Below are positions 1 to 64,000 of a stretch of DNA of 64,000 nt, piece after piece (position 1 is the first letter of the stretch; every line of letters starts with the position of its first letter). Below the pieces are notes generated by a model. The model was not told where the DNA came from, did no database searches, and saw nothing but the letters and a program-made list of their open reading frames with translations. Made by a program: the position numbers and the translations under genes. The DNA is from a virus. Lineage: Duplodnaviria > Heunggongvirae > Uroviricota > Caudoviricetes. The DNA is taken from IMG/VR virus record IMGVR_UViG_3300018065_000012, one strand, 5' to 3'.

Positions 1-1
1 T

Positions 2-76
2 ACGTTTAATGAGACGTGGAATAAATTGGATTTTGAATCCACCAAGATGGAAGATTACTTGAAGGGGTTGAAATAA
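2..76 (+). CDS. 3' end of upstream gene (partial); C-terminus ...DYLKGLK resembles C-termini of downstream family members
   Basis: Open frame from window edge to TAA at 74-76. Confidence 0.3.
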   Translation, partial: TFNETWNKLDFESTKMEDYLKGLK

Positions 77-135
77 TATTTGAGCAAAAAAATTTGAAAA
101 GTGAAAAGCGGTCTTTGTTACAAGGGTTTGGGAAA

Positions 136-444
136 ATGGATGATAAAGAGATAGCTCAGGAGCTTTTGAGAACTGCTCAATTACTTATTAGCGGTATCCC
201 TTCTGCCGTTGCTAAAAAAAATCTTGCCAAGGCATATGCTTTGAAGATTGAGTCAGCAAAGAGTAAAGCGCCGATGAGACATCAGCAAAGGTTTCACGAC
301 AGATTTCAGAAATTATACGATAAGTTGTCTTCTAAGCATCCAGACGTAGACATGAATTCTGCTGGGTTTTGGGGATCACTTGAAAGGCATGCGAAGAAGT
401 GGTGGGACAGCAGGGGGATGAAAGGGCCATCTGTAGATTGGTAA
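136..444 (+). CDS. small protein, N-terminal ELLK-AK helix family (MDDKEIAQELLRTAQLLIS)
   Basis: ORF 94..444 trimmed to internal ATG preceded by gggaaa SD-like; N-terminal family motif. Confidence 0.55.
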   Translation: MDDKEIAQELLRTAQLLISGIPSAVAKKNLAKAYALKIESAKSKAPMRHQQRFHDRFQKLYDKLSSKHPDVDMNSAGFWGSLERHAKKWWDSRGMKGPSVDW

Positions 445-481
445 AAGTGAAAAGCGTCCTTTTCTTACAGGGATGGGGAAA

Positions 482-754
482 ATGAAGAAAGTGGCTTTTG
501 AGCTTTTGAAGATAGCAAAGCTTATGAACGCTGATGTGCAGGCGCCTTCAGTGCTTAAGAAGGGAACGAAGTTCACAGGCGAGGGAGGTATTGAGTTTGT
601 GGTGAAGGAGATTTGGGTAGGGATTCCTCAGCATAGTTTTACCAGTGACGGAATGACGTGGATAAGTTACAGCTACAAAATGCCAGAAGGTCGTAAGGGA
701 ACTGAGAAGAACACTTTGGAAAATTTCTTGAAGCTTGTTCGGCAGGGGAAGTAA
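482..754 (+). CDS. small protein, ELLK-AK family (MKKVAFELLKIAKLMNA); C-terminus paralogous to 5924..6448
   Basis: N-terminal motif; leader nearly identical to that of 136..444. Confidence 0.6.
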   Translation: MKKVAFELLKIAKLMNADVQAPSVLKKGTKFTGEGGIEFVVKEIWVGIPQHSFTSDGMTWISYSYKMPEGRKGTEKNTLENFLKLVRQGK

Positions 755-755
755 A

Positions 756-1214
756 ATGGAAAATACAAAAATCGCTGGTGAATTATTGAAGTTGGCTGGT
801 CAATTACTTGGGCCGGGAAAGCCGGACGGGACTGGGCCTGTTGGATTGGGTCGTAGGCGCAGGCGGCGAGAGCAGGAATGCGACGAAGACGGTTTTTACG
901 AGCCTATGAGCAATGAAGACGAATGTGAGGAGGCTGTTGCTCAGGAGATTTTGAAGGCTTCAAAGTTAGTAAACGCTACTGACGACAAAACAAAGGCTAA
1001 GATTGCGTTAAGGGCATTATCGAGGGCAACGACGCACATGGATAAGTTGGTTGATGAGTTGCATTATTCTCATCAAGAGTTTCCAGATTTAGGAACAAAG
1101 GGTTCAAGATTGAAAGCAAGACTAAAAAAGATTATGGAGGCTGCAAACAAGGTTCAGACGTTGAGTGCGATGTCTTACAGTGATTTGGAGTCATATTTGA
1201 AGGCGGTGAAGTAA
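756..1214 (+). CDS. small protein, ELLK-AK family (MENTKIAGELLKLAGQLLGPG)
   Basis: ATG at 756 after ggcaggggaag SD; family motif then Gly/Pro/Arg-rich linker. Confidence 0.65.
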   Translation: MENTKIAGELLKLAGQLLGPGKPDGTGPVGLGRRRRRREQECDEDGFYEPMSNEDECEEAVAQEILKASKLVNATDDKTKAKIALRALSRATTHMDKLVDELHYSHQEFPDLGTKGSRLKARLKKIMEAANKVQTLSAMSYSDLESYLKAVK

Positions 1215-1549
1215 TGGAAAACAAAAAAATAGCATCTGAGCTTTTGAAGTTGGCTAAGAGTTTGGTTGGGGTGCGCATAAACAAAAGCAGCATCAAAAAG
1301 AAATTGATGGCCAACGTAGTCAACAAGTTTACGGTAGTAGCTCCAGACGACAAAGAATTTGAATTTTCGACATCTGGGAGTTCAGCGGAAGGAATCAACG
1401 GTTATTTATTCCGCGATAAGACGCCTTGGGTAGAATGGGATTGTTACGACGATGGCGTAAAGAAGGCTTTGGGATTCAGAACAATAAGGATGATTTGGTC
1501 TGTGGCTAAGAACGGCGTATTGAAGCCTTTTGATATTACGTTCAAATAA
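1214..1549 (+). CDS. small protein, ELLK-AK family (MENKKIASELLKLAKSLVG)
   Basis: Family motif; 5' 57 nt ~90% identical to 1561..1617. Confidence 0.7.
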   Translation: MENKKIASELLKLAKSLVGVRINKSSIKKKLMANVVNKFTVVAPDDKEFEFSTSGSSAEGINGYLFRDKTPWVEWDCYDDGVKKALGFRTIRMIWSVAKNGVLKPFDITFK

Positions 1550-1560
1550 GGAAGAGTTCG

Positions 1561-1788
1561 ATGGAAAACGCAAAAATAGCATCTGAGCTTTTGAAGTTAG
1601 CAAAGAGTTTGGTTGGTCAGAAGGACTTGGATGTTCGCAAAGTGAAAGCTATTCGCAAGAAAGTGATAGAGGCTCGGAATGCCATATCGAACTTGAAGGG
1701 TGAGATTTCAAAGTCAGAAATAAACAAGTTGGATTCAGTGATGAAGCAGTTGGACAAGGCTGCTGAAGGTTTGTATTATTTCATATAG
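1561..1788 (+). CDS. small protein, ELLK-AK family (MENAKIASELLKLAKSLVG)
   Basis: Family motif; aggaag SD. Confidence 0.7.
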   Translation: MENAKIASELLKLAKSLVGQKDLDVRKVKAIRKKVIEARNAISNLKGEISKSEINKLDSVMKQLDKAAEGLYYFI

Positions 1789-1798
1789 GATTCTTGAA

Positions 1799-2020
1799 AT
1801 GAATGGAGTCGCTCTTGAACTTTTGAAAGTTGCTAAATTGGTAAAGGCTGGGGCGATTACTGACAAGGCAGAGCGGTTTGTAATGTCTGCTGATCACAGT
1901 TTTTCTTTAGCATTGGAAGGCATAGCAGAAGTCGCTACAAAGGCAAAGAAGCGTTCGATTGCCAATGCGATAACAAAGGCGGCGAAAGACGTACAGCGAT
2001 TGGAAGCGAAGGGGGAGTAA
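1799..2020 (+). CDS. small protein, ELLK-AK family (MNGVALELLKVAKLVKAG)
   Basis: Family motif variant. Confidence 0.6.
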   Translation: MNGVALELLKVAKLVKAGAITDKAERFVMSADHSFSLALEGIAEVATKAKKRSIANAITKAAKDVQRLEAKGE

Positions 2021-2451
2021 TGGAAAACAAAAAAGTCGCTCAAGAGCTTTTGAAGATTTCCAAGCTTTTGTCTGCCGGTTATCAGGATTGGGGTTTGCGT
2101 TGGAGCGAGTTTGACCGCAACGATCGCATAAAGACCAAGCAGAAGTTTTTCAAGGATGAAAAAGCGCGCAAGAAGTTCATTGACAAGCTGGAAAAGAAAG
2201 ATAACTTCAAGGGCGTTGAAAGTTATTCAGACCCAAAGACAGCGAAGGTTTTATCAGGAGCTTACAAAGACGATTTGGAGAAGATAATCGACAATCGTGG
2301 TTTGAAGAGCGTGATTGATACGATTGCGCAAATCTGTCATGACAAAGCGCAGCATGTAAGGGAGAATCAGCAAGACGAGCGTCGGGCGAAGTTGTGGGAA
2401 AAGGACGCAAAGCATTTGGAGCGTGCTCATCTCAAGCTTGAGAATTACTAA
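2020..2451 (+). CDS. small protein, ELLK-AK family (MENKKVAQELLKISKLLSAG)
   Basis: Family motif; ATG overlaps preceding stop (TAATG). Confidence 0.7.
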   Translation: MENKKVAQELLKISKLLSAGYQDWGLRWSEFDRNDRIKTKQKFFKDEKARKKFIDKLEKKDNFKGVESYSDPKTAKVLSGAYKDDLEKIIDNRGLKSVIDTIAQICHDKAQHVRENQQDERRAKLWEKDAKHLERAHLKLENY

Positions 2452-2461
2452 AGGATTTGAA

Positions 2462-2803
2462 ATGAAGAAAGTCGCCGTTGAACTTTTGAAGATGGCTAAG
2501 TTGTTAATCAGTGAAGAGCGTGAGGAGTTGATACAGTTTGCTAAGGACGTACAGAAGAAGTTGGAATCCAAGGCAAGGATGAGGTTTAAGCGTAAGACAG
2601 GAACATCCAGAAAGCCTTTCGTTGGTTTTGAGGTAAAGAATTGGCAGGATGAAGTGATTCCAAATGAAATTCGTGTATTGGTAGCAAAGACGCTTGGAGT
2701 TACGGGAGTGAAGAATTGGGACAATGTAAATTACGGAAATATTACGCCGCAGCGCATTGTTTTGAGAAAAGAGCAATGGGAAAAGGTTTTGAAAAAGCTA
2801 TAG
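2462..2803 (+). CDS. small protein, ELLK-AK family (MKKVAVELLKMAKLLISEE)
   Basis: Family motif at internal ATG of ORF 2423..2803. Confidence 0.65.
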   Translation: MKKVAVELLKMAKLLISEEREELIQFAKDVQKKLESKARMRFKRKTGTSRKPFVGFEVKNWQDEVIPNEIRVLVAKTLGVTGVKNWDNVNYGNITPQRIVLRKEQWEKVLKKL

Positions 2804-2816
2804 GGAGACTTTAGAA

Positions 2817-3353
2817 ATGAAAGACGTTGCGCGTGAGTTGATTATAGCCAAAATCATTCGGCGTACAAAACTAAATGAGGACGGCAGCGCAAGAGTAGAC
2901 AACAAAGGCGTTGCGAAAGAGCTTTTGAAGATAGCCAAACTTTTATCTGCTAAGCGTTACAATGTGATTGACAAAATAGGAGACTGGGAGTTAGCCATTG
3001 AAGTACGTTGGGGAGGTTTAGTTACACCTATCATATTGAAGGGTGGCAAAGAAGTAGATCAGTTAGCTCCCAATATGAGACAACCCGCAGCCAAGAGGGA
3101 GTTCAAGAAGTACGTTCAGAAGCACGGGAGAAGGGCTAAATCTTTTACAAGCAAGGAAGGCAAAAAAGGCGACAGGGTAAGGATTATCAAAAACAAAAAG
3201 CTTGAGAAAGAGATGCCCGGCATAATTGGGATGACTGGCGAGTTTGGCGGATATTCAAGCCGTGGTGCAAGGGTGAAAAACTTGACCAACAAAAGAGGAC
3301 GCGTTAGTTACGGGTTCACAGACGTTCCTTCGGATTCGATTGAGTTTATATAA
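2817..3353 (+). CDS. ELLK-AK family protein with two tandem N-terminal copies of the motif (MKDVARELIIAKII ... GVAKELLKIAKLLSAK)
   Basis: Motif duplicated within the same N-terminus. Confidence 0.65.
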   Translation: MKDVARELIIAKIIRRTKLNEDGSARVDNKGVAKELLKIAKLLSAKRYNVIDKIGDWELAIEVRWGGLVTPIILKGGKEVDQLAPNMRQPAAKREFKKYVQKHGRRAKSFTSKEGKKGDRVRIIKNKKLEKEMPGIIGMTGEFGGYSSRGARVKNLTNKRGRVSYGFTDVPSDSIEFI

Positions 3354-3364
3354 AGGATTTGGAT

Positions 3365-3601
3365 ATGGACAACAAAAAGGTTGCTCAAGAGTTGTTGAAG
3401 ATTGCAAAGGTTTTGAACGGCGCGGCAAGCGTGACGATGATTAACGCTTTGAAACGTTCGCTTGACAATTTGAAGAAGGTACAAAACATCGTAAAAAAAG
3501 ACCCAAAGCGTTATTGGGGAGCTTTGGAAGGACGTTTTGAAGAAATCGAGAAGAATACCAGAGAACTCTTGAAGTATTCTGTAGCGGGAACGAAGAAATG
3601 A
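3365..3601 (+). CDS. small protein, ELLK-AK family (MDNKKVAQELLKIAKVLNG)
   Basis: ATG 3365 with aagga SD 7 nt upstream; ORF table start 3359 is TTG. Confidence 0.65.
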   Translation: MDNKKVAQELLKIAKVLNGAASVTMINALKRSLDNLKKVQNIVKKDPKRYWGALEGRFEEIEKNTRELLKYSVAGTKK

Positions 3602-4677
3602 ATATAGTCACTGAGCTTAAAGTATTGCTTCAAAAACACAAAGCTGATAATTGGAAAAAGCTTTTGTTGGATTCCATTACTGAAGCAAAACAGAAAGCAA
3701 AGTTGGAAGGTTTGAGGGGAGCGGATAAGTTTCCTGTTGGTCTTGAAGGCAAAAATGGTTACTATGCCTATTTGGAAAAACTGGTAAAGTGGATTCCAAG
3801 GGAGAATTACGACGAGGAAGTGCTTTACCATTTGTGCGAATTTTATTGGCTGTTGAACCAGCCACCGGGAAAGAAGTTACAGAAGAGCAAAAGCTTCAAC
3901 AAGTGGATGCGTGATTTTGCAAATCAATGGGGCAGTTTTTTGAACACGGACGAATCTGCAAAAGACTTGCAAACCTTTGTTGATGATCCTGCTTTCAGGG
4001 CTGGCGATTACATGCCCAATCCGAGCGGTTGGAGAACGTTCAATCAATTTTTCGCAAGGGAAATCAAGCCGGGTTTGAGGCCGGTGGCAGGGATGTTTGA
4101 TGACAACATTGTATGTTCGTCTGCTGATTCGACATTCGTGCGGAAGTTCCCGATAGGCGAGGACAACGAAGTCGTCATAAAACTCACGCACAAATACAAA
4201 ATACTGGATTTGCTGGAAGGTAGTCCATATCAGGAGCGCTTCAAGGGTGGGATGTTCTATCATGCATTTTTGGGGCCGAATGATTATCACAGGTTTCGCG
4301 CTCCAGTACGTGGTACGGTTTTGGAGTGTCGCGCAATACAACAGAACGTTTATCTGCAAGTGAAAATCCAAGACGGCAAGTTTTCAGCTCCTGACGGGGC
4401 TGGATACGAGTTCACTCAAACGCGTGGTTTGATTGTATTCGACTCTCCAATTGGATTGGTAGCAGTATTGCCAATCGGAATGGCGCAGGTAAGCAGCGTC
4501 AATATGACGGCAGTGGTCGGGAGCTATCTTAATAAGGGTGAAGAGTTTGGTTACTTTATGTTTGGGGGTTCAGATATCATCATGTTGTTTGAAGAACAAA
4601 GCAACGTAGTGATTTCAGCGGCTCCGGGCGTCCACTACAATTGTGGAATGGCCATTGGCGAAACGGTGAGTGAATAG
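3598..4677 (+). CDS. phosphatidylserine decarboxylase-like (pyruvoyl-dependent) domain protein with a ~150-aa N-terminal extension carrying a weak family-like helix (MNIVTELKVLLQK)
   Basis: FLGPNDYHRFRAPVRGTV matches PSD GPxDYHRxH motif; FGGSDIIMLF resembles the LGST self-cleavage site. Confidence 0.5.
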   Translation: MNIVTELKVLLQKHKADNWKKLLLDSITEAKQKAKLEGLRGADKFPVGLEGKNGYYAYLEKLVKWIPRENYDEEVLYHLCEFYWLLNQPPGKKLQKSKSFNKWMRDFANQWGSFLNTDESAKDLQTFVDDPAFRAGDYMPNPSGWRTFNQFFAREIKPGLRPVAGMFDDNIVCSSADSTFVRKFPIGEDNEVVIKLTHKYKILDLLEGSPYQERFKGGMFYHAFLGPNDYHRFRAPVRGTVLECRAIQQNVYLQVKIQDGKFSAPDGAGYEFTQTRGLIVFDSPIGLVAVLPIGMAQVSSVNMTAVVGSYLNKGEEFGYFMFGGSDIIMLFEEQSNVVISAAPGVHYNCGMAIGETVSE

Positions 4678-4679
4678 CA

Positions 4680-5024
4680 ATGCGCCGAATGGGAGTTGCG
4701 GTACCATCAGAGAACAAAGGCGGCGACTGCTATCGAGCAGCGGGAACATATATTGTCGACAATGCATTTGGTAAAAATGGAGACAAATCATTGGTTCTTG
4801 TGCATGGAGAAGTAACCGGACAAGGGCCAATTGAGGGAGTCAAATACGGTCATGCTTGGGTTGAAAAAGGTGGCATGGTTATTGATAAATCAAACGACAG
4901 AGATATCAAGATGCCAAAAGCATTGTACTATGCATTGGGAAACATAAAGAAAACGGTTCGGTATACGTCGGAAGAAGTATTAGACAAAATAACAACGACA
5001 GAACATTGGGGACCATGGGACTGA
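4680..5024 (+). CDS. hypothetical protein (no family motif)
   Basis: 114-aa ORF tightly packed between neighbours. Confidence 0.5.
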   Translation: MRRMGVAVPSENKGGDCYRAAGTYIVDNAFGKNGDKSLVLVHGEVTGQGPIEGVKYGHAWVEKGGMVIDKSNDRDIKMPKALYYALGNIKKTVRYTSEEVLDKITTTEHWGPWD

Positions 5025-5116
5025 ACATGGCTACGAAAGAAATATTTAACAAGACAAGCAAGAAAAAGCAGCGAGTGCCTTCGCGATTACTTAAAAAACT
5101 TGAGGGGAAGAGAGCT

Positions 5117-5461
5117 ATGGAAAACAAAAAAGTAGCGGCTGAATTATTAAAGGTAGCGAGTCTTTTGTCGGCTGTGGACGTTGAGAAGATTCGTAAAGAC
5201 GCAATGAAGAATTATCAAAACGCTTTACAAAATGCGGTGAGGGCGATAAACAAATACGACCTTCATCGTACAGGGCTTGAGCTTGAATTAGCAAAGCGGT
5301 ATTTCAGAAAGGGCGGTATGGTTTTTGATATTCCAGCGCAAGAGACGTTGCGTCTGGTAGAGAAGGCAATGGCGTCTTTGAAAAAAGCAAGAGGCTTCAA
5401 AAGCAAGTTAGACGCTGAAATAAGCAATACGCGAGATTCTACACAACGAGCAATGCTGTAA
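5117..5461 (+). CDS. small protein, ELLK-AK family (MENKKVAAELLKVASLLSA)
   Basis: Internal ATG of ORF 5006..5461 preceded by ggggaagagagct; family motif. Confidence 0.6.
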   Translation: MENKKVAAELLKVASLLSAVDVEKIRKDAMKNYQNALQNAVRAINKYDLHRTGLELELAKRYFRKGGMVFDIPAQETLRLVEKAMASLKKARGFKSKLDAEISNTRDSTQRAML

Positions 5462-5572
5462 ATTCCTTTAAGGAGATTATGAGGTGGGACGTCAAACTGA
5501 AGCAGGAACGCTGGTTCGTTATGCGCGACAGATTATGGCCTTGGATGAGGAAATGACAGAGCACGAAAGAAG
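5458..5572 (+). repeat. dispersed direct repeat, copy 1 (partner 6859..6972; second segment 5880..5953 pairs with 6974..7047)
   Basis: ~90% identity including stop codon, SD and first 30 codons. Confidence 0.7.
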
Positions 5573-5927
5573 AGTGTTTGCCAAACAACTGTTAGTAGTG
5601 GCAAAACATCTTCAATGGAAGGCTTTACATAAAGCCGGAATAGATTTGAGCGGCGTAGACAAGAAAGCAATGAAGGCAATGGATGACGAATTGGACGTAG
5701 CGTTCAAAAGGGCTGAAGCCCGGAAAGAATTGGTAAATCAGATTCACGACGGGTTAAGTTTATTAGGCGACCTTGCGGAGAATCGTGGAGAAAAGAAATT
5801 AGCCTCAACGGTAAAACATAGTTGGAATCAACTTGAAAAGTTGGGAAAAGGGATACGTAGTGAGTTTGATAGGATTAAGCGGGAACAGTTGAGCGAAGAA
5901 ATCAAAGGCAAAAGGACAAAACAATGA
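5484..5927 (+). CDS. hypothetical protein; variant motif FAKQLLVVAKHL at residue ~32; full-length paralog of remnant 6884..7020
   Basis: GTG start with aaggag SD 7 nt upstream; ends ...EEIKGKRTKQ. Confidence 0.6.
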   Translation: MGRQTEAGTLVRYARQIMALDEEMTEHERRVFAKQLLVVAKHLQWKALHKAGIDLSGVDKKAMKAMDDELDVAFKRAEARKELVNQIHDGLSLLGDLAENRGEKKLASTVKHSWNQLEKLGKGIRSEFDRIKREQLSEEIKGKRTKQ

Positions 5928-6448
5928 GAAACAAAAAGTTAGCGGTTGAATTGGTAAAGGTAGCTAAGTTGTTGCTCGCAGCGGAACTTTCTGACGTAGC
6001 TTACGCTTTGGGAAAAGAATACGCTTATCGCTCAAAGCCTTCCAACAAAGAATATGCCGCGTTTGAAGCAACTCATACAAAGAAGCAAAGCAAGGCGTTG
6101 GATGATGCTGTTGGGCGTTTGGAACGGAAGGGAATCAAGGTCAAGAGTTTGAGTATTGAAGCGAAGAAAGTAAGGGATATTGAAAACCCCGTAGTGATAA
6201 TTTATTTGCCTGATTTGAAAAAAGAAATACCTTTGGAACTGCCAAACAAATTGGAGAAGGGGACGAAGTTTAGAGCAAGGGGTGGAACGAATATTGAAGT
6301 GAAGGGTGTTTGGATTAGCATTTTTCATGCGCGTCCAGAAAAATCATCCCCAAGAATTAAGTACAATTATAAAACGCCAGATGGAAAGTCGGGGACGGAA
6401 GAAAACACGTTGGTGAATTTCATTCGGTTGATCAAGCAAGGAGTTTGA
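5924..6448 (+). CDS. small protein, ELLK-AK family (MRNKKLAVELVKVAKLLLAA); C-terminal GTKF..GG..NTL.NF domain shared with 482..754
   Basis: Family motif; paralog of 7018..7437 at N-terminus. Confidence 0.7.
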   Translation: MRNKKLAVELVKVAKLLLAAELSDVAYALGKEYAYRSKPSNKEYAAFEATHTKKQSKALDDAVGRLERKGIKVKSLSIEAKKVRDIENPVVIIYLPDLKKEIPLELPNKLEKGTKFRARGGTNIEVKGVWISIFHARPEKSSPRIKYNYKTPDGKSGTEENTLVNFIRLIKQGV

Positions 6449-6449
6449 A

Positions 6450-6872
6450 ATGGAAAAGGTCGCTGCTGAACTAATCAAAATAGCAAAAAGCTTGCATAGA
6501 GCAAGAGCAATCTCAAGGTTTGCAAAAATCGATCAGTTTGGTAACGTTAAGATTGTTTGGATTTACCTTTTGCAGCATCAGGATGCTGCTTCGTGGGTTT
6601 GCAGTGACTTGCAAAAATTGGGCAGTATTATTGCAAATGAGAAAAACTCAGTCAAGAAAAAAGTTGAGGACGCTGTAGGAAGGGGAAGGATAGGGAGTAG
6701 TTCCGGTTCTTTGCAGTTGTTGCTTGGTAAGAATGCGCCGCGTTTTGAAGCGTGGATGGATTTTGATTTACAAGACGTTGCCGAAGACAAAGATGATTTG
6801 AAATTCATTGCAGCCGAAGCAATGGATGCAGTAGGAGAGATGAAGTTCAAGAAAGTAAGTAAATTCCTTTAA
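6450..6872 (+). CDS. small protein, ELLK-AK family (MEKVAAELIKIAKSL)
   Basis: Family motif. Confidence 0.65.
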   Translation: MEKVAAELIKIAKSLHRARAISRFAKIDQFGNVKIVWIYLLQHQDAASWVCSDLQKLGSIIANEKNSVKKKVEDAVGRGRIGSSSGSLQLLLGKNAPRFEAWMDFDLQDVAEDKDDLKFIAAEAMDAVGEMKFKKVSKFL

Positions 6873-6883
6873 GGAGAATATGA

Positions 6884-7020
6884 ATGGCACATCAAATTGA
6901 AGCAGGAACGCTGGTTCGTTATGCTCGGCAGATTATGGCATTGGATGAGGAAATGACCGAGCATGAAAGAAGGCGGGAACAGTTGAGTGATGAAATCAAA
7001 GGCAAGAGGACAAAACAATG
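6884..7020 (+). CDS. truncated paralog (45 aa) of 5484..5927 produced by ~306-nt in-frame internal deletion (MAHQIEAGTLVRYARQIMALDEEMTEHERR|REQLSDEIKGKRTKQ)
   Basis: DNA 6859..6972 and 6974..7047 repeat 5458..5572 and 5880..5953; reading frame preserved. Confidence 0.5.
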
Positions 7021-7437
7021 AGAAACAAAAAGTTAGCGGTTGAATTGATCAAGCTTGCAAGAGAACTTGTCGCAGAGGAAGTCGTTGATGATATGATGGG
7101 CAAGGTGGCTGACTTCTTGCATGAAAATCCAAAACCCTCAGATGACGATTTCCACGAATGGGCAGAAAAGGCAGGCGTGGATAAGCATGAAGCTGAAGCA
7201 GCGGCTTACAGGTTGGCAACCTTATTTGTTGAGTTTTGGAAAGACGGTCTTGCAAACAAGGAAGGCTTCAAAGAAGAAGACGCCGACCCTGAAGAATTGA
7301 AAATGGGCATTGAAATTGAGTACGAACATACGCCCAACCCAAAAGTATCAAAGCGTATTGCTTTGGACCATCTTGCAGAAATTTCTGATTATTATACGCG
7401 CCTTAAGAAAATGGAAGAGGAAGCAGGTGTAGAATGA
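7018..7437 (+). CDS. small protein, ELLK-AK family (MRNKKLAVELIKLARELVAEE)
   Basis: Family motif; 5' DNA near-identical to 5924 start. Confidence 0.7.
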   Translation: MRNKKLAVELIKLARELVAEEVVDDMMGKVADFLHENPKPSDDDFHEWAEKAGVDKHEAEAAAYRLATLFVEFWKDGLANKEGFKEEDADPEELKMGIEIEYEHTPNPKVSKRIALDHLAEISDYYTRLKKMEEEAGVE

Positions 7438-7997
7438 AAAAACTCGTGAGAGAACTTTTGAAGATTGCCGAGGTTATCCGTTTTACAAAGTGGAACAAGG
7501 ACGGGAGTATCGAACGAAAAGAAATTTGGGACGAACAAGCGGCAGCAAAAGAAATAGCAAAGGTCTCAAAATTGATTTCTGGCGCGTCGCTTGGACCCGG
7601 TTTCAAAAACACCTATCAAGGCTATGAATTTGTAAGAACCATACGCGCCAATAGAATGGCCAAGGGTAAGATATATGGAATGTCTTACAAGGGCGGCAAC
7701 CAAGGTCAAGACATAATTCGTTTGCTTGGCTATTCCGATGTGACTCCGAAATACGGAGATGGCGGAGTCGTCTTCAATACTTTGAAAGACGTCAAAAAGA
7801 AATATGGCGTGAAGAATATGAGAGAGCTTGAGAAAATCGACGATAAGTTGAACTTGCCATACGGTCACGGAATTTACATGTGGGTTGAAAGTTTGCCAAG
7901 CGGTTCCAAAGGTCCGTGGTATTATCCTTTCAATGGCCGTTGGTCCCGTGGAAGTGGCGCAGAAAAAATTACCTTTTGGGAAGTGAAAAAAGCATAA
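7434..7997 (+). CDS. small protein, ELLK-AK family (MKKLVRELLKIAEVIRF)
   Basis: Family motif; ATGA overlap with upstream gene. Confidence 0.65.
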   Translation: MKKLVRELLKIAEVIRFTKWNKDGSIERKEIWDEQAAAKEIAKVSKLISGASLGPGFKNTYQGYEFVRTIRANRMAKGKIYGMSYKGGNQGQDIIRLLGYSDVTPKYGDGGVVFNTLKDVKKKYGVKNMRELEKIDDKLNLPYGHGIYMWVESLPSGSKGPWYYPFNGRWSRGSGAEKITFWEVKKA

Positions 7998-8019
7998 ACA
8001 TTTAATGGAGCGTTAAATC

Positions 8020-8319
8020 ATGAACGACAAACAACTTGCGCAACGACTGTTAAAATTGGCTGGTTCGCTTTTGGGTCCGGGGATTCCCGATGGAACCGGG
8101 CCGATGGGTGGAACGCCCGAATGTCCAATGAGTAACGCCGTCGAGGAGCCTGTTGAAGCTGATCCCGTTGAGCAGATTCTTGAAAACCAAGAAGAAATCA
8201 TGGAAGAGCTGGATGAAATTGAAGATGTCTTGGACGTTCACCCACCAGAACATCATATGGCGGCTGAGCTGGTAAAGATTGCAAAGGAACTTATCAAAGA
8301 GGGAAAGGACGATGCCTGA
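8020..8319 (+). CDS. ELLK-AK family protein with motif at both ends (N-terminal MNDKQLAQRLLKLAGSLLGPG; C-terminal MAAELVKIAKELIKEGKDDA)
   Basis: Motif at both termini; GPG.PDGTGP linker as in 756..1214. Confidence 0.65.
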   Translation: MNDKQLAQRLLKLAGSLLGPGIPDGTGPMGGTPECPMSNAVEEPVEADPVEQILENQEEIMEELDEIEDVLDVHPPEHHMAAELVKIAKELIKEGKDDA

Positions 8320-8671
8320 ATTTCTCAATCCGTTTCAAGTGAAAGACCTTGGTCGCCCAATGAATTTGCGCGAATTACAACGGGCGCTTCGGCAATCTAT
8401 TGCGGCTGAAGAAGAAGCGGTTCACTTGTATGAAGCTTATGCGGATGCTTCTGAATTGCAATATGTTAAAAAGGTTTTTCAAGACATTGCTGACGAAGAA
8501 AAAGTTCATGTGGGAGAATTTCAAGAATTGTTGAATCGTTTTGATTCAGGGGAACGTGAATTTCTTGAAGAGGGCGCGGACGAAGTTCAAGAGATGTTAT
8601 CTGAAGACGTCATTGCTTCAAGGGTTGCTAAAGCATTCATTGCCGGGCGTGCCGAAGATTTAGAGATTTAG
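8312..8671 (+). CDS. small acidic protein with two E-x-x-H motifs (EEEAVHLYEAY ... DEEKVHVGEF), ferritin/rubrerythrin-like four-helix candidate
   Basis: Paired ExxH motifs ~35 aa apart; ATG overlaps upstream stop. Confidence 0.4.
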   Translation: MPEFLNPFQVKDLGRPMNLRELQRALRQSIAAEEEAVHLYEAYADASELQYVKKVFQDIADEEKVHVGEFQELLNRFDSGEREFLEEGADEVQEMLSEDVIASRVAKAFIAGRAEDLEI

Positions 8672-8717
8672 TTATGGAAGTAATTGAATCCAGAGGAGAA
8701 AAGGTTTGGAGCAAGAA

Positions 8718-9095
8718 ATGAAAATAGCTTCTGAATTGCTAAAGATCGCAAAGCTATTGACGGCTAAATACAAAGTCGAAAAATGGTACTTCATGCGTAT
8801 GCCGCGAGGGAGGATGCGGCAGAAGCAAGTACGTTGGACGTTGTCGGTAGACCTCGATTGGTCTGACGAAGCGCACGGAAAACATCCTTCACAAGATTAT
8901 AAAGAAAAAGAGATGCTTGAAGAAACATACAGGTCAGATAAGTCAACAATAAGAACGTTTGCAAAAATTGGCAGGAACATCATAACGATTCCCGGTGATT
9001 TTGAATTGCGTATGAAATTTGAGATCAAGGTTCCAATGGATAAAACAAACGAAGCAACAAGAAAGCTTGAAGCATTAGGATACAAACGACTATGA
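8718..9095 (+). CDS. small protein, ELLK-AK family (MKIASELLKIAKLLTAK)
   Basis: ATG 8718 with ggag SD; family motif. Confidence 0.65.
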   Translation: MKIASELLKIAKLLTAKYKVEKWYFMRMPRGRMRQKQVRWTLSVDLDWSDEAHGKHPSQDYKEKEMLEETYRSDKSTIRTFAKIGRNIITIPGDFELRMKFEIKVPMDKTNEATRKLEALGYKRL

Positions 9096-10114
9096 ACGTC
9101 TTGAATGAGTTGAAAACAATCAACGCGTTACTTGCCCGTCGGGTAACGGGGGCAAGCGAACGTGAAAAGAATCAAAAGCTGGATAAGATTTATCGTAGCT
9201 TGCCCAACGCAGGATTCTCCGAAAAGATAACTAACAAGGATATTGTTGAATTCACATTGCGAGACGAAAGGGTTGAAATATTACCAGCGACGTACAAACT
9301 CAAAAAGTATCCTGTTGTTTTCTTTTGGGATAGAGACAGACTTCCAAGACAAGATACGCCATTTGATCTCAAGGTTGGTTTCACAGATAAAGAAGGCAAG
9401 GCAAACGGTACTTTTGTTGTCAAGCTTACTTACCGCAACGGAAAGGTTGAACTTTGTCAAGCTTGGAAAGGTGGAGTTGGGCGTTTGCTCAAAGCAATCC
9501 GTGACGAGTATTTTTTCTTTGACGCACGCGCTGGAGAATCGCATTATATAAAACAGAAAAAACTTCAGAATCTTGTAGAAGGATTTTTGAACGTTGTCGC
9601 GAGAAATTTCAACGCATGGTATGGCAGGCAAATTGATAAATACGAAGCGCTGGAAAAGGCAATCGACGGATTACCAAAAACGGAAGTTCAAGAGTTTTTC
9701 AAGAAGAAAAGACAAATTCGAAAGGATGGCTTTTACGTTTATAGATTGTCGGAGAAGGAACTCATCAATGATTTCATGACAGATTTCAATAAGGTTGTTT
9801 CCGGAATCCGTCACGACAAAAGTAAGAATCCATTGAAGTATCAAGCGATGAATTTGGTTCCTTCTGAATTTCACAACATATTGGATAGATTGAGCGACAG
9901 GCAATTGAAAGAATTGATCCCTTCTTTGGTCAAGCACCGGCCAATGAAGATTATTTTGGATAGCAAATCGACGCCACAAGGCCGTCAGACGGGTAGCGCT
10001 TTTTATGTGAACGTTAACCCAAAAGATATGATGGGCGAAGGGAAAGCTTCTGTAAGGCATAAGGGAAACGTGTTTGCTTACCGCCGATGGGACGAATATT
10101 CAAAGGCAATGTAA
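9092..10114 (+). CDS. hypothetical 340-aa protein with weak family-like N-terminal helix (MNVLNELKTINALLARR)
   Basis: Long ORF, ATGA overlap upstream. Confidence 0.6.
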   Translation: MNVLNELKTINALLARRVTGASEREKNQKLDKIYRSLPNAGFSEKITNKDIVEFTLRDERVEILPATYKLKKYPVVFFWDRDRLPRQDTPFDLKVGFTDKEGKANGTFVVKLTYRNGKVELCQAWKGGVGRLLKAIRDEYFFFDARAGESHYIKQKKLQNLVEGFLNVVARNFNAWYGRQIDKYEALEKAIDGLPKTEVQEFFKKKRQIRKDGFYVYRLSEKELINDFMTDFNKVVSGIRHDKSKNPLKYQAMNLVPSEFHNILDRLSDRQLKELIPSLVKHRPMKIILDSKSTPQGRQTGSAFYVNVNPKDMMGEGKASVRHKGNVFAYRRWDEYSKAM

Positions 10115-10539
10115 TGGATATTGACCGTATAGCAGAAAGAATAGTTGTTGCTCAACGCTTCCAAGAGGTTGAAACCGCCTTGAACGGTGTATTGAACAAT
10201 TTGGAGCGTATCCGTTTGTTAGAGAGGGAAACGATCAAATTGCCAACTGCTTCAACGCAGTTTGAAGTTTTGATCGTTCTATTAAAAAAGTTGAAACAGA
10301 TTTCCGGTATGTATGCAGCAAGAAATAAAAACAAACCAGAGTTGAAAGAGTTGGTAAGACAAGCCGGTTGGACTTATGGGGCTTCAAAGAAGGCAGAGAA
10401 GTTGGTCAATGAATTTTTGGCAAAGCGTGATAACTATTATCAACAGGTCAAGAAGTTACGCGAAGGGTTGAACCAACAGGATGAAAGCTTGACCCGCGAA
10501 CTATATGATTTGTTCAGAAGAGTGGAGGCAGGGAAATAA
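10114..10539 (+). CDS. hypothetical coiled-coil protein
   Basis: ATG in TAATG overlap with upstream stop. Confidence 0.5.
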   Translation: MDIDRIAERIVVAQRFQEVETALNGVLNNLERIRLLERETIKLPTASTQFEVLIVLLKKLKQISGMYAARNKNKPELKELVRQAGWTYGASKKAEKLVNEFLAKRDNYYQQVKKLREGLNQQDESLTRELYDLFRRVEAGK

Positions 10540-10650
10540 TGGCGTGGATAGCTTTGACGTTTGTTGTCTTATTTGTTCTTACTGCGACGTCTTTGAACAG
10601 AAAGATAAAGAGAGCAATTGACGATCTTGAAGATTTTTGAGGGGAAAGCA

Positions 10651-11418
10651 ATGGAGCGGATTGCGAAAGAGCTTTTGAAGATTGCGAAACAAATACAGTC
10701 CGGCGCAACAGGTTTTTCCAAATTCGGAAAAGGCACTGACGCCAAAAGAGTGTTTCGCGATTTGCAAGAAGCGGCAAGAAGGGAATATGGCGAGGACCGT
10801 TACAGCGGGACGATCGGCGCTAAGGATAGTTTCAAACTTGTAGCTGAGCCAATGCCCTTGAAGGGCGCACAAGAAGTAGCAAGAAAGATGGGCGACAAGG
10901 CTGATAAATGGGGACCAGCGTTTGGCGTTCCTGTTGTGGGGGAAAGCAAAGGCAGATTGAAGGACGTTAAGAAAGCCGTCAAATCAAAAAGCAGTAGGGA
11001 GGCAGTTGAAGCATTGAATCAAATGCTAAACGAAAGATACAAAGGGTTTGTTTGGGAATGGGAAACCAAACCTAAAGTGGAATTGTTGAAAGGTTCTGCG
11101 ATTACCTTCAAGACGCAGAAAGGGGCAAAGCCAGCGGTTGTTTACAAAACCTTAACGTACAAAGAATATCCTACGTTGAAAGAAGCAGTTGACGCAACAG
11201 AAGCTCATATCAAGACGGCTATTCAAGAAAATTGGCGTTTGCAAAAAGAATATCCAATCACCGCCGAAGTATCAAACGCTACAAGAGTTGCGGCCAAAGT
11301 TACATTTGATTTCAGAAGCAAAGAGGGAAACAAGTATCAAGTAAGTGGTAAAATCAAGGTATCGAAACCAAGCAAGAAAATAATTGGGTATTTTTTCTTT
11401 GGCGAAGCGCCAACGTAA
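10651..11418 (+). CDS. ELLK-AK family protein, 255 aa (MERIAKELLKIAKQIQSG)
   Basis: Internal ATG 10651 preceded by gaggggaaagca. Confidence 0.65.
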   Translation: MERIAKELLKIAKQIQSGATGFSKFGKGTDAKRVFRDLQEAARREYGEDRYSGTIGAKDSFKLVAEPMPLKGAQEVARKMGDKADKWGPAFGVPVVGESKGRLKDVKKAVKSKSSREAVEALNQMLNERYKGFVWEWETKPKVELLKGSAITFKTQKGAKPAVVYKTLTYKEYPTLKEAVDATEAHIKTAIQENWRLQKEYPITAEVSNATRVAAKVTFDFRSKEGNKYQVSGKIKVSKPSKKIIGYFFFGEAPT

Positions 11419-11426
11419 AGGCCGGG

Positions 11427-11597
11427 ATGATGACAAAATTACAGATGAGATCAATTCACGACAAGCTTGACGCAATGGGGAAGCTGTTTAAGAAAACAAG
11501 CGAAACGATTGACGCAAATATACAACGGCTTGAGAAGAACGAAACGAACGACTTGAGCTGCGCGAGCGAACGACTTGAATCTACAACGAAGAAGTAA
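11427..11597 (+). CDS. possible small coiled-coil protein (56 aa)
   Basis: Unlisted ORF filling an otherwise empty gap; no strong SD. Confidence 0.3.
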   Translation: MMTKLQMRSIHDKLDAMGKLFKKTSETIDANIQRLEKNETNDLSCASERLESTTKK

Positions 11598-11609
11598 GGA
11601 GGTTTACTT

Positions 11610-11858
11610 ATGGCGAAGTTTGATTATAGTGCTATGTATGATCCCAAGAATGCATTTCCAAAACGTCTTCCAAATGTATCTTCGGAAGCAGCGGCAGATA
11701 AAGGAGTATTAGTGATTGGGATTCCAAATGATAGTACGGTTGCCGTTGACGATGCGAAGGAATATTGGAATGGTGGAAATTTGATGGCAGTTTATGGAAT
11801 CTCTGTCGACATTGTTTACTATGCGCGTACAGGAAATTTGAATCAATTTTTACCGTAA
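11610..11858 (+). CDS. hypothetical protein
   Basis: Strong SD taaggagg 7 nt upstream. Confidence 0.65.
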   Translation: MAKFDYSAMYDPKNAFPKRLPNVSSEAAADKGVLVIGIPNDSTVAVDDAKEYWNGGNLMAVYGISVDIVYYARTGNLNQFLP

Positions 11859-11859
11859 A

Positions 11860-11910
11860 GGTCATTTAAGGCTCCTGCCCGTCGATTCGCCTTCTCCCTT
11901 CTCCGATGAG
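11860..11910 (+). other. perfect 11-bp GC-rich inverted repeat (ggctcctgccc / gggcaggagcc) with 29-nt loop; possible terminator or RNA/protein-binding structure
   Basis: Seen directly; no U-tract follows. Confidence 0.35.
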
Positions 11911-11942
11911 GGCAGGAGCCTCTCCCCTTTCTGGAGTTTGCT

Positions 11943-12356
11943 GTGAAGACTGTAGCAAAAGAATTATTGAAAGTAGCTAAATTGCTTACAAGCGGAAAAG
12001 TAAGAGTCAGAACGCAGACTCCTGACGTTGAATTGGATGATGTTGAATTGATTCAGCGGGTAAAAAGCTACGGTAAAGACGCACAATCATCTTATGGGTT
12101 GTTCGTAAGAGCACGCGGTTTGAGGCCGAAGATCAACATGAAGAAGTTTAGGGAGATTTGGGATTCAGTATCGCCCAACAAGCATGAAAAAGTGGAAACA
12201 GTTGATTTCAAACCTACGCACAAATCAAAGGATGTTGAAGGTTTGACTATTATGGTGACGCAAGTTGAACCAAATATAGTGCGTTTCATATCAAGTTATG
12301 GCGGTACTGGATCAAGCCCAGCTGGGCTTTTCAAAAGTCAGTACAAAAAAATCTGA
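11943..12356 (+). CDS. small protein, ELLK-AK family, GTG start (VKTVAKELLKVAKLLTSG)
   Basis: Family motif; ggag 8 nt upstream of GTG. Confidence 0.6.
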   Translation: MKTVAKELLKVAKLLTSGKVRVRTQTPDVELDDVELIQRVKSYGKDAQSSYGLFVRARGLRPKINMKKFREIWDSVSPNKHEKVETVDFKPTHKSKDVEGLTIMVTQVEPNIVRFISSYGGTGSSPAGLFKSQYKKI

Positions 12357-12373
12357 ACCCAAGGGAACAGCGA

Positions 12374-12571
12374 ATGGCCGTTGAAGCAACAAGGCAAAAA
12401 ATCTTATTGGAGATCAAAAGGCTACGTCCGGATTTTCCAGATACTACAATCAGACAATGGGTTGATGACTTTTTGAAAGCAGTTAAAAATGCAGATTTGG
12501 AATTGGTAGTAGGCCGGAAGACGAAAACAAAGATTGTACTTCCGAAAAATATTATTAACAGAAGGAGATGA
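12374..12571 (+). CDS. hypothetical small protein
   Basis: aaggga SD 7 nt upstream. Confidence 0.5.
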   Translation: MAVEATRQKILLEIKRLRPDFPDTTIRQWVDDFLKAVKNADLELVVGRKTKTKIVLPKNIINRRR

Positions 12572-12573
12572 AG

Positions 12574-12732
12574 ATGAGAAAAATGAAGCACCCAAGGTGC
12601 AGCCGTGGATTACACGACTATCAGAAAATAAACCAGTACATGAAAGAATGCAAGAACTGCGAGAAGCGCGTAAGAATTGGATTTGATATTCGCAAAAACA
12701 AGATCAGCAATATAGGAAGAAAAAGACGATGA
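12574..12732 (+). CDS. possible 52-aa basic Cys-containing peptide
   Basis: Unlisted ORF with aggag SD 6 nt upstream. Confidence 0.3.
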   Translation: MRKMKHPRCSRGLHDYQKINQYMKECKNCEKRVRIGFDIRKNKISNIGRKRR

Positions 12733-12816
12733 GAAAGAGCGGAAAAGGCAGACGAAAAATAGGTAAGAAGAAACGTCTTGCGAGAAGAAAAGCCCGCAAC
12801 AAGAAATGAGGTAACT

Positions 12817-13323
12817 GTGCCCGAACAGAAACCAAAATCAAAAGAAAACAATACGACGGTACTGACGAAAAGCGGCGTAGTTAAGAAGGTTTTGCTTGCT
12901 GTGATTACCGGCGCTGTCGGAACTGCCTTTGCTGGGATTGTTTGGGTTTGTGGAACGGTTTTGACGCTTCAAAAGGATATGACCACAACGAAAGCGAGTG
13001 TGGAATCAACGGCAAAAATGATTGAGGAACGTTTCAAAGAGCGCCCTGATGATATGGCAATTTGGGAACAGTTGCACAAACATGCAGGAGAGATTAAGGA
13101 ATTGCAAATTAAGGATGCGTTTAAGGACGGACGTTGGGAAGGAATACATAAGAGAAAAATAGAGCACCCTATTCCAGAACCAGATGACGAGGAAGCTATA
13201 GAAAAACCAGAACCAAAAGAAAACGGAGACGATACGAGATCATTTCGAGAAAAACACATGCGTCCTTGGATTCAACAACAGCAAGCAAACGAACCACCGC
13301 TTATGTTGAATAGGAAAAAATGA
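12817..13323 (+). CDS. single-pass membrane protein (TM helix VKKVLLAVITGAVGTAFAGIVWVCGTVL)
   Basis: GTG start after gaggt; hydrophobic segment. Confidence 0.5.
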   Translation: MPEQKPKSKENNTTVLTKSGVVKKVLLAVITGAVGTAFAGIVWVCGTVLTLQKDMTTTKASVESTAKMIEERFKERPDDMAIWEQLHKHAGEIKELQIKDAFKDGRWEGIHKRKIEHPIPEPDDEEAIEKPEPKENGDDTRSFREKHMRPWIQQQQANEPPLMLNRKK

Positions 13324-13344
13324 AAATTATAAAGGATGATCAAA

Positions 13345-13611
13345 ATGAAAAACAAAGGAGTATCGTCGAAACAGGCGTATCACTTGCTCTGTCTCATCAG
13401 GCGAAATTCTTTGAACTTGGGGGGTAAGGAAAAGTTTGCGGTCATAAAGCATTTGGAAAAGATGGCAAAACCATATATAGAAAAACACGTAAGCCATGAA
13501 GAAGTTCAACTTGGAGAATTGTCAAAGCAAATTAGTTACTTGGCGGGGATTGTTCAAAACGTGAGAACGAATCTGGAACAAAAAAATGGAAAAGTCAAAA
13601 CGCATGAATGA
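13345..13611 (+). CDS. hypothetical protein
   Basis: aaagga SD 8 nt upstream of second ATG. Confidence 0.5.
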   Translation: MKNKGVSSKQAYHLLCLIRRNSLNLGGKEKFAVIKHLEKMAKPYIEKHVSHEEVQLGELSKQISYLAGIVQNVRTNLEQKNGKVKTHE

Positions 13612-13828
13612 AAAACAAATTGCTACAAGAATTGCAAAAAGGCTTTTAGCTGATCCCGTAGTTGATAATTACGCAATTGAACTTCAAAAGGCTTCAGACA
13701 AGTTGGAGAATATTTCGAAGAAGGTGCGGTCAAAATCAATAGCTGATTTCAATAAACAGAAAGCAAAACGGTCACTCAAACAATTGAAGCTTGTCCTTGG
13801 ATTATTAACTTCAAATTTCAAGGTGTAA
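13604..13828 (+). CDS. hypothetical small protein with degenerate helix motif (IATRIAKRLLADP)
   Basis: ATGAATGA overlap. Confidence 0.45.
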   Translation: MNEKQIATRIAKRLLADPVVDNYAIELQKASDKLENISKKVRSKSIADFNKQKAKRSLKQLKLVLGLLTSNFKV

Positions 13829-13832
13829 AACG

Positions 13833-14390
13833 ATGCCATTCAAAAGCGTTGAGGAAGCAATAAAGAAACATCCCGGTTTGAAGAAGTATAGTCAGAAGGC
13901 GCAACGGGGTTGGCTCAAGTCGATCAACAGTTGTTTTGCTGGCGGGGGAGACGATGGTAAATGTTTTCCAATTGCTTGGAGCGTAGCAAACAAAGCGGAT
14001 AGCAAGAAAGCCATGGACGAAAAAGATTTTGATGAATGGGTCGTTGACGTGGAGTTCAGAGCAGGGCGGTTTGTAGTTTTCAAAGCAGACACGTTTGCAA
14101 GAGCAGACGAGGTGTACGAAGTTTATCCAAAAGGAAGCAAGAAGAAAATAGCAAGTATAATTTTCAATAACGGAAGAATCAAAATCATGGCAGATGCTTG
14201 GACGTTTACGAGGGAAAACCCTTTGGTCAAAGTTGATAGGGAGATACGAGATCCAAAGCCGATAGATGCGGCTAAGTATTTAGTCAAGCTTTACAAGCTT
14301 TGGGAAATGTACTATACGAAGAGAAAAATTTCAACAGAGTTAATCAAGATAGCAAAGATTCTTATTGGAGAGAACGGCAGTGGAGATTAA
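13833..14390 (+). CDS. hypothetical 185-aa protein carrying the family motif at its C-terminus (ISTELIKIAKILIGENGSGD)
   Basis: C-terminal occurrence of motif. Confidence 0.6.
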   Translation: MPFKSVEEAIKKHPGLKKYSQKAQRGWLKSINSCFAGGGDDGKCFPIAWSVANKADSKKAMDEKDFDEWVVDVEFRAGRFVVFKADTFARADEVYEVYPKGSKKKIASIIFNNGRIKIMADAWTFTRENPLVKVDREIRDPKPIDAAKYLVKLYKLWEMYYTKRKISTELIKIAKILIGENGSGD

Positions 14391-14559
14391 TTACGATGAC
14401 TCGAAATACTGTAATTTATTTGGAGTTGAAAAACGTTGCAGACACTTACATGTGAAACGTGGAAGGTGTAAACGGTTGAAAAAGGATTTGGAAAAAGGAA
14501 TTCTCGGTCTGTGCAGAGTCGTTGAATGCCAAAAGAGAAAATTGAGGGAATACAAATGA
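14365..14559 (+). CDS. possible small Cys-containing protein
   Basis: Overlaps both neighbours; weak. Confidence 0.3.
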   Translation: MERTAVEINYDDSKYCNLFGVEKRCRHLHVKRGRCKRLKKDLEKGILGLCRVVECQKRKLREYK

Positions 14560-14942
14560 AACAGATTGCAAAACAGCTTTTGAAAATTGCCGCTATACTC
14601 GTCAATCCCTTAAATGGAATGAGAAAACAAAAAGCAACAAAAGTTGTAAACAAATTGATGGCAGACGCATCAAAAGGGCTTTTCAGCGATTCATATTGGA
14701 GAGGCGTAAAACAAGTTTGGGAAGCGTTAGACAGAGCAGGAATCCCTTATACGATTATGAGCAACAAGTATACACAGGATAAAGTAACAGGCAACCCCAA
14801 TGCGAAAGAATGGAAGTTTGAAATAGAGTTTGCAAACGAGCGCGGACGCCTTCATAAGCTTTATGGGCGGTTGGTTGCAAGTGGCGCTGGTCCAATTGAT
14901 GATCCTCTTGAACGCTATGATATCACGGTGTATGCTTCATGA
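14556..14942 (+). CDS. small protein, ELLK-AK family (MKQIAKQLLKIAAILVNP)
   Basis: Internal ATG of ORF 14526..14942. Confidence 0.6.
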   Translation: MKQIAKQLLKIAAILVNPLNGMRKQKATKVVNKLMADASKGLFSDSYWRGVKQVWEALDRAGIPYTIMSNKYTQDKVTGNPNAKEWKFEIEFANERGRLHKLYGRLVASGAGPIDDPLERYDITVYAS

Positions 14943-16441
14943 ATGTTTCATCTGAACTTCAAAAAATAGCAACGCTTCTCGTAACTGCGACTCTCGCAGA
15001 AAAAGAATTTGAACGCTTTCTCAAAGTGTTTTTGAAAGGTACGCCTTTTGCGCACAAGGCGTATGCCGTAGGCGGTTACGTCCGTGATGAATTGTTAGGT
15101 TTGGAATCAAAAGACCTTGACGTTGTTGTAGAGATGAAGGGTGGCGCTGAAAAACTTACTAAGTTGATTAAGAAGGAATTGGGCAAAGCAGTTTCTACTC
15201 CGAGGCAATTGGGCGCTGGTTATCCTATTTGGCAGATTGCTTTCAAAGAAGATATTTCTTATGAGGGTAAGACGTATAAAACCAAAGGCGCGGTTCTTGA
15301 ATTTGCCGATACGATGACTGAGAGTTTTCCTGACCCAGAAAGCAGACAACGACAAACTGAATATGGAACGCTTGAGCAGGACGTTAAACGCCGAGATTTT
15401 ACCGTCAACATGTTGATGAAAGATTTGACAAACGGTGAAATCAAAGACTTGACCGGAGTGAGTAAGAATGATTTGAAGAAAGGAATCTTGCGCGGTCATC
15501 CCGGCGTTTCGCTTGATAAGATTTTCATGAACGACCCGTTGCGAATGATACGTTTGATCCGGTTCCAAACGAAATACGGATGGGACATTCCAATGGATGT
15601 GTTACGCATTGTCAAACGCAATGCAAAACGAATTCAAATTGTGTCGCCTGAACGCATTATGGGAGAACTTGAAAAGGTAATGAAATTGGGCAAACTGAAC
15701 AAAGCAATTCGATTAATGAAGATAACAGGTTTACTCAAATATGTACTTCCAGAAGTGGATGAGCTTACAAAAGTCAAGCAGTCGCCGAAGCAACATGCAG
15801 AAGGAAACGTATTCAAACATACTATGATGGTATTGAAAAACGCAAAGCCAACGGTAGAGGCTCAGATGGCGGCGTTGTTGCATGACGTTGGAAAGGCAAA
15901 GACGCAGCAGATATTTGGAAACGGGATTTCATTCCATGGCCATGAAAAAGTGTCTGGTGAAATCGCGGAAGCAATTTTGCGTAGGCTGAAGTTTGACAGT
16001 CGTACGATCAATACTGTTCGCAAATTGGTTGAAAATCATATGCGGCCACATCGAATTGATGATATGATAAAATCAAACAAGGGCGATTCAGCGCGTGTGC
16101 AGAAAGTATTGCGTCGCTTTGTCCGCAAGATTGGTGATGAATCTATTGATGCGTTGATTGACTTGGCAGAGGCGGATGCGATCGGAAAGTTGCCGCCGCA
16201 GAATTATGCTCCCAATCTGAGGCGCATGATTGATGATATCAGAAAGTCTCCGTTACCCGTTTCAAAAAAGCCAGTGTTGGACGGCAAAGAAATTATGCAA
16301 ATACTGAACGTGAAGCCGGGACCGCTTGTTGGGGACGTGTCGCGGTTTCTGATTGAGTTGGAAGAGGACTATGCCGCAAAAGGAAAAGCGTTGAAGAAGG
16401 ACGAAGCAAAGAAACAGGTGCTTGAAAGATATAGTCGTTGA
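14939..16441 (+). CDS. cca: CCA-adding tRNA nucleotidyltransferase with HD domain, fused to a ~28-aa N-terminal family helix (MNVSSELQKIATLLVTATLAEKEFERFLK)
   Basis: AYAVGGYVRDELLG...DLDVVV head-domain motifs of Pol-beta NTase/CCA enzymes; HD region downstream. Confidence 0.75.
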   Translation: MNVSSELQKIATLLVTATLAEKEFERFLKVFLKGTPFAHKAYAVGGYVRDELLGLESKDLDVVVEMKGGAEKLTKLIKKELGKAVSTPRQLGAGYPIWQIAFKEDISYEGKTYKTKGAVLEFADTMTESFPDPESRQRQTEYGTLEQDVKRRDFTVNMLMKDLTNGEIKDLTGVSKNDLKKGILRGHPGVSLDKIFMNDPLRMIRLIRFQTKYGWDIPMDVLRIVKRNAKRIQIVSPERIMGELEKVMKLGKLNKAIRLMKITGLLKYVLPEVDELTKVKQSPKQHAEGNVFKHTMMVLKNAKPTVEAQMAALLHDVGKAKTQQIFGNGISFHGHEKVSGEIAEAILRRLKFDSRTINTVRKLVENHMRPHRIDDMIKSNKGDSARVQKVLRRFVRKIGDESIDALIDLAEADAIGKLPPQNYAPNLRRMIDDIRKSPLPVSKKPVLDGKEIMQILNVKPGPLVGDVSRFLIELEEDYAAKGKALKKDEAKKQVLERYSR

Positions 16442-16786
16442 ATGGTTGTCAATTTCACATCTTGTATCAGGAACGTTTTCAAAGGCATTCATTATGCCAT
16501 TGTTGACGTCGAAGGCACAAAAGGAATCTGTGTTCAAATTCCTGAAAACCATCCATTTCGGCAGCGCGATTCTTCTTTGATTTCTCAGCGCAAGCTTGTG
16601 GCCGAAGGGAATTTTCCACAGTTATCTGCGACGGGATATTGGTTCTGTTTTGAGTGCGATTCTGAATTGCATGATGAGCAGCTTACACAATTATGCCGTG
16701 AAATGATCAATCACGTTCGTCGGCCCTATTGGACGATGTTTAAGCGTGGTATCCGGCGGTTTCTCGCCAATCTAAAACACCTCTAA
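16442..16786 (+). CDS. hypothetical protein
   Basis: 114-aa ORF; weak SD. Confidence 0.4.
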   Translation: MVVNFTSCIRNVFKGIHYAIVDVEGTKGICVQIPENHPFRQRDSSLISQRKLVAEGNFPQLSATGYWFCFECDSELHDEQLTQLCREMINHVRRPYWTMFKRGIRRFLANLKHL

Positions 16787-16820
16787 AATTCACACCGAAT
16801 TTGCAAAAAATCAGCAAAAC

Positions 16821-16842
16821 TTGCTTCTCGGGTTGTATAATA
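16821..16842 (+). promoter_or_regulatory. promoter-like motif TTGCTTCTCGGGTTGTATAATA (site A of GGTTGTATAATA family)
   Basis: Intergenic; TATAAT at 16836-16841; recurs at 23313, 31691, 34431, 59774. Confidence 0.5.
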
Positions 16843-16893
16843 AAATGTAAATGATATGTCCTTTGTTCTGTGTGATTTGCCGAGGAGGAAAAT

Positions 16894-17601
16894 ATGATAA
16901 TGCCCCGCCAGACTCCGTTCCCGGAAGAAATTGATCGGGCTTTGGAATTTGACCCATTGGATACGGTTGAAAAGATCACGGGCAGCTTGGACACTCCCGA
17001 AGGAAGAGGTTTGAGCTTTATTGCTGTAGCGACTTCAGCCGCTGAAAAGCGAAAGCTGCTGTCCAGAAACGATGATTTGTATTACGGCATCAAACTCAAA
17101 GACGCCGAAAGGGTTCTTGAGTCAATGGGTTTTCAGGTTGTCTACAAAGAAGAATTCGAGTGCGAGAACGTACAAGAAGTTTTGGTTGCCAGTTGGCAAG
17201 CGCAGCTTGGAATTCTTTTCGTTTATTCTTCCTTTGCTGAAAGTGGTTTCAACGGGGGAAATTTTTACGCTGCGTGGAAGCCAAACGATTTGATGACATA
17301 TCATTCTTGTACTTCTTCCGGCCAGTTTTACAGGCCAGCAGATATGTCTTGGGAAGATGCGGATGAATACATAAAGAAGAATCCACTTTGGATTGGCGAT
17401 TGGCATTTTGAAGCCGCAAGACATCATATTGAAAAACTCCTCCGAAGGGGTGAATTTGTAATTCAGCGTCCGGAAAAGCAGCGGATTTGGTTGGTCAATT
17501 ATTCAACGGCGCGGATTTTGGAGTATGGTCAATTCGATGCGGTGATTGATGCTAACCTTGCAAAACTGCCTGACGAAGTTAGAAAGGCATTGTGCGTATG
17601 A
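16894..17601 (+). CDS. hypothetical 235-aa protein
   Basis: ggagga SD. Confidence 0.6.
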   Translation: MIMPRQTPFPEEIDRALEFDPLDTVEKITGSLDTPEGRGLSFIAVATSAAEKRKLLSRNDDLYYGIKLKDAERVLESMGFQVVYKEEFECENVQEVLVASWQAQLGILFVYSSFAESGFNGGNFYAAWKPNDLMTYHSCTSSGQFYRPADMSWEDADEYIKKNPLWIGDWHFEAARHHIEKLLRRGEFVIQRPEKQRIWLVNYSTARILEYGQFDAVIDANLAKLPDEVRKALCV

Positions 17602-18107
17602 AAGACGCGGAAAAGAAAATAAACCGTCATTCGATTTACCTCACGGAAAAAGCCGAGGCGCTTGAAAAGGCGATTGATTTTTTCCTTGGAGCAAAGGGTA
17701 AGAAATCTGCAACCATGCGAAGGCTTGTTTTTCTCGCTCAGATTGATTTTTGGAATTGGGAAATAGATGAGTTGATTTTTTCATTTAGCAACTTCAAGAA
17801 GCGGAAGGAAGTATGGGAATCACGGGCGAGTCTTGAAGACGGTTTGAAAGAACACGGTTTTCTTTTACGCGATAAAGCCAAGTGGAAAGCGCGGTGGTGT
17901 TTTTTTGAAAGTGAATATTTGAAGCAGCGCAAGTTGGAACTCAAAGCCCCTACTGAGGCTTTGGAGCGCGTTATTGAGAAATGGAATCGTCTTTTGGGTT
18001 TGTTGGAAAAGAACGTACTTGTTGATGAAGAGTACGTGAAACAGTACAAAGTAAATGCGAAATGCAATTTGACTTGTTTTAGAAAAGAAAGGCCGTTGGT
18101 TAAGTGA
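17598..18107 (+). CDS. hypothetical protein
   Basis: ATG in overlap with upstream stop. Confidence 0.55.
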   Translation: MKDAEKKINRHSIYLTEKAEALEKAIDFFLGAKGKKSATMRRLVFLAQIDFWNWEIDELIFSFSNFKKRKEVWESRASLEDGLKEHGFLLRDKAKWKARWCFFESEYLKQRKLELKAPTEALERVIEKWNRLLGLLEKNVLVDEEYVKQYKVNAKCNLTCFRKERPLVK

Positions 18108-18412
18108 TTTGCGTACGTTGCGGATATTGTTGTAAAGAACTCTGCGTTATCATCGTTGATGATCCAGAGAAAGGTTTGGACGTTAGTAGTCCTGACTGCC
18201 GGGACAATCTTGTCTATCACGGGGGAAATGGAAAACGTTGCAAGCATTTGAGGGGAGACAAAGCCGGAGAATACAGTTGCGCGATTCACGATGAACCGTG
18301 GTACAAAGATACGCCATGCTATTCTCACAGTCAAATAGAACGTTCGCCCGATGATGTTTGTCGCATGGGTGAATACATTTTGAGACAAGAAAATGCAAGT
18401 GCGAATACATAA
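18104..18412 (+). CDS. YkgJ-like CxxCxxCC metal-chelating domain protein (VICVRCGYCC)
   Basis: CxxCGxCC signature; GTG start. Confidence 0.5.
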   Translation: MICVRCGYCCKELCVIIVDDPEKGLDVSSPDCRDNLVYHGGNGKRCKHLRGDKAGEYSCAIHDEPWYKDTPCYSHSQIERSPDDVCRMGEYILRQENASANT

Positions 18413-18605
18413 AAGAGTTTGTGTGAGATGCCATCTGTGTCAAGTTGCTTCAAACAACTTGACAAAAATCAAATACAAAACCTTTTGGATTTGCAAAGTT
18501 CTTAAAGGCGCTTGGGTTGATGAAGAAACTTCGGTGCCGGAAAGATGTCCATACAGGCTCGAACATACGGTAATGGGGGAATCATATGGGGCGCGGTATA
18601 GTTAA
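18393..18605 (+). CDS. possible small Cys-rich protein
   Basis: 70-aa ORF, CxxC pairs. Confidence 0.35.
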   Translation: MQVRIHKRVCVRCHLCQVASNNLTKIKYKTFWICKVLKGAWVDEETSVPERCPYRLEHTVMGESYGARYS

Positions 18606-18936
18606 GTTCACGCATGAAGGCGTTGACTATTTTTGCGAATGGTCAACGGTTGTTGACGCTCCCGTTACCTATTTGCTGACGCTGAAGGAACTGAAAGCGT
18701 ATTACAAAGAGGAATATGGCCGTTACGGGATGCGTGGTTTCAAACTTCGCATGGAACGTGTTATGGAAAAAGGAACGTCCTTTCATATGGACGCTTCTAT
18801 GGAAGAAACTATCAGTTGTAATCGTGCTGGCGATAAAGAAAAACGTTTGACGGCGAAGCAGATCATCAAGAAATATCGTTTGGATATTTTGGAGGAGATG
18901 AATGCCAAAGAAAGGGGACTACCAGATTCCATTTGA
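18586..18936 (+). CDS. hypothetical protein
   Basis: gggggaa SD. Confidence 0.55.
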   Translation: MGRGIVKFTHEGVDYFCEWSTVVDAPVTYLLTLKELKAYYKEEYGRYGMRGFKLRMERVMEKGTSFHMDASMEETISCNRAGDKEKRLTAKQIIKKYRLDILEEMNAKERGLPDSI

Positions 18937-19240
18937 CGAAGATGGAAACCAAATGCACTATGCTGATACGTCCATTTGGAAAGCGAAGGAATGGCGGGAC
19001 AATTGCAAGTTTGAAGATTGCTTGGAGTATATGACTTATTGTCGTGGAAGGAGCGCGACGTATTTCGAGTTTCAGGGAGTTGATATGGATAGGAAGTACA
19101 CGATGTTCTTGAAGGAGTTTGATGCAATAGTCAAAAAGCTTGATAACGGAATGTTGAGCGGCACTTGGACGTTTATCAAGCGTGGGACAAATTACGGGGT
19201 CAAGTTGGTTGAACCGTTTTATTTAACGGAGATTAATTAA
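18902..19240 (+). CDS. hypothetical protein
   Basis: ggagg SD 6 nt upstream. Confidence 0.55.
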   Translation: MPKKGDYQIPFDEDGNQMHYADTSIWKAKEWRDNCKFEDCLEYMTYCRGRSATYFEFQGVDMDRKYTMFLKEFDAIVKKLDNGMLSGTWTFIKRGTNYGVKLVEPFYLTEIN

Positions 19241-19242
19241 CG

Positions 19243-19353
19243 ATGAGAAATCAGGAACCGAGAGAAGACGACGCAGTTGCTCTTGGATTGGGAAGCTTTA
19301 TTGCTATTGGAGTGGTGGCTGGACTTGCCGCCAAAGCGTTGCGAGATTATTGA
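19243..19353 (+). CDS. possible 36-aa hydrophobic peptide (MRNQEPREDDAVALGLGSFIAIGVVAGLAAKALRDY)
   Basis: Unlisted ORF in gap; single TM-like segment. Confidence 0.3.
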   Translation: MRNQEPREDDAVALGLGSFIAIGVVAGLAAKALRDY

Positions 19354-19397
19354 AGGAGGGTTGCTGCTCTGGACTTCCCGCAGGAAGGTAGGTTGAT

Positions 19398-19685
19398 ATG
19401 TCTTTGAAAGAAACAGCAAACTACATTGTCGTTCGTGAAGTGCGTTCAGACATGATTGGCGGAGCAGAGGGTGACGTCAAAACTGCTAATCCGAATTATC
19501 AATTCGCGGTTCAGCAGGTTCTCGTCAAAGAGAACGACGGCAGCAAATGGGAAGCCATTCGTTTCACCTATTACAAGGATGGAAATATGGTTGCCCGGCC
19601 CCCTGTGTTCGACCACGAAGTTGTTCTGAAGACTATCGGAATGGCTGTAAGCGCTGGCATTCTCGTCGGCCTCAAAATAGTTTGA
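19398..19685 (+). CDS. hypothetical protein with C-terminal hydrophobic tail
   Basis: 95-aa ORF. Confidence 0.5.
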   Translation: MSLKETANYIVVREVRSDMIGGAEGDVKTANPNYQFAVQQVLVKENDGSKWEAIRFTYYKDGNMVARPPVFDHEVVLKTIGMAVSAGILVGLKIV

Positions 19686-19760
19686 GGACGTTGGAACGCC
19701 GGATTGACTGACTTTTGAAGCGGATTGTTTGGAGCAGCAACCTGAATTTGAAGGTGACAA

Positions 19761-20648
19761 ATGAAAGTTGATTTGCGCAAGTTAGCTGATAAGAAATTGA
19801 TCCATCCACCGGGGTTTGTGATCAGCAATACTCATTACTTGACGATGATGGGTAGCATCGCTTATGGATGTCATTCTGATTCAAGTGATGTGGACCTTTA
19901 CGGGTTTTGTATCCCGCCCAAGCATATGATCTTTCCGCACATTGCTGGGTATATTCCCAATTTTGGAACGCAGCCGGAGAAATTCAATCAGTGGCAAGAG
20001 CACGGGGTCAAAGACAAAGAGCAAAATACAGAGTTTGACTTTCAGATTTTCAGTATCATCAAGTACTTCAATTTGTTGATGAACAATAACCCAAACGTCA
20101 TTGACTCTTTGTTTGTGCCGCAACGCTGTATCTTGCATTGTACGCAGGTTGGAAGCATCGTGCGGGAGAAACGGAAAATATTCTTGCACAAAGGCAGCTG
20201 GCACCGCTTCAAAAACTACGCTGGCTCGCAGCTCAAGAAGGCGAAGAACAAAGAACCAGAAGGCAAGCGGAAAGAACTCGTAGACAAATACGGATTTGAT
20301 ACGAAGTTTTGTTACAACATCGTCAGGCTGCTTGACGAAATCGAACAGATCATGGCGGAAGGCGATATCAACCTTGAACGCAATCGCGAGCAGCTCAAGG
20401 AAATTCGCCGTGGCGAGTGGTCGTTAGAGCGGATTGAAGAATGGTATGCGACAAAAGAAAAGGATTTGGAGTCGCTTTACACACGTTCCAAGCTTCAGCA
20501 GTTGCCGGATGAAGAGGCAATCAAAGAATTGCTCATGGACTGTCTCGAACATCATTACGGGTCGTTGTCTGAGGCAGTGGTTTCAGAAGGCAAATTGATG
20601 CGTTACATGCGCAGGATTAAGGAACTTTGTGAAAAAGCGGGTGCGTGA
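19761..20648 (+). CDS. Pol-beta superfamily nucleotidyltransferase-fold protein
   Basis: GS-x10-DVDL motif (MMGSIAYGCHSDSSDVDLYGF). Confidence 0.55.
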   Translation: MKVDLRKLADKKLIHPPGFVISNTHYLTMMGSIAYGCHSDSSDVDLYGFCIPPKHMIFPHIAGYIPNFGTQPEKFNQWQEHGVKDKEQNTEFDFQIFSIIKYFNLLMNNNPNVIDSLFVPQRCILHCTQVGSIVREKRKIFLHKGSWHRFKNYAGSQLKKAKNKEPEGKRKELVDKYGFDTKFCYNIVRLLDEIEQIMAEGDINLERNREQLKEIRRGEWSLERIEEWYATKEKDLESLYTRSKLQQLPDEEAIKELLMDCLEHHYGSLSEAVVSEGKLMRYMRRIKELCEKAGA

Positions 20649-20848
20649 TGAGTGAAATGAAATGTGCTGAATGCGGAGAAGTTACTCCAGCGAATGCGCT
20701 TTTTGAAGACTATGTTTGTCAAGAGTGTGGTTTTCGTCTTTGTGCTACATGTTACGAATATCCTGACAATCCTAAAAAATGGGATGAAGATTTAACGCTT
20801 TGTCCATGTTGTGTTGAAGAAATTAAAAGGAAGGTACATGATGAATAG
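20645..20848 (+). CDS. small zinc-ribbon protein (CAEC...CQEC...CATC...CPCC)
   Basis: Four Cys pairs in 67 aa. Confidence 0.5.
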   Translation: MMSEMKCAECGEVTPANALFEDYVCQECGFRLCATCYEYPDNPKKWDEDLTLCPCCVEEIKRKVHDE

Positions 20849-21146
20849 GAAAATAAGAACAGGTTCGCTCCATGACGTGAAGTGGATTGTTGAGCGCGTA
20901 GAAAGAGCATGTCCCAAAAAGGAGGCTCTTTCTATTTTGAACGAGCTTCGATCTGAAATCGACGAGCACATCGAAAGGGTTGGGGAAAAGAAAATCCGAA
21001 AAGGCGCACCAATGCATTTTCGAGCCGACCCTCAATGGCCCGCTGCCGCATGCAGTTATTTCGTTAATGGAGATAACGCGACAACGGTAAGAAAGAACGT
21101 GACATGCAAAAAGTGTCTCCGTTTGTTTGCAGAAGGAAGGGCATGA
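20838..21146 (+). CDS. hypothetical protein
   Basis: aaggaagg SD; ORF table start is TTG further upstream. Confidence 0.5.
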   Translation: MMNRKIRTGSLHDVKWIVERVERACPKKEALSILNELRSEIDEHIERVGEKKIRKGAPMHFRADPQWPAAACSYFVNGDNATTVRKNVTCKKCLRLFAEGRA

Positions 21147-21592
21147 TGGAAGTCATTCACAACAAACCAATTGAGTATTTCGGGATGATGGTACAACCGA
21201 ATGAATACACCATACTCCATTGCGGAGAGTTTTGCGATGACCCATGGAATTTGGCGGTTGATCTTGATACCGTTTATTACCGGCTTTCCAGCAAGGAAGC
21301 AGAAAAGCATTACAAGGATTTGATTGCTTATTACTCAAACGATAATGAAAAGATATGGCCCAACGGAGATGGAATCGTTGCTTTTGGTTTGTACCATCTT
21401 GAAGGCGGTGAAACTCTTTTGGTTTGCATTGATCATGATGGTGGAGTTTTTGCTGATGAACCGTTTGAAGGGGCTGGAATTCCAGCGCCAATAAACGCGG
21501 CATTCCTTTGCCACGCTTCCAAACCGAAAGCAGAGGACGATGAATCGGGATTTTTCAAAGACCTAATCCATTTATTCAAAGGTTGGGAGTGA
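21143..21592 (+). CDS. hypothetical protein
   Basis: aaggaagg SD. Confidence 0.5.
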   Translation: MMEVIHNKPIEYFGMMVQPNEYTILHCGEFCDDPWNLAVDLDTVYYRLSSKEAEKHYKDLIAYYSNDNEKIWPNGDGIVAFGLYHLEGGETLLVCIDHDGGVFADEPFEGAGIPAPINAAFLCHASKPKAEDDESGFFKDLIHLFKGWE

Positions 21593-21611
21593 ACGATGTC
21601 GGTGAGGCTCG

Positions 21612-21860
21612 TTGAAGCAATGTGTCATGGTTGGGCTTTTGGGCCTATCAAAAGGGCTACTGCGCCTACTTCGCGGCATTCTCTTTGGGCGAAGAAACCA
21701 AACTGTGATGAATGGCAAGTTCATAAAGTTCCCGCCGATGCTGGCAGGTGGCTGGACGCTTTACTTGATGAAGCGGGAGTACCGGATTGATCTGTCGACG
21801 GTGCAGGAGGCGCGAAACGTTCGACGCCAACTCAACCGGATGAAATTGTTGGAGAACTGA
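21612..21860 (+). CDS. hypothetical small protein (alternative frame 21596..21790 cannot be excluded)
   Basis: Ends immediately before next gene. Confidence 0.3.
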   Translation: MKQCVMVGLLGLSKGLLRLLRGILFGRRNQTVMNGKFIKFPPMLAGGWTLYLMKREYRIDLSTVQEARNVRRQLNRMKLLEN

Positions 21861-21861
21861 A

Positions 21862-22110
21862 ATGGAAGACCCTTGTAATATGAAAGAAACGTTAGAAGCA
21901 TACGCATCGGCAATTGAAAATGGGTTAGTCGCTCCGGAAGAAGTTGAAAAGGTTCTGAAAGCAGACTTCTCAATGGAAGCAATAGAAAGGCGTAAAAGAT
22001 TTCGCACGCGAGTCAAAAAGGAAATGAAGCATACGCAAAACATTATATTGCCCGATGGTTCTATAATCGCTGTAAAGACAAACAAGAAACCAGAAGGAAG
22101 CGAAGAATGA
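21862..22110 (+). CDS. hypothetical protein
   Basis: ggag SD. Confidence 0.5.
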   Translation: MEDPCNMKETLEAYASAIENGLVAPEEVEKVLKADFSMEAIERRKRFRTRVKKEMKHTQNIILPDGSIIAVKTNKKPEGSEE

Positions 22111-22265
22111 AGTATTCAGTTTCTGTCAATGTCAAAATGATAGTCAACATTGATGCCGAGAATCCAACCGAAGCAGAAGACAAGGCTATTGATTCTGTTG
22201 TAGGAAAAAGAATTGAAGTCAAAAGAGAGGATACTTCAGCGATATGGATGAAACAAGAAAACTGA
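22107..22265 (+). CDS. possible 52-aa protein
   Basis: ATGA overlap with upstream stop. Confidence 0.35.
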   Translation: MKYSVSVNVKMIVNIDAENPTEAEDKAIDSVVGKRIEVKREDTSAIWMKQEN

Positions 22266-22693
22266 GTGCAGTATTGTTGATAGTGGTTTCGTCGTGCTCT
22301 TTAATCGAAGCACGCGGGAGAGAAAAATCATTGTCCGTTGAAGAACATACTCAACGGGCTGAAAAATATCTTGAGAAAAAGAATTGGTGGAAAACACTTT
22401 GGCATTACAACAAAGCGTGGGAAAAACTTTTGAAGGTTGAAAAGAAAGATGAAGCTGAAACGCTTGTGAAGAAAATGAACAAAGTATTTTGGCAAGCAAT
22501 TGAATACAAGATTGAAAACAAGGAGATAACAAATCAAACAGGCGCATTGACGTTCTTGAACAGCAGGATTGCAAAGCGTCAAAAGAAAAAGCTTGACTGT
22601 AAACAGGAATTGGAGATAAAGAAAAAGCTTGAAAACAAAGAGAATGAAAGCGCATTGGAACAGGTCAAGAAAATCTTGAAGGAACTGGAGTGA
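22244..22693 (+). CDS. putative lipoprotein with coiled-coil body (signal peptide + lipobox VVSSC)
   Basis: N-terminal K/R then hydrophobic run then VSSC. Confidence 0.5.
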   Translation: MDETRKLSAVLLIVVSSCSLIEARGREKSLSVEEHTQRAEKYLEKKNWWKTLWHYNKAWEKLLKVEKKDEAETLVKKMNKVFWQAIEYKIENKEITNQTGALTFLNSRIAKRQKKKLDCKQELEIKKKLENKENESALEQVKKILKELE

Positions 22694-23304
22694 TGTTTTT
22701 CATTGGCGACATTCACGGCGAATTTAATACCTACGAAGGTATTATCAAGAAATTGCCGTATTCAATTCAGCTTGGAGATATGGGCGTTGGTTTCGATAGG
22801 CGTGGCGAAGAAATTCTTGCTACACCGTCGCCTCATAAATTCATTCGCGGGAATCACGATGATCCGACGGGTTGCGAAACGTATCCGAATTACTTGGGTA
22901 ATTTTGGGAGCGCCCAACTCAATAAAGAAGTCTGGTTTTTCGTGAGCGGTGCTTATTCCATTGACAAAGACCGGCGTATTCCCGGCGTGAGTTGGTGGAA
23001 AGGCGAAGAGCTTACCTACAGTCAGTTTTCAGATTGCCTTGAGCTTTACGAGGCCAATAGGCCAGATTTCGTTGCTACGCACGAATGCCCGGCGAAAGTA
23101 CTTGGACAGATACGGGCATGTACTTCAGACCATCTGAATCCAACTACGAAGGCGTTTCAGATGATGTTTGAAATTCATCAACCGAAGCTTTGGGTATTTG
23201 CGCATCATCATTATGACAAGGAATTTGATTTTCACGGAACGCACTTCGTTTTGGTGGGGACCAACAGTGTTTTTGATTCGAGCAAATTTTTCACGCAAAA
23301 ATGA
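22690..23304 (+). CDS. calcineurin-like metallophosphoesterase / Ser-Thr phosphatase-like
   Basis: GDIHG, GDMG, RGNHD motifs. Confidence 0.65.
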   Translation: MMFFIGDIHGEFNTYEGIIKKLPYSIQLGDMGVGFDRRGEEILATPSPHKFIRGNHDDPTGCETYPNYLGNFGSAQLNKEVWFFVSGAYSIDKDRRIPGVSWWKGEELTYSQFSDCLELYEANRPDFVATHECPAKVLGQIRACTSDHLNPTTKAFQMMFEIHQPKLWVFAHHHYDKEFDFHGTHFVLVGTNSVFDSSKFFTQK

Positions 23305-23312
23305 GTCGGGAA

Positions 23313-23325
23313 GGTTGTATAATAA
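23313..23325 (+). promoter_or_regulatory. promoter-like motif GGTTGTATAATAA (site C) only 5 nt from the ATG of 23329
   Basis: Same core as 16831, 31699. Confidence 0.4.
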
Positions 23326-23328
23326 AAC

Positions 23329-23973
23329 ATGAACAGGCTACAAAAAGTAGAGACCAAATTGATTCAGCGAAAGGAAGCGTTGCTTCGTTTACAGATCGAA
23401 AACGAGACGTTGGACAAGCAGATCGACGAGCATATACGAAGAATTTCGGATAATATGATCCAGCTTGAGCTTGGGCAAGAGGCTCTGCAATTTCTTGAGG
23501 ATGTCGCAAACTCAAGACGCGGTGAGATGAAAAGCCAAATTGAAAACGTCGTGTCTGAAGCGTTGTCGCTTATTTATGATAACGACTACGGCGTTGAGCT
23601 TGTGTATGATGTTAAGAATAATCGCAGCTTTACAGAAATCAAGCTTTTGAAAAAGACATCGCAAGGAGTTGTACGGCGCACGATGAATGGATTTGGCGGC
23701 GGTGTTAGCGATACGATTTCTGTTCCTTTGCGGTTGCTTGTTTTGTTGGCTTCGCGGCAGACTGACCGTGTTTGTGTTTTGGATGAGCCGTGGAAGCATA
23801 TGGATTTGACTGATCGGATCGATCGTGCTGCTGAATTTATTCATGAAATAGCGCACCGGCTTGATTTGCAAACGGTAATGTGCAGCCATCATGAAGCAAT
23901 GCAGGAAGCGGCTGATGTAGCTTGGCGTTTCTCGGACGACAACGGTACGACTATCGTTGAAAAGATTAAATAG
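23329..23973 (+). CDS. SMC/Rad50/SbcC-like ABC ATPase C-terminal half (coiled coil + signature-like GFGGGVSD + Walker B VLDEP + H-loop SHH); no Walker A
   Basis: Motif order typical of Rad50 C-lobe. Confidence 0.45.
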   Translation: MNRLQKVETKLIQRKEALLRLQIENETLDKQIDEHIRRISDNMIQLELGQEALQFLEDVANSRRGEMKSQIENVVSEALSLIYDNDYGVELVYDVKNNRSFTEIKLLKKTSQGVVRRTMNGFGGGVSDTISVPLRLLVLLASRQTDRVCVLDEPWKHMDLTDRIDRAAEFIHEIAHRLDLQTVMCSHHEAMQEAADVAWRFSDDNGTTIVEKIK

Positions 23974-23984
23974 GGAGATTGAGA

Positions 23985-24479
23985 ATGGCAATCAGGACTG
24001 CTTCTGTGGATGACAAAACAGCAACGCTGATCGACAATGGTGCGCGGCTGGATCAAACGGCGAAGAATGTTGCGTTGGAATTGCAAGGCACAAAAGCAAT
24101 TCTTTGTAATAAGGCCGACTTTGAAGCTGACGAGAAAAGTGTTCGGTTGGAAGGCACAAAAGCTTGTGCGGTGGTATCCAAAAGAATTGCTTATGAATTG
24201 AAGTTGCCTAACGATGAAGCGCAGAAGGAATTTGAAGGTGAACTGTCAAAAGGCAAATTTGCAAACGTCGTCAAGGCAGAAGTGAAGGTCAATGTTTCTA
24301 CAGAGCGGCTTGGGGAGCTTGTCATGCTACTCGATCAAAAGGGTTTTACCTTTGGAAAGAAATTCAAGGTTGATCCGAAGGGTTTCAAAGCATATTGCAA
24401 AGAAGTAGATTCTCCGGAAGTGCTCGCAAATAACGTGAGGGAAGAGGAAACAATGAGCGTGAAATTTGAAATTGAATGA
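23985..24479 (+). CDS. hypothetical protein
   Basis: agggag SD 7 nt upstream. Confidence 0.55.
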   Translation: MAIRTASVDDKTATLIDNGARLDQTAKNVALELQGTKAILCNKADFEADEKSVRLEGTKACAVVSKRIAYELKLPNDEAQKEFEGELSKGKFANVVKAEVKVNVSTERLGELVMLLDQKGFTFGKKFKVDPKGFKAYCKEVDSPEVLANNVREEETMSVKFEIE

Positions 24480-25801
24480 AAGGAAGAAAAATGGCGAGAC
24501 GTAGAGAAAAGAAAATCAATGAACAAGAAAAGACGTACGAAGGTTGTTATGGTCAGCGCGTGAAGTATGATCGACTGCTCTCTTTCATCACGACAAATTT
24601 CGAGCTGAACGACATCAATGAACAAAGTGGTCAGCCGCGTTTTGCCCAGTGTATCTGGGGGCATCCCGGCATCGGGAAAACGGCTTTGGTAAAACAACTC
24701 AAAAACACGCCCGTCGAATGGCGTGGCAAGAAGTATGATGGTTGGGACATCCGCGATGTTCCAATTGCGCAGTTTGAAGAAATGGGCGACCTTCACGGCA
24801 TTCCGATGGACTGCATCCTGATGTACAAAATTGAGGGCAAAGGCCCGGACTCTGAAAGGAAAGAGCAGTGGGTGCCGCAGCGCGAACAGACCGTTGTTGC
24901 CTTCAGGGAAGACGGTTGGCAGATTGATTCCAACGTCACGCCGAGAACGATTATGGCACCGCCTGATTGGGTACCTCTCAAGCCCGGACCTGCCATTTTG
25001 CTTCTGGATGACTTCAACCGCGCCAGCATCCGAATCATCAAGGGCATCATGCAGTTGCTCCAGAACTACGGCATGGTGTCGTGGAAATTGCCTCCCGGTT
25101 GCAATATCGTTTTGACGGGCAACCCTGATGAACAGGATTATCTGGTCACGACAATTGATGCGGCTATTATCACGCGCATCAAACACATCACGCTTCAGGA
25201 AGATGCCAAGCAGTGGGCTGAATGGGCCACGTCGCAGAATCTTGATGCCCGTGGAATTTCGTTTTGTCTCTTTGACCCTGAAATGATGATCGGGAAAGAG
25301 CGCACCAACCCGCGAACGCTGTCTGAGTTTTTCCGGTACATGAAAACCGTTCCAAGCGTTGAAGACCTTGACGGTGGCGGTATCCGCAAAGACGTTTCCG
25401 TTCACGCCCATAGCCTTTTGGACGAAGAAACGGTTGCGGCGTTTTTCGTGTTCTGCACGAGGGATATGGAAGACGTCATTGAACCGGAAGATGTTCTTGA
25501 TGGAAAGAAGAACGTTGCTGACCGCGTAAAGAAATTGATGAAGCGCAAGGAGCCGCGCACGGATATTTTGGGCATCACTTGCGAACGACTTTTTGCTACG
25601 ATGGTTCAGTCTGAAACGGAGCAAACGCCAGCGCGAATCAAAAACTTCCAAAAGTTCGTCACCAACGAAGTTGTTCCTCCGGACATTCGTCACTCATTGT
25701 GCAAACGTCTTTCCAAGCGCACGGAAAACGACGGGCGCAATCAGAAGTGGCTGATTGGGGATGAAAAGCTGCGTGAACAGATTTTGGAGATGCTGCGATG
25801 A
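24476..25801 (+). CDS. MoxR-like AAA+ ATPase
   Basis: Walker A GHPGIGKTALV; Walker B ILLLDDFNRA. Confidence 0.65.
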   Translation: MKGRKMARRREKKINEQEKTYEGCYGQRVKYDRLLSFITTNFELNDINEQSGQPRFAQCIWGHPGIGKTALVKQLKNTPVEWRGKKYDGWDIRDVPIAQFEEMGDLHGIPMDCILMYKIEGKGPDSERKEQWVPQREQTVVAFREDGWQIDSNVTPRTIMAPPDWVPLKPGPAILLLDDFNRASIRIIKGIMQLLQNYGMVSWKLPPGCNIVLTGNPDEQDYLVTTIDAAIITRIKHITLQEDAKQWAEWATSQNLDARGISFCLFDPEMMIGKERTNPRTLSEFFRYMKTVPSVEDLDGGGIRKDVSVHAHSLLDEETVAAFFVFCTRDMEDVIEPEDVLDGKKNVADRVKKLMKRKEPRTDILGITCERLFATMVQSETEQTPARIKNFQKFVTNEVVPPDIRHSLCKRLSKRTENDGRNQKWLIGDEKLREQILEMLR

Positions 25802-25995
25802 GCGAAGGACGTTATCGCTTTGTGGTCGAAGTTTCAAGTTGTTACGAAATTCGCTTGGATGAATACAACGAAGAAAAGGCTCACAAAGAAGCAGTAGAAA
25901 TGTTTAATGAAGATGTGTCTGCAAAACGTCTTCAGTTTAGTACTAACATAATTGAATCCGAAGACTCGCAGACTGGGGACGCTTCGATTCACTAA
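25798..25995 (+). CDS. hypothetical small protein
   Basis: ATGA overlap. Confidence 0.45.
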   Translation: MSEGRYRFVVEVSSCYEIRLDEYNEEKAHKEAVEMFNEDVSAKRLQFSTNIIESEDSQTGDASIH

Positions 25996-26009
25996 TTAGG
26001 GGAAGGGAA

Positions 26010-26441
26010 ATGGATTTGAAAGAAAGGGCGGAAGAGAATTGGCATAAGATTCACGACAGTAGAAGGACGTCTGACGGCCCGAGAGAAATGACGTATGACG
26101 AAGTGTTTGAACATTTCATGAAGCACGTTTGGAATATGATCGACTATTGGGCCAAAGTAGAAAAAGACAGCACCCGTGAAAGGCTTGCCGGTTTTGCTCA
26201 TTCTATGCTTGCAATGCTGGATGGGAGTTCCGTTATGCTTCCGCGTTTCATTGTCGCGCCGGACCCTTGTGCTCCAGAAGATAGGGAATTTTGCAGGGAT
26301 GAAGAAAAATGTAATTGGTATCCTGAGAACAAGAATTGCAACGTGAAATGCGATTTGTCTGGCGGATTACATGAGTTGCTACACCAGCATGACCCGAGAA
26401 GAAAAAAGGAAGACGATGAAGAAAGCGCATCCGAGAGCTAA
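26010..26441 (+). CDS. hypothetical protein
   Basis: ggggaaggga SD. Confidence 0.55.
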   Translation: MDLKERAEENWHKIHDSRRTSDGPREMTYDEVFEHFMKHVWNMIDYWAKVEKDSTRERLAGFAHSMLAMLDGSSVMLPRFIVAPDPCAPEDREFCRDEEKCNWYPENKNCNVKCDLSGGLHELLHQHDPRRKKEDDEESASES

Positions 26442-26868
26442 AAAACAGCCCAAAATGAGGCACTCCGAGGACATAAGGTGGAATAACCTTCGAAGTTGCG
26501 AAAGACTGCTCGGAAAGCCCATAGATTCGTATTTTGGGATTGGCCGCTTTGTCAAAATGGGCGACGGATTTTACGGAATCCGAATGCGCATGTACTGTTG
26601 GTACAGATACGATAAAACAGAGAAAAAGAAATGTAACCGTTGGCAGGTTGCGTATTTACGCAGAGGAGCTGCTGGTCCAGATCACTGTGTTTACAATTAC
26701 AAAGGAAAATTCGTCGGCGATTTGCGAGATCAGGTTTACGTTTGTCCAGATCATAAACGTAGGCACGATGGCGTTTTAGCAAAGATTACTCGTAACAGTA
26801 AGAAGAGAGAAGCAGAAGTTGCAAAGGAAGAAGGCAAAAGGAAAAAGAATGCAAGTAAAAAATCTTAG
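26416..26868 (+). CDS. hypothetical basic Cys-containing protein (start uncertain)
   Basis: ORF 26371..26868 trimmed. Confidence 0.45.
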   Translation: MKKAHPRAKKQPKMRHSEDIRWNNLRSCERLLGKPIDSYFGIGRFVKMGDGFYGIRMRMYCWYRYDKTEKKKCNRWQVAYLRRGAAGPDHCVYNYKGKFVGDLRDQVYVCPDHKRRHDGVLAKITRNSKKREAEVAKEEGKRKKNASKKS

Positions 26869-26904
26869 ATGGGGTGTAGCACGAATTTTGAAAAGGGTTT
26901 AAGA

Positions 26905-27479
26905 ATGAATGCAAAGGAGAATACGGGTGTTCGCAGAGCTACGGAAGTGTGGCTTACTGCGGACACCCACTGAATTTTGGGCACGATAATATCCGAAAAT
27001 ATTGCAACCGTCCTTTTGCGTCGGCGAAAGAAATGGACGAGGCGATTATTGAGAATTGGAACAAAGTCGTCAAAGCGGGAGATATTGTTTGGCACTTGGG
27101 AGATTTTTGTTGGGGCAGATACCCTGCCGATGTTGAGCGTTACCTCAAGCGTTTGAACGGAAATGTTTGTTTGATCTACGGGAACCATGATCGCCAAGCA
27201 GTCAGACGCGCAAATGGATTTTCAGAAAAGCGTGATTTGAGGCGTATCAAGATCAATGATCAAGAAATCATTCTATGTCACTATGCTATGCGGGTTTGGG
27301 ACAAATCTCATTTTGGCTCTTGGCATTGTTACGGACACACTCACGGCACTTTGGAGGAGCCAAAGGATTCACTTTCGTGCGATGTAGGTGTAGATGCTTG
27401 GGATTTCACTCCGGTCTCGTTTGATCAAATCAAAGCTCATCTGTCCACGCGAGAATTCACGCCAATTAACAAACGCTAA
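26905..27479 (+). pseudogene. metallophosphoesterase disrupted by a frameshift: motif I (VWLTADTH) is in one frame ending in TGA at 26971; the rest (FGHDNIRKYCNRPF...GDF...GNHD) continues in the -1 frame
   Basis: Frame A 26905..26973, frame B from GTG 26949; ~5-nt insertion relative to the expected DTHFGH. Confidence 0.5.
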
Positions 27480-27507
27480 ATTTTTTTCTTGATTTTCTTC
27501 CCGAAAA

Positions 27508-27530
27508 CCATATAATAATTTTATATTTGC
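27508..27530 (+). promoter_or_regulatory. AT-rich element CCATATAATAATTTTATATTT (late-motif family member)
   Basis: Shares TTTTATATTT core with 39071, 49135, 55766, 59586, 62758. Confidence 0.4.
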
Positions 27531-27568
27531 GTATTGTTGAGACAAGTATCTCTCTCGACAGAGGAAAT

Positions 27569-28327
27569 ATGAAAACGAAAGTATCGTTGGATACGCTTCA
27601 GGCGTTGTCCTACAATCCACGCCTAATCACCGATATAGAATTGGAACGTCTGAAGGCGTCGATAAAAGAACATACCAAGGCTATTCCCAAGAAGACAAGA
27701 GGCGAAGGTTACCGGCTGACTACCACTGTTACGGTCAACGTCAATGGGAATCGTATTGTTGGCGGACACCAACGAATAAAAGCGTTGAAGTCGTTAGGAC
27801 AGGATTGGATTCACGTCAAAGATATAACTTGGGTAGACGTTAAACCGGATAGCTCTAAAGAAAAGTCTTTGAACATAACGCTCAATAGTGAACGCTATGG
27901 AGGTTTTTGGAATCAGCCAAAGCTTGATGAACTTTTGCGGGGAATCAAAATTGACGATGAAGCGTTATATGAGAAACTTGATTTGCCGTATATTGAACTT
28001 GAAAAAGTAAACGTAGATGTAGCAGAAATGTTGCCGCAGAAGGAACCCGAGAAATCTGGAAAGGACGAGCCAGAGGGGAAACCAGAATTCAACTTAGAAC
28101 CCATTTTTGAAGATGGTCCTGCTTTGGAAGAGCCATTGGAAGAGACAGATGGTAAAGCCGTTGTTCCGTCGGATATGCCGCAACTTTACCCTCTGTCGTA
28201 TGCGGTGACGGCAGAACAACGGCAAAAAATTTTAGCCGCCATCAAAAAGGCGAAAGAAACATATAGTGCGAAAACGAGTGCTGATGCGCTCACGATTGTT
28301 TGCGAACGCTTTAACGATGCGCCTTAA
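27569..28327 (+). CDS. ParB/Srx-like N-terminal domain protein (GGHQR motif), paralog 1
   Basis: VNVNGNRIVGGHQRIKALKSLGQDWIHV; acidic C-terminus. Confidence 0.5.
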   Translation: MKTKVSLDTLQALSYNPRLITDIELERLKASIKEHTKAIPKKTRGEGYRLTTTVTVNVNGNRIVGGHQRIKALKSLGQDWIHVKDITWVDVKPDSSKEKSLNITLNSERYGGFWNQPKLDELLRGIKIDDEALYEKLDLPYIELEKVNVDVAEMLPQKEPEKSGKDEPEGKPEFNLEPIFEDGPALEEPLEETDGKAVVPSDMPQLYPLSYAVTAEQRQKILAAIKKAKETYSAKTSADALTIVCERFNDAP

Positions 28328-28338
28328 CGGAGGAAATT

Positions 28339-29031
28339 ATGAGCACAAAAAAGATTGGCTTGACATCACTCAACGTTGTTGATTACAACCCAAGGATAAT
28401 TGGGAGTGAAGAACTGGAAAACTTAAAAGCTTCAATCAAGGAACACACTGATACCATTCCAGAAGATGAACGTGGTGAGGGCTTTCGATTGACGTCAACG
28501 ATCACCGTGAACAGACAAGGGAATCGTATTATTGGCGGGCACCAACGCATAAAGGCTCTTAAAAATTTGGGTCAGGACTGGATTCATCCTGACGACATCA
28601 CATGGGTTGAGGTTGAACCAAACTCGGCTAAAGAAAAAGCTTTGAACGTAAGCTTAAACAACGACAAAGCCGCTGGGTCGTGGGATAGAACAAAGCTTGA
28701 TGCTATATTGAAGTCTATCAAAGTTGATATGCCGGTCATTTCTGAAAATCTCGGGTTTGACGAAATCCAATTGGAAATGCCTCAAATTGATTCGGGCGAA
28801 ATATCTCAAATTCCAACTACAGAATTGTCAGGAGACTCTTCTGGATCGTCCGACGATGAAAAAGTACAAGGCCCACCTAAACTTGATATTCAAGGCGTTG
28901 ACGACAGAGCAGGACGTTTTTTGCTTACCTACACAACTGATGAAGAGAAAAGCTTTTGGATGAAGCGGTTGGGTATCAAAGGCGATAAGGTCGTCTATGT
29001 TCCTTCAGATGTTGACGAAGTTAACAGGTGA
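28339..29031 (+). CDS. ParB/Srx-like N-terminal domain protein, paralog 2
   Basis: VNRQGNRIIGGHQRIKALKNLGQDWIHP ~60% identical to paralog 1. Confidence 0.5.
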   Translation: MSTKKIGLTSLNVVDYNPRIIGSEELENLKASIKEHTDTIPEDERGEGFRLTSTITVNRQGNRIIGGHQRIKALKNLGQDWIHPDDITWVEVEPNSAKEKALNVSLNNDKAAGSWDRTKLDAILKSIKVDMPVISENLGFDEIQLEMPQIDSGEISQIPTTELSGDSSGSSDDEKVQGPPKLDIQGVDDRAGRFLLTYTTDEEKSFWMKRLGIKGDKVVYVPSDVDEVNR

Positions 29032-29034
29032 TCC

Positions 29035-29805
29035 ATGTATGAAACAAAAAGCGGGAAGAAAGTTTCTATTGTAATCCCATCTAAAGAACGAGCGGAAGCT
29101 GGGACAACTTGGAATTTGTTCCCAGACGCAACGGTATTTGTTCATGAACGCGAATTGGAGGAATACAAAAAGCATTTACCAAATGCAAAAATTGAGACTC
29201 ATACTGAAGATGGCGGGCTTACGCCAATCAGAAATATTATCATGCGAAAGATAAGTATGGGTGATTGGGTAATCCAACTTGATGACGATATAAAGGTCGT
29301 TGGATATTTTACAGCAGATGGTGACAAAAAGAAAAAGGTCAAATGGTCGTCAAAGCAACACATGAACGAATGGTTTAACGCTATTGATCTTGCAGAGAAA
29401 AGTGGATTTTATCTCATTGGAGAATCTCCAACGGCCAATGAATTTTACTATCGTCCAGAGCGTCCGCATTCGATTAACACGTTTGTTGAAGGTCATTGCA
29501 TGATTATCAAGCGTTGCGAATTGATGTTTGATGAAAAATGCAGGGTAAAACAGGATTATGATTATACGCTTCAATGTGCAGTCAGCGGACGTCGGGTTTT
29601 ACGTTTAGATTATCTTTGGTCTGACTACACCTATCGCAAGGCAGCAGGCGGTTGTATGGATACGTGGAAGAAATCCGGATTGGAAGAAGAAGTGTATAAT
29701 TACATGATGAATAAATGGAAAGGTCTTCTTATCCCAAAAAGAAATCGCGCAAGTTCTCCATATGAATTTACGATGAGGGTGCCGAAAGAATGGTCCAACC
29801 AATGA
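29035..29805 (+). CDS. GT-A fold glycosyltransferase-like protein
   Basis: N-terminal KVSIVIPSKERAE and DxD-like QLDDDI. Confidence 0.4.
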   Translation: MYETKSGKKVSIVIPSKERAEAGTTWNLFPDATVFVHERELEEYKKHLPNAKIETHTEDGGLTPIRNIIMRKISMGDWVIQLDDDIKVVGYFTADGDKKKKVKWSSKQHMNEWFNAIDLAEKSGFYLIGESPTANEFYYRPERPHSINTFVEGHCMIIKRCELMFDEKCRVKQDYDYTLQCAVSGRRVLRLDYLWSDYTYRKAAGGCMDTWKKSGLEEEVYNYMMNKWKGLLIPKRNRASSPYEFTMRVPKEWSNQ

Positions 29806-30398
29806 ATTCTGTTTTAGTCATTGCGCCCCATCCTGACGATGCAGAATTAGGTTGCGGGGCAACTATTTCCAAATTAATACGGAATGGCTGTAAGGTATCA
29901 ATATTAACATTGACTGATCGGAGCGAATTTGATATTGAACCAGAAGTTCAAGCGGCTGCAAAAGAACTTGGTTTGGAAGAGAATATAAAGCTTTTGAATT
30001 TTCCTCATCGCGATCTTTGGTCGTCAAGAGCTGGTATCTTGCGCACGTTTGAACGTGCTCGTGATACATTGGATTTAGATGTCGTTTTTACGCCAGCGCC
30101 AGACGACTTACATCAAGACCATCAAGTAAGTTTGGAAGAAGCAAAGCGTGCTTTCAAAGGGACAACGCTTTGGGGTTATGAAATTTTGAGAAGTAATTTC
30201 TCTTTTGCAGCGGATGTGTTTGTTGAGGTAGAGAAGGAAGATGTTGAAAGGAAAGTAAAAGCCATAAAACATTATCATACGCAAGCAAACAAATTGTACT
30301 GTCGCGCAGAAGCGATTTTTGGGCTTGCGCGTGTAAGAGGAGCAATGTGTGGGGCGGTGTTAGCAGAAGGTTTCAAGAATATTTGGCAAGTGCTATAA
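29802..30398 (+). CDS. PIG-L / LmbE family N-acetylglucosaminyl deacetylase
   Basis: VLVIAPHPDDAELGCG (AHPDDE motif). Confidence 0.7.
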   Translation: MNSVLVIAPHPDDAELGCGATISKLIRNGCKVSILTLTDRSEFDIEPEVQAAAKELGLEENIKLLNFPHRDLWSSRAGILRTFERARDTLDLDVVFTPAPDDLHQDHQVSLEEAKRAFKGTTLWGYEILRSNFSFAADVFVEVEKEDVERKVKAIKHYHTQANKLYCRAEAIFGLARVRGAMCGAVLAEGFKNIWQVL

Positions 30399-30407
30399 GG
30401 ACGCGTT

Positions 30408-31658
30408 ATGGATTATTATCAAGCACCAAGGTGGACGTCAGAAATTGCCGATTGCTCGATGCCGATGACGTTTGATCAATATTCAAATTGTTCATATGGC
30501 TGTTTATATTGCTTCAGTACGTTTCAGCGAGCCGTTGGAGACGGGAAAGAAAATTACTTAGCAAAAAGGGTCAAGCCTGTTAAGATTGAAAGCGTAGTTA
30601 AACATTTCTGCGATCCAGAAAAATCTCAATTTGGGCCATTTATTAGAATGGGTAAGACAATGCAATGGGGTTCGTTGTCTGATCCGTTTTGTAATTTTGA
30701 AAAGAAGTATGGCGTTGGATTAGAGTTGTTACGGTTTTTCAAGGCAATAAACTATCCATTGTGCCTTAGCACAAAGGGCGTTTGGTGGCTCGATGATCCT
30801 CGCTATACGGAACTATTCAAAGGTCAAAAGAATTGGAACGTAAAAGTCAGCATCATCATGACAAATGAAGATTTTGTAAAGAAAATTGAGCCGGGAGTTC
30901 CTACGACAAAAGAAAGACTTAAAGCCCTTGAAAAGATTACTGCTTTGAATTGCGGTGGCGCGACTTTGCGATTGCGACCTTTCATTATTGGGATTACGAA
31001 TCACAACAATGGTCATATTGAACTTATCAAAGAATCTGGCAAACGTGGCGCTGGGGCCGTGTCTACAGAATTTTTTTGTTGTGAAAGGCGTTCAATGATT
31101 TTGCGCGAACGTCTAAAAATAATGAGTGAGTGCGCTGGCTTTGATGTTTGGAAATACTATGTAAAGAATTCATACAATCAGGGCTATATGCGTTTGAACA
31201 GAAACACAAAGCGACCTTATGTCGATGAAATGCAAAAGGCGGCACGCGAAGCAGGAATGCGCTTTTATGTAAGTGATGCTCATTTCAAAGAGCGTTGCGA
31301 TAATGGTTCTTGTTGTGGACTGCCTGCTGATTGGCCCGGAAGTTATTCCAAAGGACAATGGTGCGAAGCGTTGATGATTGCAAAGAAACGTGGCTATGTT
31401 ACGTGGGATGATATTGATCCTCACTTGGCTTATGCAGATACGTTCCTTTGGCGTTTGAATATTGGAATGAATCGCGGCTCGGCGGAAAAAGCAGCATCAT
31501 TTGTGAATCATACTTGCAAGGATTATATGCGTTGGTTGTGGAATAATCCAAATGCAGGACAAAGCCCTTACTATATGTACGAAGGAATCTTAAAACCAAG
31601 ACCAGACGCAGATGCGAATGGAAATCTGATCTACGATTACGACTCATCAAAGGCTTGA
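30408..31658 (+). CDS. radical SAM enzyme, SplB / DNA-photolyase-like (COG1533-like)
   Basis: CSYGCLYC = CxxxCxxC; N-terminal context like spore photoproduct lyase family. Confidence 0.6.
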   Translation: MDYYQAPRWTSEIADCSMPMTFDQYSNCSYGCLYCFSTFQRAVGDGKENYLAKRVKPVKIESVVKHFCDPEKSQFGPFIRMGKTMQWGSLSDPFCNFEKKYGVGLELLRFFKAINYPLCLSTKGVWWLDDPRYTELFKGQKNWNVKVSIIMTNEDFVKKIEPGVPTTKERLKALEKITALNCGGATLRLRPFIIGITNHNNGHIELIKESGKRGAGAVSTEFFCCERRSMILRERLKIMSECAGFDVWKYYVKNSYNQGYMRLNRNTKRPYVDEMQKAAREAGMRFYVSDAHFKERCDNGSCCGLPADWPGSYSKGQWCEALMIAKKRGYVTWDDIDPHLAYADTFLWRLNIGMNRGSAEKAASFVNHTCKDYMRWLWNNPNAGQSPYYMYEGILKPRPDADANGNLIYDYDSSKA

Positions 31659-31681
31659 GAGAAACTTTTTTCAAAAAAGTG

Positions 31682-31710
31682 TTGAAAAAATATCTCTGGG
31701 TTGTATAATA
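31682..31710 (+). promoter_or_regulatory. sigma70-like promoter TTGAAA-16nt-TATAAT containing GGTTGTATAATA (site B)
   Basis: Intergenic 31659..31878. Confidence 0.55.
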
Positions 31711-31878
31711 GGACGAGTGGGGCAAGAAAGGAGTCGCCTATGAATTGAAGTGGTGCGTCACTGGCCTTACAGGTGACACGAGTTTTGTTAGCAAACGCAT
31801 TCGTCAATGTTGACAGATACAAAAGCTAACGAATCCGCGACCGATAACAAGGTTGCAAGTGAGCGAAAGGAACAAATC

Positions 31879-32868
31879 ATGTCTGCGAATAAATTTACTG
31901 TTGAAAAACTTGAATCAAAAGTCAACGAAGCAGCTCATATCGTTTTGGGCATTCCCAATTTTATTATCAAAGCCTCAGATGAAGAGCGGAAGAAACTTGC
32001 CGCAAAGCACATCTGGGACAAACTTGGCCTGCTTGGAGTTTACAGGGATGCTGAATCGCATGAGTTGTTAATGGTTGATTGTCCAGAGGGAGAAGCGAGA
32101 CGTGTTTTCTGCGAAACTGGCGGCTCTCCATATCTGCCTGCGGTTCGATTCAGACGTGTCTGGGCTATCCTTACAGAAAGAACCGCGCCCACGACAGACG
32201 TTGCTTATAAGGAATTGAGCAGCGGCTTTGAAAAGTTCAGTCAGGGCTTGAAGGAAACGCTCCGTACGCCGGGACAAATGAAGGACAAGGAACTTGTTGA
32301 AGCTTACGGTCCTGAATGTGAGGTCTCAATCATTGACGAGCTTAAAAGGCGAAGCAATGATCGTCCTTTTGTTGTTTTCAACAACAGAGAAGATGCCGTT
32401 GTGGACGTTGAAACGACGCTCAGAATGTTGCGGGAAGCTCGCCGTGGCCGTACAATGCCTGTCAATTACAAAGTCGCCGACAGTTTGAAGCGGCTTTATC
32501 GTGCTGGCGAATTTCCTGCGATGTTTTATTTTCACTGTCCTTTCCACAAAGATACATTGCTTGTGGATGGATTCTGTGACAAGTCAAAGCAGGTCTGGGA
32601 AGGAATTGATTACGAATGTATGCAGTTTGCCCGCATTGCTCTTGAATTGGAGGAGATCACAAGCAGGACTCCTGATATTCGCCAATTCATTGGTCTTGCT
32701 GTTCAAGGCGGTTTGGAAGGTTTGCGGTTGAACTATCCTCATGTGGCGCTCGTCTTTGATGAGCGGAAGGAAGTTGACTCTCTGCCAAATCTGAAAGTGA
32801 GAATGTCGGATACATCAGGGCGTCAATATGCGGACCCGATGAACCCGAACCAGAAACAGCGTTTCTAA
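31879..32868 (+). CDS. hypothetical 330-aa protein (cluster member)
   Basis: aaggaa SD 6 nt upstream of ATG 31879. Confidence 0.55.
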   Translation: MSANKFTVEKLESKVNEAAHIVLGIPNFIIKASDEERKKLAAKHIWDKLGLLGVYRDAESHELLMVDCPEGEARRVFCETGGSPYLPAVRFRRVWAILTERTAPTTDVAYKELSSGFEKFSQGLKETLRTPGQMKDKELVEAYGPECEVSIIDELKRRSNDRPFVVFNNREDAVVDVETTLRMLREARRGRTMPVNYKVADSLKRLYRAGEFPAMFYFHCPFHKDTLLVDGFCDKSKQVWEGIDYECMQFARIALELEEITSRTPDIRQFIGLAVQGGLEGLRLNYPHVALVFDERKEVDSLPNLKVRMSDTSGRQYADPMNPNQKQRF

Positions 32869-32934
32869 ATCATAAATGTTTGGCCCGTGGGAGGAAACTC
32901 CCACGGGCTGAGCACTTTCTGAAAGGATATAAAA

Positions 32935-34017
32935 ATGGATTACGTAAAAGAACTTGCCAAAGGTGGTTATGTTCATGAAATGGAACATGCCAGCTTCAAG
33001 GCAAGATTGATGAAGGCAGAGCGTCTTGAAGGTGAACAGGTTCACGGTCTCCCTCCCGGTCAACCCATTCCCGTTTTCCCAATTGCCGCATTGCCCGGCG
33101 CACCGGATTCTTGGGTACGCGAAGCAGGGGCGTATGTTTGTCCTATTGATGTCGGATGGGGATTGTGGTTTGATTGGACGATGAATGATGCAATGAACAC
33201 GACAATTGTTCCCAGCGTCAAAGGAATGAATCCTATCACCGGACGCAAGCTTGAAGGTTTGGGGTTGGAGCAGTATGCTGACAAGTGTCCTGTTCATGAC
33301 AAGCCTTTTTCGCATGGCTATTTTTGTGAGGAATGCAACTACTCTTGGCCACCGCAAAATTACGTTTGTCATCCCAATACGCTTTGGTGGGATGGATTCA
33401 GGCAACCGGATGGAACGGTACGGCAATTCTTTTTCACCGATGAAGACAAGCGAGATATTGCCAGTGCGGTAATTGGAAAAGAAAACACCGTACCAGCTTT
33501 TGGTTTTGCATTTTACAAGCCCAAAGTTTCAAGAACGCCACCGCAACGAATCACGCGGGGGTTTAGTGGCTATGGCGGGCAAATGGTTTACACGACAAGC
33601 AACTCGTCGGATCACCAGACGTACGATAGCAGTACAATCTGCCTTTCTGGGGATCAGCTGTCCAAAGGATTGATTGCCCCACAGAGTGTTAACGTTTTTC
33701 ATGTGTCTCAAATTGAAGAGAAGACAAGCGGAAAAGTGAATTGCAATGCTTTGCGGAGTAGTATCAGCGGCCAATCTGAAGCCCCAACGCCAAAGAAAAG
33801 CAAAGACGTCAGTGTTGGCGCAGGAGCGCAGATACGGCAAGATTTATCTCCTGATGATCTCGGGCTTGAAGGATGGCAGGACAAAGCCGGAGGCGTTATC
33901 CGGTTGTACTTCTGCTTTGAAGAGCAATTGAAGGAGATTATCGAAAAGGGTGGCGTCAAGGATTTCATGGTCGCATCGGATAAGGAAGGCTATCTGAAAG
34001 GACTTCCGAAAGGATAG
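32935..34017 (+). CDS. hypothetical 360-aa protein (Cys/His-containing)
   Basis: aaaggatataaaa SD-like. Confidence 0.55.
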   Translation: MDYVKELAKGGYVHEMEHASFKARLMKAERLEGEQVHGLPPGQPIPVFPIAALPGAPDSWVREAGAYVCPIDVGWGLWFDWTMNDAMNTTIVPSVKGMNPITGRKLEGLGLEQYADKCPVHDKPFSHGYFCEECNYSWPPQNYVCHPNTLWWDGFRQPDGTVRQFFFTDEDKRDIASAVIGKENTVPAFGFAFYKPKVSRTPPQRITRGFSGYGGQMVYTTSNSSDHQTYDSSTICLSGDQLSKGLIAPQSVNVFHVSQIEEKTSGKVNCNALRSSISGQSEAPTPKKSKDVSVGAGAQIRQDLSPDDLGLEGWQDKAGGVIRLYFCFEEQLKEIIEKGGVKDFMVASDKEGYLKGLPKG

Positions 34018-34356
34018 GTGAAAAGCATGAATATATTATGTCCAACGTGCCACGGGAAAGGGGCTATCCCCGACCCGAAGAATAATGGGATGGTAATGTG
34101 CTATTGCGGCCCAAACGGGGAAAGGTGTCCAGAGGTCATGTGCCAGACGTGCAGTGGCTCGGGATGGGTCGTAAAAGACGAGCGAGAGCGCCCGACCTGT
34201 CGACACCCGCTACCTCCGCCAAAGTGTCCCAAATGCAGAGATACGGGTCAAATTGCAAAATCAGATTGGAACGGTTGGCGAATGGAAAGATGTGATTGCG
34301 GAGCGGAACCACCGATTTTGCGCTTTTCATGCTCTTCATCGACTTCAGCTTTTTAA
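34018..34356 (+). CDS. DnaJ-type CxxCxGxG zinc-finger repeat protein
   Basis: CPTCHGKG, CQTCSGSG, CPKCRDTG repeats. Confidence 0.55.
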   Translation: MKSMNILCPTCHGKGAIPDPKNNGMVMCYCGPNGERCPEVMCQTCSGSGWVVKDERERPTCRHPLPPPKCPKCRDTGQIAKSDWNGWRMERCDCGAEPPILRFSCSSSTSAF

Positions 34357-34371
34357 GCTGGATTTTTCTAA

Positions 34372-34413
34372 ATATGGGTCGTGTCTAAAAAATGACGCGG
34401 CCCATATTTTTTT
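34372..34413 (+). terminator. rho-independent terminator (12-bp stem with two G-U pairs, 12-nt loop, T7 tract)
   Basis: atatgggtcgtg...cgcggcccatat ttttttt. Confidence 0.65.
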
Positions 34414-34421
34414 GATAAATT

Positions 34422-34442
34422 TTGCTTCTTCGATTGTATAAT
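34422..34442 (+). promoter_or_regulatory. promoter-like motif TTGCTTCTTCGATTGTATAAT (site D)
   Basis: Nearly identical architecture to 16821..16842. Confidence 0.5.
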
Positions 34443-34462
34443 TAGTAAACGCGGAGCATGTT

Positions 34463-34783
34463 ATGAAAAACCCATCGGAAGAAGATTGGTCAGAATTGTA
34501 TGGTCGGAAGTTCGAGCATAACGAAATCCGAGAGGCTTGTGACATCTTCGATCTTCTCCGGTATTTCTGCGAAGACAAACCAGAGATGCTTCCATCGTTC
34601 GTCCGAGAAAACATGAAACTGGGGCATCGTCTTTTCATGGCGATGAACCTCGAACCAGATGACCTTGGGGTTTTGGTCTTGAGAGAAGAGGACGATAGAA
34701 TAGTCCACGTCATCAAAGAACGCTGCGCAGAACTCAACAGACAAAAACAGGGACGCAGCAATATCATATTACCGGGAGAATGA
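34463..34783 (+). CDS. hypothetical protein
   Basis: gcggag SD. Confidence 0.55.
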   Translation: MKNPSEEDWSELYGRKFEHNEIREACDIFDLLRYFCEDKPEMLPSFVRENMKLGHRLFMAMNLEPDDLGVLVLREEDDRIVHVIKERCAELNRQKQGRSNIILPGE

Positions 34784-35997
34784 CAGTGGTAAAGAAATCA
34801 AGCATCAACTCGCAAAAAGAAGTAATGATGGGGATTGTCGATCTCATTCGCCACAAGATTTTCTATGGTCACATCTTACAACAGCTCACCAAAGTCTACG
34901 GCGCTGCAAAATACGGAATTCCAACGATGGGCGTTGGAAAGCAGCAGAATGAACTGTTGATTAAGCTTTACGTCAATGAAGAATTTATCAAGCATATATT
35001 TGAAATTGCGAAGACCGAAGAGCAAGCCCATACATTCCTTCAGGGCGTCTTGGAACATGAAACGCTTCATATCATTTTTGACCATATCAAGATGGAATTT
35101 AGCGACCCCGTGCGCGGGAATGTCGCTTGCGACCTTGCTGTGAACAGTCATATCAACCATTCAAACTTGACGCCGGGAGCCTGTTTGCCGGACAAATACA
35201 ATCTTGAATCTGGCAAGGGCGCATTCTGGTATTACACGCATCTAAAAGACAATCAGCAATACAAAAAGCAATGCAAGCAAGGAGCTTTTGGCGCTGGTGG
35301 GATGATGGAGGAAGTTGGTTCCCACGAAATGTGGAAAACAGCAGCTCAAGACCCTCTACTTCAAGAATTTTGCAAAGACATCGTTTCCAAGGCAAGAGAT
35401 TTGTGCAATCAGGATTACGGAGACGTTCCCGGAGAAGTAATTTCACAAGTTGATATGCTATTGGGGAAGAAAAAGGCGATCATTCCTTGGAACAAGGTTT
35501 TGAGAACGTTTGCAGCAAGCGCAACGGAAAGCAACTTGGACTACACGGTGAAACGGGTCAGCAAACGCTTCGGGACGCGTCCGGGAACGCGCAAGGAAGA
35601 CGTTTTGAATCTGGCTGTTGCGGTTGACACTTCAGGGTCAATCAGCGATGATCAGCTGAAGTTGTTTTTCAACGAGGTCAAATGGATTTGGAAAAATGGT
35701 GCAATTGTAACTATGTATGAGGCTGATTGCAAAATTTGTCGTGTGTACGAATTCAAGGGTAAGTTCAAAGGCGAAGTTCATGGGCGAGGTGGTACTGATC
35801 TTGAACCAGTTTTGGTTGCAACTGAACGTCGGTTTGATGCATTAATCTATTTCACAGACTTCTATGCCCCCAATATCAACACTCGTTATCGCATTCCTAC
35901 GCTTTGGGTTTTGACGACTGAGTTGGAACGTGACGAATTTCCTTACAAATGGGGAAGGTTCGTCAAGATAGACTCTGGCAAGCCGGAGCTTGTCTAA
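34780..35997 (+). CDS. VWA domain protein with N-terminal putative HExxH metallopeptidase region
   Basis: LEHETLHIIFDH; MIDAS VAVDTSGSISD; GGTDLEPVL. Confidence 0.6.
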   Translation: MTVVKKSSINSQKEVMMGIVDLIRHKIFYGHILQQLTKVYGAAKYGIPTMGVGKQQNELLIKLYVNEEFIKHIFEIAKTEEQAHTFLQGVLEHETLHIIFDHIKMEFSDPVRGNVACDLAVNSHINHSNLTPGACLPDKYNLESGKGAFWYYTHLKDNQQYKKQCKQGAFGAGGMMEEVGSHEMWKTAAQDPLLQEFCKDIVSKARDLCNQDYGDVPGEVISQVDMLLGKKKAIIPWNKVLRTFAASATESNLDYTVKRVSKRFGTRPGTRKEDVLNLAVAVDTSGSISDDQLKLFFNEVKWIWKNGAIVTMYEADCKICRVYEFKGKFKGEVHGRGGTDLEPVLVATERRFDALIYFTDFYAPNINTRYRIPTLWVLTTELERDEFPYKWGRFVKIDSGKPELV

Positions 35998-36011
35998 ATC
36001 TGGAGGAAATT

Positions 36012-36356
36012 ATGAGGACGCTTTTAGTTGTTACAGATAGTACAATCAAAAATCATGAAGGGGAAGAGTATGATGATTACATCGTTGTGAAAGCAATCCC
36101 CTCACAAGAAGAAATGCCCGCTATCGCAAATGAAATCCGAAATAAGATTCGGGGCATTGTCATTGATGCGCAGAAAGAAAATGAAGGAGAGGCTCAAGTC
36201 AAGATTGAAGTTGACGCTACGCCGCCCTATGATGTTATTTTAGTGAGTCTCGTTGACACAATGGGGCAAGAAGAAAAATTGAACGTCGTTCTGCCTGAGC
36301 GGTTGGACCGTGGCGGAAACAAAGAAAAACTTATCATCGAATCCGAGGAGGGATGA
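36012..36356 (+). CDS. hypothetical acidic protein
   Basis: ggagg SD. Confidence 0.55.
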   Translation: MRTLLVVTDSTIKNHEGEEYDDYIVVKAIPSQEEMPAIANEIRNKIRGIVIDAQKENEGEAQVKIEVDATPPYDVILVSLVDTMGQEEKLNVVLPERLDRGGNKEKLIIESEEG

Positions 36357-36357
36357 A

Positions 36358-36852
36358 ATGCCCAAAGACCCTGACAGTTTTGTAAATTCAGATGTTACAG
36401 ACGCTATGGAGAAAATGGTGGAATCTTTTCCAAACCTTTTTTCTGGGTTTGACGTTAGCAAGGTTTCAAGCGTCCACACAAAAGGAAAGAGCAGCAACAG
36501 AAGGCCACTTAGCTTAAGGGCTGTACGTTATCCTTTCAGCATTTGGATGGATCAAACGTATATTATAGAAGTTGCGAACGACACATGGCAGGAGATGGAT
36601 CAGAAACGGAAAAACTTAGCGGTATTTCACATCATGTGCGCGATTCCCGAAGGAGCCTTTGATCCAGAAGGCAATCATTATCGCCAAATCAAAAGGCCCG
36701 ATTACGAATTGTACGAAGCAGAATTTTTGGCTGCTGGCGGAATTCCCAATTGGATGGAAAACGACAAAGCCCAAGACCCAATGGAAATTCCCGAAGATGA
36801 CGTTATACGCAATCCCGTAACGGTTGAGGACGTCGCGAACGTCGGTGTTTGA
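36358..36852 (+). CDS. hypothetical protein
   Basis: gaggaggg SD. Confidence 0.55.
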   Translation: MPKDPDSFVNSDVTDAMEKMVESFPNLFSGFDVSKVSSVHTKGKSSNRRPLSLRAVRYPFSIWMDQTYIIEVANDTWQEMDQKRKNLAVFHIMCAIPEGAFDPEGNHYRQIKRPDYELYEAEFLAAGGIPNWMENDKAQDPMEIPEDDVIRNPVTVEDVANVGV

Positions 36853-37511
36853 TGAAGAGGACCACCGACGAGATTTTTGCAATGTCGCCAGAGCAGCGAC
36901 GGCGATTGAGACTCGATTTCAAAAAAGGTTCATACAATAAGCCAAGGAAGAAGTTTGCAGACGATGAGCTTATTGAATGGGCGACGTCTCGTGGTGTAAA
37001 ATCCATGAGGCAATTAGATAGAGCACGCGAGCAAGGCGATCCCAATAGACATAATTTTGAACGGGCTTTCGGAAGCTGGGAAAATTTCAAGCGAATAGCC
37101 TATCCAGAAGATTACAAGCCAAATTTGCTCAACACAATCCCTAAAGATGCAAAGTACATGGCGCAGCTTTTGATCCAGTATAACGTCTGGACGGCAGAGA
37201 AATACCGTAGAGCAAGAAAAGCATATCCTGAAATATTCCCATCCATCAACAAAGTATATTTCAATTTTAGAGGTTGGTCGGATTTGGTCATTGTCGCCAA
37301 GAGTCTTTCAATGGAGAAAACAATTGACCGTTATCTTGAGTTGAAAAACAAACTTGGCCGGTGGCCGACAGTAGCAGAAAGCAGAGAGAGAATGATAGAA
37401 CTGAGGCCACTTATTGATATCCATAAAAGCAAGAAAGCAGTCGATGGTTTTCTTGAAAGTATGGAGAGAAAAGCAAATGCAAACGGAAGAGAAGGTTCGG
37501 GAACGGTTTGA
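36849..37511 (+). CDS. hypothetical protein
   Basis: ATGA overlap. Confidence 0.55.
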   Translation: MMKRTTDEIFAMSPEQRRRLRLDFKKGSYNKPRKKFADDELIEWATSRGVKSMRQLDRAREQGDPNRHNFERAFGSWENFKRIAYPEDYKPNLLNTIPKDAKYMAQLLIQYNVWTAEKYRRARKAYPEIFPSINKVYFNFRGWSDLVIVAKSLSMEKTIDRYLELKNKLGRWPTVAESRERMIELRPLIDIHKSKKAVDGFLESMERKANANGREGSGTV

Positions 37512-37914
37512 TGAGTTGTACGAGCGAGAGTTACGCAAGAAAAAGAAGGAATTTTTGTCTTGCGATTATAGGAACTGTCGATATAATACGCGGTACAAAG
37601 TAAAAGGCAACGGGTTTATCGGTTTTTGTCTCAATCCAAAAATTCTTTCTAAGACGAAGCATTCCATGCGAATTTGTAATGATGCGGAAAGTGCAAAAGC
37701 TTGTTCTGAATATCAATGCTTACATATAGAAGAATCAATCACACGTAAGTTTCATGATGAACTAAAAAGCCCTTCGATTTGCGGCAAAAAATATCCAAAG
37801 CTTGCAGTGCTGCTTTGGTTTTTGCAGCAAATACCCAACGAAGGACAGAGCAGGTGGGAACGCTTTCAATATCATTTGAGGGAATGCTTTTGGTCGTTAT
37901 TTACAAAAAGATAA
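37477..37914 (+). CDS. hypothetical Cys-rich protein
   Basis: gagag SD. Confidence 0.5.
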   Translation: MQTEEKVRERFDELYERELRKKKKEFLSCDYRNCRYNTRYKVKGNGFIGFCLNPKILSKTKHSMRICNDAESAKACSEYQCLHIEESITRKFHDELKSPSICGKKYPKLAVLLWFLQQIPNEGQSRWERFQYHLRECFWSLFTKR

Positions 37915-38544
37915 ATGGCTAAACGTCAATGGTATTGTTTTCTCCTTGACGGGCAAAAAACCCGTGGCTTGGAAGACCTTGAGTCTTTTTTGTTCAAGGA
38001 AATGGGGCGGGTGTTTGCAGATGATTTTTGCGATTTGATACTTCCCGGCGAACGGATGGCTGATGATTGTTTCAAGATTCAATCGGAAAGCTATTTTTTT
38101 GTCAAGTGTTCCAATTATCAAAACCATACAGATGAAATCAAAAACAGTTCTGTAGTTTCTATTGTTTTGCCTTCCGTAGAGAATCCTTCTCCAGTTGCGT
38201 ATTCTTCAATTTCGCGTTTTGAGCGGACTACAAAGTGGAGAATCAAAAGCAAAGATGATGTCTCCATAGGAGATTTGGTTCGAGTCAAAGCAGGGTTTTT
38301 GAAAAACCTGTTTGGGATTGTGGTAAAGAAGAATGGGAAAAACAGTTACAATGTTTTCTTTCGTCTTTATACGCGGCAATTTGTAGAAAGTTTGCGGCAA
38401 GTAAATTTAGAAATTTGCGATTGCCTTTGGAATTATGTTCAATTCCCAGTTGTGGAAAAAGGGAAAAAATTGACAGAAAACATGATTTCAACTGCAATTG
38501 ATATTGGAGATAGGAGAAAAATCTGTGCGAATAAAATACGTTAG
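37915..38544 (+). CDS. KOW-domain protein (NusG/Spt5-like; putative transcription antitermination/elongation factor)
   Basis: IGDLVRVKAGFLKNLFGIVVKKNGKNSYNVFF resembles KOW. Confidence 0.4.
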   Translation: MAKRQWYCFLLDGQKTRGLEDLESFLFKEMGRVFADDFCDLILPGERMADDCFKIQSESYFFVKCSNYQNHTDEIKNSSVVSIVLPSVENPSPVAYSSISRFERTTKWRIKSKDDVSIGDLVRVKAGFLKNLFGIVVKKNGKNSYNVFFRLYTRQFVESLRQVNLEICDCLWNYVQFPVVEKGKKLTENMISTAIDIGDRRKICANKIR

Positions 38545-39073
38545 CGACTACATTGAGCAACCGAGAAAGGTTCGTTCAAGCAGAAGTTTTCATTTTGACA
38601 TCGATGAAATTACAAGTAATCGCTCGATTTTTAATCTTTTGAACGATAAAGACAGGGACATTTTGTATCTCATTTTCGTTTCAAAAAAGAAGCAGAAGGA
38701 AGTACAGAGAGTCCTAAAGCGAAGTCAACCATCGCTTTGCTATGATATACGTCGTATCAGAGAACGGATTCAATTCATCGCATATTTGAGACAAGCCTTC
38801 GATATTTTCACAAACTTCATTGAGCAAAGAAATCGCAAGTATGATCCTCAAACAATAGAAATTCTTGTTTTGATGTATTACACCACTTCCTTTACCTTGA
38901 CCGCAAGGGTTCTTGGTCTGTCGCAAATCTTTGTAAGAGGCTTATTTGACAAAGCATTGCGACGAATGAGAAGGCTGAAACACTGGGAAGCATACGAGAT
39001 TTTTTCCGCAGTTCGACGTAACAAGAACAAGGTCAAGCGTGTCTACAAAGATCACACGGTCTGGAAATCGTAA
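38525..39073 (+). CDS. protein with two sigma-70 region-4-like HTH repeats; putative late-gene transcriptional activator
   Basis: DRDILYLIFVSKKKQKEVQRVLKRSQPSLCYDIRRIRERI and IEILVLMYYTTSFTLTARVLGLSQIFVRGLFDKALRRMRR. Confidence 0.45.
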   Translation: MRIKYVSDYIEQPRKVRSSRSFHFDIDEITSNRSIFNLLNDKDRDILYLIFVSKKKQKEVQRVLKRSQPSLCYDIRRIRERIQFIAYLRQAFDIFTNFIEQRNRKYDPQTIEILVLMYYTTSFTLTARVLGLSQIFVRGLFDKALRRMRRLKHWEAYEIFSAVRRNKNKVKRVYKDHTVWKS

Positions 39074-39090
39074 AAATTTTTTTATATTTT
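39071..39090 (+). promoter_or_regulatory. late-promoter-like element TAAAAATTTTTTTATATTTT
   Basis: Immediately downstream of the sigma-R4-like gene, upstream of head module. Confidence 0.45.
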
Positions 39091-39140
39091 AAGGTTATAT
39101 AGACAGGCTGTGGTTCTGACTTAGCGGAGGGAACGTACTC

Positions 39141-39395
39141 ATGAGAGACTTTTTCGATGACTTCGTTTGGCACAGCGCAATTGGAATCGATCAAAGCGTT
39201 GATGGTCATAAACGATTTTATACCAGAGTGCCAAACACAAAGAATGCTCGCAATATGTTTATCTCAACAGACGATAGCAAGCTTTTGATTCATCGGACAA
39301 CGCAGGCGCTTTGGCGCGTTAGTGAAGATGGTCAGCATATCGAACCCATTTTCGATACCGACGTACTTACGGAAGATGAGTTGAACGGTGGATGA
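39141..39395 (+). CDS. hypothetical protein
   Basis: ggaggg SD. Confidence 0.55.
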   Translation: MRDFFDDFVWHSAIGIDQSVDGHKRFYTRVPNTKNARNMFISTDDSKLLIHRTTQALWRVSEDGQHIEPIFDTDVLTEDELNGG

Positions 39396-39445
39396 GTTGG
39401 AATTGTTTTTGTCGGCACTCAAGAAAATCTCTTAGGAGAAGTAAA

Positions 39446-40699
39446 ATGGACCTCAGATCATCGATGGAAGATGTTTCACTGACCAATCTAAAATGGTTGA
39501 ACGACCCAGAGACGTATCGTCCGAAGGGTGGCAAGGACATAGACAAGAAAGACGATCTTGAGATCGAGTGGAATAGCTCGGTGTATATTCCTGCCGACAA
39601 GCGTCCTCCAACGACTATCAAGGATGAGATGGATATTGAGTTGCCTTGGCGTAGCGCAGAAGCGTGCGTTGAAGCAGCGCGTGTTTTGATGAATCAGGGT
39701 ATCATGGGAAAAGCATTGTTGTTTCAATTGCGCTCCAGATTCTTGGAAGAGACAATTGCGAATGTCGTTCCTGAATTAAGACAGCTTTTGGATTTTGAAG
39801 GAATCATTGGGTGTGTTGCTGTTGATTTGCGCGGGGATGAAAAGCTTCATGTGAATAGAATCAAGGCTGCTTCAACGTCTCCATTCAAGAAGTTCATCAA
39901 GTTTGTTCTGATGACGCCGGAACAGGTTTCAGGATCAAGTCATGTTGAACGCCGTTTCTCCACGAACACGACAATGAAAAAAGGCTCAATTGATGATCTG
40001 CTCAGCAGCAAAGATGAAACGACAGAAATCCAAATAGTTTACAAGCCATTGAATATGCCCGTCTTGCTCGCTGCCGGTCCTCATGAAGAATTGATTGACG
40101 AAGACTATCTTGGAGATTCTGTGGTCGATCTTTCCAATGCTGGTTATTTGAGCGAAGATGAAGCAGAAGAAATCAAAGCACAGGAAGGGACGCCGATCAA
40201 AAGGCTGAAAAAAGCTTTTCAGCGCGCAGTTGAAAACCGGGTCAAAGCGCAAAAGGAAAAACAGTTTTCAAGCTTGAAAGCAAAAGATCACGCAAAAGAT
40301 TATACGATGGAACGTTCTGAAATGGATGTTCAGTTTGGAAACGATCCAAAACCTGAATTGAAGGGAGTTCAACTTACTGATAAGCGCAGTCCTTTTGAGG
40401 CGAAAATGACGTTGGAATCGACAGATCAGCAAGTTGAAGAAATGGAACATGTTCCAACGCTGGGATTGTTTGATGTTGACGAACCTATCGTGCAAAAGGC
40501 AGCACAAGAGGTAAACGAGTTTGTTCCTCAATTGGAAATTGAGTTGTCTAATTCTGCAATACTTGACGAAATAGACCCTTCGCAGCATCTGGCAAAAGAA
40601 TTTGAAGGGACCGATAAGATTGATTTGGACAAGATCAAAAAGCCGCAGGACTTGGATTTTGAACTGGGTGACGCAAACTTTGATATTGGTAAGGTGTAA
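39446..40699 (+). CDS. hypothetical acidic 418-aa protein
   Basis: aggag SD 7 nt upstream. Confidence 0.55.
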   Translation: MDLRSSMEDVSLTNLKWLNDPETYRPKGGKDIDKKDDLEIEWNSSVYIPADKRPPTTIKDEMDIELPWRSAEACVEAARVLMNQGIMGKALLFQLRSRFLEETIANVVPELRQLLDFEGIIGCVAVDLRGDEKLHVNRIKAASTSPFKKFIKFVLMTPEQVSGSSHVERRFSTNTTMKKGSIDDLLSSKDETTEIQIVYKPLNMPVLLAAGPHEELIDEDYLGDSVVDLSNAGYLSEDEAEEIKAQEGTPIKRLKKAFQRAVENRVKAQKEKQFSSLKAKDHAKDYTMERSEMDVQFGNDPKPELKGVQLTDKRSPFEAKMTLESTDQQVEEMEHVPTLGLFDVDEPIVQKAAQEVNEFVPQLEIELSNSAILDEIDPSQHLAKEFEGTDKIDLDKIKKPQDLDFELGDANFDIGKV

Positions 40700-40701
40700 T
40701 C

Positions 40702-41301
40702 ATGGAAGACGAATTTGATCAAGCCGATCAAGACTCAGGCGCTACGCAAGTTCCAGCGAAGGTAGTCGATGCAGGTGGGAATGGCGGAAACGGTGGGAAT
40801 GGCGTTGGCCTCGCTGCTCATCCTACGACGATGATGGAACACCGTGCGGAACTGATTAAGCAGTATCATGGTGGTTCCGAAGGGCTTGCGGACAAACTTG
40901 GGAAGCAGGGCAAGAACAACATGGAGTCTTTGATTCTTGCTCTTGTCGATGAGATCATCAAAGAAGGCGATCATCTTTTGGGTAATGAGCTTCTTGCCGG
41001 GGAGCAAGGGGCATTGAGAGATTCTTCAGTCATTTCGGCGAAGCGTGCGGAAGTTTTGGAAAAGGCAATCAAAGCAGCTCAAACCAAAATGGCATTTGAC
41101 CGAGAGCATGGTATTGATGTAGATAGCCCAGCGATGCGAGTTGTGTTCAAGTTCTTTATGAAGAAGGTGAAAGAAACGTTTGCTTATTTGCAATATACTG
41201 ATGAAGTAGCTGATACGTTTTTCCGCACGCTTCGCGATTCTATGAATGTTTGGGACAAAGAACTAAAGGCCGAAATTGAAGATATGGAAGTGTTAGGCTG
41301 A
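40702..41301 (+). CDS. terminase small subunit candidate (by position)
   Basis: 199-aa gene immediately upstream of terL; Gly/Asn-rich N-terminus. Confidence 0.35.
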   Translation: MEDEFDQADQDSGATQVPAKVVDAGGNGGNGGNGVGLAAHPTTMMEHRAELIKQYHGGSEGLADKLGKQGKNNMESLILALVDEIIKEGDHLLGNELLAGEQGALRDSSVISAKRAEVLEKAIKAAQTKMAFDREHGIDVDSPAMRVVFKFFMKKVKETFAYLQYTDEVADTFFRTLRDSMNVWDKELKAEIEDMEVLG

Positions 41302-41302
41302 T

Positions 41303-43117
41303 ATGGCCCGTTATAAGAAGCGTAAAAACGCTAATATTTTCGATAGCCTGACTGATGAATTCCTTTCTGGCAACACAACTGACGTCGTTGATATAATAAC
41401 GTTTGTTGAATCCCCGTGGGGGTTGAATTTTCGTTTATATCCGGCTCAGCGTTTTGTCTTGAAAGCTTATTATGGTGTTCCATTGGACGATAAGAACCGG
41501 ATCATTGAAGTTCCAGACACCATCAACGACAAAATCCTTTTTACTTTTACCGAAACAGAGTTCTTGAATTTTCTTTATGAAGAAGGAATGTGCAATACTA
41601 ACACGGTTGCTGGAAAGAAATTTACAGAACTGATTTTGGTAGTTGGAAGACGCGGTGGAAAGTCTTCATTGGCTTCTTGCATTTCTTGCTATGAACTTTA
41701 CAAGCTTGTAAAACGGGGCGACCCGTCTATTTATTATGACTTCCCATCTGGGACAAATATTTGCGTTACCAACGTTGCGCCAACGGATGATCAAGCCGGA
41801 ATCGTTTTTGACATGGTTCAAAAGCAGGCTTTGAATTGTCCGTTCTTGAGAGACCGTTCAGTTAACCAGACGTTGACGTATTTCAATCTTCAAACAGACG
41901 CAGACAAGTCAGGCTTTTCAAAACGGAAACATGCAAGTCTAACTTGTCTGGCGGGTGGATGTTCGTCAAATAGTTTGCGCGGTAGAAACAACATTGTAAT
42001 CATCATGGATGAAATGGCGTTCTTTATTGACAACCAAGGACGCTTTTCAGGCAGTGAAGTTTATAAAGCTTTGAAGCCGTCGACAGCTTCTTTCAAAGGC
42101 GATGGCAAAGTGGTCTGTATCAGTTCTCCTTACGCAAAGTACGGTGCATTTTGGGATTTGTATAACGATAGCGTGCACGACCCCGTTCACACTATTATGT
42201 TCCAAATGTACAGCGCGATGATGAACCCAACGGTTGATTCGTCTTTGCTTAGGGCAGAGCGCAAACGAGACAAGATTGGATTCACCACAGAATATGAAGC
42301 AAAATTCAGCGACAAAGTGACATCATGGGTCGAGGATGAAGACCAGTACAGAGCTTGTGTGGTTCCCGGAAAAGTACGTCCAGAAAAAGGCGAAACAGGC
42401 GTTAGCTACTTCATGGGTATTGACCTTGGATTGAAGAATGATGGAACTGGAATTGCTATTGCTCATAAGGATGTAAAAAGCAAAAAGATTGTTGTTGACT
42501 GGGCCAATGTTTGGTATTCAAAATCATCAGATGTTTGGGAAGTTGAAAAGACAATTTATAAAGATTGCCGCCGGTTTGCAAATGTAGACATTATTCCAGT
42601 AGCTAAAATCGTAGAAGAAGTTGTCCGGCTCAATCGATGGTTTCCAATCAAGAGTGGATGGTTTGACCAGCACGAAGGGTTTGGATTACTTGAACAGCTT
42701 CACAATGCTGGGTTGAAACAGTTCTACATGAAGCAGGTGACTGATCAATTGAATGATCAGATTTATGAGCTTTGGAAAAGCTTGTACATCGATGGTCTTT
42801 TTGAAGTTTACGATGACGACCTTATGACCAGTGAAGTTTTGTTTTTGGAAGCAGAACGAAAGTCCAAAAAGAAAATTCAAGTACGTGCTCCAAACAAACG
42901 CGGAGCACATGATGATATTTCAGATGCAGTTTCCCGTGCTATTTGGGAAGCGTACAGTGCTTTCAAACAGCAAGGTAATAATATTGTGCTTGGTCGAACA
43001 ACAAACATCTCAGCTGTGCAAACGTCAACAATGAATCGTTTTCGTATGGGCAGAGAAAAAGTACATGGTACTGTTACTACGCGGAAAATTCCTAAAGTTA
43101 GGACGCGATATCGTTGA
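41303..43117 (+). CDS. terL: terminase large subunit
   Basis: Walker A VGRRGGKSS; Walker B IVIIMDEMA; nuclease-domain GIDLGLKNDGTGIAIA. Confidence 0.85.
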   Translation: MARYKKRKNANIFDSLTDEFLSGNTTDVVDIITFVESPWGLNFRLYPAQRFVLKAYYGVPLDDKNRIIEVPDTINDKILFTFTETEFLNFLYEEGMCNTNTVAGKKFTELILVVGRRGGKSSLASCISCYELYKLVKRGDPSIYYDFPSGTNICVTNVAPTDDQAGIVFDMVQKQALNCPFLRDRSVNQTLTYFNLQTDADKSGFSKRKHASLTCLAGGCSSNSLRGRNNIVIIMDEMAFFIDNQGRFSGSEVYKALKPSTASFKGDGKVVCISSPYAKYGAFWDLYNDSVHDPVHTIMFQMYSAMMNPTVDSSLLRAERKRDKIGFTTEYEAKFSDKVTSWVEDEDQYRACVVPGKVRPEKGETGVSYFMGIDLGLKNDGTGIAIAHKDVKSKKIVVDWANVWYSKSSDVWEVEKTIYKDCRRFANVDIIPVAKIVEEVVRLNRWFPIKSGWFDQHEGFGLLEQLHNAGLKQFYMKQVTDQLNDQIYELWKSLYIDGLFEVYDDDLMTSEVLFLEAERKSKKKIQVRAPNKRGAHDDISDAVSRAIWEAYSAFKQQGNNIVLGRTTNISAVQTSTMNRFRMGREKVHGTVTTRKIPKVRTRYR

Positions 43118-43137
43118 CACTCACAAGGAGTGAAATT

Positions 43138-43650
43138 ATGAGCAAGCATGCAAATTTGAAAAGTGGAAATTTGTCGCGTGTTATTTCTGCTGCAAAGGAA
43201 CTGGACGACAAAGAAAAGATCGAAAAGGAGAGAGCAAAAAGAGAAGGCAAGCATTCAGAACTTGATGATTTGCCTCCGGGTCATCCAATGCGCTTGATGG
43301 TTGAAGAAGCAAAAAAGCGTTTTGAAAAACGATCAGAAGAAGAGAAAGAGCAAAAAGAAACAACGAAGAGAAGAAAAGCCAGAAAAGCAAAAAGCGCAGA
43401 TAAACAAGCAAAAGAGAGAGAAGCGCAGCAACGTGAAGCTTTTGTAAAACACAAGAAAGCTGCGGCAGAATTGAACAAAGGGATTGATGATTTAGCGATG
43501 AATATTGAGCGGTTTGGAAAGGTTTTGGATAACAACTGCAAAGATTTGATTGGCGCGTCACGAACCAAGGCCGTAAGGATAAAAAGGATTTTGTTAGCAG
43601 CGCATCGTGGTTTGACAACTTCAAAAATAAGTGCCAAACGTGCGGAATAG
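43138..43650 (+). CDS. hypothetical Lys/Glu-rich coiled-coil protein
   Basis: aaggag SD. Confidence 0.5.
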   Translation: MSKHANLKSGNLSRVISAAKELDDKEKIEKERAKREGKHSELDDLPPGHPMRLMVEEAKKRFEKRSEEEKEQKETTKRRKARKAKSADKQAKEREAQQREAFVKHKKAAAELNKGIDDLAMNIERFGKVLDNNCKDLIGASRTKAVRIKRILLAAHRGLTTSKISAKRAE

Positions 43651-43685
43651 TCTGCATGAAAATATAGAATCTCTTGGAGACAATT

Positions 43686-45638
43686 ATGGCAAAGAAAAAA
43701 GCATCGACAAAAAAGAAAGCAACGCGTAAACGGACGGCGAGTAAAACTAAAGACGCTGTGAGATTTGGTTTGCCTTCTCCCGGTCTTAGTAAAGGCCCAG
43801 TGGACAAGGCAAAAGCCAGAGCCGTTGCGAGAATGGAAAAGAAAGCCCGTGTTGCGAAAATTGCAACAAGCGCAATGGCTGGACGTGGACGCGAAGCCGG
43901 AATGATGATGGATACGACATCCATGTCAGGCGGCATTTGGGGCAGCTTGTCGTTGGATGCCTATCATACGAGTTACGCAAGCGGCAACACAATGTATGGT
44001 GGTGGAGTACGAGATATCCCAACGTATTTCATCATGATGAATCAGCAGAACGGCGGTGTACTGTATTGGCCCGTAAGCTTGCGCGAGAAGTATGAGTGGT
44101 ACAGATATTTTGCAAGAACAGATGCATACGTTGGCCGTGCTTTGGAATTGCTCTCCGACTTGCCGATGAGCAAGCTTTCTTTGACCGTTCCAAAGCTCAA
44201 AGACCCAAATTTGAGAGAAGAGATTCATTCTTTTTATACCTATATGTGCGAACGCATTAACTTGTTCCAAAGGCTTCAAGAAATCCTTTGGGAATACAAC
44301 ATGATTGGTAATGTGTTTGCGTTTCACGAATGGGATGAAAAACGCGACATGTGGAGCAAGATTGTTTTGCTTCCGCCAGAAGAAATCAATTGTTTCACAT
44401 ATCCATTCAGCGATAATGCGCGTATTGAATATCGTCCTGAAAAGCTAATGGAGATTATCAAGAAGTCCAGAGAAATGCCAGAGGCTCTTGAGGGCAACGA
44501 ATTCTTAAAACAGATTATGGAGCACATTCCTGAAGATGTAGTTGATATGGTCACCAATCAAGATTGTATCGTAATGGATAGCGACCCTTATGCTGGCGGA
44601 GAGGTCGGGTCCTTCACTAATCATTTTGCGCGACGCAAAAGTCCTTATATGGACTTGGGAGCATCGGTGCTGGAGCGTGTATTGGTTCCAATGCTCCAGA
44701 AAGAGAATTACCGCTATACGCAACTTGCTTTGGCAACGCGCAACATGACGCCGAAAAATAAGATCAGTGCGCCCAATTTGAATAATGACGAGATCAATGA
44801 ACTGCGCGAACAAATTGACTTGTCTTACATGGACCCCGATTATAGCGTTGTAACTAACTATGATTGGGAGTGGGAAATGATGGGGGCAGAATCGCGGCTG
44901 CTTGATTTGTCTGGCGAATATGAAAACATCGAGAATCAAGTGTTTGCTGGGCTGGGCGTAACGCGAGAACTTTTGACGGGCGAGGGAACTTACAGCGGCA
45001 ACCGGATTACAGTTGAAATTTTGAATACGGTTTTCATGCTTGTCCGCGAAACGCTTCAAGAGTACGTCGAGAAGCAATTGTTCAAACCTGTTGCCGATAA
45101 GAAGGGATGGTATTCAGAAGACAAAAATGGAATTCGGAAATATTGGTATCCGCGTTTGAGTTTCAATCGTCTCAGCATTCGGGACAATCAGGAAGTCTTT
45201 GAGAATCTGTTTCAGTTGTATCAAAAGGGTTCGTTGCCGATTGAGGTATTGTTTGAACTTTACAATTTGGACAGCGATACGATCAATGATCAGATTAAAC
45301 GGGAACTGTTTACCGTTAAAGACCCGACGTTCAATCGGACGATTGAGAACGTTAATGATGAAGTTGGACGTCAGCTTGCTGAGCGTTCTGACATTGTTGA
45401 AAAGGTTGGAAAGTATCTTGGACTCAAAGTTAAACCGCCGCAGGAAGAAGGCGCGGGTGGAATGGGTGGCGAAGCGTTTGGTGAAGAGTTTGGCGCTGGC
45501 GGAGAAGGTTCAGAAGAGGATCAAATCGTCGAAGAGACGGCTGACGCTGTTGCTGAAGAAATGCCAGCAGATTCAACCGAGGAAGAAGTCAAGGAAGTCG
45601 TTAGTGACCTTAGCTTAGCTGCGAGTGAGAAAAAATGA
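43686..45638 (+). CDS. portal protein
   Basis: 650-aa protein directly after terL; basic N-terminus, acidic C-tail. Confidence 0.6.
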   Translation: MAKKKASTKKKATRKRTASKTKDAVRFGLPSPGLSKGPVDKAKARAVARMEKKARVAKIATSAMAGRGREAGMMMDTTSMSGGIWGSLSLDAYHTSYASGNTMYGGGVRDIPTYFIMMNQQNGGVLYWPVSLREKYEWYRYFARTDAYVGRALELLSDLPMSKLSLTVPKLKDPNLREEIHSFYTYMCERINLFQRLQEILWEYNMIGNVFAFHEWDEKRDMWSKIVLLPPEEINCFTYPFSDNARIEYRPEKLMEIIKKSREMPEALEGNEFLKQIMEHIPEDVVDMVTNQDCIVMDSDPYAGGEVGSFTNHFARRKSPYMDLGASVLERVLVPMLQKENYRYTQLALATRNMTPKNKISAPNLNNDEINELREQIDLSYMDPDYSVVTNYDWEWEMMGAESRLLDLSGEYENIENQVFAGLGVTRELLTGEGTYSGNRITVEILNTVFMLVRETLQEYVEKQLFKPVADKKGWYSEDKNGIRKYWYPRLSFNRLSIRDNQEVFENLFQLYQKGSLPIEVLFELYNLDSDTINDQIKRELFTVKDPTFNRTIENVNDEVGRQLAERSDIVEKVGKYLGLKVKPPQEEGAGGMGGEAFGEEFGAGGEGSEEDQIVEETADAVAEEMPADSTEEEVKEVVSDLSLAASEKK

Positions 45639-47941
45639 ATGCTCTAATAAAGCTTGCAATGATTGAAACCAAAGCGTTCGATAAACAAGCTGTGATCGAA
45701 CAAGTCTTTGACAGATATGATATGAACAATCTTGTCATTGCGGCTGATGACGATACTATTGATTGGGATGCAAAAGTCACTGAAGAAAATCTTGATGAGT
45801 ATATTCAAAAGTTCAAAAAGCTTTTTGATTCAGGCCATCCTCAGAAGGATGAAACACTATCACCAGAGGAACAGAATCAAGAGGAAGTGGTTCAGGAATC
45901 CAAAGGTGAAAGCGTCAATGAAATTGATGAAATTAAGGCCGCAATTGAAGAGCTGAAATCAAAAGAAGACAAACAGCTTCGATTGATGGAAAACGTTGTT
46001 GATATGGTGATGACGCTTTTGCGGACAAAACCGCCGCGTAAGCGGAAGGAAAAACAAGCTTCAGCAAAAGCTATTGCTGATGAATATATTCGCATTGCAA
46101 AATCATTTGTTGCAGGCTGGAAGAAGACTAATACGAAAAACAAAGAAGGGTTGCCCGGCTGGAAAGACGAAAGCACGGGTGATGTGCGTTATCAAGAAAA
46201 TAGACCCGGAGAAATGCCAAAAGAAAAATCGCCAAAGAAAGAAGAACCAGAGGCTAAAAAACCAGAAGAGGAAAAAACAACGCCAAAGGCGTTGGACAAA
46301 CCTATTCCAAAATGGTTTGACAAGGACAACCCGCTCGATTCAAAGAACAAGGAGCAAATGAAGGGACGGGGTTTTACAGAAATCGCCGCAACCGATGAAC
46401 CAGAAACCGTAGTATCAGAAGATACAGTTGTTGTCAGTACAAAAACAGGCAAGCATTATCGTTTCGGAGATTTGCCAAAGTCGGTACAAGATCGCATGTC
46501 AAATCGCGCAAAGGAAGGCGACTTGATGCGTGCACCTTCTGCAAAAAAAGAAGCTCCTGCGGAAGAACCAAAGAAGGATAAAGAGGAAGTAAAGCAGTCG
46601 TTGCTGAACGTTTTGAAGTCAGTTCCAGAAGGCGAAGACAAAGAGAAAAACATACAAACGATAAAGGATGTTGCAGATAGACTTAACGTCGATTTGGAAA
46701 AGCCTATAGAAAAAGAACCAGAAAAGGAACAGGAAGCGGAGCTTGAACCTGAGAAGAAAGAAGTTACTCCAGAACCAAAAGAAGAGGTAAAGAAAGAAGA
46801 AGAGAAAAAGGTTGTTCCAGAAGAACCAAAATTGGAAGAGGAGAAAGAGGAAGTTGTCCCAGAAGAACCAAAGTTAGAAAAAGAAGAGGAAAAAGAACCT
46901 GAAGAAAAACCGTTGGACATAAAACAAATCGATAGAGAATTCAAAGCGCGACCAATGTCTGGATTCCTTTCGAGAATGTTTAAAGGAATTGGATATAGCG
47001 GAGATTGGGAGAAGAAAAAACGCTCAATGACCAAGAGTGATTTTGCTAAGCTTGATCAAGCGGAAACAGAAGCGGTTGATGAAGATGGAAAAGTTGATGC
47101 AAGGAAATTTTCTGAAAACGTAGCAAAAGCCCTTGGGCTTAAGAAAAAGTCGAAGGAAGCACCAAAGAAAACAATCGAAAAAGTAATGAAGAAACCTTCA
47201 CCTTCGCTAAGCAAACAGCACGAGAAGATGATGGATTCAATATCAAAGACAATGGGGAAATCTCCTGCTGAAATCGAAAAATTGCTCAAAGAAGAACTTA
47301 ATGAAATGGACATTAGCAGAACAAAGAAAAAGAGAATCTTGAGAGATATTGATTCTGTCAGGGAACTTTATCAAGGTCTGTTTAGCGATGCAACGGGCAA
47401 AGTAGCATCAGCCGCAATGGTGAGTCGTATCGCTTCTTATTTTCTTGGTCAGGACGCTGAACCAAAAGAAGAAAAGATCAGCCCAGAATTGGCGGAAAAA
47501 GTTACAAAGCGTGTGATGGAAAAACTTCAAGAAAAGAAAGGGCCGGAAGAAAAGACAGAAGCGCCAGAAGAAACTGAGGAAGAAGAAGTAGAAAAGGAAA
47601 AAGAGACTGAAGAGGAAACGCCACCATCAGAAGAACCAGCAGAAGGTGGAAGTGGCGAATTTGACGAAGACCCAGACTCTTTGGTTATTGCTTGTATCCG
47701 CGAAGCAACGCAGGGGATGCAATTGAAGCGCAAAGATAAAGACATGATGGATGATACGGGTGGCGGGTCGTACAAAAAAAGCGAACCAAAAGAAAAGCCT
47801 CCTCGCTATGATTTGAAGAAACCGTGGAGCAAGAAAAAGAAAAAGCCTTCGGATTTGGATGAAGACGTTGATAAAGACAAAGACTTGAAAGCGCAAGAAC
47901 TGGCAGAGAAAGTCGCATTGAGTTTCATGGGAGCAGAATGA
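45635..47941 (+). CDS. 768-aa Lys/Glu-rich low-complexity head-module protein with tandem repeats
   Basis: Translationally coupled to portal; repeats VVPEEPKLEEEKEE x2. Confidence 0.6.
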   Translation: MNALIKLAMIETKAFDKQAVIEQVFDRYDMNNLVIAADDDTIDWDAKVTEENLDEYIQKFKKLFDSGHPQKDETLSPEEQNQEEVVQESKGESVNEIDEIKAAIEELKSKEDKQLRLMENVVDMVMTLLRTKPPRKRKEKQASAKAIADEYIRIAKSFVAGWKKTNTKNKEGLPGWKDESTGDVRYQENRPGEMPKEKSPKKEEPEAKKPEEEKTTPKALDKPIPKWFDKDNPLDSKNKEQMKGRGFTEIAATDEPETVVSEDTVVVSTKTGKHYRFGDLPKSVQDRMSNRAKEGDLMRAPSAKKEAPAEEPKKDKEEVKQSLLNVLKSVPEGEDKEKNIQTIKDVADRLNVDLEKPIEKEPEKEQEAELEPEKKEVTPEPKEEVKKEEEKKVVPEEPKLEEEKEEVVPEEPKLEKEEEKEPEEKPLDIKQIDREFKARPMSGFLSRMFKGIGYSGDWEKKKRSMTKSDFAKLDQAETEAVDEDGKVDARKFSENVAKALGLKKKSKEAPKKTIEKVMKKPSPSLSKQHEKMMDSISKTMGKSPAEIEKLLKEELNEMDISRTKKKRILRDIDSVRELYQGLFSDATGKVASAAMVSRIASYFLGQDAEPKEEKISPELAEKVTKRVMEKLQEKKGPEEKTEAPEETEEEEVEKEKETEEETPPSEEPAEGGSGEFDEDPDSLVIACIREATQGMQLKRKDKDMMDDTGGGSYKKSEPKEKPPRYDLKKPWSKKKKKPSDLDEDVDKDKDLKAQELAEKVALSFMGAE
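46811..46897 (+). repeat. tandem ~43-nt coding repeat x2
   Basis: gttgttccagaagaaccaaaattggaagag... repeated. Confidence 0.6.
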
Positions 47942-48210
47942 TGGATATGAAAAGGATGGCAGATATGGCAGAAAGAATTGCTCAACCAACGGGTGGAGAA
48001 GATAACCCAGCCTTATCACAGATTGATGAGGCAATTGACAAGATGTTGGTTTCAATCAAAGCGATTGAAGAACAATTGCCCAATGTTGAAACGGCGAGTA
48101 AGGCAGAGGAAGACGCAAAGGCAAAGATCAAGGATTTGTTTGAAACTGCCATCAACCCTTATGTTGCCGATGTTTTGGAAGCGTTAGATGTCTTTGTTGG
48201 GGAAGAATAA
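47938..48210 (+). CDS. hypothetical acidic protein
   Basis: ATGA overlap. Confidence 0.5.
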   Translation: MMDMKRMADMAERIAQPTGGEDNPALSQIDEAIDKMLVSIKAIEEQLPNVETASKAEEDAKAKIKDLFETAINPYVADVLEALDVFVGEE

Positions 48211-48410
48211 TGAACATTGAGAGAATTGCATTTCTTGCTGTTCGAGATGTGCAAAGAAAAATACTTGATGGTTACAAGAGAGGCTGGGATACTAAAAAGC
48301 TAATGAAGTCTTTGCGGTATGAAGATGCAGACTTAGTTGGTGAAGTGTGGAGTGATTTGAAGAAAAAAGGCAAGTTGCCAAAGACGGCTAAATTATGTCT
48401 GATCCATTAA
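48210..48410 (+). CDS. hypothetical small protein
   Basis: TAATG overlap. Confidence 0.45.
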   Translation: MNIERIAFLAVRDVQRKILDGYKRGWDTKKLMKSLRYEDADLVGEVWSDLKKKGKLPKTAKLCLIH

Positions 48411-48742
48411 GCTTTCCGTATCCAACAATGGGAACCGTCCGCAGGGAACCGGGGCAAGGTTGCGGGTCGTGCGTCCACCGTAAGTATTGTCAGGCGTTTT
48501 ATTGGTTTTATAGAAACGCTCAGTTCCCAAGCAGGACTGGAAAAGCTGGAGAGGAACTCGACACGCATCTTGGAATCCAATGTAACTCGTGGTCCAATGA
48601 TCCTGCTCAAAGGATTACAACTTGGAATCAAGCAGACTTAGATTATAATGAGCATTGGGGAGAGACTGACCCGATTCTGATTGAACCGTTCAGTAGCGGT
48701 ATTGATGACCCTGTAACCGCCAGCGATAGGGATCAAAGCTAA
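48395..48742 (+). CDS. hypothetical protein
   Basis: 115-aa ORF. Confidence 0.45.
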   Translation: MSDPLSFPYPTMGTVRREPGQGCGSCVHRKYCQAFYWFYRNAQFPSRTGKAGEELDTHLGIQCNSWSNDPAQRITTWNQADLDYNEHWGETDPILIEPFSSGIDDPVTASDRDQS

Positions 48743-49131
48743 TGCCTCTTGATATGCGCCGGTTGTTAAACCGACGAGATTTTATTGAAAAGCAAAAGAC
48801 GAAGTCGAGAGTTCAACGACGCGGAAAAAGGCGTTTCCGCGAGTTGGTAGGTCTTCGTAGCATACGGCTGGTCATCCGCGAAAGCGCTGCTGGGCGCAAA
48901 TATATGATGATAACATACAAAAAAACAACAACAGGAAAGATCAAAAAGTACAAAGTTGCACCGTATTCGTTTCGCTACAAGCGACCAAAAAGTGGTGGGC
49001 ACCGAAAAATGCTGTTTGCATTTGATATCAAGGATCAACATATTAAAGGCTTTTATGTTAGGAACATACGTGGCGTTGAAAGAACAGACAGCTCTTTCCG
49101 ACCCAAATGGACGGTTGAGATTCGTTTGTAA
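48742..49131 (+). CDS. hypothetical basic protein
   Basis: TAATG overlap. Confidence 0.5.
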   Translation: MPLDMRRLLNRRDFIEKQKTKSRVQRRGKRRFRELVGLRSIRLVIRESAAGRKYMMITYKKTTTGKIKKYKVAPYSFRYKRPKSGGHRKMLFAFDIKDQHIKGFYVRNIRGVERTDSSFRPKWTVEIRL

Positions 49132-49134
49132 TTT

Positions 49135-49157
49135 TGCAATAATTCTTTTATATTTTT
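49135..49157 (+). promoter_or_regulatory. late-promoter-like element TGCAATAATTCTTTTATATTTTT
   Basis: Intergenic, upstream of 49201. Confidence 0.45.
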
Positions 49158-49200
49158 CAATTGATAGAAAGCATTGTACATATATTCGGGAGAGCGACAG

Positions 49201-50439
49201 ATGAGAACAAGACGCGGAGCAAGCTTTTATCGCAGTGAATTGGCCCGTATGTTGGCCCAATTCTATCCCGGTGCATTGGTTGGGCCATTGACCGTAAGCA
49301 GTCCGGGCGATTCTATTGCTGGAATCGTTAAGTCGGTAAACCCTGCTGAGAACAAAGTTTATGTTGCTTGGAACGGTGGCGCGGTCAAACAGCACGACCC
49401 TGATGAAATTGCTTTGCGCGTTTTCCCCGTTGATTTGGGAGCGGGCACAAAATCTGTCGACACAATGTCTGAAGCTGCGTCAGAGCCTTCTGCGGATGAT
49501 GCGCAAGTAGAAGCTAAGAAAAAACTTGCGTCAAGAAGGGGTAGATTCGCAGTTTCTTGGGTGAAGACAAAAACAAAGAACAAGGAGGGTCTTCCGGGTT
49601 GGAAAGACAAAGACACAGGCGAAGTGCGCTATCAGAAAGAACAGCCCGGCGAAGAAAAAGCTCCAAAAAAAGAAAAACCGAAAGTAGATGTCAAAAAGGT
49701 AAAGGAACAAGTAAAAGAACAGATTGGTGGCAAGTTTGATTCTAAAGAAGGCAGAAAATCAACTGCCAAGTCTGCGATGAAAGGAATGTTTGAAAAACAC
49801 GGGATAAGTAATCCTGAGTTCAAAGCGAGCACAACAGATATCTCAACGGTTATTCGTGGAAAGGGTAAAGCTGCGGATGGTTCAGATGTCGAGATTGAAC
49901 TTGAAGTCAATAGTGGGAAAAAGAAAAAAGGCGTTGTCGGATTTGCTTACATCAAAAAGCCAGATGGCTCATTTGCTGGTTCGGAGGAGGACATCTACAA
50001 AGCTGATTTGAGCAAAGAAGGCTTTGATGAAGTTGTCAAGAAGGTAACTGCTGATTTAGACAAGCACTTGAGGGGAAAGAAATCGAGCGTTGGCCGTCGA
50101 ATGGCCATGATCAAATTCATGGGCGACGAAGACACCCATGGAATCGATGAGCCTGTTTCCGGAGGTACTGATGTAATGCGCGTTTTAGCGCGTAAGCTCA
50201 GTGTTGAAGCCTTGGAGTACTCTCAGAACCAAAAAGGCCGCAGAATGGCCGTTTATCACCGTATGCGTGGCCGTATTTATCGCCGAACGAAATTTGAAAG
50301 AGAAAACGATACCTTGGTCTGCCCGCGTTGCCGACCAGATTTGGTTGAGATGGAAAAGCAGCCATTTGTACGTGGTATGGGGATTTGGGTTTGTCCAAAA
50401 TGTGGATGGAAAATTACGACTGATAAAGTTATTGATTAA
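49201..50439 (+). CDS. hypothetical head-module protein with C-terminal CxxC...CxxC zinc ribbon; shares a ~30-aa motif with 45635..47941
   Basis: gggagag SD; CPRCRPD...CPKCGWK. Confidence 0.6.
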   Translation: MRTRRGASFYRSELARMLAQFYPGALVGPLTVSSPGDSIAGIVKSVNPAENKVYVAWNGGAVKQHDPDEIALRVFPVDLGAGTKSVDTMSEAASEPSADDAQVEAKKKLASRRGRFAVSWVKTKTKNKEGLPGWKDKDTGEVRYQKEQPGEEKAPKKEKPKVDVKKVKEQVKEQIGGKFDSKEGRKSTAKSAMKGMFEKHGISNPEFKASTTDISTVIRGKGKAADGSDVEIELEVNSGKKKKGVVGFAYIKKPDGSFAGSEEDIYKADLSKEGFDEVVKKVTADLDKHLRGKKSSVGRRMAMIKFMGDEDTHGIDEPVSGGTDVMRVLARKLSVEALEYSQNQKGRRMAVYHRMRGRIYRRTKFERENDTLVCPRCRPDLVEMEKQPFVRGMGIWVCPKCGWKITTDKVID

Positions 50440-50468
50440 GGTTCGAACCTTTTAAGGAGGTATGTGAA

Positions 50469-50738
50469 ATGGCAGCGACTGATCAGCAAAAGAAGGCATA
50501 TCAAACGGTAATCGCTGGACGCGTCCGCGAGGACGAATTGCTTGCGTTCTATGGCGGGAACTACAGTGCGTTTGCGCCGGGCATTTTCAATGCCAACCGC
50601 ACGGGCGGCAGCGTCGTACAACCAGTGCTCTACAAAGAGCACCTCAAGACGGAATATGTCGGCAAAATTCGCAGCTCTACCGGAGATGCGATTGTTGAAG
50701 CCTATGATCAAGGCAGCAACAATAACGGCACTCGGTAA
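50469..50738 (+). CDS. hypothetical GC-rich small protein
   Basis: aaggagg SD; GC ~52%. Confidence 0.55.
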   Translation: MAATDQQKKAYQTVIAGRVREDELLAFYGGNYSAFAPGIFNANRTGGSVVQPVLYKEHLKTEYVGKIRSSTGDAIVEAYDQGSNNNGTR

Positions 50739-50813
50739 GGGAAAAGGACGTTTGATGTACGTCAAGCTTTGTGCGTGAAGCAAGGCTTGGCGTACGTCAG
50801 CGTGTAGGCAAAT

Positions 50814-51011
50814 ATGGCCAATCCATATTTGAATACGCCGCCAACGAAGCTAAAGAAGCTTGTTGAAAAAGAAAAGAATGCCAAGAAAAAGAAACAGATG
50901 CGGGATGCTCTGAACGCTTGGCGTCTTGTCGTTCCCGGTCCGTTTTCAATTGGACGCAGAAAACTTGCGAAAGAACTTTTGTCAATAGCCAACCTGTTGC
51001 TTGGGGAATAA
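50814..51011 (+). CDS. small basic protein ending in the family motif (RRKLAKELLSIANLLLGE)
   Basis: C-terminal motif. Confidence 0.5.
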   Translation: MANPYLNTPPTKLKKLVEKEKNAKKKKQMRDALNAWRLVVPGPFSIGRRKLAKELLSIANLLLGE

Positions 51012-51015
51012 GATC

Positions 51016-51231
51016 ATGGCCTATTCAAAAAAATATGCAGAAGGAAACGGCAACTTGGGTCGCGATGGAGAACTTGCATTCTTCAAAGAAAATACTTCTG
51101 CTTTGCCGACAGGATTGGTGACGCCACGCAGTATTGTTGGCCCACGAACTGTATCTTTAGAAATTGAAGAGCCGGGAGACATCATTACGCGGGTGAACCC
51201 TGCGAATCCACCCGAATTGAAGAAGGCGTAG
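51016..51231 (+). CDS. hypothetical small protein
   Basis: ORF 51001..51231 trimmed. Confidence 0.45.
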   Translation: MAYSKKYAEGNGNLGRDGELAFFKENTSALPTGLVTPRSIVGPRTVSLEIEEPGDIITRVNPANPPELKKA

Positions 51232-51233
51232 TC

Positions 51234-51431
51234 ATGATCAAAAAATTACAGGGCTTGAAAACATACATCTGTGTTTTTTTCATCATCGTTTCTGCGGTGT
51301 TGAATTACCTTGGAATCATCGATCCTGTAACGCATAAGACGCTGTTGACGATTCTTGGTGGTCTTGCTTTAGCGGCAATCAAGGCAGGTCATAATCGGAT
51401 TGAAAAAAGGGCGAGGGAGTTAAAAAAATGA
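51234..51431 (+). CDS. small membrane protein (two hydrophobic segments)
   Basis: YICVFFIIVSAVLNYLGII and LLTILGGLALAAI. Confidence 0.5.
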   Translation: MIKKLQGLKTYICVFFIIVSAVLNYLGIIDPVTHKTLLTILGGLALAAIKAGHNRIEKRARELKK

Positions 51432-51868
51432 AAGAAGATGTCAAACTCGCTTGCGAAATGTTAAAGCTTGCAAAAGAGCTTCTATCAGCAAAAAATAAAG
51501 CTGGTGATTTTCCAGCTGTGAGAAAAATTATCAACAATCTTAGGTCGGACAACGGCGAACCTGCTATTGCTACAAAAACAGTTATCAAAAAAAGATATTT
51601 ACCTTTATTCAAAAAAGCAGAGCAACCTGCTGCAAAATATAAAAACATGAACCTCGGAAAGTTTGCCAAAAAATTCAATATTGATTTTGGCGAAGACGTT
51701 GATGTTAATAGTAGCGTGTTTGAAGTTTTTGCTGCTGGCGATGATGTAATGCAAAAACAAATTCTCAAAGCCGATAAAAGCTTGAAACCAGTGAACACAA
51801 TTCTTAATGCAGCGTTCGAATATCCTGAGAGAGTTTTTGTACTTGAAAAAACAAGTGAAGATTGGTAA
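51428..51868 (+). CDS. ELLK-AK family protein (MKEDVKLACEMLKLAKELLSAKNKAGD)
   Basis: Family motif variant. Confidence 0.55.
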   Translation: MKEDVKLACEMLKLAKELLSAKNKAGDFPAVRKIINNLRSDNGEPAIATKTVIKKRYLPLFKKAEQPAAKYKNMNLGKFAKKFNIDFGEDVDVNSSVFEVFAAGDDVMQKQILKADKSLKPVNTILNAAFEYPERVFVLEKTSEDW

Positions 51869-51887
51869 TCAATAAGGAGACAAGATC

Positions 51888-52250
51888 ATGGCGGTAACGA
51901 CAGTAGACAATTGGGAATATGCACAATGGGTGTATATCATCGGACGCTCGTTGCGTTTCAATACGCCATCTGGAGCTGAGGAAACGGCTGCTCAAACGTT
52001 CGTGACCAATGAACTTGCCAAACGTACATGGTTGGTTCAGGAAAACGACAAGAAAAAGGCAGTTGCGGGTCAGAACAACAACAAAGAGTATCTTGGCGAG
52101 ATGGTCGCTCTCATCGGTAGCGACATGAAGAACAAGATTCCGCTGCTTGATAGTACAGAAAAAGGTTATTGCGACACGCTATTTGCAGCGACTGGCAACC
52201 GTCGTTATGGCGATAAAGGCAACATCGGTGGCTCAGACGTCAATCCGTAA
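51888..52250 (+). CDS. hypothetical protein
   Basis: aaggag SD. Confidence 0.55.
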   Translation: MAVTTVDNWEYAQWVYIIGRSLRFNTPSGAEETAAQTFVTNELAKRTWLVQENDKKKAVAGQNNNKEYLGEMVALIGSDMKNKIPLLDSTEKGYCDTLFAATGNRRYGDKGNIGGSDVNP

Positions 52251-52262
52251 AGGAGCAATATT

Positions 52263-53228
52263 GTGAGACGCCAAGCAAGACGGTTTGATATTACGTTGCC
52301 GATTGCTCAGGTTTTGAGTGATCCTCAAAAGCAATGGGACAAGTTAACGCGTGGGCGTTTGCGCGTTGCCACAAATAGGAAGCTGTCCGTGGATTGGGAT
52401 GAGTATTCACAGGACAGATATTTGTTTGTTCATTCCACCATTGTAAGCAGCGTCAAAGTTGCTTCAAACGGTTACTACATCGATCCGCCATGCGATGAAT
52501 TAATCAACAACAATGGGAATGGTTGGGCAACGCCTGTCTTGATGTCAACGTTTCGGACTTTCATTGGTAAGAACAATTACCTTGAGCATGTGCAGATTCC
52601 CGCGTTATCAAAAGGTAAAATATTAGACGCTATTTCACGCCCTGTCGTATTTGCCGGGCGCAACGGCGACAAGGCTGATGTTGTTTACATCGACATTCTG
52701 GTCGCTGTTGATCGTAAGCATACAGATGTTATTGAACGAATTGAAAACGGGGAACTCAATGCAATGTCGATGGGTTGTTTGGCCCACTGGGTTACATGCA
52801 GTAAATGTGGGAAACAGATCGATGACAACATGAGGAATTGTAAGCATCTTGATAACGAAATGATGACCTATTTCGTTGATGATAAAGGCGTCAGGCGCAT
52901 TGTCGCTGAACTTTGCGGGCGTATGGTTAAGAACAAAAAGACGGGTAAGCTTGAAGCTGATCCGAAGTCCGTTGAGTTTATTGAAGCCAGCTGGGTCGAA
53001 AAACCAGCATTCAAAGGCGCAGTGCTCAATCACTTCGTTTCTGATGTCGACAAGCGCATCGCGAAAGTATTGCAGTTTGACCAGCTTCAGGACGCAGTGG
53101 ATGATTTGTTCAAGTTGCGCGTTGCTGACCGTTCTGGCATGATGATCATTCGCTTGGCAAGGGAAGAATTGCTGCTGCGGAGGGAACGAAATATAGTAGA
53201 TCGGCTGGCACAGGGATTTTTGAACTGA
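52263..53228 (+). CDS. prohead protease candidate (HK97 gp4 / S78-like)
   Basis: YLFVHSTIV (His motif) and ELNAMSMGC (GxSxG-like Ser motif); GTG start with aggag SD. Confidence 0.4.
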   Translation: MRRQARRFDITLPIAQVLSDPQKQWDKLTRGRLRVATNRKLSVDWDEYSQDRYLFVHSTIVSSVKVASNGYYIDPPCDELINNNGNGWATPVLMSTFRTFIGKNNYLEHVQIPALSKGKILDAISRPVVFAGRNGDKADVVYIDILVAVDRKHTDVIERIENGELNAMSMGCLAHWVTCSKCGKQIDDNMRNCKHLDNEMMTYFVDDKGVRRIVAELCGRMVKNKKTGKLEADPKSVEFIEASWVEKPAFKGAVLNHFVSDVDKRIAKVLQFDQLQDAVDDLFKLRVADRSGMMIIRLAREELLLRRERNIVDRLAQGFLN

Positions 53229-53237
53229 GGAAAGCAA

Positions 53238-53639
53238 ATGAACGAAGAACGACTTGTTCGCAGTTTGATGAGACTTTCAAAGAAGCTATTCCGAGAGAAG
53301 AATCGGGTAGCGGGCATTCTTAAAATTTCTCCAGTATTGATGACCGCTGCTAAGAATTTGAAAAAGGTTTGTGGAAAATATTCAGGGCTTGGAACTGGCG
53401 ATACTTCATCCGATGAGGCCATTGTTGATTACATCGGAAAAGAATTGCCAATAAATAAAGACAATCCATTCAAGCTTCTCGACGATGATTATAAAGGCAA
53501 GTTCACTATTGCGATTGCAACAAAAGATATTATGAAAGCATTGAAGGCAATCAATAATATTTTGGTCAAGGCCGACCTTGAGACAAGAGTTGAAAAACAA
53601 ATTGCCGAAGAAGTTTACGAAGTAGTCCATTGGTCGTAA
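53238..53639 (+). CDS. family-like protein (MNEERLVRSLMRLSKKLFRE)
   Basis: Degenerate motif. Confidence 0.5.
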   Translation: MNEERLVRSLMRLSKKLFREKNRVAGILKISPVLMTAAKNLKKVCGKYSGLGTGDTSSDEAIVDYIGKELPINKDNPFKLLDDDYKGKFTIAIATKDIMKALKAINNILVKADLETRVEKQIAEEVYEVVHWS

Positions 53640-53646
53640 GGGAAAG

Positions 53647-53940
53647 ATGATGAAAAAGCTTGCTGCGGAGTTGATCAGAATTGCCAAGCTTGTTGTTGCC
53701 AATAGTATCTTTGTGATTCATGTTACAGGAGATAAGAAAGAACCTGCGGATGAATACAAGGTAGCACTAAGCGTTCATGACAATCCAAGGCTTGGGTTTC
53801 AAATTCTGAAAAAGGGGATAAAGAAGAATCAAGCAGAAGCTTTTGCAAAGCAGATGAAAACGCCAGAAGAAAGCTTGCTCCGTTTTGAGGAGACAGGTTA
53901 CGGTCACAAACGTAAGTACAAAAAGGTAAATCGGTTTTGA
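53647..53940 (+). CDS. small protein, ELLK-AK family (MMKKLAAELIRIAKLVVANS)
   Basis: Family motif. Confidence 0.6.
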   Translation: MMKKLAAELIRIAKLVVANSIFVIHVTGDKKEPADEYKVALSVHDNPRLGFQILKKGIKKNQAEAFAKQMKTPEESLLRFEETGYGHKRKYKKVNRF

Positions 53941-53955
53941 GTTACGGGGAGCATA

Positions 53956-54702
53956 ATGCGTCGAAAAATTGCTATACCGTGGCTTGCCGACCTTGACGTT
54001 TTGTGCAAAAGAGAAGAAGACCCTTACAGCTTCGATATGGAAGTTGAAAAGATAGACACAGGAAAGCTCCCGCCCAAATATGAACGCGCACTCAAAAAGT
54101 TTTTCCACACAGACGACAAAGCAAGGATACTTCAAAAGGCTTGGAAGGGGAATAAGGTTCCTGTTTTCTGCCCTGCTTGTAATAGTGTCGAATTGGTTGA
54201 TAAAGACAAAGGCAAATCAGTTCGAAAAATTGGAAGGCGCATGCGCGGCAAAGCTGGAAACGTTCTTTTTGATATCCTGCGCAGCCCAATGATTGATGAA
54301 CCGACGAAGAAATATATGTCTGACCGCGTAAGGCGATTTGACAAAACACGTAGACAGCGGGATGATTTATCGCCGGGTCATCAAAAGCTTTTGTACAAGA
54401 AAAAGAAGTACCGCAAACCTTTGACAAAAGATGTCGATGTGGAAATCATAGAAAGCCCTCATGCGGTTTACCGGCGTAAATTGCGCGACATTGATATCAA
54501 TAGAATGGTCAATCAGATTACTGAAGAATTGGCTTGCAATCTTGACCCACAAGCCCCAGCCTGTCCCGTGCGCAGAAGGAAGCGAAAACCTAAGTTGAAG
54601 GATTTTGATGAACATATAAAAGGCCCAGCAGGAACGGCGGTTGTTGAATACGACTTGACAGAAAACCCAGCAGATGCGTTTATCATAACTCAATGGAAGT
54701 GA
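53956..54702 (+). CDS. hypothetical basic protein
   Basis: gggag SD. Confidence 0.55.
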   Translation: MRRKIAIPWLADLDVLCKREEDPYSFDMEVEKIDTGKLPPKYERALKKFFHTDDKARILQKAWKGNKVPVFCPACNSVELVDKDKGKSVRKIGRRMRGKAGNVLFDILRSPMIDEPTKKYMSDRVRRFDKTRRQRDDLSPGHQKLLYKKKKYRKPLTKDVDVEIIESPHAVYRRKLRDIDINRMVNQITEELACNLDPQAPACPVRRRKRKPKLKDFDEHIKGPAGTAVVEYDLTENPADAFIITQWK

Positions 54703-54737
54703 TTTATGAACGACAAATTTCCAAAGGGTAAATTAAA

Positions 54738-55307
54738 ATGAAGTTGGATACGTTGAAGGGCGTCGTTAAGGTTGACAAAAGAATAAACGATAAGCAACAC
54801 AAACGAATGATTGAAGTTTTGTGGCGTAATCCAGAAATCTTGAGGCGCGCATTATCGCTTCCTTTTATATGGATAAGAACAATGGAGTACGTATTTGATC
54901 CGGCCACTCAAGAAAAAATAGACCTTGTCTTCCAAGATAAGTATAATGAGTATCGAGCTGAACCAGATACTGTTTGCTTTGTTGTTGAGCTGAAGAGCGA
55001 CACGGCTGATCATGAAGTCATTGGGCAATTGAAAAAAGCCGTTCAAACGATGCAAAAAAAAGGCAAAAAAATTGGGCATTGGCATAAGACGGTTGGAATT
55101 TCTATTGCGAAGGGATATACAAATTCTGGTTTGAAGTTGTTATGGGAGGAAGGTTATCGGGCTTTTCAGTGGATTGATTCTGGGAAAGAAGTACGTTTGA
55201 AGGAATTAAGCGATCCAACTATCATACCTAAAAAACAACCAGAAACAAGCACGTTGAGCAAGTCGCTTCTTCAGCGGCTGAAGGCGGTGTCAAAAAATAC
55301 GGATTAA
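54738..55307 (+). CDS. hypothetical protein with possible PD-(D/E)xK nuclease core (IDLVF...VVELKSD)
   Basis: D...E.K spacing. Confidence 0.4.
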   Translation: MKLDTLKGVVKVDKRINDKQHKRMIEVLWRNPEILRRALSLPFIWIRTMEYVFDPATQEKIDLVFQDKYNEYRAEPDTVCFVVELKSDTADHEVIGQLKKAVQTMQKKGKKIGHWHKTVGISIAKGYTNSGLKLLWEEGYRAFQWIDSGKEVRLKELSDPTIIPKKQPETSTLSKSLLQRLKAVSKNTD

Positions 55308-55660
55308 CGTCTTGCCAAGATATTTTTGATTGCTTCGTCAAGTAGTGCAGGAATATAGATTCCAGTCAGGTAATAAATTTCAGGAATCAAACTCAAATCT
55401 CGGATAAAGTGAATCCCATTTTCCCAATTCGCAATACGCTGCCAATTGTATTTTTCAGTATCAGTTGCTGTTTGTGTAAGTTTCTTTTTCTTTTTTAGTT
55501 TCAGGAAACGAGCCAGCTCTGTACGTTTTAAGCCTTTTTTGATGCGTGCTTTTTTGAGCAATTTTCCAAATTCTTTTTTGATTGTTGATGAACGAATTTT
55601 GACATGTAACGACTCATCATTCTTCGGGCCAACGATTGACACTTTCAGTTTCTTTGACAT
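55304..55660 (-). CDS. XRE-family helix-turn-helix protein (only minus-strand gene)
   Basis: LKKARIKKGLKRTELARFL ... QRIANWENG matches HTH_XRE pattern; ggaga SD. Confidence 0.5.
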   Translation of the reverse strand: MSKKLKVSIVGPKNDESLHVKIRSSTIKKEFGKLLKKARIKKGLKRTELARFLKLKKKKKLTQTATDTEKYNWQRIANWENGIHFIRDLSLIPEIYYLTGIYIPALLDEAIKNILARR

Positions 55661-55765
55661 TTTTTGTATCTCCAAACTATCAGTGTAATTTATATGGAAA
55701 ACATATTGTTTTGTCCTTAAAACATTATACCACTGAGCGTTAAGTTTTTGTTAAAAAAACAAGAA

Positions 55766-55785
55766 CTTTTTTATATTTTATTTTA
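55766..55785 (+). promoter_or_regulatory. late-promoter-like element ACTTTTTTATATTTTATTTT in divergent intergenic region
   Basis: Upstream of acidic protein/scaffold operon. Confidence 0.45.
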
Positions 55786-55907
55786 ACATGAACGACCTTC
55801 TATGGTTGTTCTTCGACCTACCCATATGTTGATGATGTAAGCTGGCGCTCCAAGGCGTCCGTCTGTCATCGGAGCTTTACATAAGTCATTGAGAAAGGAG
55901 AGATTAA

Positions 55908-56615
55908 ATGAGCAGAAGTCTCGAAGATGAAATCCAAGCCCTTGAAAAAAGGTTGGGCACGGATGAAAGTCGTGAGGCTGAATCGCTCACGGCTGAGGAC
56001 GAGCTGAGAAAAGAAATTGCCCAGCTTGAGGATGATTTACTCGAAGATGAGATTATCGAAGATGATATTATAGAAGATGACGACATTGGCGACGAAGTAT
56101 TGGACGAAGAAGTCGCTATGGCACCGATGGCTGCTGATGCGGACGCTGAACTGGAAAAAGAGGCAGAAAAAATTGAGAGCGAGGATGAAAAAGTGATTAA
56201 AGATAGCAATGAAGAAGTAACAGACGTCAATGATTATGGAAATGAAGACCTTAACACAAAAGTTTCACGTCAACTCCTTCAACTCGCAGCAGCAATTACA
56301 AACCCCGTAGAAGATGGATTTATTGATCAGGACTTTGATGAAGTTGAAAAGCTTTTCAACGTCCAAGATGAGACAGATTCAGGCCCAGACGGGGATGTCC
56401 TTCCGGTTGTTGATAAGAACACAGATGTAGATGAATCAGACGTTGGTTACACTGCACGCCTGAAAGAAGCATCTTATCGACTTGACCGTGTTTGTAATTA
56501 CCTTGAAAAGAAGGGCGGCAAGTGGATTAAGGTTGCTTTCCGTTTGGACAAGCTGAACAACGTGATTGATGGCGAGAGAGAAAGAGTTGCTAAGCGCATT
56601 GCGTCGCGTGGCTAA
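55908..56615 (+). CDS. acidic head-assembly protein
   Basis: agagattaa SD-like; Asp/Glu-rich. Confidence 0.55.
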   Translation: MSRSLEDEIQALEKRLGTDESREAESLTAEDELRKEIAQLEDDLLEDEIIEDDIIEDDDIGDEVLDEEVAMAPMAADADAELEKEAEKIESEDEKVIKDSNEEVTDVNDYGNEDLNTKVSRQLLQLAAAITNPVEDGFIDQDFDEVEKLFNVQDETDSGPDGDVLPVVDKNTDVDESDVGYTARLKEASYRLDRVCNYLEKKGGKWIKVAFRLDKLNNVIDGERERVAKRIASRG

Positions 56616-56649
56616 TTATTAACAGGTACTGATAAGGAGGATAAAAAGA

Positions 56650-57864
56650 ATGGAAAAAAGGATTCGGCTTACTGATCCACGGCACCCGCGCAATCGCGCT
56701 GCGGCTAAGGCGGAACCTTATCCGGGCATGGTTGGACAACCTGATCGTAAGTTCCAACCAGACGACAAGTACGAAAATTACGTCGAAGTTCCCGGTTGGG
56801 AAACGCAAGAGTTGCCCACGGACATTGACGACAAGCGCGACGAGATTGGTTTTCCGGTAATGAAGAAAGCTACAGTCGCGAAGGTCCGTAGCGCTGCTCA
56901 AAAAGCGGTCCGTGCTGCTATTCTATTCCTTGGCGACAAATCACCGGAAAGCGTTGTTGAAGCGCAAGCCCGTGATTTTATGCGCCTTGGGAACAAAGGG
57001 CTTGATTTGGCTCTGAGTCGTTATCAAGAAACGGCGAAGTTCTATGCTCAGAAGGAAGAGGACGACACCGTTGCGGATGACGATTTCATTGAGAAGAAAA
57101 AGGAAGAGTCAGAAGCAAAGTCTCCAGAAGAAGCAAAAAAGAACATCGAAAACAGCAATATGCCTGAAGCTTTGAAAGAACAGGCGCTCAAGAAGGTTGA
57201 TGAAGAAGGCAAAAAGAAGAAAAAAGCTCTTCAACTGATTGCTGAAGCCAATGCTCTTCTCTCGGAAGATGAAGAGGCTCAGGACGAAGAGGAAGAAGCT
57301 TGCACGAAAAAGTCAGAAGATGAAGAAGTAAAAGAGGAAGCTCAGGACGAAGAGGAAGAAGCTTGCACAAAAAAGTCAGATGATAATCAAGATGAAGAGT
57401 CTGACGAGGACAAAGATATAGGAGCAAAGAAATCAGAGGACGAAGAAGTAAAAGAAGAAGTTCAGGAAGAAGAGACTGAGAAGAAAAAGTCAGATGATGA
57501 TGACGATGATGACGACGATAAAGAAGAAGTGGTTGTGGAAGAAACTGTTGAGGCAAAGAAGAGCGGCGATGCTGAGCTGGACATTGAGATGAGCGCAGCC
57601 GATGAGGGTTTGGAAGAAAGCCCGTCCGAAGACAAGCTGCTTGCTTCGCTTTACGAGGCTCAGGAAGAGGAACCTGAGAAAAAGGAAGAGGCTCAGGAAG
57701 AAGAGAAAGAAGAAGCACAAGATGAAGAAGAGCCAGAGAAGAAAAAGAAGGCTGGAGTCAAAAAGCTTGGCGGTCAGCCCAGAGTTGCTTCTTCTGGAAA
57801 TCCTCTCGATCTTTCGAGTTTGTGGAACAGTGCGCCTGATATCAATGAACTGTGGGATAAGTAA
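56650..57864 (+). CDS. scaffolding protein candidate (acidic, tandem repeats)
   Basis: Position upstream of decoration and MCP; repeats EDEEVKEEAQDEEEEACTKKS. Confidence 0.55.
   Translation: MEKRIRLTDPRHPRNRAAAKAEPYPGMVGQPDRKFQPDDKYENYVEVPGWETQELPTDIDDKRDEIGFPVMKKATVAKVRSAAQKAVRAAILFLGDKSPESVVEAQARDFMRLGNKGLDLALSRYQETAKFYAQKEEDDTVADDDFIEKKKEESEAKSPEEAKKNIENSNMPEALKEQALKKVDEEGKKKKKALQLIAEANALLSEDEEAQDEEEEACTKKSEDEEVKEEAQDEEEEACTKKSDDNQDEESDEDKDIGAKKSEDEEVKEEVQEEETEKKKSDDDDDDDDDKEEVVVEETVEAKKSGDAELDIEMSAADEGLEESPSEDKLLASLYEAQEEEPEKKEEAQEEEKEEAQDEEEPEKKKKAGVKKLGGQPRVASSGNPLDLSSLWNSAPDINELWDK
57277..57392 (+). repeat. tandem ~63-nt coding repeat x2 (plus a degenerate third copy near 57430)
   Basis: gctcaggacgaagaggaagaagcttgcac... 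Confidence 0.6.
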
Positions 57865-57926
57865 CTTAGGGTTGGCGTCCCCGAAGGACGTTTACAATAT
57901 AGGGAATTTTGAAAGGAGATTGAGTT

Positions 57927-58433
57927 ATGCTCACGATTCTAATTCGCACTCAGCTCAACTCGATTCCTGTTCTCGCTGATGTTTGCTTCACAAAAGCGAA
58001 CTATGGCGTGAACACGAATACGACGTTGTCTGTCAACACTCCGCGCGGTGTGTTGGGCGGCTCTATTGCTGCGATCAGTGCGGGTAACGACTACACGGTT
58101 GTTCCGGGTCATGTTGACCTTGAACCCGTGGGTCTGTTCGTCAACGATGCAGCTGGCGCGGCGTTCGAGAATGCTCCGGCGGTTGCGTCTGGCAAGGTTG
58201 CGGTCATCAAGGGCCAGCCCTCTGTCGAAGTTGACGTGTACGAAACCCGCAACCAAGCTGGCACTGCCGATCTGAGCTATGCCGTCGGAAACTTGCTCTA
58301 TTCTTCGGCTCAGGGATTCCTGACCAAAGAAAAGCCTTCCGATGTCGGTGGCTCGATTGATACCATTATTGGTATCACAACCAAGGCACCGTCCACGGCA
58401 AGCCCAACCATCGGTCTTGACATGCGCATCTAA
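57927..58433 (+). CDS. head decoration-like protein (Gly/Ala/Val-rich)
   Basis: Lambda-like order scaffold - decoration - MCP; aggag SD. Confidence 0.4.
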   Translation: MLTILIRTQLNSIPVLADVCFTKANYGVNTNTTLSVNTPRGVLGGSIAAISAGNDYTVVPGHVDLEPVGLFVNDAAGAAFENAPAVASGKVAVIKGQPSVEVDVYETRNQAGTADLSYAVGNLLYSSAQGFLTKEKPSDVGGSIDTIIGITTKAPSTASPTIGLDMRI

Positions 58434-58644
58434 ACGCATGACGCGGAACACGCTATGTTCCCCAGCGTGTAATAAATCGGGGTTTAGATAAGGGTGTTGC
58501 GAAGTAAGGAGAGATTTGATTGTTCCCAATCGCTCATTCAATGCAGAACAACATCCTTGAGTGGTCTACAAGGCCGCTCAAAAAAGAACGTTGGAAGCTT
58601 ACGGTCAGCGTTGACCACTTCCATTTTGATAAAGGAGAATGAAC

Positions 58645-59508
58645 ATGGCCCAGTTGGACAATCAGACCAAGCAGGAAATCATCAGTCAGTACATCAAGAC
58701 TGCCGCTGGTCGCCAACGCTTGGCCGCGTCCATGATTCAACCCCTCCGCCGTCGTAGGGATTACTCGTCTGTTGGCCGCAAGGCTTTCTATGTCGAGCAA
58801 CTTCCCGATGGTGCGCTTCCTCTTTACGACAAAGATCCAAATATCACGGCCTACGTCGTTGGAGAAGAGGGGGAGAACATTGTCGCAGTCGCCAAGCCAA
58901 AGCGCGTGATGTTCCCGCTGTTCGAGATTGCTTCGAACCCTGAAATCCAGCTGACCGAGATCAAGCAGCGTCGTTTCGATCTGATCGAGCGTTCTCTTGA
59001 CCTCGCGAAAGCGGAAATTCAGGCCGAAGAAGACCGTAAGGTTTTCGCAGTGATGAACGCACTTTCGGCAGACCCCACCAACCCCAACCCCGCTATCCCC
59101 GTCACGGGCAACCTGACGGCCAATGCGCTTGCAGATGCTTTTGCAAATATTGAGCGTACGGATATGCGCGTGGCCAACGTGTTCTTGAATGCTAAGGACT
59201 ACGCTGACCTCCGCAAGTGGGATCGGGACACCTTGGACATCGAAACTCAGGCCGTCTTGCTCAAGACTGGTCTGATGGCGACGGTCTGGGGTGCAAAACT
59301 CATCGTCAGTCGTATCGTGCCGGAAGGCACCGTTTACGTCTGTGGTGAGCCTGAGTTCTTCGGTAGAATCCCCGTCCGTACCGAACTCACCGTGCTGTCC
59401 GCTGATGATCCGAAAAACCGTCTTATTGGTTTCTCGGTGTTCGAGAACATCGGCATTGGTGCGTACAACCCGTACGCATTGCAGGTGCTCACCATCACGC
59501 GTACGTAA
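58645..59508 (+). CDS. major capsid protein candidate
   Basis: aaggag SD 7 nt upstream; GC-rich codon usage; followed by strong terminator. Confidence 0.5.
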   Translation: MAQLDNQTKQEIISQYIKTAAGRQRLAASMIQPLRRRRDYSSVGRKAFYVEQLPDGALPLYDKDPNITAYVVGEEGENIVAVAKPKRVMFPLFEIASNPEIQLTEIKQRRFDLIERSLDLAKAEIQAEEDRKVFAVMNALSADPTNPNPAIPVTGNLTANALADAFANIERTDMRVANVFLNAKDYADLRKWDRDTLDIETQAVLLKTGLMATVWGAKLIVSRIVPEGTVYVCGEPEFFGRIPVRTELTVLSADDPKNRLIGFSVFENIGIGAYNPYALQVLTITRT

Positions 59509-59545
59509 AAGCGCAGTGTAGTTGTGGGACAACCAACCCAAGTAG

Positions 59546-59580
59546 AAAAAGCCTCGGCTTTGCCGAGGCTTTTTTCTTTT
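59546..59580. terminator. bidirectional rho-independent terminator (A-tract, 8-bp GC stem gcctcggc/gccgaggc, T-tract)
   Basis: Seen directly. Confidence 0.85.
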
Positions 59581-59585
59581 CCACT

Positions 59586-59604
59586 TGCATAATTTTTTTA
59601 TATT
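59586..59604 (+). promoter_or_regulatory. late-promoter-like element TGCATAATTTTTTTATATT
   Basis: Same 19-mer at 62758. Confidence 0.45.
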
Positions 59605-59773
59605 CGTTCATTAAGTAGGAGCATTGTCCTTGGCGATATCATCGGAGAAAACGAAAGCAGGCCATCGGATAGTGATCGTCATTTGCTGCGATTTTTGATC
59701 AATGCTTTATGAACGTTAGAATGGCCCATAGATGGGCTTTATGAATTTTTTATTTTTCCATCAAAACTTTGTC

Positions 59774-59790
59774 TTGACGGGACTATAATA
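59774..59790 (+). promoter_or_regulatory. promoter-like motif TTGACGGGACTATAATA (site E)
   Basis: Relative of GGTTGTATAATA family, ~350 nt upstream of nrdD. Confidence 0.4.
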
Positions 59791-60138
59791 AATTATGAGC
59801 GCATGCTTCAACAGTTGGCGGATGCAAGTTGTCACTTCCTGTCCGGTAAATAACAAACAACAAACCAAGAAAACAAACCAAAACCGAGACAGATTTTTCA
59901 ATACAACAAGCATTGTTCCACTGTTCTTGCTTGGCGAAAAGTAATCTTGAAAAAGTTTGCGCTGGTAACTCTACGCATTGCGTTGGGTTACAAAAGCGGT
60001 TTGGAAAAACTTTCGCTCGAAGACGCATAATTCTTTTATAGTCGCCAATCTGATGAGTCCAAACTTTTGGCGAAGGCAATCAGATGATATTGAACACGCC
60101 AATTCACACCTGCAAATCATACGAGAAGGAGGAAGTTT

Positions 60139-62151
60139 ATGTCGCCGCACGAGAAGCGCAAAGGTTGGCATATCAGGCAATCTTTTTCAGACGACTTTGT
60201 GGACTTGATGCACAAGTTGGAGAAAAAGTACGGCGACAAGATTTTTGCAATCCAAGGTATCGCGAACGATCACCTCGATCTGGTGCAGTTCAGCAGAAGT
60301 TTCTTTGCAAAGTCGGCCAGTAACGTAGCAGATGTAAGCGTTGACGGCAACGCCAACGTTACTGAAAAGAACATCATGCAATATAACTATGAAGCGGGAA
60401 AGGCTCTTATGAAACTTAATAGCCTTTACCTTCTTTACAAATGGGTCAAAAAATTCTGGAAAAGAGAAGTAGCAGCCGAAGCATTGGAAAAGGTCGTCAA
60501 CGGCGAGTTGTTCGTTAACGACCTTGTTCATTTCGGGATGCCGTATTGCTATGCCTTTGATCTCCGGAGCCTTCTGACTGAAGGGATGAATTTTTACAAA
60601 GGCAATATGCCGATCAATCCGCCAAAACGCAGTGACTCTTTCTTTGCCTTGCTTATCCAGACGACGGCGTATATCAGCAACCAGATTCTTGGAGCGGCTT
60701 CATATCCTGATTTTTTTGTCGTTTTGGATTGGTTCTATCGCAAGGAAATGGGCGAGGATTATTCTGACCAGTTGAATGATAAGACAATATGGAAAAGAAT
60801 CAAAAACCAATTCCAAAATCTTGTCTTCAGTTTCAACTTTCCCTTTCGCGGAAATCAAAGTGCCTTCACCAATTTGTCGGTGATGGACGAGGGTTTTTTG
60901 CAGCAACTTTTTGGCAAAGGAGCTTACACCTATCCAGATGGTACTGATCCCAAACTGGAAAGTGTTTTGAAATTATCGAAAAAGTTCTTTGAGTACTATG
61001 CTGAAATCAACGGCAAGGAAGGAATCTTTACATTCCCCGTTATGACATTGGCAATCAGTATTGACAAAGATACTGGAAAATATATTGATCCAGAATTTGT
61101 AGATTGGGCGGCAAAAGCAAATTGCAGTAAAGCGATGGCAAACATTTTCCAGAGTGTTCCAAATTCGTTTTCAAGCTGTTGCCGGTTAAAAAGTGAATTT
61201 CAGATTGACGAAGTGGGTGCAGATGGTTATCAAAACAGTTTTGGCGTTGGTGGTCTTTCGATTGGAAGTCATCGCGTTGCAGGTTTGAATCTTCCGCGTA
61301 TTGCGATTTTGGAGAAAGAGAACCCAAATATCCTTGAAGAAGACATTGAGTTGTTGCATAAAATCCTTTTGGCGCATCGGCGTTTAATCCAGCATCATAT
61401 TGACAACAAAGCGCTCCCGCTATATGAGACGGGCTGGATTCATTTGAAAAAGCAGTACAGTACGATTGGGTTTGTTGGCGGATATGAATATGTTGTCAAC
61501 AAGGGCTTGAATATTAAGTCTGATGAAGGTATAAAAGCCTTGACTGATGTCTTGACTTTTGTTGAATCGAAAATTGGCCATTGGCAACGGGAAGAGAAAG
61601 AGGACGGGAACATTTACAATATTGAGCAAATCCCTGCTGAGTCCATGGCGGTGAGGCTTGCGAAAATTGATCATATTTCTGGGCACAACCCGAAAAATTT
61701 CAAGCTTTACTCCAACCAGTATATTCCATTGATTGAAGATGCGAGTATTTACGACAGGTTTCGGATTCAGGGTAATATCGATGCGTTGACTTCCGGCGGT
61801 GCGATTTTGCACTTGAATATTGACGATGAAAAACCGCTGAGCGCAAAGCAATTTCGCAAAGTAATCGAACATGCGAAAAATTCTGGCACTGTTTATTTTG
61901 CTGTGAATTATGCTTACAGTGAATGCGAGAAAAAACACTATGTTGTCGGAAAGCGTAAGAAATGCCCCGTTTGTAAAGCAAAGATTACTCAGCAATATAC
62001 CCGTGTTGTTGGTTTTGTGACGCCGGTGAGAAGCTGGAATTCCGTTCGGCGTGATTATGAATATGAAAATCGAGTGTTTTACTCGAATGAAAACGCAGTC
62101 AATGGAACGTCAAAGAAGAAAATCCTCAAACCTCAACCAGCGAGTGTATGA
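60139..62151 (+). CDS. nrdD: anaerobic ribonucleoside-triphosphate reductase, class III
   Basis: aaggagga SD; C-terminal CPVCKAK zinc ribbon and glycyl-radical-like TRVVGFV. Confidence 0.8.
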   Translation: MSPHEKRKGWHIRQSFSDDFVDLMHKLEKKYGDKIFAIQGIANDHLDLVQFSRSFFAKSASNVADVSVDGNANVTEKNIMQYNYEAGKALMKLNSLYLLYKWVKKFWKREVAAEALEKVVNGELFVNDLVHFGMPYCYAFDLRSLLTEGMNFYKGNMPINPPKRSDSFFALLIQTTAYISNQILGAASYPDFFVVLDWFYRKEMGEDYSDQLNDKTIWKRIKNQFQNLVFSFNFPFRGNQSAFTNLSVMDEGFLQQLFGKGAYTYPDGTDPKLESVLKLSKKFFEYYAEINGKEGIFTFPVMTLAISIDKDTGKYIDPEFVDWAAKANCSKAMANIFQSVPNSFSSCCRLKSEFQIDEVGADGYQNSFGVGGLSIGSHRVAGLNLPRIAILEKENPNILEEDIELLHKILLAHRRLIQHHIDNKALPLYETGWIHLKKQYSTIGFVGGYEYVVNKGLNIKSDEGIKALTDVLTFVESKIGHWQREEKEDGNIYNIEQIPAESMAVRLAKIDHISGHNPKNFKLYSNQYIPLIEDASIYDRFRIQGNIDALTSGGAILHLNIDDEKPLSAKQFRKVIEHAKNSGTVYFAVNYAYSECEKKHYVVGKRKKCPVCKAKITQQYTRVVGFVTPVRSWNSVRRDYEYENRVFYSNENAVNGTSKKKILKPQPASV

Positions 62152-62152
62152 T

Positions 62153-62755
62153 ATGCAAATTGCAAGTTTTGTTCGCGATTCGTTTCAAGAGTTTGAAGAT
62201 CATCATTCTCTGGTCCTATTCTGTAAAGGCTGCAATTTTTCCTGCCCAGAATGCTACAACTTGAAAAGTCTCGAACAACCGCCTATCGGGACAGCGGTAA
62301 ACATTATCAAAGCGGAAATAACGCCCATGCACGACGCTGTGGTTTTTCTTGGAGGCGAACCTACCATATGGAGCAATGGCTTGCTAAAAGCCGCCGTTTT
62401 TGCCAAGAGAAGCATGGATTTGAGCGTCAAAGTTTTTACGAATGGATTCCAACCAGACGTGGTTGAAAGGTTGATTGCTGCCGAAGTTGTAGACGCTTTT
62501 AGTGTCGATTTTAAGTGCCTTGAAGCAGTAAAGGAAGTCATTGGAGTCGATATTTCAGCAGAAAAATACATTTCCACAGTCACTGACACAATCAACATAA
62601 TTCGTGATTCAAACATCCCAATTGAACTGCGTACAACTTCATTTAAGTCGGTGCGTAATATGGACTTACTCAAATCTCATGTTGGAAATACTTTTCCAAA
62701 TGTGCGTCATATCATTCAAGAAGATTTCTCTCCGATGCTTGAGAATGTCCTGTAG
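62153..62755 (+). CDS. nrdG: anaerobic RNR activating protein (radical SAM)
   Basis: CKGCNFSCPEC (CxxxCxxC) near N-terminus. Confidence 0.75.
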   Translation: MQIASFVRDSFQEFEDHHSLVLFCKGCNFSCPECYNLKSLEQPPIGTAVNIIKAEITPMHDAVVFLGGEPTIWSNGLLKAAVFAKRSMDLSVKVFTNGFQPDVVERLIAAEVVDAFSVDFKCLEAVKEVIGVDISAEKYISTVTDTINIIRDSNIPIELRTTSFKSVRNMDLLKSHVGNTFPNVRHIIQEDFSPMLENVL

Positions 62756-62757
62756 AA

Positions 62758-62778
62758 TGCATAATTTTTTTATATTTA
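62758..62778 (+). promoter_or_regulatory. late-promoter-like element TGCATAATTTTTTTATATTTA
   Basis: Identical core to 59586. Confidence 0.45.
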
Positions 62779-62850
62779 TCTATTTAATGACAAGCTATCC
62801 GTATATGATGGTATCGTTAGTTGATGCCCCAATGGGGCAAGGAGGCAGTT

Positions 62851-63114
62851 ATGGCAGGCCCAACAGAACCAACTTATCGGGCTAATCCAACGGACAAGCA
62901 GCAGAAGGACATTGAGGACGCGGAATTTGATAGCACCATTCCCGTGATGGATGATGACAAAACCAAGAACATCGGAAATCCACTTGGCGCTGGTCAGAAC
63001 ATGGTTCAAGGCGACGAGGGCCAAATCACTTATCATGACGACAAATATGGTTATGATATGAGTGAATTGGTTGGCCGCAAACGGAATGGTTGGACCAAAT
63101 GGCGCGGACAGTAA
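62851..63114 (+). CDS. hypothetical protein
   Basis: aaggagg SD. Confidence 0.55.
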   Translation: MAGPTEPTYRANPTDKQQKDIEDAEFDSTIPVMDDDKTKNIGNPLGAGQNMVQGDEGQITYHDDKYGYDMSELVGRKRNGWTKWRGQ

Positions 63115-63117
63115 ACG

Positions 63118-63516
63118 ATGTTCGTTTTGCCCAATTCTGAAACCGACGTCTACGGTATGGACCCGATCAATTTTTTCAAACGGGGCGATGAAGTTGCGTA
63201 CCGTGGCGTTGACTTGACAACGTTTTCTGGCGTCGTAACTTTTGTTGATAAGCCGATTCGGAAAATTCATGTTTCGTGGATGGGCAATATCAAACAACAC
63301 GACCCGGAAGAACTGGTTTTGTTCCCGTTTGGTACTGATCAAAAGAATATGGCAGAACGGTATCTGGAACAAACGGTAGGTGAGATAAGCCGTAGAAAAG
63401 AAAGAATGGGTTCAGATAGAAGCTACAAAGAGTCTTTTACCAAAGATGTTTTTCAACGTAAGATGTCGCTTGAGTTGGCGTTAGTTGCAAAGATGATTGA
63501 TGATATGAACTATTGA
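63118..63516 (+). CDS. hypothetical protein
   Basis: 132-aa ORF. Confidence 0.5.
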   Translation: MFVLPNSETDVYGMDPINFFKRGDEVAYRGVDLTTFSGVVTFVDKPIRKIHVSWMGNIKQHDPEELVLFPFGTDQKNMAERYLEQTVGEISRRKERMGSDRSYKESFTKDVFQRKMSLELALVAKMIDDMNY

Positions 63517-63529
63517 AAAGGAGATTGCT

Positions 63530-64000
63530 ATGAGAACAGTTTTGGTTGTGGCGTTTTTAATTTCATCGGTACTTATGATTGGTTGTGAAGCTCCCAATTT
63601 GGGCGGTTTGAATGTTCAAGGTTCTGCAATCAATGGTGGTGGTCAAGTGACCGTTGCTGCTATTCTTGACAACCGGCCTATATCAGATGTCCCCAAGGAC
63701 ATCGCACAAATCAAGGAGATTGTAAAAGAGATTCGTAAGTTCCTTGAAACGGGAAAAGTTTCTGACCTGACAATGGGCGAATTCAAAAACGCAATTGACA
63801 AACTCATTCCAGTTCAGTACCGGCCATACTTCAACGGTATTCTCGCAGCAGTGAGTAATATCACCGTTCCAACGGACAAGATTGGACCGGACAATCTATA
63901 TCGTATTAAAGAAGCCTTGGACGGCATTGACTATCGCGTGAACCGTTATAACATCGACTACCATCCCCCCATGACGGAACTTCAAGAACGGGGCTTTGGG
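63530..64000 (+). CDS. putative lipoprotein (partial, runs off window)
   Basis: aaaggag SD; signal peptide with LMIGC lipobox. Confidence 0.45.
   Translation, partial: MRTVLVVAFLISSVLMIGCEAPNLGGLNVQGSAINGGGQVTVAAILDNRPISDVPKDIAQIKEIVKEIRKFLETGKVSDLTMGEFKNAIDKLIPVQYRPYFNGILAAVSNITVPTDKIGPDNLYRIKEALDGIDYRVNRYNIDYHPPMTELQERGFG

Follow-up and report, generated by a model that had tools for sequence, protein, structure and literature searches.

Gene regulation in huge metagenomic phages is almost wholly uncharacterised, and the present locus raises the question directly: is the short AT-rich element lying between a sigma-region-4-like gene and the packaging and head genes a promoter, of what class, and with whose help would it be read? 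The sequence seen comprised a 64-kb window, the whole stretch of viral DNA analysed here (plus 9.5 kb), of a genome of roughly 338 kb. An initial annotation had proposed seven AT-rich sites as candidate late promoters, and all seven were present where it placed them:

39069..39088, plus strand: motif copy 1, core cgTAAAAATTTTTTTATATT, 28.0 bits
49135..49154, plus strand: motif copy 2, core TGCAATAATTCTTTTATATT, 29.3 bits
55758..55777, plus strand: motif copy 3, Box B only (the downstream half of the element, see below), cttTTTTATATT, 18.7 bits
59585..59604, plus strand: motif copy 4, core TTGCATAATTTTTTTATATT, 30.2 bits
60023..60042, plus strand: motif copy 5, a variant, acGCATAATTCTTTTATAGT, 21.0 bits
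62757..62776, plus strand: motif copy 6, core ATGCATAATTTTTTTATATT, 26.9 bits
27508..27527, plus strand: motif copy 7, the weakest, CCATATAATAATTTTATATT, 14.9 bits

The exact 9-mer TTTTATATT occurs six times on the plus strand (27519, 39080, 49146, 55769, 59596 and 62768) and forms the invariant core at those sites, with a one-mismatch copy, TTTTATAGT, serving as the core at 60034 on the same strand; the single minus-strand occurrence in the window, at 51636, is antisense within a gene. Dinucleotide shuffles of the window yielded 1.15 ± 1.17 occurrences of TTTTATATT, and none of 100 shuffles reached seven. The 19-mer of the initial annotation gave five matches at up to three mismatches, all on the plus strand, against 0.15 expected, and ATAATTYTTTTATAKT gave five at up to one mismatch against 0.02 expected. 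The string it had named as the element, GCATAATTTTTTTATATTT, matches exactly at 62759 only, with one mismatch at 59587, and the sequence at 39071 in fact reads TAAAAATTTTTTTATATTT, three mismatches away. A weight-matrix scan of the whole window recovered no copies beyond the known seven (at least 18 bits on the plus strand at 39083, 49149, 55772, 59599, 60037 and 62771, and 14.9 bits at 27522), leaving the first 27 kb free of the motif. Each copy is intergenic and directed towards plus-strand genes.

Structural operons follow these copies, and so do some metabolic ones. Copy 1 begins immediately past the stop of the sigma-region-4-like gene, 52 nt upstream of the ATG at 39141 that opens the packaging/head module; orthologous copies were found in loci L001–L010, L195 and L197, and five family sites precede orthologs of the 39141 gene. 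Copy 2 lies 46 nt 5' of the ATG at 49201; this gene encodes a 412-aa protein (MRTRRG...), zinc-ribbon-like in its C-terminal region, and eight family motif sites lie upstream of its orthologs. Copy 3 sits in the divergent region between a minus-strand HTH gene (55304–55675) and the scaffold-to-major-capsid operon starting at 55908. There the ATAAT half is missing upstream of the 9-mer core at 55769, and orthologs of the 55908 gene are preceded by 22 full-motif family sites, approximately 2.3–3.2 kb 5' of the capsid gene. Copy 4 lies approximately 10 nt past the T-tract of the capsid operon terminator, and the approximately 430 nt downstream of the copy hold no ORF:

59545..59580, plus strand: intrinsic terminator with a 12-bp stem, AAAAAGCCTCGGCTTTGCCGAGGCTTTTTT, at the capsid operon end, directly 5' of copy 4

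The same order of terminator and then motif past the capsid gene recurs in six relatives (L022, L048, L056, L057, L059 and L060). We considered the spacer at 59605–60030 as a conserved RNA and rejected it, as it showed no blastn conservation in the family loci and a fold z-score of -1.0; Rfam and tRNA scans of the window were both empty. Copy 5 is followed 96 nt downstream by NrdD (60139–62151; PF13597, 1.8e-89). Copy 6 precedes the ATG at 62851 (87-aa protein, YRANPTDKQQ...) by 74 nt, and orthologous copies before the same small gene were found in L106, L119/L130, L133, L149 and L154, often with a terminator upstream. Copy 7 is 41 nt 5' of the ATG at 27569, the start of a module of two ParB-like genes, a TAGT glycosyltransferase and a radical-SAM-like gene; its upstream half is a perfect TATAAT within a canonical TTGATT-16-TATAAT promoter. 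The operons headed by the motif are thus packaging/head, the 49201 gene, scaffold to major capsid, post-capsid, NrdDG, the 62851 gene and the DNA-modification module. The designation "late" suits the four sites that head morphogenesis operons better than 27519 (DNA modification), 60034 (NrdD/NrdG) and 62768 (small uncharacterised genes), and so applies only in part.

Placement and strand bias were conserved well beyond this phage, whose family extends to 373 capsid-related loci in IMG/VR with contigs of up to approximately 340 kb. In 917 kb of non-redundant family loci scanned with the weight matrix, we detected 72 plus-strand and 5 minus-strand sites at 20 bits or more, and 55 and 1, respectively, at 24 bits or more. 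On the plus strand of 855 kb of capsid loci, TTTTATATT was the commonest among 36 9-mers of the same composition (42 occurrences versus 12 on the minus strand), and the exact 19-mer occurs in approximately 30 family stretches in IMG/VR, where by our own estimate about 6 would be expected in mid-GC DNA. In the intergenic region past the sigma-region-4-like gene, T-ATATT alone is invariant across relatives, including genomes of 64% GC, and the proteins flanking that region are 42–65% identical between phages. Sixty-five of the 72 family sites lie outside long plus-strand ORFs, versus 9% of random positions, and a Shine–Dalgarno sequence with a start codon follows within 150 nt of 89% of sites (median 56 nt, minimum 22). 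A strong intrinsic terminator stands directly 5' of 7 of 70 family sites, versus 1.1% at random, and 40 of 65 precede orthologs of the genes after window sites 39080, 49146, 55769 and 62768. The distant complete relative LR745208.1 (485 kb) encodes a sigma-region-4-like protein 33% identical to that of our phage, with different sequence past its gene, and the 50 kb surrounding this gene and the capsid gene hold no copy of the motif, which confines the motif to a closer clade. A megablast of 8 kb of the window against 50,697 phage records returned no match, and searching for related loci with the acidic scaffold-like protein at 56650–57864 as bait returned low-complexity matches only. In the literature TTTTATATT was not found as a known phage promoter, appearing only in unrelated primers and one row of a C. 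difficile table. The element is thus a strand-specific, promoter-like signal conserved in an uncultivated huge-phage clade.

The initial annotation described a single AT-rich box without a -35. Its composition is indeed AT-rich and no TTGACA-like box is enriched 16–18 bp from either hexamer, so the element lacks a -35 as described, but the single box gave way to a two-hexamer core with a softer downstream box. This core is a rigid 20 bp, tGyAATAATTyTTTkATATT, in which the upstream half is a -10-like hexamer (Box A, nATAAT) and a second -10-like hexamer (Box B, kATATT) begins exactly 11 bp downstream of it, preceded by an invariant TTT; core and spacing are kept across phages of 40–64% GC. Conservation is stricter in Box B, which reads GATATT in about half of family sites and TATATT or TATAGT in the window phage. 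Box A/B variants also occur, an example being GAATTT in L195. Box A tracks ATAAT at positions 2–6, with A2 and T6 nearly invariant, and avoids T at position 1. In many relatives it reads tGt-AATAAT with a weakly conserved upstream G (0.49 bits); TG stands 5' of far fewer than half of the Box A copies and of no Box B, where TTT takes its place. Upstream of Box A the information content is zero.

Downstream of the core, 4–6 pyrimidines lead into a soft TAGR box rich in purines; in the window this stretch reads as pyrimidine-rich bases followed by ATT..TAGA/TGAC, and in the family sites the pyrimidine-to-purine switch lies 7–9 nt past Box B. TAGR is present in 50% of sites, and its bimodal spacing from Box B (7–8 or 11–14 nt) fits no simple model. 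Box A and TAGGGT were tried as a -35/-10 pair and rejected, because the spacing from Box B to TAGR varies from 6 to 14 nt and well-spaced GGAGG Shine–Dalgarno sites overlap the TAGR box. An ops-like reading of this downstream box found no support either, as TAGnnTG occurs in 6 of 72 family sites (8%). At short-leader sites a well-spaced GGAGG begins 12–14 nt past Box B, so transcription must start 5' of it.

Much of this architecture could be read as ordinary -35-independent host sigma A promoters that need no phage factor, their conservation reflecting only selection for a strong A/T-rich -10. Both hexamers resemble TATAAT, plausible -35 sequences accompany some copies (in register with Box A at 27519, TTGATT-16, and 49146, TTGAGA-17), and the 19-mer also occurs once in the contig of an unrelated small phage. 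Nevertheless, we consider this reading quite improbable: the rigid 20-bp core is kept in phages of widely differing GC with presumably different hosts, neither a -35 nor a consistent TGn accompanies Box B, the first 27 kb hold no copy, and this phage carries, elsewhere in its genome, a distinct class of host-type promoters, represented by four exact TTGTATAAT boxes (the others at 16833, 23315 and 31701):

34434..34442, plus strand: host-type promoter box TTGTATAAT, one of the four exact boxes in the window

Nor does an operator for a repressor or regulator, such as the HTH protein at 55304–55675, or a non-transcriptional replication or packaging signal seem anything but a very slight prospect. 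Tandem-HTH and Xre-like HTH proteins are encoded nearby, and half-sites 11 bp apart resemble a protein-binding site, yet strict co-orientation with the downstream gene, a short fixed distance to the Shine–Dalgarno and start, and terminators upstream are properties of promoters, no other conserved promoter-like element stands beside the motif, and dispersed multiple copies speak against a pac/cos or origin role. The promoter reading of the initial annotation therefore agrees with the strand specificity, intergenic position at operon heads, frequent location past terminators and orthologous placement of the sites. From these sequence features we infer a phage-clade-specific middle/late promoter class, and its activity, start point, timing and reader are put forward on the same footing.

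Two genes directly 5' of the first copy may encode factors that assist transcription from the motif, and they keep this position as a pair in relatives:

37915..38544, plus strand: NusG/Spt5-like gene with a KOW motif, overlapping the start of the sigma-region-4-like gene
38525..39073, plus strand: sigma-region-4-like gene, encoding a 182-aa protein with two tandem sigma-region-4-like HTH domains

The sigma region 4 signature reported by the initial annotation is present in the 38525–39073 product, for which 247 homologs were counted and whose N-terminal recognition helix is nearly invariant. Its proposed role as a phage sigma-like reader stands for region 4 and not for region 2, which was not detected. 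The protein thus falls short of a complete sigma, and recognition of a -10 box by it alone cannot be taken for granted; another protein, either host sigma A or a phage sigma2/gp55-like one not yet seen, would have to open the DNA. The window proteins searched, a subset of ORFs, included no region 2-like protein. A 123-aa Sigma70_r2-like protein downstream of the same 19-mer in locus L159 was dropped as a lead, since its phage, a small and unrelated one of HK97 type, has a single 19-mer copy, which is within the estimated chance expectation for mid-GC DNA. A tblastn search of 50,697 phage records with the 182-aa protein (E ≤ 0.001) found the uncultured LR745208.1 only, and no cultured phage. 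Adjacency and co-conservation with the motif make the tandem-HTH protein a candidate motif-binding factor.

The NusG-like protein is, on its sequence matches, a candidate elongation or antitermination factor. It matched phrog_6386, "transcription antiterminator" (4e-9), and weakly a KOW model (E 0.03); five of eight orthologs matched KOW models at 0.001–0.006, and the best PDB match of an eight-ortholog profile was NusG (1m1g, E 0.0076). A word-based homolog search returned only the protein itself, and its single-sequence AF2 model was unusable (pLDDT 34). The TTGTATAAT box at 34434 heads the gene string that ends in the NusG-like and sigma-region-4-like genes, and the motif is probably read with help from these phage factors. 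Factors of these kinds work with bacterial-type polymerase, which counts against the motif being the promoter of a phage RNA polymerase (single-subunit or multisubunit) with its gene beyond the window. Long, rigid, phage-specific consensus sequences without a -35 are typical of such promoters, and approximately 20% of the genome was seen; nonetheless, neither a polymerase gene nor the beta-prime DFDGD motif appeared in 1.24 Mb of window and family sequence from incomplete genomes, and the Bacillus phage G group, the nearest cultured relatives by capsid, is reported to be without RNA polymerase genes (PMC7824862). We regard this alternative as highly improbable.

A more serious question is which hexamer is the -10 element. 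Box A is at least as good a canonical -10 as Box B, and with the in-register -35 at 27519 and 49146, transcription could start at Box B. This would fit an arrangement like lambda PR', in which host sigma A uses Box A (tGnAATAAT / TTGCATAAT) as an extended -10, the A of kATATT is the start point and Box B is a pause element. Box B (approximately +1 to +6) would then hold sigma while polymerase pauses at approximately +15–20, in the TAGR/GGTG region, and the NusG-like protein would join there to confer terminator resistance, perhaps with the tandem-HTH protein as its loader. The ATAAT-like positions 2–6 and the TG upstream in many copies point this way, as does the window version of Box A, TTG-CATAAT, which a single base separates from TTG-TATAAT, the host-type box of this phage. 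Box B has its A 7 nt past the Box A hexamer, the NusG-like gene lies just 5' of the first copy in a place like that of Q in lambda, a terminator-like hairpin and T-run follows copy 59596 by approximately 130 nt, and inter-operon terminators are common. Set against this, a pause element conserved more strictly than its promoter, as Box B would be, is out of the ordinary, and site 55769 and relatives L003 and L004 keep Box B without a recognisable Box A. Position 1 of Box A avoids T, ops-like sequences are as rare as noted above, the NusG likeness rests on weak scores, and many promoters in place of one leave less need for processive antitermination. We therefore judge the PR'-like arrangement unlikely, while giving it real weight.

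In the model we prefer, middle/late transcription by bacterial RNA polymerase would begin at the motif, with Box B most likely acting as the -10 element and the start approximately 7–9 nt downstream, at the pyrimidine-to-purine switch. Box A and the T-tract would be the docking site of the tandem-HTH protein, whose two domains could each fill a major groove, the second groove a helical turn on from the first, and this docking would replace the missing -35/sigma4 contact. The adjoining NusG-like protein may sustain transcription through long operons, and the whole could form a cascade in which the host-type TTGTATAAT promoter drives both factors and these in turn activate the AT-rich motif. Taken together, a clade-specific promoter module with host polymerase initiation, tandem-HTH docking and NusG-like elongation seems to us reasonably probable. 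We also considered a hybrid, in which late transcription proceeds without a complete phage sigma, the tandem-sigma-region-4 protein docking on the two-hexamer core to stand in for the -35 contact and a phage-borne NusG paralog being loaded at the promoter-proximal -10-like repeat, itself a sigma-dependent pause, at every late operon; this would merge T4 sigma appropriation with antitermination of the lambda-Q/RfaH type, and we think it distinctly unlikely.

The motif is a concrete regulatory signal of a widespread clade that marks operon boundaries and may make expression classes predictable from sequence, and it comes with two unusually built candidate regulators, namely a protein with two sigma-region-4 domains and a NusG-like protein. 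Should the link between factor and motif hold, it would represent a new way for phages to redirect bacterial RNA polymerase to -35-less promoters, and a compact orthogonal promoter/factor pair.

Several known systems share parts of this arrangement. Thermus phage P23-45 has -35-less middle/late promoters of the extended -10 type (TGn-TATAAT); these and other extended -10 promoters are likewise -35-independent, and TG precedes the ATAAT hexamer in many Box A copies, though in a minority of the total, but the second, more conserved hexamer here is without counterpart. RfaH-type factors belong to cells, and it would be unusual for a phage to carry one linked to late promoters. As with RfaH/ops and LoaP, a NusG/KOW-like protein is encoded beside possible target operons and a conserved promoter-proximal element is present, though TAGnnTG is rare at these sites and the NGN/KOW assignment is weak. 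Lambdoid PR' has a sigma-dependent promoter-proximal pause at a -10-like repeat. Our element resembles it in the spacing of its two -10-like hexamers by one helical turn, in the terminators that lie within the transcribed region and in a regulator gene immediately 5' of the late promoter and packaging/head genes; it differs in its many promoter copies and in a candidate elongation factor that is NusG-like, and no Q homolog was found (best Foldseek match to Q protein E 0.12, not significant).

T4 late promoters carry TATAAATA at -10 and use the sigma2-like gp55, the flap-binding co-activator gp33 and the gp45 clamp. The likeness to them suggested by the initial annotation applies to a phage-specific A/T-rich signal without a -35 at structural genes, and recognition may similarly be shared by small phage proteins, in which case the HTH protein could be gp33-like. 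The analogy is nevertheless loose: TATAAATA occurs on neither strand of the window, the core here is TTTkATATT within a 20-bp two-hexamer element, nothing like the region 2 protein gp55 turned up among the window proteins searched, and the HTH protein is two-domain and probably DNA-binding. Late promoters of the Bacillus phage SPO1 are served by gp34 with gp33. Their consensus is CGTTAGA-N17-19-GATATT (as quoted in PMC3601020), and the GATATT variant of Box B, used by about half of family sites and not by the window phage, is identical to their -10 hexamer. A small phage sigma-like protein is implicated in both, whereas here neither CGTTAGA nor another -35 stands at 17–19 bp, the partner box is 5 bp upstream, and no gp34-type match appeared at E ≤ 0.001, the tblastn search with the 182-aa protein having found LR745208.1 only. 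T4 middle promoters combine a MotA box at -30 with a sigma70 -10 (TAnnnT), while AsiA remodels region 4. MotA and AsiA homologs were not detected here, and the activator site would abut the -10-like box (centre approximately -21) instead of lying at -30, but the concept would be the same: host sigma region 2 reads a -10-like box, and a phage protein replaces the -35/region 4 contact.

We detected an AT-rich element on the gene strand of the window that, judged from its sequence and placement, is very probably a promoter. The initial annotation had listed its copies as candidate late promoters, and all of the claimed sites exist where it put them; its titled consensus, by contrast, is exact only at 62759, and the copy at 39071 has three mismatched positions. 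TTTTATATT occurs six times on the plus strand, coinciding exactly with these sites, and once on the minus strand, within a gene (shuffle mean 1.15). The annotated 19-mer, allowing up to three mismatches, had five plus-strand matches in the window against 0.15 expected, and a 16-mer spanning both halves had five against 0.02. Copies were confined to 27.5–62.8 kb: no further ones in the window emerged from a scan with a family-trained weight matrix, and the 9.5 kb to its right (IMG/VR locus L093) held no additional plus-strand copy. The motif is real, neither an artefact nor ordinary AT-rich spacer.

The window has a GC content of about 43%, nearly all of its genes on the plus strand, and strong Shine-Dalgarno sites. 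The genes to which we refer are as follows.

Features of the window
14939–16441: CCA-adding enzyme/poly(A) polymerase-family gene with an HD domain
27569–29805: two ParB-like genes and a TET-associated glycosyltransferase
37915–38544: NusG-like gene
38525–39073: sigma-region-4 (sigma4-like) gene
41303–43117: large terminase
43674–45638: portal
58639–59508: major capsid
60139–62151: NrdD
~62152–62755: NrdG-like, assigned by eye from ORF translation and position, with the Pfam label from the same gene in L093

No nucleotide match to the window was found among 50,697 phage records. The identical sigma4-like product is present on contigs of up to 338 kb, IMG/VR relatives reach 253–265 kb, and the nearest named phage by capsid is an uncultured 485-kb phage (70% identity), followed by Tunturiibacter phage Tunturi_5 (49%) and Bacillus phage G (38%). 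These sizes and capsid neighbours place the window phage in an uncultivated clade of huge phages. ARAGORN found no tRNA genes in the window, despite the CCA-adding enzyme gene. The region 27569–31658, which holds the two ParB-like genes, the glycosyltransferase (PF20691) and a radical-SAM-like protein, is likely a DNA-hypermodification module; the weakest motif copy heads it and overlaps a canonical TTGATT-16-TATAAT promoter. Between copies 59596 and 60034, the latter preceding NrdD, lie about 430 nt (59605–60030) with no convincing ORF, no blastn conservation among the family loci compared and a fold z-score of -1.0; a hairpin and T-run within it (~59722–59765) is a possible attenuator. A caspase-like Peptidase_C14 gene lies immediately to the right of the window (L093 11039–11986), and at L093 13961 (minus strand) TTTTATATT occurs in a gene-free gap of about 600 nt adjoining an HNH gene.

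Alignment of the window copies with those of relatives revealed a rigid core, t-G-y-A-A-T-A-A-T-T-y-T-T-T-k-A-T-A-T-T, made of two -10-like hexamers, with exactly 11 bp from the start of one to the start of the other. The first, Box A, is nATAAT, with positions 2 and 6 near-invariant and T avoided at position 1; the second, Box B, is kATATT, always preceded by TTT. Downstream of Box B come 4–6 pyrimidines and then, from 7–9 nt, a purine-rich stretch, often with TAGR (50% of sites versus 6% at random) at a spacing of 7–8 or 11–14 nt. The alignment held no information upstream of Box A, and no TTGACA-like box was found 16–18 bp from either hexamer. We clearly prefer Box B as the -10, which would place the transcription start 7–9 nt downstream: the pyrimidine-to-purine switch falls at that position, conservation is highest in Box B, which is kept where Box A is lost (55769 and the relatives L003 and L004), and well-spaced GGAGG sites start 12–14 nt after it and would therefore still be transcribed. 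In the less probable arrangement, Box A would serve as a weak extended -10, with the start at the A of Box B, and Box B would become a -10-like repeat covering +1 to +6, the situation at lambda PR'; consistent with this are the ATAAT pattern of Box A, often with TG upstream, its being one base away from the host-type box in the window, a -35 in register with it in two window copies, and the adjoining NusG-like gene. A third assignment, Box A at -35 with TAGGGT at -10, was rejected, as the spacing is too variable and Shine-Dalgarno sites overlap the TAGGGT box.

One gene order (metallopeptidase-like, HNH-repeat, NusG-like, sigma4-like, spacer, 84-aa, ~400-aa and ~200-aa genes, terminase, portal) was common to nine distinct relatives found via terminase and identical in two more found via the sigma4-like protein. 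In the orthologous spacer after the sigma4-like gene, T-ATATT is the only invariant block, also in genomes of 64% GC. Among all 36 9-mers of the same composition, TTTTATATT was the commonest on the gene strand (42 versus 12; 855 kb from 80 capsid loci). The matrix found 72 gene-strand sites versus 5 on the other strand at 20 bits, and 55 versus 1 at 24 bits, in 917 kb of non-redundant loci; the matrix scores are partly circular because the training set consisted of gene-strand sites from these data, while strand asymmetry and positional results are not. Sixty-five of the 72 sites lie outside long ORFs (9% of random positions do), and 89% of sites have a Shine-Dalgarno site and start codon within 150 nt (median 56, minimum 22 nt). 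A strong intrinsic terminator lies directly 5' of 10% of sites, window copy 59596 among them, versus 1.1% at random, and at 40 of 65 family sites the next gene is an ortholog of the one downstream of window copy 39080, 49146, 55769 or 62768. An exact-pattern scan of all IMG/VR with the 19-mer returned 100 stretches: those of mid GC came mostly from the clade of the window phage, and the others from AT-rich genomes, in which matches by chance are to be expected.

Several observations on individual loci accompany this survey. An unrelated small HK97-type phage contig (L159/L193, 9919–9937) carries the 19-mer GTAATAATTTTTTGATATT, then TAAGGTTAGA, once, 5' of a gene for a 123-aa Sigma70_r2-like protein; this copy may be chance (we estimate about six mid-GC chance matches in IMG/VR) or a shared host signal. 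In relative L195, with a sigma4-like protein of 55% identity, the orthologous site (10575–10596) is GTCATAATTTTTGAATTTT; it has GAATTT rather than GATATT as Box B, possibly reflecting co-variation of factor and motif. Terminase and portal genes, uninterrupted in the window, are split in several relatives (L004–L012) by insertions of ~0.7–1.5 kb that are introns, inteins or homing endonucleases (L006 8734–10001; L004 14399–15540; L010 9393–11764). The major capsid is unusually strongly conserved, at 70–98% identity across loci of 40–64% GC (L013–L092), while terminase is only ~50% identical.

The combined properties of the motif argue strongly for a promoter class, because its copies are co-oriented with genes, head operons at a short, fixed-range distance from ribosome-binding sites, follow terminators, and are kept at orthologous positions while the flanking DNA is free to vary. 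A second, host-type class is represented by four exact, intergenic plus-strand copies of TTGTATAAT (16833–16841, 23315–23323, 31701–31709 and 34434–34442), some with GCAAAA or TTGAAA ~15–17 bp upstream; this box also precedes the ortholog of the gene at 36310 in relative L006. On the minus strand, a TGGTATAAT box (55724–55732) lies 5' of the sole clear minus-strand gene (55304–55675), which encodes a lysine-rich Xre-like HTH protein and is divergent from the scaffold/capsid operon promoter. The box at 34434 heads the gene string ending in the NusG-like and sigma4-like genes, and the first motif copy that follows them begins right after the sigma4-like stop; such an arrangement points to a cascade running from host-type promoters through phage factors to the motif.

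For the 182-aa sigma4-like protein, 247 homologs of comparable length exist and the structure model is confident (pLDDT 83); the protein is related, in structure as in sequence, only to single sigma region 4 or LuxR-type HTH domains. It is a tandem region-4-like protein and not a complete sigma, because each half separately matches region 4 models and neither matches region 2 models. Its N-terminal recognition helix, RSQPSLCYDIKRIR, is near-invariant family-wide, in parallel with the invariant DNA core. Two HTH domains with a short joining helix would reach two major grooves separated by one turn of the helix, the spacing of the boxes, and it is conceivable, at somewhat under even chances, that the motif depends on the protein in this way. 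The product of 37915–38544 matches a phage "antiterminator" family, contains the KOW motif GDLVRVKAGFLKNLFGIVVKK, and in an eight-ortholog profile has NusG as its best, weak PDB match; its gene overlaps the sigma4-like start, and the pair is kept in all relatives examined.

The proposed likeness to T4 late promoters holds in a general way for the missing -35, the A/T richness and the small phage factors, but sequence and factor type differ. "Late" fits the four copies that head morphogenesis operons, whereas the others head the DNA-modification module, NrdD/NrdG and small unknown genes. The Box B variant GATATT is identical to the -10 hexamer of SPO1 late promoters in the consensus that PMC3601020 quotes, but the motif is without the SPO1 -35 box, and tblastn detected no homolog of SPO1 gp34. 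The closest mechanistic models are T4 middle promoters (MotA/AsiA) with Box B as the -10 and lambda PR'/Q with Box A as the -10. The motif is best described as a phage-specific, -35-less promoter of a known kind, particular to one huge-phage clade and with an unusual candidate factor pair.

Follow-up and report, generated by a model that had tools for sequence, protein, structure and literature searches.

A terminal helix motif of small proteins in an uncultivated huge phage and its recurrence among head-morphogenesis genes

Why should small, mostly basic proteins that share a 19-residue helix at one end be encoded between the portal, protease and scaffold genes of a phage? The question is raised by a 64,000-nt stretch, here called the window, from the genome of an uncultivated phage of ~338 kb. 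The initial annotation placed four members of this family in the head-morphogenesis module, on both sides of a candidate prohead protease, regarded them as co-transcribed with the structural genes, and took this as support for a virion-associated role.

Four motif-bearing genes around the prohead protease

The genes of the head module that bear on this question are the following.

43674..45638, + strand: portal protein (phrog_16240, E 3e-26)
45635..47941, + strand: 768-aa Lys/Glu-rich protein after the portal gene, with a motif-like helix at 46061..46117, SAKAIADEYIRIAKSFVAG (PSSM 13.1, HMM 8.1 bits)
50814..51011, + strand: 65 aa, pI 10.5, C-terminal motif at 50958..51008, ending RRKLAKELLSIANLLLGE and stop; a publicly called gene
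51428..51868, + strand: 146-aa basic ORFan, N-terminal motif at 51440..51487, MKEDVKLACEMLKLAKELL
52263..53228, + strand: prohead maturation protease of the T4 gp21/herpesvirus assemblin fold, flanked by motif ORFs
53238..53639, + strand: 133-aa basic ORF, divergent N-terminal motif at 53241..53297, MNEERLVRSLMRLSKKLF
53647..53940, + strand: 97 aa, basic, pI 10.0, canonical N-terminal motif at 53650..53700, MMKKLAAELIRIAKLVV
55908..56615, + strand: acidic scaffold-like protein, internal motif copy at 56250..56306, LNTKVSRQLLQLAAAITNP (PSSM 11-13.7 bits)
56650..57864, + strand: main scaffold-like protein; at 56881..56937, a helix position that is weakly motif-like in the consensus of relatives, S[IV]RxAAxKAV[RK]LAVLLLG[DE]
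58645..59508, + strand: probable major capsid protein, 287 aa (public gene call; synteny and size alone)

The four motif ORFs do lie among the portal, protease and scaffold-like genes, and the motif is present in each: the translations agree, and the public assemblies, whose calls are independent (L013 coordinate = window coordinate - 43646), contain the same ORFs at the lengths given above. The proteins range from 65 to 146 aa with pI 9.2-10.5, and the motif, M-D/E-N-K-K-[VIL]-A-x-E-L-[LV]-K-[ILV]-A-K-x-L with the extended ending A-K-x-L-[VLT]-[ASG], is N-terminal in three of them and C-terminal in 50814..51011. An HMM trained solely on the 22 copies at window positions 1..15000, with the head-module ORFs left out, scored 53647..53940 at 22.4 bits, within the range of the training copies, 50814..51011 at 14.6 bits, and 51428..51868 at 11.1 bits, against 3.1 bits for the best match on the minus strand of the window. 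A loose regular expression for the motif matched 28 times on the + strand of the window and not at all on the - strand; the stretches at 15-41 kb and 59.5-64 kb are free of the motif.

The copy in 53238..53639, which had been described as degenerate, scores ~0 bits in a local HMM search and proved to be a true divergent member by register-forced and reciprocal tests. In the canonical register (Met, four residues, core) it ranks 40th among 32,600 + strand windows by PSSM, a score reached by 1 of 34,040 antisense windows, itself the antisense of a real copy. When it was used as an ungapped 20-mer query against the 84,852 six-frame 20-mers of the window and of its closest relative, L104, the best non-self match was MDKERLAKRLVRLAKELSSA of L104 10974 (9/20 identical, score 43 versus 32 for the next), a motif ORF in the equivalent slot directly downstream of the protease. 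Of its 13 best matches, counting itself, ten come from the ends of bona fide members, matched in the same register.

The C-terminal subtype of 50814..51011, LLS[ILV]A..L[LIV][GT]E, also ends L002 10942..11112, and in L022 7448..7657 it lies 24 residues ahead of the stop. The start of 51428..51868 overlaps the upstream gene by 4 nt, and a search of 5.8 billion proteins with this ORF returned no match except itself. Outside the motif, no similarity was found for the four ORFs, bar a weak match of 53647..53940 to the same-slot ORF L004 12572..12805 (E 5e-4). Neighbouring genes here are spaced -4 to 75 nt apart, and the + strand between 45000 and 54842 showed no terminator-like site, so that, judged from sequence, co-transcription with the structural genes is plausible. 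Head-module slots are also taken by accessory genes that lack the tag (53956, 54738, and an HTH gene on the minus strand), and a small hydrophobic ORF, 51234..51431, lies among the motif genes.

The motif and the proteins that carry it

Most members of the family are encoded far from the head genes, in a cluster that leads into the gene for a tagged enzyme.

94..14942, + strand: main family cluster, ~22 small motif-bearing ORFs, the motif mostly directly after Met
14939..16441, + strand: PolyA_pol/CCA-type nucleotidyltransferase with an HD domain and a degenerate N-terminal motif, MNVSSELQKIATLLV (PSSM 10.3, HMM 9.7 bits)

These ~22 copies, the majority, lie ~35 kb from the head genes, beside genes for phosphatidylserine (PS) decarboxylase, a ferritin-like protein and the nucleotidyltransferase. 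Within the cluster, 8020..8319 and 13833..14390 carry the motif C-terminally, it is doubled in 735..1214, 2817..3353, 7434..7997 and 8020..8319, and some members share C-terminal domains (e.g., 473..754 and 5924..6448). A further member, L006 7988, is encoded shortly before the window begins, and the relative L019 has a syntenic cluster with 24 motif copies. The nucleotidyltransferase has its Pfam PolyA_pol domain (9.5e-20) from residue 41, and its L019 orthologue has a clear N-terminal motif of 21.8 bits. Also tagged in L019 is a ferritin-like protein that scores just below the EncFtn-like cutoff. The partners of the motif are unrelated to one another, comprising ferritin-like, PolyA_pol, DUF5661, Zn-ribbon and scaffold-like proteins. 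Two motif-like N-termini, that of the PS decarboxylase and that of 9092..10114, were not accepted as copies.

The motif is genuine, and selection acts on it as a peptide: synonymous codons vary freely at each conserved residue, and every match falls in the coding frames of one strand. On the synonymous variation, together with the C-terminal and internal copies, a DNA-level repeat or initiation-region element was rejected. Among 146 distinct high-scoring segments, some of them register-shifted duplicates, ~75% are N-terminal and ~8% C-terminal; the flanking sequences are unrelated to each other, and some proteins have two or three copies, including N- plus C-terminal pairs. Since flanks are unrelated, placement varies and copies can be multiple, the motif is a portable tag rather than a domain. 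It is predicted to be a self-contained amphipathic alpha-helix of ~16 residues, in which conserved small alanines, not bulky residues, occupy the centre of the hydrophobic face, and a Glu-Lys pattern is conserved on the polar one; lysines flank the helix, and A, S and G are common at the position after it. In the AlphaFold model of a two-motif protein (pTM 0.44, from which pairing of the two helices cannot be read), residues 3-18 and 79-98 are helical, with a disordered linker between them and a disordered stretch at 21-52. A terminal amphipathic helix or peptide followed by a linker is also the arrangement of bacterial microcompartment (BMC) encapsulation and encapsulin cargo-loading peptides. 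Most copies contain A-x-E (Ala ~77%, Glu ~70%, in a partly register-shifted set); in roughly 15-30% of copies R, K, Q, S or D stands in place of the Glu, and conservation extends ~10 residues beyond this putative cut site. The family members are small and mostly basic: pI exceeds 9 in 22 of 25 (Fisher p = 0.001), with a median of 9.8 versus 7.2 for 54 other ORFs.

The motif is without prior description in Pfam, PHROG or the literature. No Pfam or PHROGs entry covers it or any of the four head-module ORFs, bar a weak match of 51428..51868 to phrog_20601, "head protein" (E 0.008). No paper describing it was found: motif strings were unmatched, and concept searches led to work on T4, P1 and SPN3US only. 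Neither tblastn of the consensus peptide against 50,697 phage records nor blastn with window positions 50000..56000 gave a match. An exhaustive search of 1.84 billion representative proteins yielded 59 at E <= 1e-3, nearly all matching at one terminus only, compared with 4 found by a 45-aa motif profile via a word index. In a scan of genome contigs, chance matches in unrelated proteins predominated and one Lentisphaerae MAG stood out.

Head genes, scaffold-embedded copies and relatives

The product of 52263..53228 has an assemblin-like fold. Across 57 homologues H109 and S169 never vary and H57 hardly does, making these candidate catalytic residues; one relative has an insertion directly behind S-M-G-C. 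Proteases of the gp21 fold from characterised phages cut after Glu in A/S/G/L/I-x-E (PMC5694885). The protease itself has a C-terminal helix that resembles the motif to the eye; it was rejected as being out of register.

Motif copies also occur inside acidic scaffold-like proteins. Inserted copies in those of the window (55908..56615), L024 and L022 score 11-14.5 bits by PSSM, above all 116,194 antisense windows used as the null; the insertions in L024 and L022 11060 are at the position homologous to that of the window copy, where L104 carries one too, though weaker (9.7 bits). No such copy is present in the orthologues of L002, L004, L021 and L023. The junction SASEK plus motif is common to the small ORF L002 10942 and the L024 scaffold-like protein; "ASE" ahead of the scaffold insertion is visible in one alignment only. 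Among eight orthologues of the main scaffold-like protein, four (L021-L024) have the helix at the 56881..56937 position as their best-scoring segment, at 3.6-5.4 bits (empirical p 1e-5 to 3e-5), and in L004 it comes second (0.0 bits); the copy in the window itself is outside the top three segments of 56650..57864. The Lys/Glu-rich protein 45635..47941 shares with 49174..50439 a 35-aa module that follows its motif-like helix (69% identical, E 3e-13). A gene of 284-287 aa is kept after the scaffold-like genes in all relatives.

Motif ORFs were found inside the head-gene block in ten related lineages, and in nine relatives (L104, L024, L004, L023, L022, L002, L021, L016, and L017) they lie within ~8 kb of the protease. 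The sole exception among the relatives is the most distant, at 37% protease identity, which has none. The motif is absent from the head regions of L005 and of LR745208.1 and Tunturi_5, the last two having the closest terminases (28-32% identity). L104 lacks orthologues of all four window ORFs, although its capsid protein is 97.6% identical to that of the window. The association of the motif with the head block is therefore conserved while gene content is not, and the four ORFs are fast-turnover accessory genes. Gene movement between head slots and the large cluster is seen, too: the L104 homologue of 13833..14390 (N-terminus near-identical, compared without alignment) lies directly upstream of the protease, and a homologue of 51888 sits in the L019 cluster.

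The presence of motif ORFs in the head block of ten lineages, the scaffold-embedded copies, the neighbouring gp21-fold protease with a matching A-x-E, and this gene movement together support a link of the motif to head morphogenesis, and do so much more strongly than its position in a single genome. The virion-associated role first proposed is thereby supported in part; the four ORFs are not core head genes, and their transcription with the structural genes has the standing of plausibility.

Candidate roles of the motif

The reading that we tentatively favour, as a quite possible one, is that the motif is a capsid-targeting docking helix resembling the capsid targeting sequence (CTS) of T4 and differing from it in sequence, position and scale. 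As a portable address peptide, it would bring cargo into the prohead while this is filled with scaffold: small, mostly basic proteins whose repertoire changes fast, plus one enzyme or more. Its binding partner would be the one that the motif-like helices within the scaffold proteins also bind, and the four head-module ORFs would be cargo genes in exchangeable slots beside the protease. A-x-E would be a candidate site for this adjoining protease of the T4 gp21 type, and a cut there could split the helix and free the cargo within the maturing head, by analogy with the T4 CTS. We infer docking to the prohead, cleavage, packaging and ejection of the tagged proteins.

T4 offers a close parallel. 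Its CTS (in IPI/IPII/IPIII and Alt), like the motif, is a short terminal peptide common to otherwise unrelated small proteins, with an x-x-E at about residue 9-10 of the tag, an encoded gp21-fold prohead protease, lysine-rich cargo, and cargo genes that are hypervariable between close relatives. To our knowledge the T4 CTS (MKTYQEFIAE) and the motif have no alignable similarity beyond I-A-E. The motif is about twice as long and conserved ~10 residues past the putative cut, occurs also in C-terminal, internal and tandem positions and within scaffold-like proteins, and tags ~25 or more genes per genome, compared with a handful in T4; its cleavage and the packaging of its carriers are putative. 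The T4 internal proteins are a lysine-rich, highly diverse small set sharing only a short conserved N-terminal peptide (PMC3012670), and the basic composition of the motif family, which resembles theirs, counts for the docking reading. In giant phages (phiKZ gp93; SPN3US gp53/gp54, MANFVKSKLARESVE), diverged paralogues keep an identical N-terminus with an A-x-E or S-x-E that is cut by a gp21-type protease; gp53 and gp54 share the N-terminus MANFVKSKLARE, which holds a site of the A/S/G/L/I-x-E type (PMC5694885). The local pattern K-L-A-x-E is identical to that of the motif. In contrast to the motif, however, most of those propeptides exceed 100 residues and are common to few proteins of a different phage clade, and in the motif it is the helix downstream of the Glu that is best conserved. 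A terminal segment of up to ~30 residues suffices for capsid entry in the N-terminal packaging signal of P1 DarB (PMC9024508) and, as cited there from Duda et al. 2013, in the C-terminal capsid-targeting tail of the HK97 protease; each of these signals belongs to one protein and is not a genome-wide motif. Encapsulin cargo-loading and BMC encapsulation peptides are likewise short terminal peptides, at either end and followed by a linker, that direct unrelated cargo into a protein shell; those of BMCs form amphipathic helices of ~18 residues, and encapsulin shells have the HK97 fold. The tagged ferritin-like protein of L019 is a further point of likeness. Their consensus sequences differ, the candidate shell here would be the phage capsid itself, and no encapsulin or BMC shell gene was found among roughly 40 window proteins scanned against Pfam.

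Several findings count against capsid docking. Most copies lie ~35 kb from the head genes, beside auxiliary genes. The frequency with which the Glu is replaced is unexpected for an obligatory P1 residue, and conservation past the putative cut and the C-terminal and internal copies are unlike the T4 CTS. Tested column by column, the scaffold and portal alignments are without a conserved [ASG]-x-E site, the candidate capsid protein is without an obvious propeptide, and the scaffold copies are missing from four orthologues.

The position of most copies beside auxiliary and metabolic genes, with a nucleotidyltransferase among the tagged proteins, would suit a general docking or oligomerisation module unrelated to the capsid interior, which we consider unlikely. 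Such a module would gather small basic proteins or tie them to a hub (a DNA/RNA replication-transcription factory, a nucleoid-coating network, or a condensate), with two-motif proteins as cross-links; the two or three copies at the N- and C-termini of many members suit bridging, the central alanines suggest tight helix-helix packing, and the family is basic. It leaves unexplained, however, the recurrence in the head block of ten lineages and the motif in scaffold-like proteins, and no hub candidate was found. Distinctly less probable is an ordinary, fast-diverging paralogous family in which the helix is the best-kept structural element, such as the first helix of a small bundle, with no addressing role, and in which proximity to the protease reflects permissive insertion sites. 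The C-terminal domains common to some members and the untagged genes in head-module slots agree with this; a nearly invariant tag at either terminus, internal or in several copies, on unrelated partners, with the rest of the protein without detectable similarity and a disordered linker predicted after the helix, does not.

A strongly amphipathic, lysine-flanked helix at either terminus also recalls membrane-targeting helices of the MinD/FtsA type, and a PS decarboxylase and the small hydrophobic ORF 51234..51431 are found among the motif genes. Targeting to the cell membrane or a lipid compartment is nevertheless very improbable: alanine at the centre of the hydrophobic face and the Glu-Lys polar pattern point to specific protein recognition, copies lie within highly acidic scaffold-like proteins, and the N-terminus of the PS decarboxylase itself is without the motif. 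Hardly credible is a nucleic-acid element (translation-initiation region, promoter, or recombination box) or a RiPP/bacteriocin-type leader before variable cores. In most genes the motif does begin with the start codon and uses A-rich codons, and a conserved motif with a variable remainder in a gene array recalls prochlorosin-type precursors, which have a conserved leader and variable remainder in such arrays. The codon analysis, however, largely refutes a nucleic-acid element, the C-terminal and internal copies fit neither, the "cores" are 50-250 aa, basic and not rich in Cys, Ser or Thr, and the motif spacing is unlike the double-glycine leader consensus E-L-x-x-I-x-G-G.

A bolder form of the capsid-docking reading, somewhat unlikely as a whole, is that this huge-phage clade loads at least 25 rapidly exchanged proteins via one universal, scaffold-related docking helix with a built-in protease release site. 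The cargo would include the CCA/poly(A)-type nucleotidyltransferase and the encapsulated-ferritin-like protein, bivalent N- plus C-tagged proteins would knit it into an internal body, and the whole would correspond, in phages, to the cargo loading of encapsulins and amount to a T4-CTS system on a far larger scale.

If the motif is a capsid address tag, sequence alone would mark the whole set of proteins injected with the DNA by uncultivated phages of ~340 kb, and thereby list candidate factors for first-strike anti-defence and takeover. The comparison with L104 would then show the speed of cargo turnover. The T4 CTS principle would extend to a distant lineage with other rules (the tag may sit at either terminus, be repeated within one protein and occur in scaffold proteins), phage cargo loading would be tied to that of encapsulins, and a 19-residue tag for packaging foreign proteins would be at hand.

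A sigma70-type promoter scan was uninformative on timing. Exact TTGTATAAT on the + strand is confined to 16.8-34.4 kb. An ATAAT-TTTTTTATATT element in intergenic positions stands ahead of structural genes and of a single gene block that lies ~0.7 kb upstream of the first family member.

Motif-bearing ORFs of the head block

Almost all genes of the window are carried on the plus strand. Its head block contains four small ORFs flanking the prohead protease gene.

Genes of the head region
41303..43117, large terminase (PHROGs match)
43674..45638, portal (PHROGs match)
50814..51011 (+), motif ORF
51428..51868 (+), motif ORF
52263..53228, head maturation protease (PHROGs match)
53238..53639 (+), motif ORF
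53647..53940 (+), motif ORF
55908..56615, acidic scaffold-like protein
56650..57864, main scaffold-like protein
58645..59508, capsid protein, probably the major capsid protein by synteny and size

The four ORFs translate exactly as quoted in the initial annotation, and the gene calls of public assemblies agree with them in both start and end. Searched with a loose regular expression, the window gave 28 matches to the motif, a predicted 19-residue helix repeated in a number of its small proteins; all lie in plus-strand reading frames and none on the minus strand. An HMM trained solely on the 22 copies in positions 1..15000 scored 22.4 bits at 53650..53700, 14.6 bits at 50958..51008, and 11.1 bits at 51440..51487, against a top antisense score of 3.1 bits in the window, which upholds the motif in three of the ORFs. 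The fourth, 53238..53639, whose copy had been called degenerate, scored about 0 bits with the local HMM. In the family's exact register, it ranked 40th among 32,600 windows and was outscored by only one of 34,040 antisense windows. When its ungapped 20-mer was queried reciprocally against 84,852 six-frame 20-mers, the top non-self match (9/20 identical) was L104 10974, the motif ORF that the closest relative has in the corresponding slot, immediately 3' of its protease; 10 of the 13 top matches, self counted, were in-register family termini. On register rank and 20-mer matches, 53238..53639 is a divergent member despite its local HMM score, and by sequence comparison all four ORFs belong to the motif family, as was originally observed. 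Within the window, motif copies occur only in 94..14942 and in the head block; scans with motif models gave none between 15 and 41 kb or between 59.5 and 64 kb.

Further copies are inserted in the acidic scaffold-like proteins, at residue 115 in the window, residue 104 in L024, and residue 107 in L022 (the last two from related loci). These score 11-14.5 bits, exceeding all 116,194 antisense windows, and the L104 protein has a weaker copy of 9.7 bits at the same position. The junction "SASEK + motif" is common to the L024 scaffold-like protein and a 56-aa ORF of the related locus L002 (10942..11112). The main scaffold-like protein contains a conserved, weakly motif-like helix, S[IV]RxAAxKAV[RK]LAVLLLG[DE], which outscores every other segment in four of eight orthologues (3.6-5.4 bits); the window's own copy is unremarkable.

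Other genes of the head module have features of their own. The products of 45635..47941 (residues 158-192) and 49174..50439 (residues 125-159) have a 35-aa module in common, W-K-T-x-T-K-N-K-E-G-L-P-G-W-K-D-x-x-T-G-x-V-R-Y-Q (69% identical; E, 3e-13), immediately preceded in 45635..47941 by a motif-like helix. Inserted between the protease and scaffold genes are a weakly PD-(D/E)XK-like ORF (54738..55307), conserved in L004 and L104, and an ORF of HTH-like appearance (55304..55675), the region's sole minus-strand gene. The 65-aa hydrophobic ORF at 51234..51431, also conserved in L004 and L104, probably encodes two membrane-spanning segments. Directly after the capsid gene lie genes for the anaerobic ribonucleotide reductase NrdD (60139..62151) and a radical-SAM activase-like protein; no tail genes were found after the capsid gene, in 60139..62151 or downstream in the window.

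Head blocks and proteases of related phages

By terminase, the closest phage records, a 485-kb uncultured phage and the 308-kb Tunturiibacter phage Tunturi_5, reach 28-32% identity. Public contigs, the longest of 338 kb, encode proteins identical to the window's own. The window thus derives from an uncultivated huge phage. We compared head regions from ten related lineages.

Motif ORFs in the head blocks of related lineages, with protease identity to that of the window
L104: 72%, present
L024: 66%, present
L004/L003: 58%, present
L023: 58%, present
L022: 55%, present
L002/L001: 54%, present
L021: 50%, present
L016: present
L017: present
L005: 37%, none

The location of the four ORFs among portal, protease, and scaffold genes had been taken to favor a virion-associated role. 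This interpretation is supported in part, in that head-block motif ORFs recur in every compared lineage except L005, with one to eight in each. They occupy slots 5' of the protease, just 3' of it, between a conserved 164-170-aa gene and the capsid gene, and behind the capsid gene. The capsid protein of L104 is 97.6% identical to that of the window; BLAST found no matches of the window's four ORFs in L104, and other tagged genes occupy their slots there. No homologue of 51428..51868 was found among 5.8 billion proteins.

The protease is 321 aa long, and its homologues number over 500 and occur on contigs as large as 548 kb. Among 57 homologues, H109 and S169 never vary and H57 is nearly invariant. 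Sequence searches and Foldseek with the 52263..53228 product found nothing. Relatives' proteases have an insertion immediately behind S-M-G-C. That of L004 (9947..12235; 762 aa) has an insert of about 420 aa straight after this conserved sequence, and another homologue, P0094, contains the Pfam domains Hom_end_hint and Intein_splicing. The insert and these domains together suggest an intein interrupting the probable catalytic-serine motif of the protease.

Nature and possible function of the motif

The consensus of the motif is M-[DE]-N-K-K-[VIL]-A-x-E-L-[LV]-K-[ILV]-A-K-x-L-[VLT]-[ASG]. Among 146 distinct high-scoring segments, some being register-shifted duplicates, about 75% lie directly behind the initiator Met and about 8% lie 12 or fewer residues from the stop. 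An AlphaFold model of the two-motif protein 8020..8319 places helices at residues 3-18 and 79-98, with a disordered linker between them, at moderate confidence. The family is basic, with a pI of >9 in 22 of 25 members (median, 9.8 versus 7.2 for 54 other ORFs; Fisher P = 0.001). One sub-family, with window proteins 735..1214 and 8020..8319 and proteins P0001, P0007, P0019, and P0038, has a fixed architecture of motif, G-P-G-x-P-D-G-T-G-P-x-G, often an Arg run, Cys, acidic linker, and second motif. The motif falls in no Pfam or PHROG family, and no paper was found in literature searches with motif sequence strings. Searched exhaustively with HMMER, 1.84 billion representative proteins yielded 59 matches at E ≤ 1e-3, all unnamed and mostly of 44-290 aa, with the motif at a terminus in nearly all. 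As far as these libraries show, the motif is undescribed.

Synonymous codons vary freely at every conserved position (four for Ala, both for Glu, and five for Leu), so selection acts at the peptide level. A nucleic-acid element or RiPP-type leader is scarcely credible. The helical wheel has one hydrophobic face with two conserved alanines at its center, suggesting packing on another helix rather than lipid insertion. A membrane-targeting helix is very improbable. We tentatively favor a docking helix that would address variable cargo proteins to the scaffold-filled prohead, because the T4 capsid targeting sequence is the closest known principle and the 30-residue signal of P1 DarB (PMC9024508) is analogous. 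The A-x-E embedded in the motif might then be a release site: the characterized phage proteases with the fold of the adjacent protease (T4, phiKZ, 201phi2-1, and SPN3US) all cleave after Glu, and the SPN3US site is A-x-E (PMC5694885).

Against such docking and release, a minority of copies have another residue in place of the Glu of A-x-E, and conservation extends beyond the putative cut. Most copies, moreover, are distant from head genes and beside auxiliary genes, which counts against docking in the prohead. A docking or cross-linking module independent of the capsid is the less likely reading, if one to be taken seriously. Several proteins contain two or three copies. Core head genes are kept in all lineages whereas motif ORFs are not. 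That the motif ORFs are an ordinary paralogous family occupying permissive insertion sites we consider unlikely. The motif is best classed as a putative shared capsid-targeting or docking peptide.

The large cluster and outside elements

Gene content indicates that genes move between the head block and the large cluster. A homologue of window 13833..14390, judged from near-identical N-terminal sequence without alignment, lies directly 5' of the protease in L104, and a homologue of 51888..52250 sits in the large cluster of the related locus L019. The latter cluster has 24 motif copies and ends in a PolyA_pol gene with a clear motif on its own N terminus. The window cluster likewise ends in a PolyA_pol/CCA-type nucleotidyltransferase with an HD domain (14939..16441); no tRNA genes were found in the window. 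Within the cluster are a phosphatidylserine decarboxylase (3598..4677; Pfam, 5.6e-40) and a half-ferritin protein (8279..8671) above the Rubrerythrin cutoff. The latter falls just short of the EncFtn-like cutoff (scores of 21.4 and 26.3 bits, with the cutoff at 27), and its L019 homologue, 10319..10825, has the motif in its own C-terminal half. Shortly before the start of the window lies an intergenic region of 334 bp (L006 7654..7987) that contains the direct repeats AATATTCGAGAATGG and TTTTTTTGGCAC; the first family member (L006 7988, MEKIAREILEIANRIAASG) comes after it.

The intergenic element ATAAT-TTTTTTATATT occurs at window positions 39078, 49144, 55767, 59594, and 62766 and at L006 7253, 5' of structural-gene blocks and ahead of a gene that precedes the first motif gene by about 0.7 kb. 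The element may represent a phage-specific promoter class, and L004 has a similar one. The exact extended -10-like sequence TTGTATAAT is found on the plus strand solely at 16833, 23315, 31701, and 34434 (16.8-34.4 kb), at least three of these sites being intergenic. In the Lentisphaerae MAG CAIQLG01, an ORF starting TERKLIARELVKIAKNLINETKE is present on each of four contigs (L077, L085, L087, and L095), directly behind a stop codon and a strong Shine-Dalgarno sequence and without a canonical start codon. It runs about 125 aa to a stop on three contigs and ends at the locus boundary on the fourth, and is a multi-copy element of this MAG.
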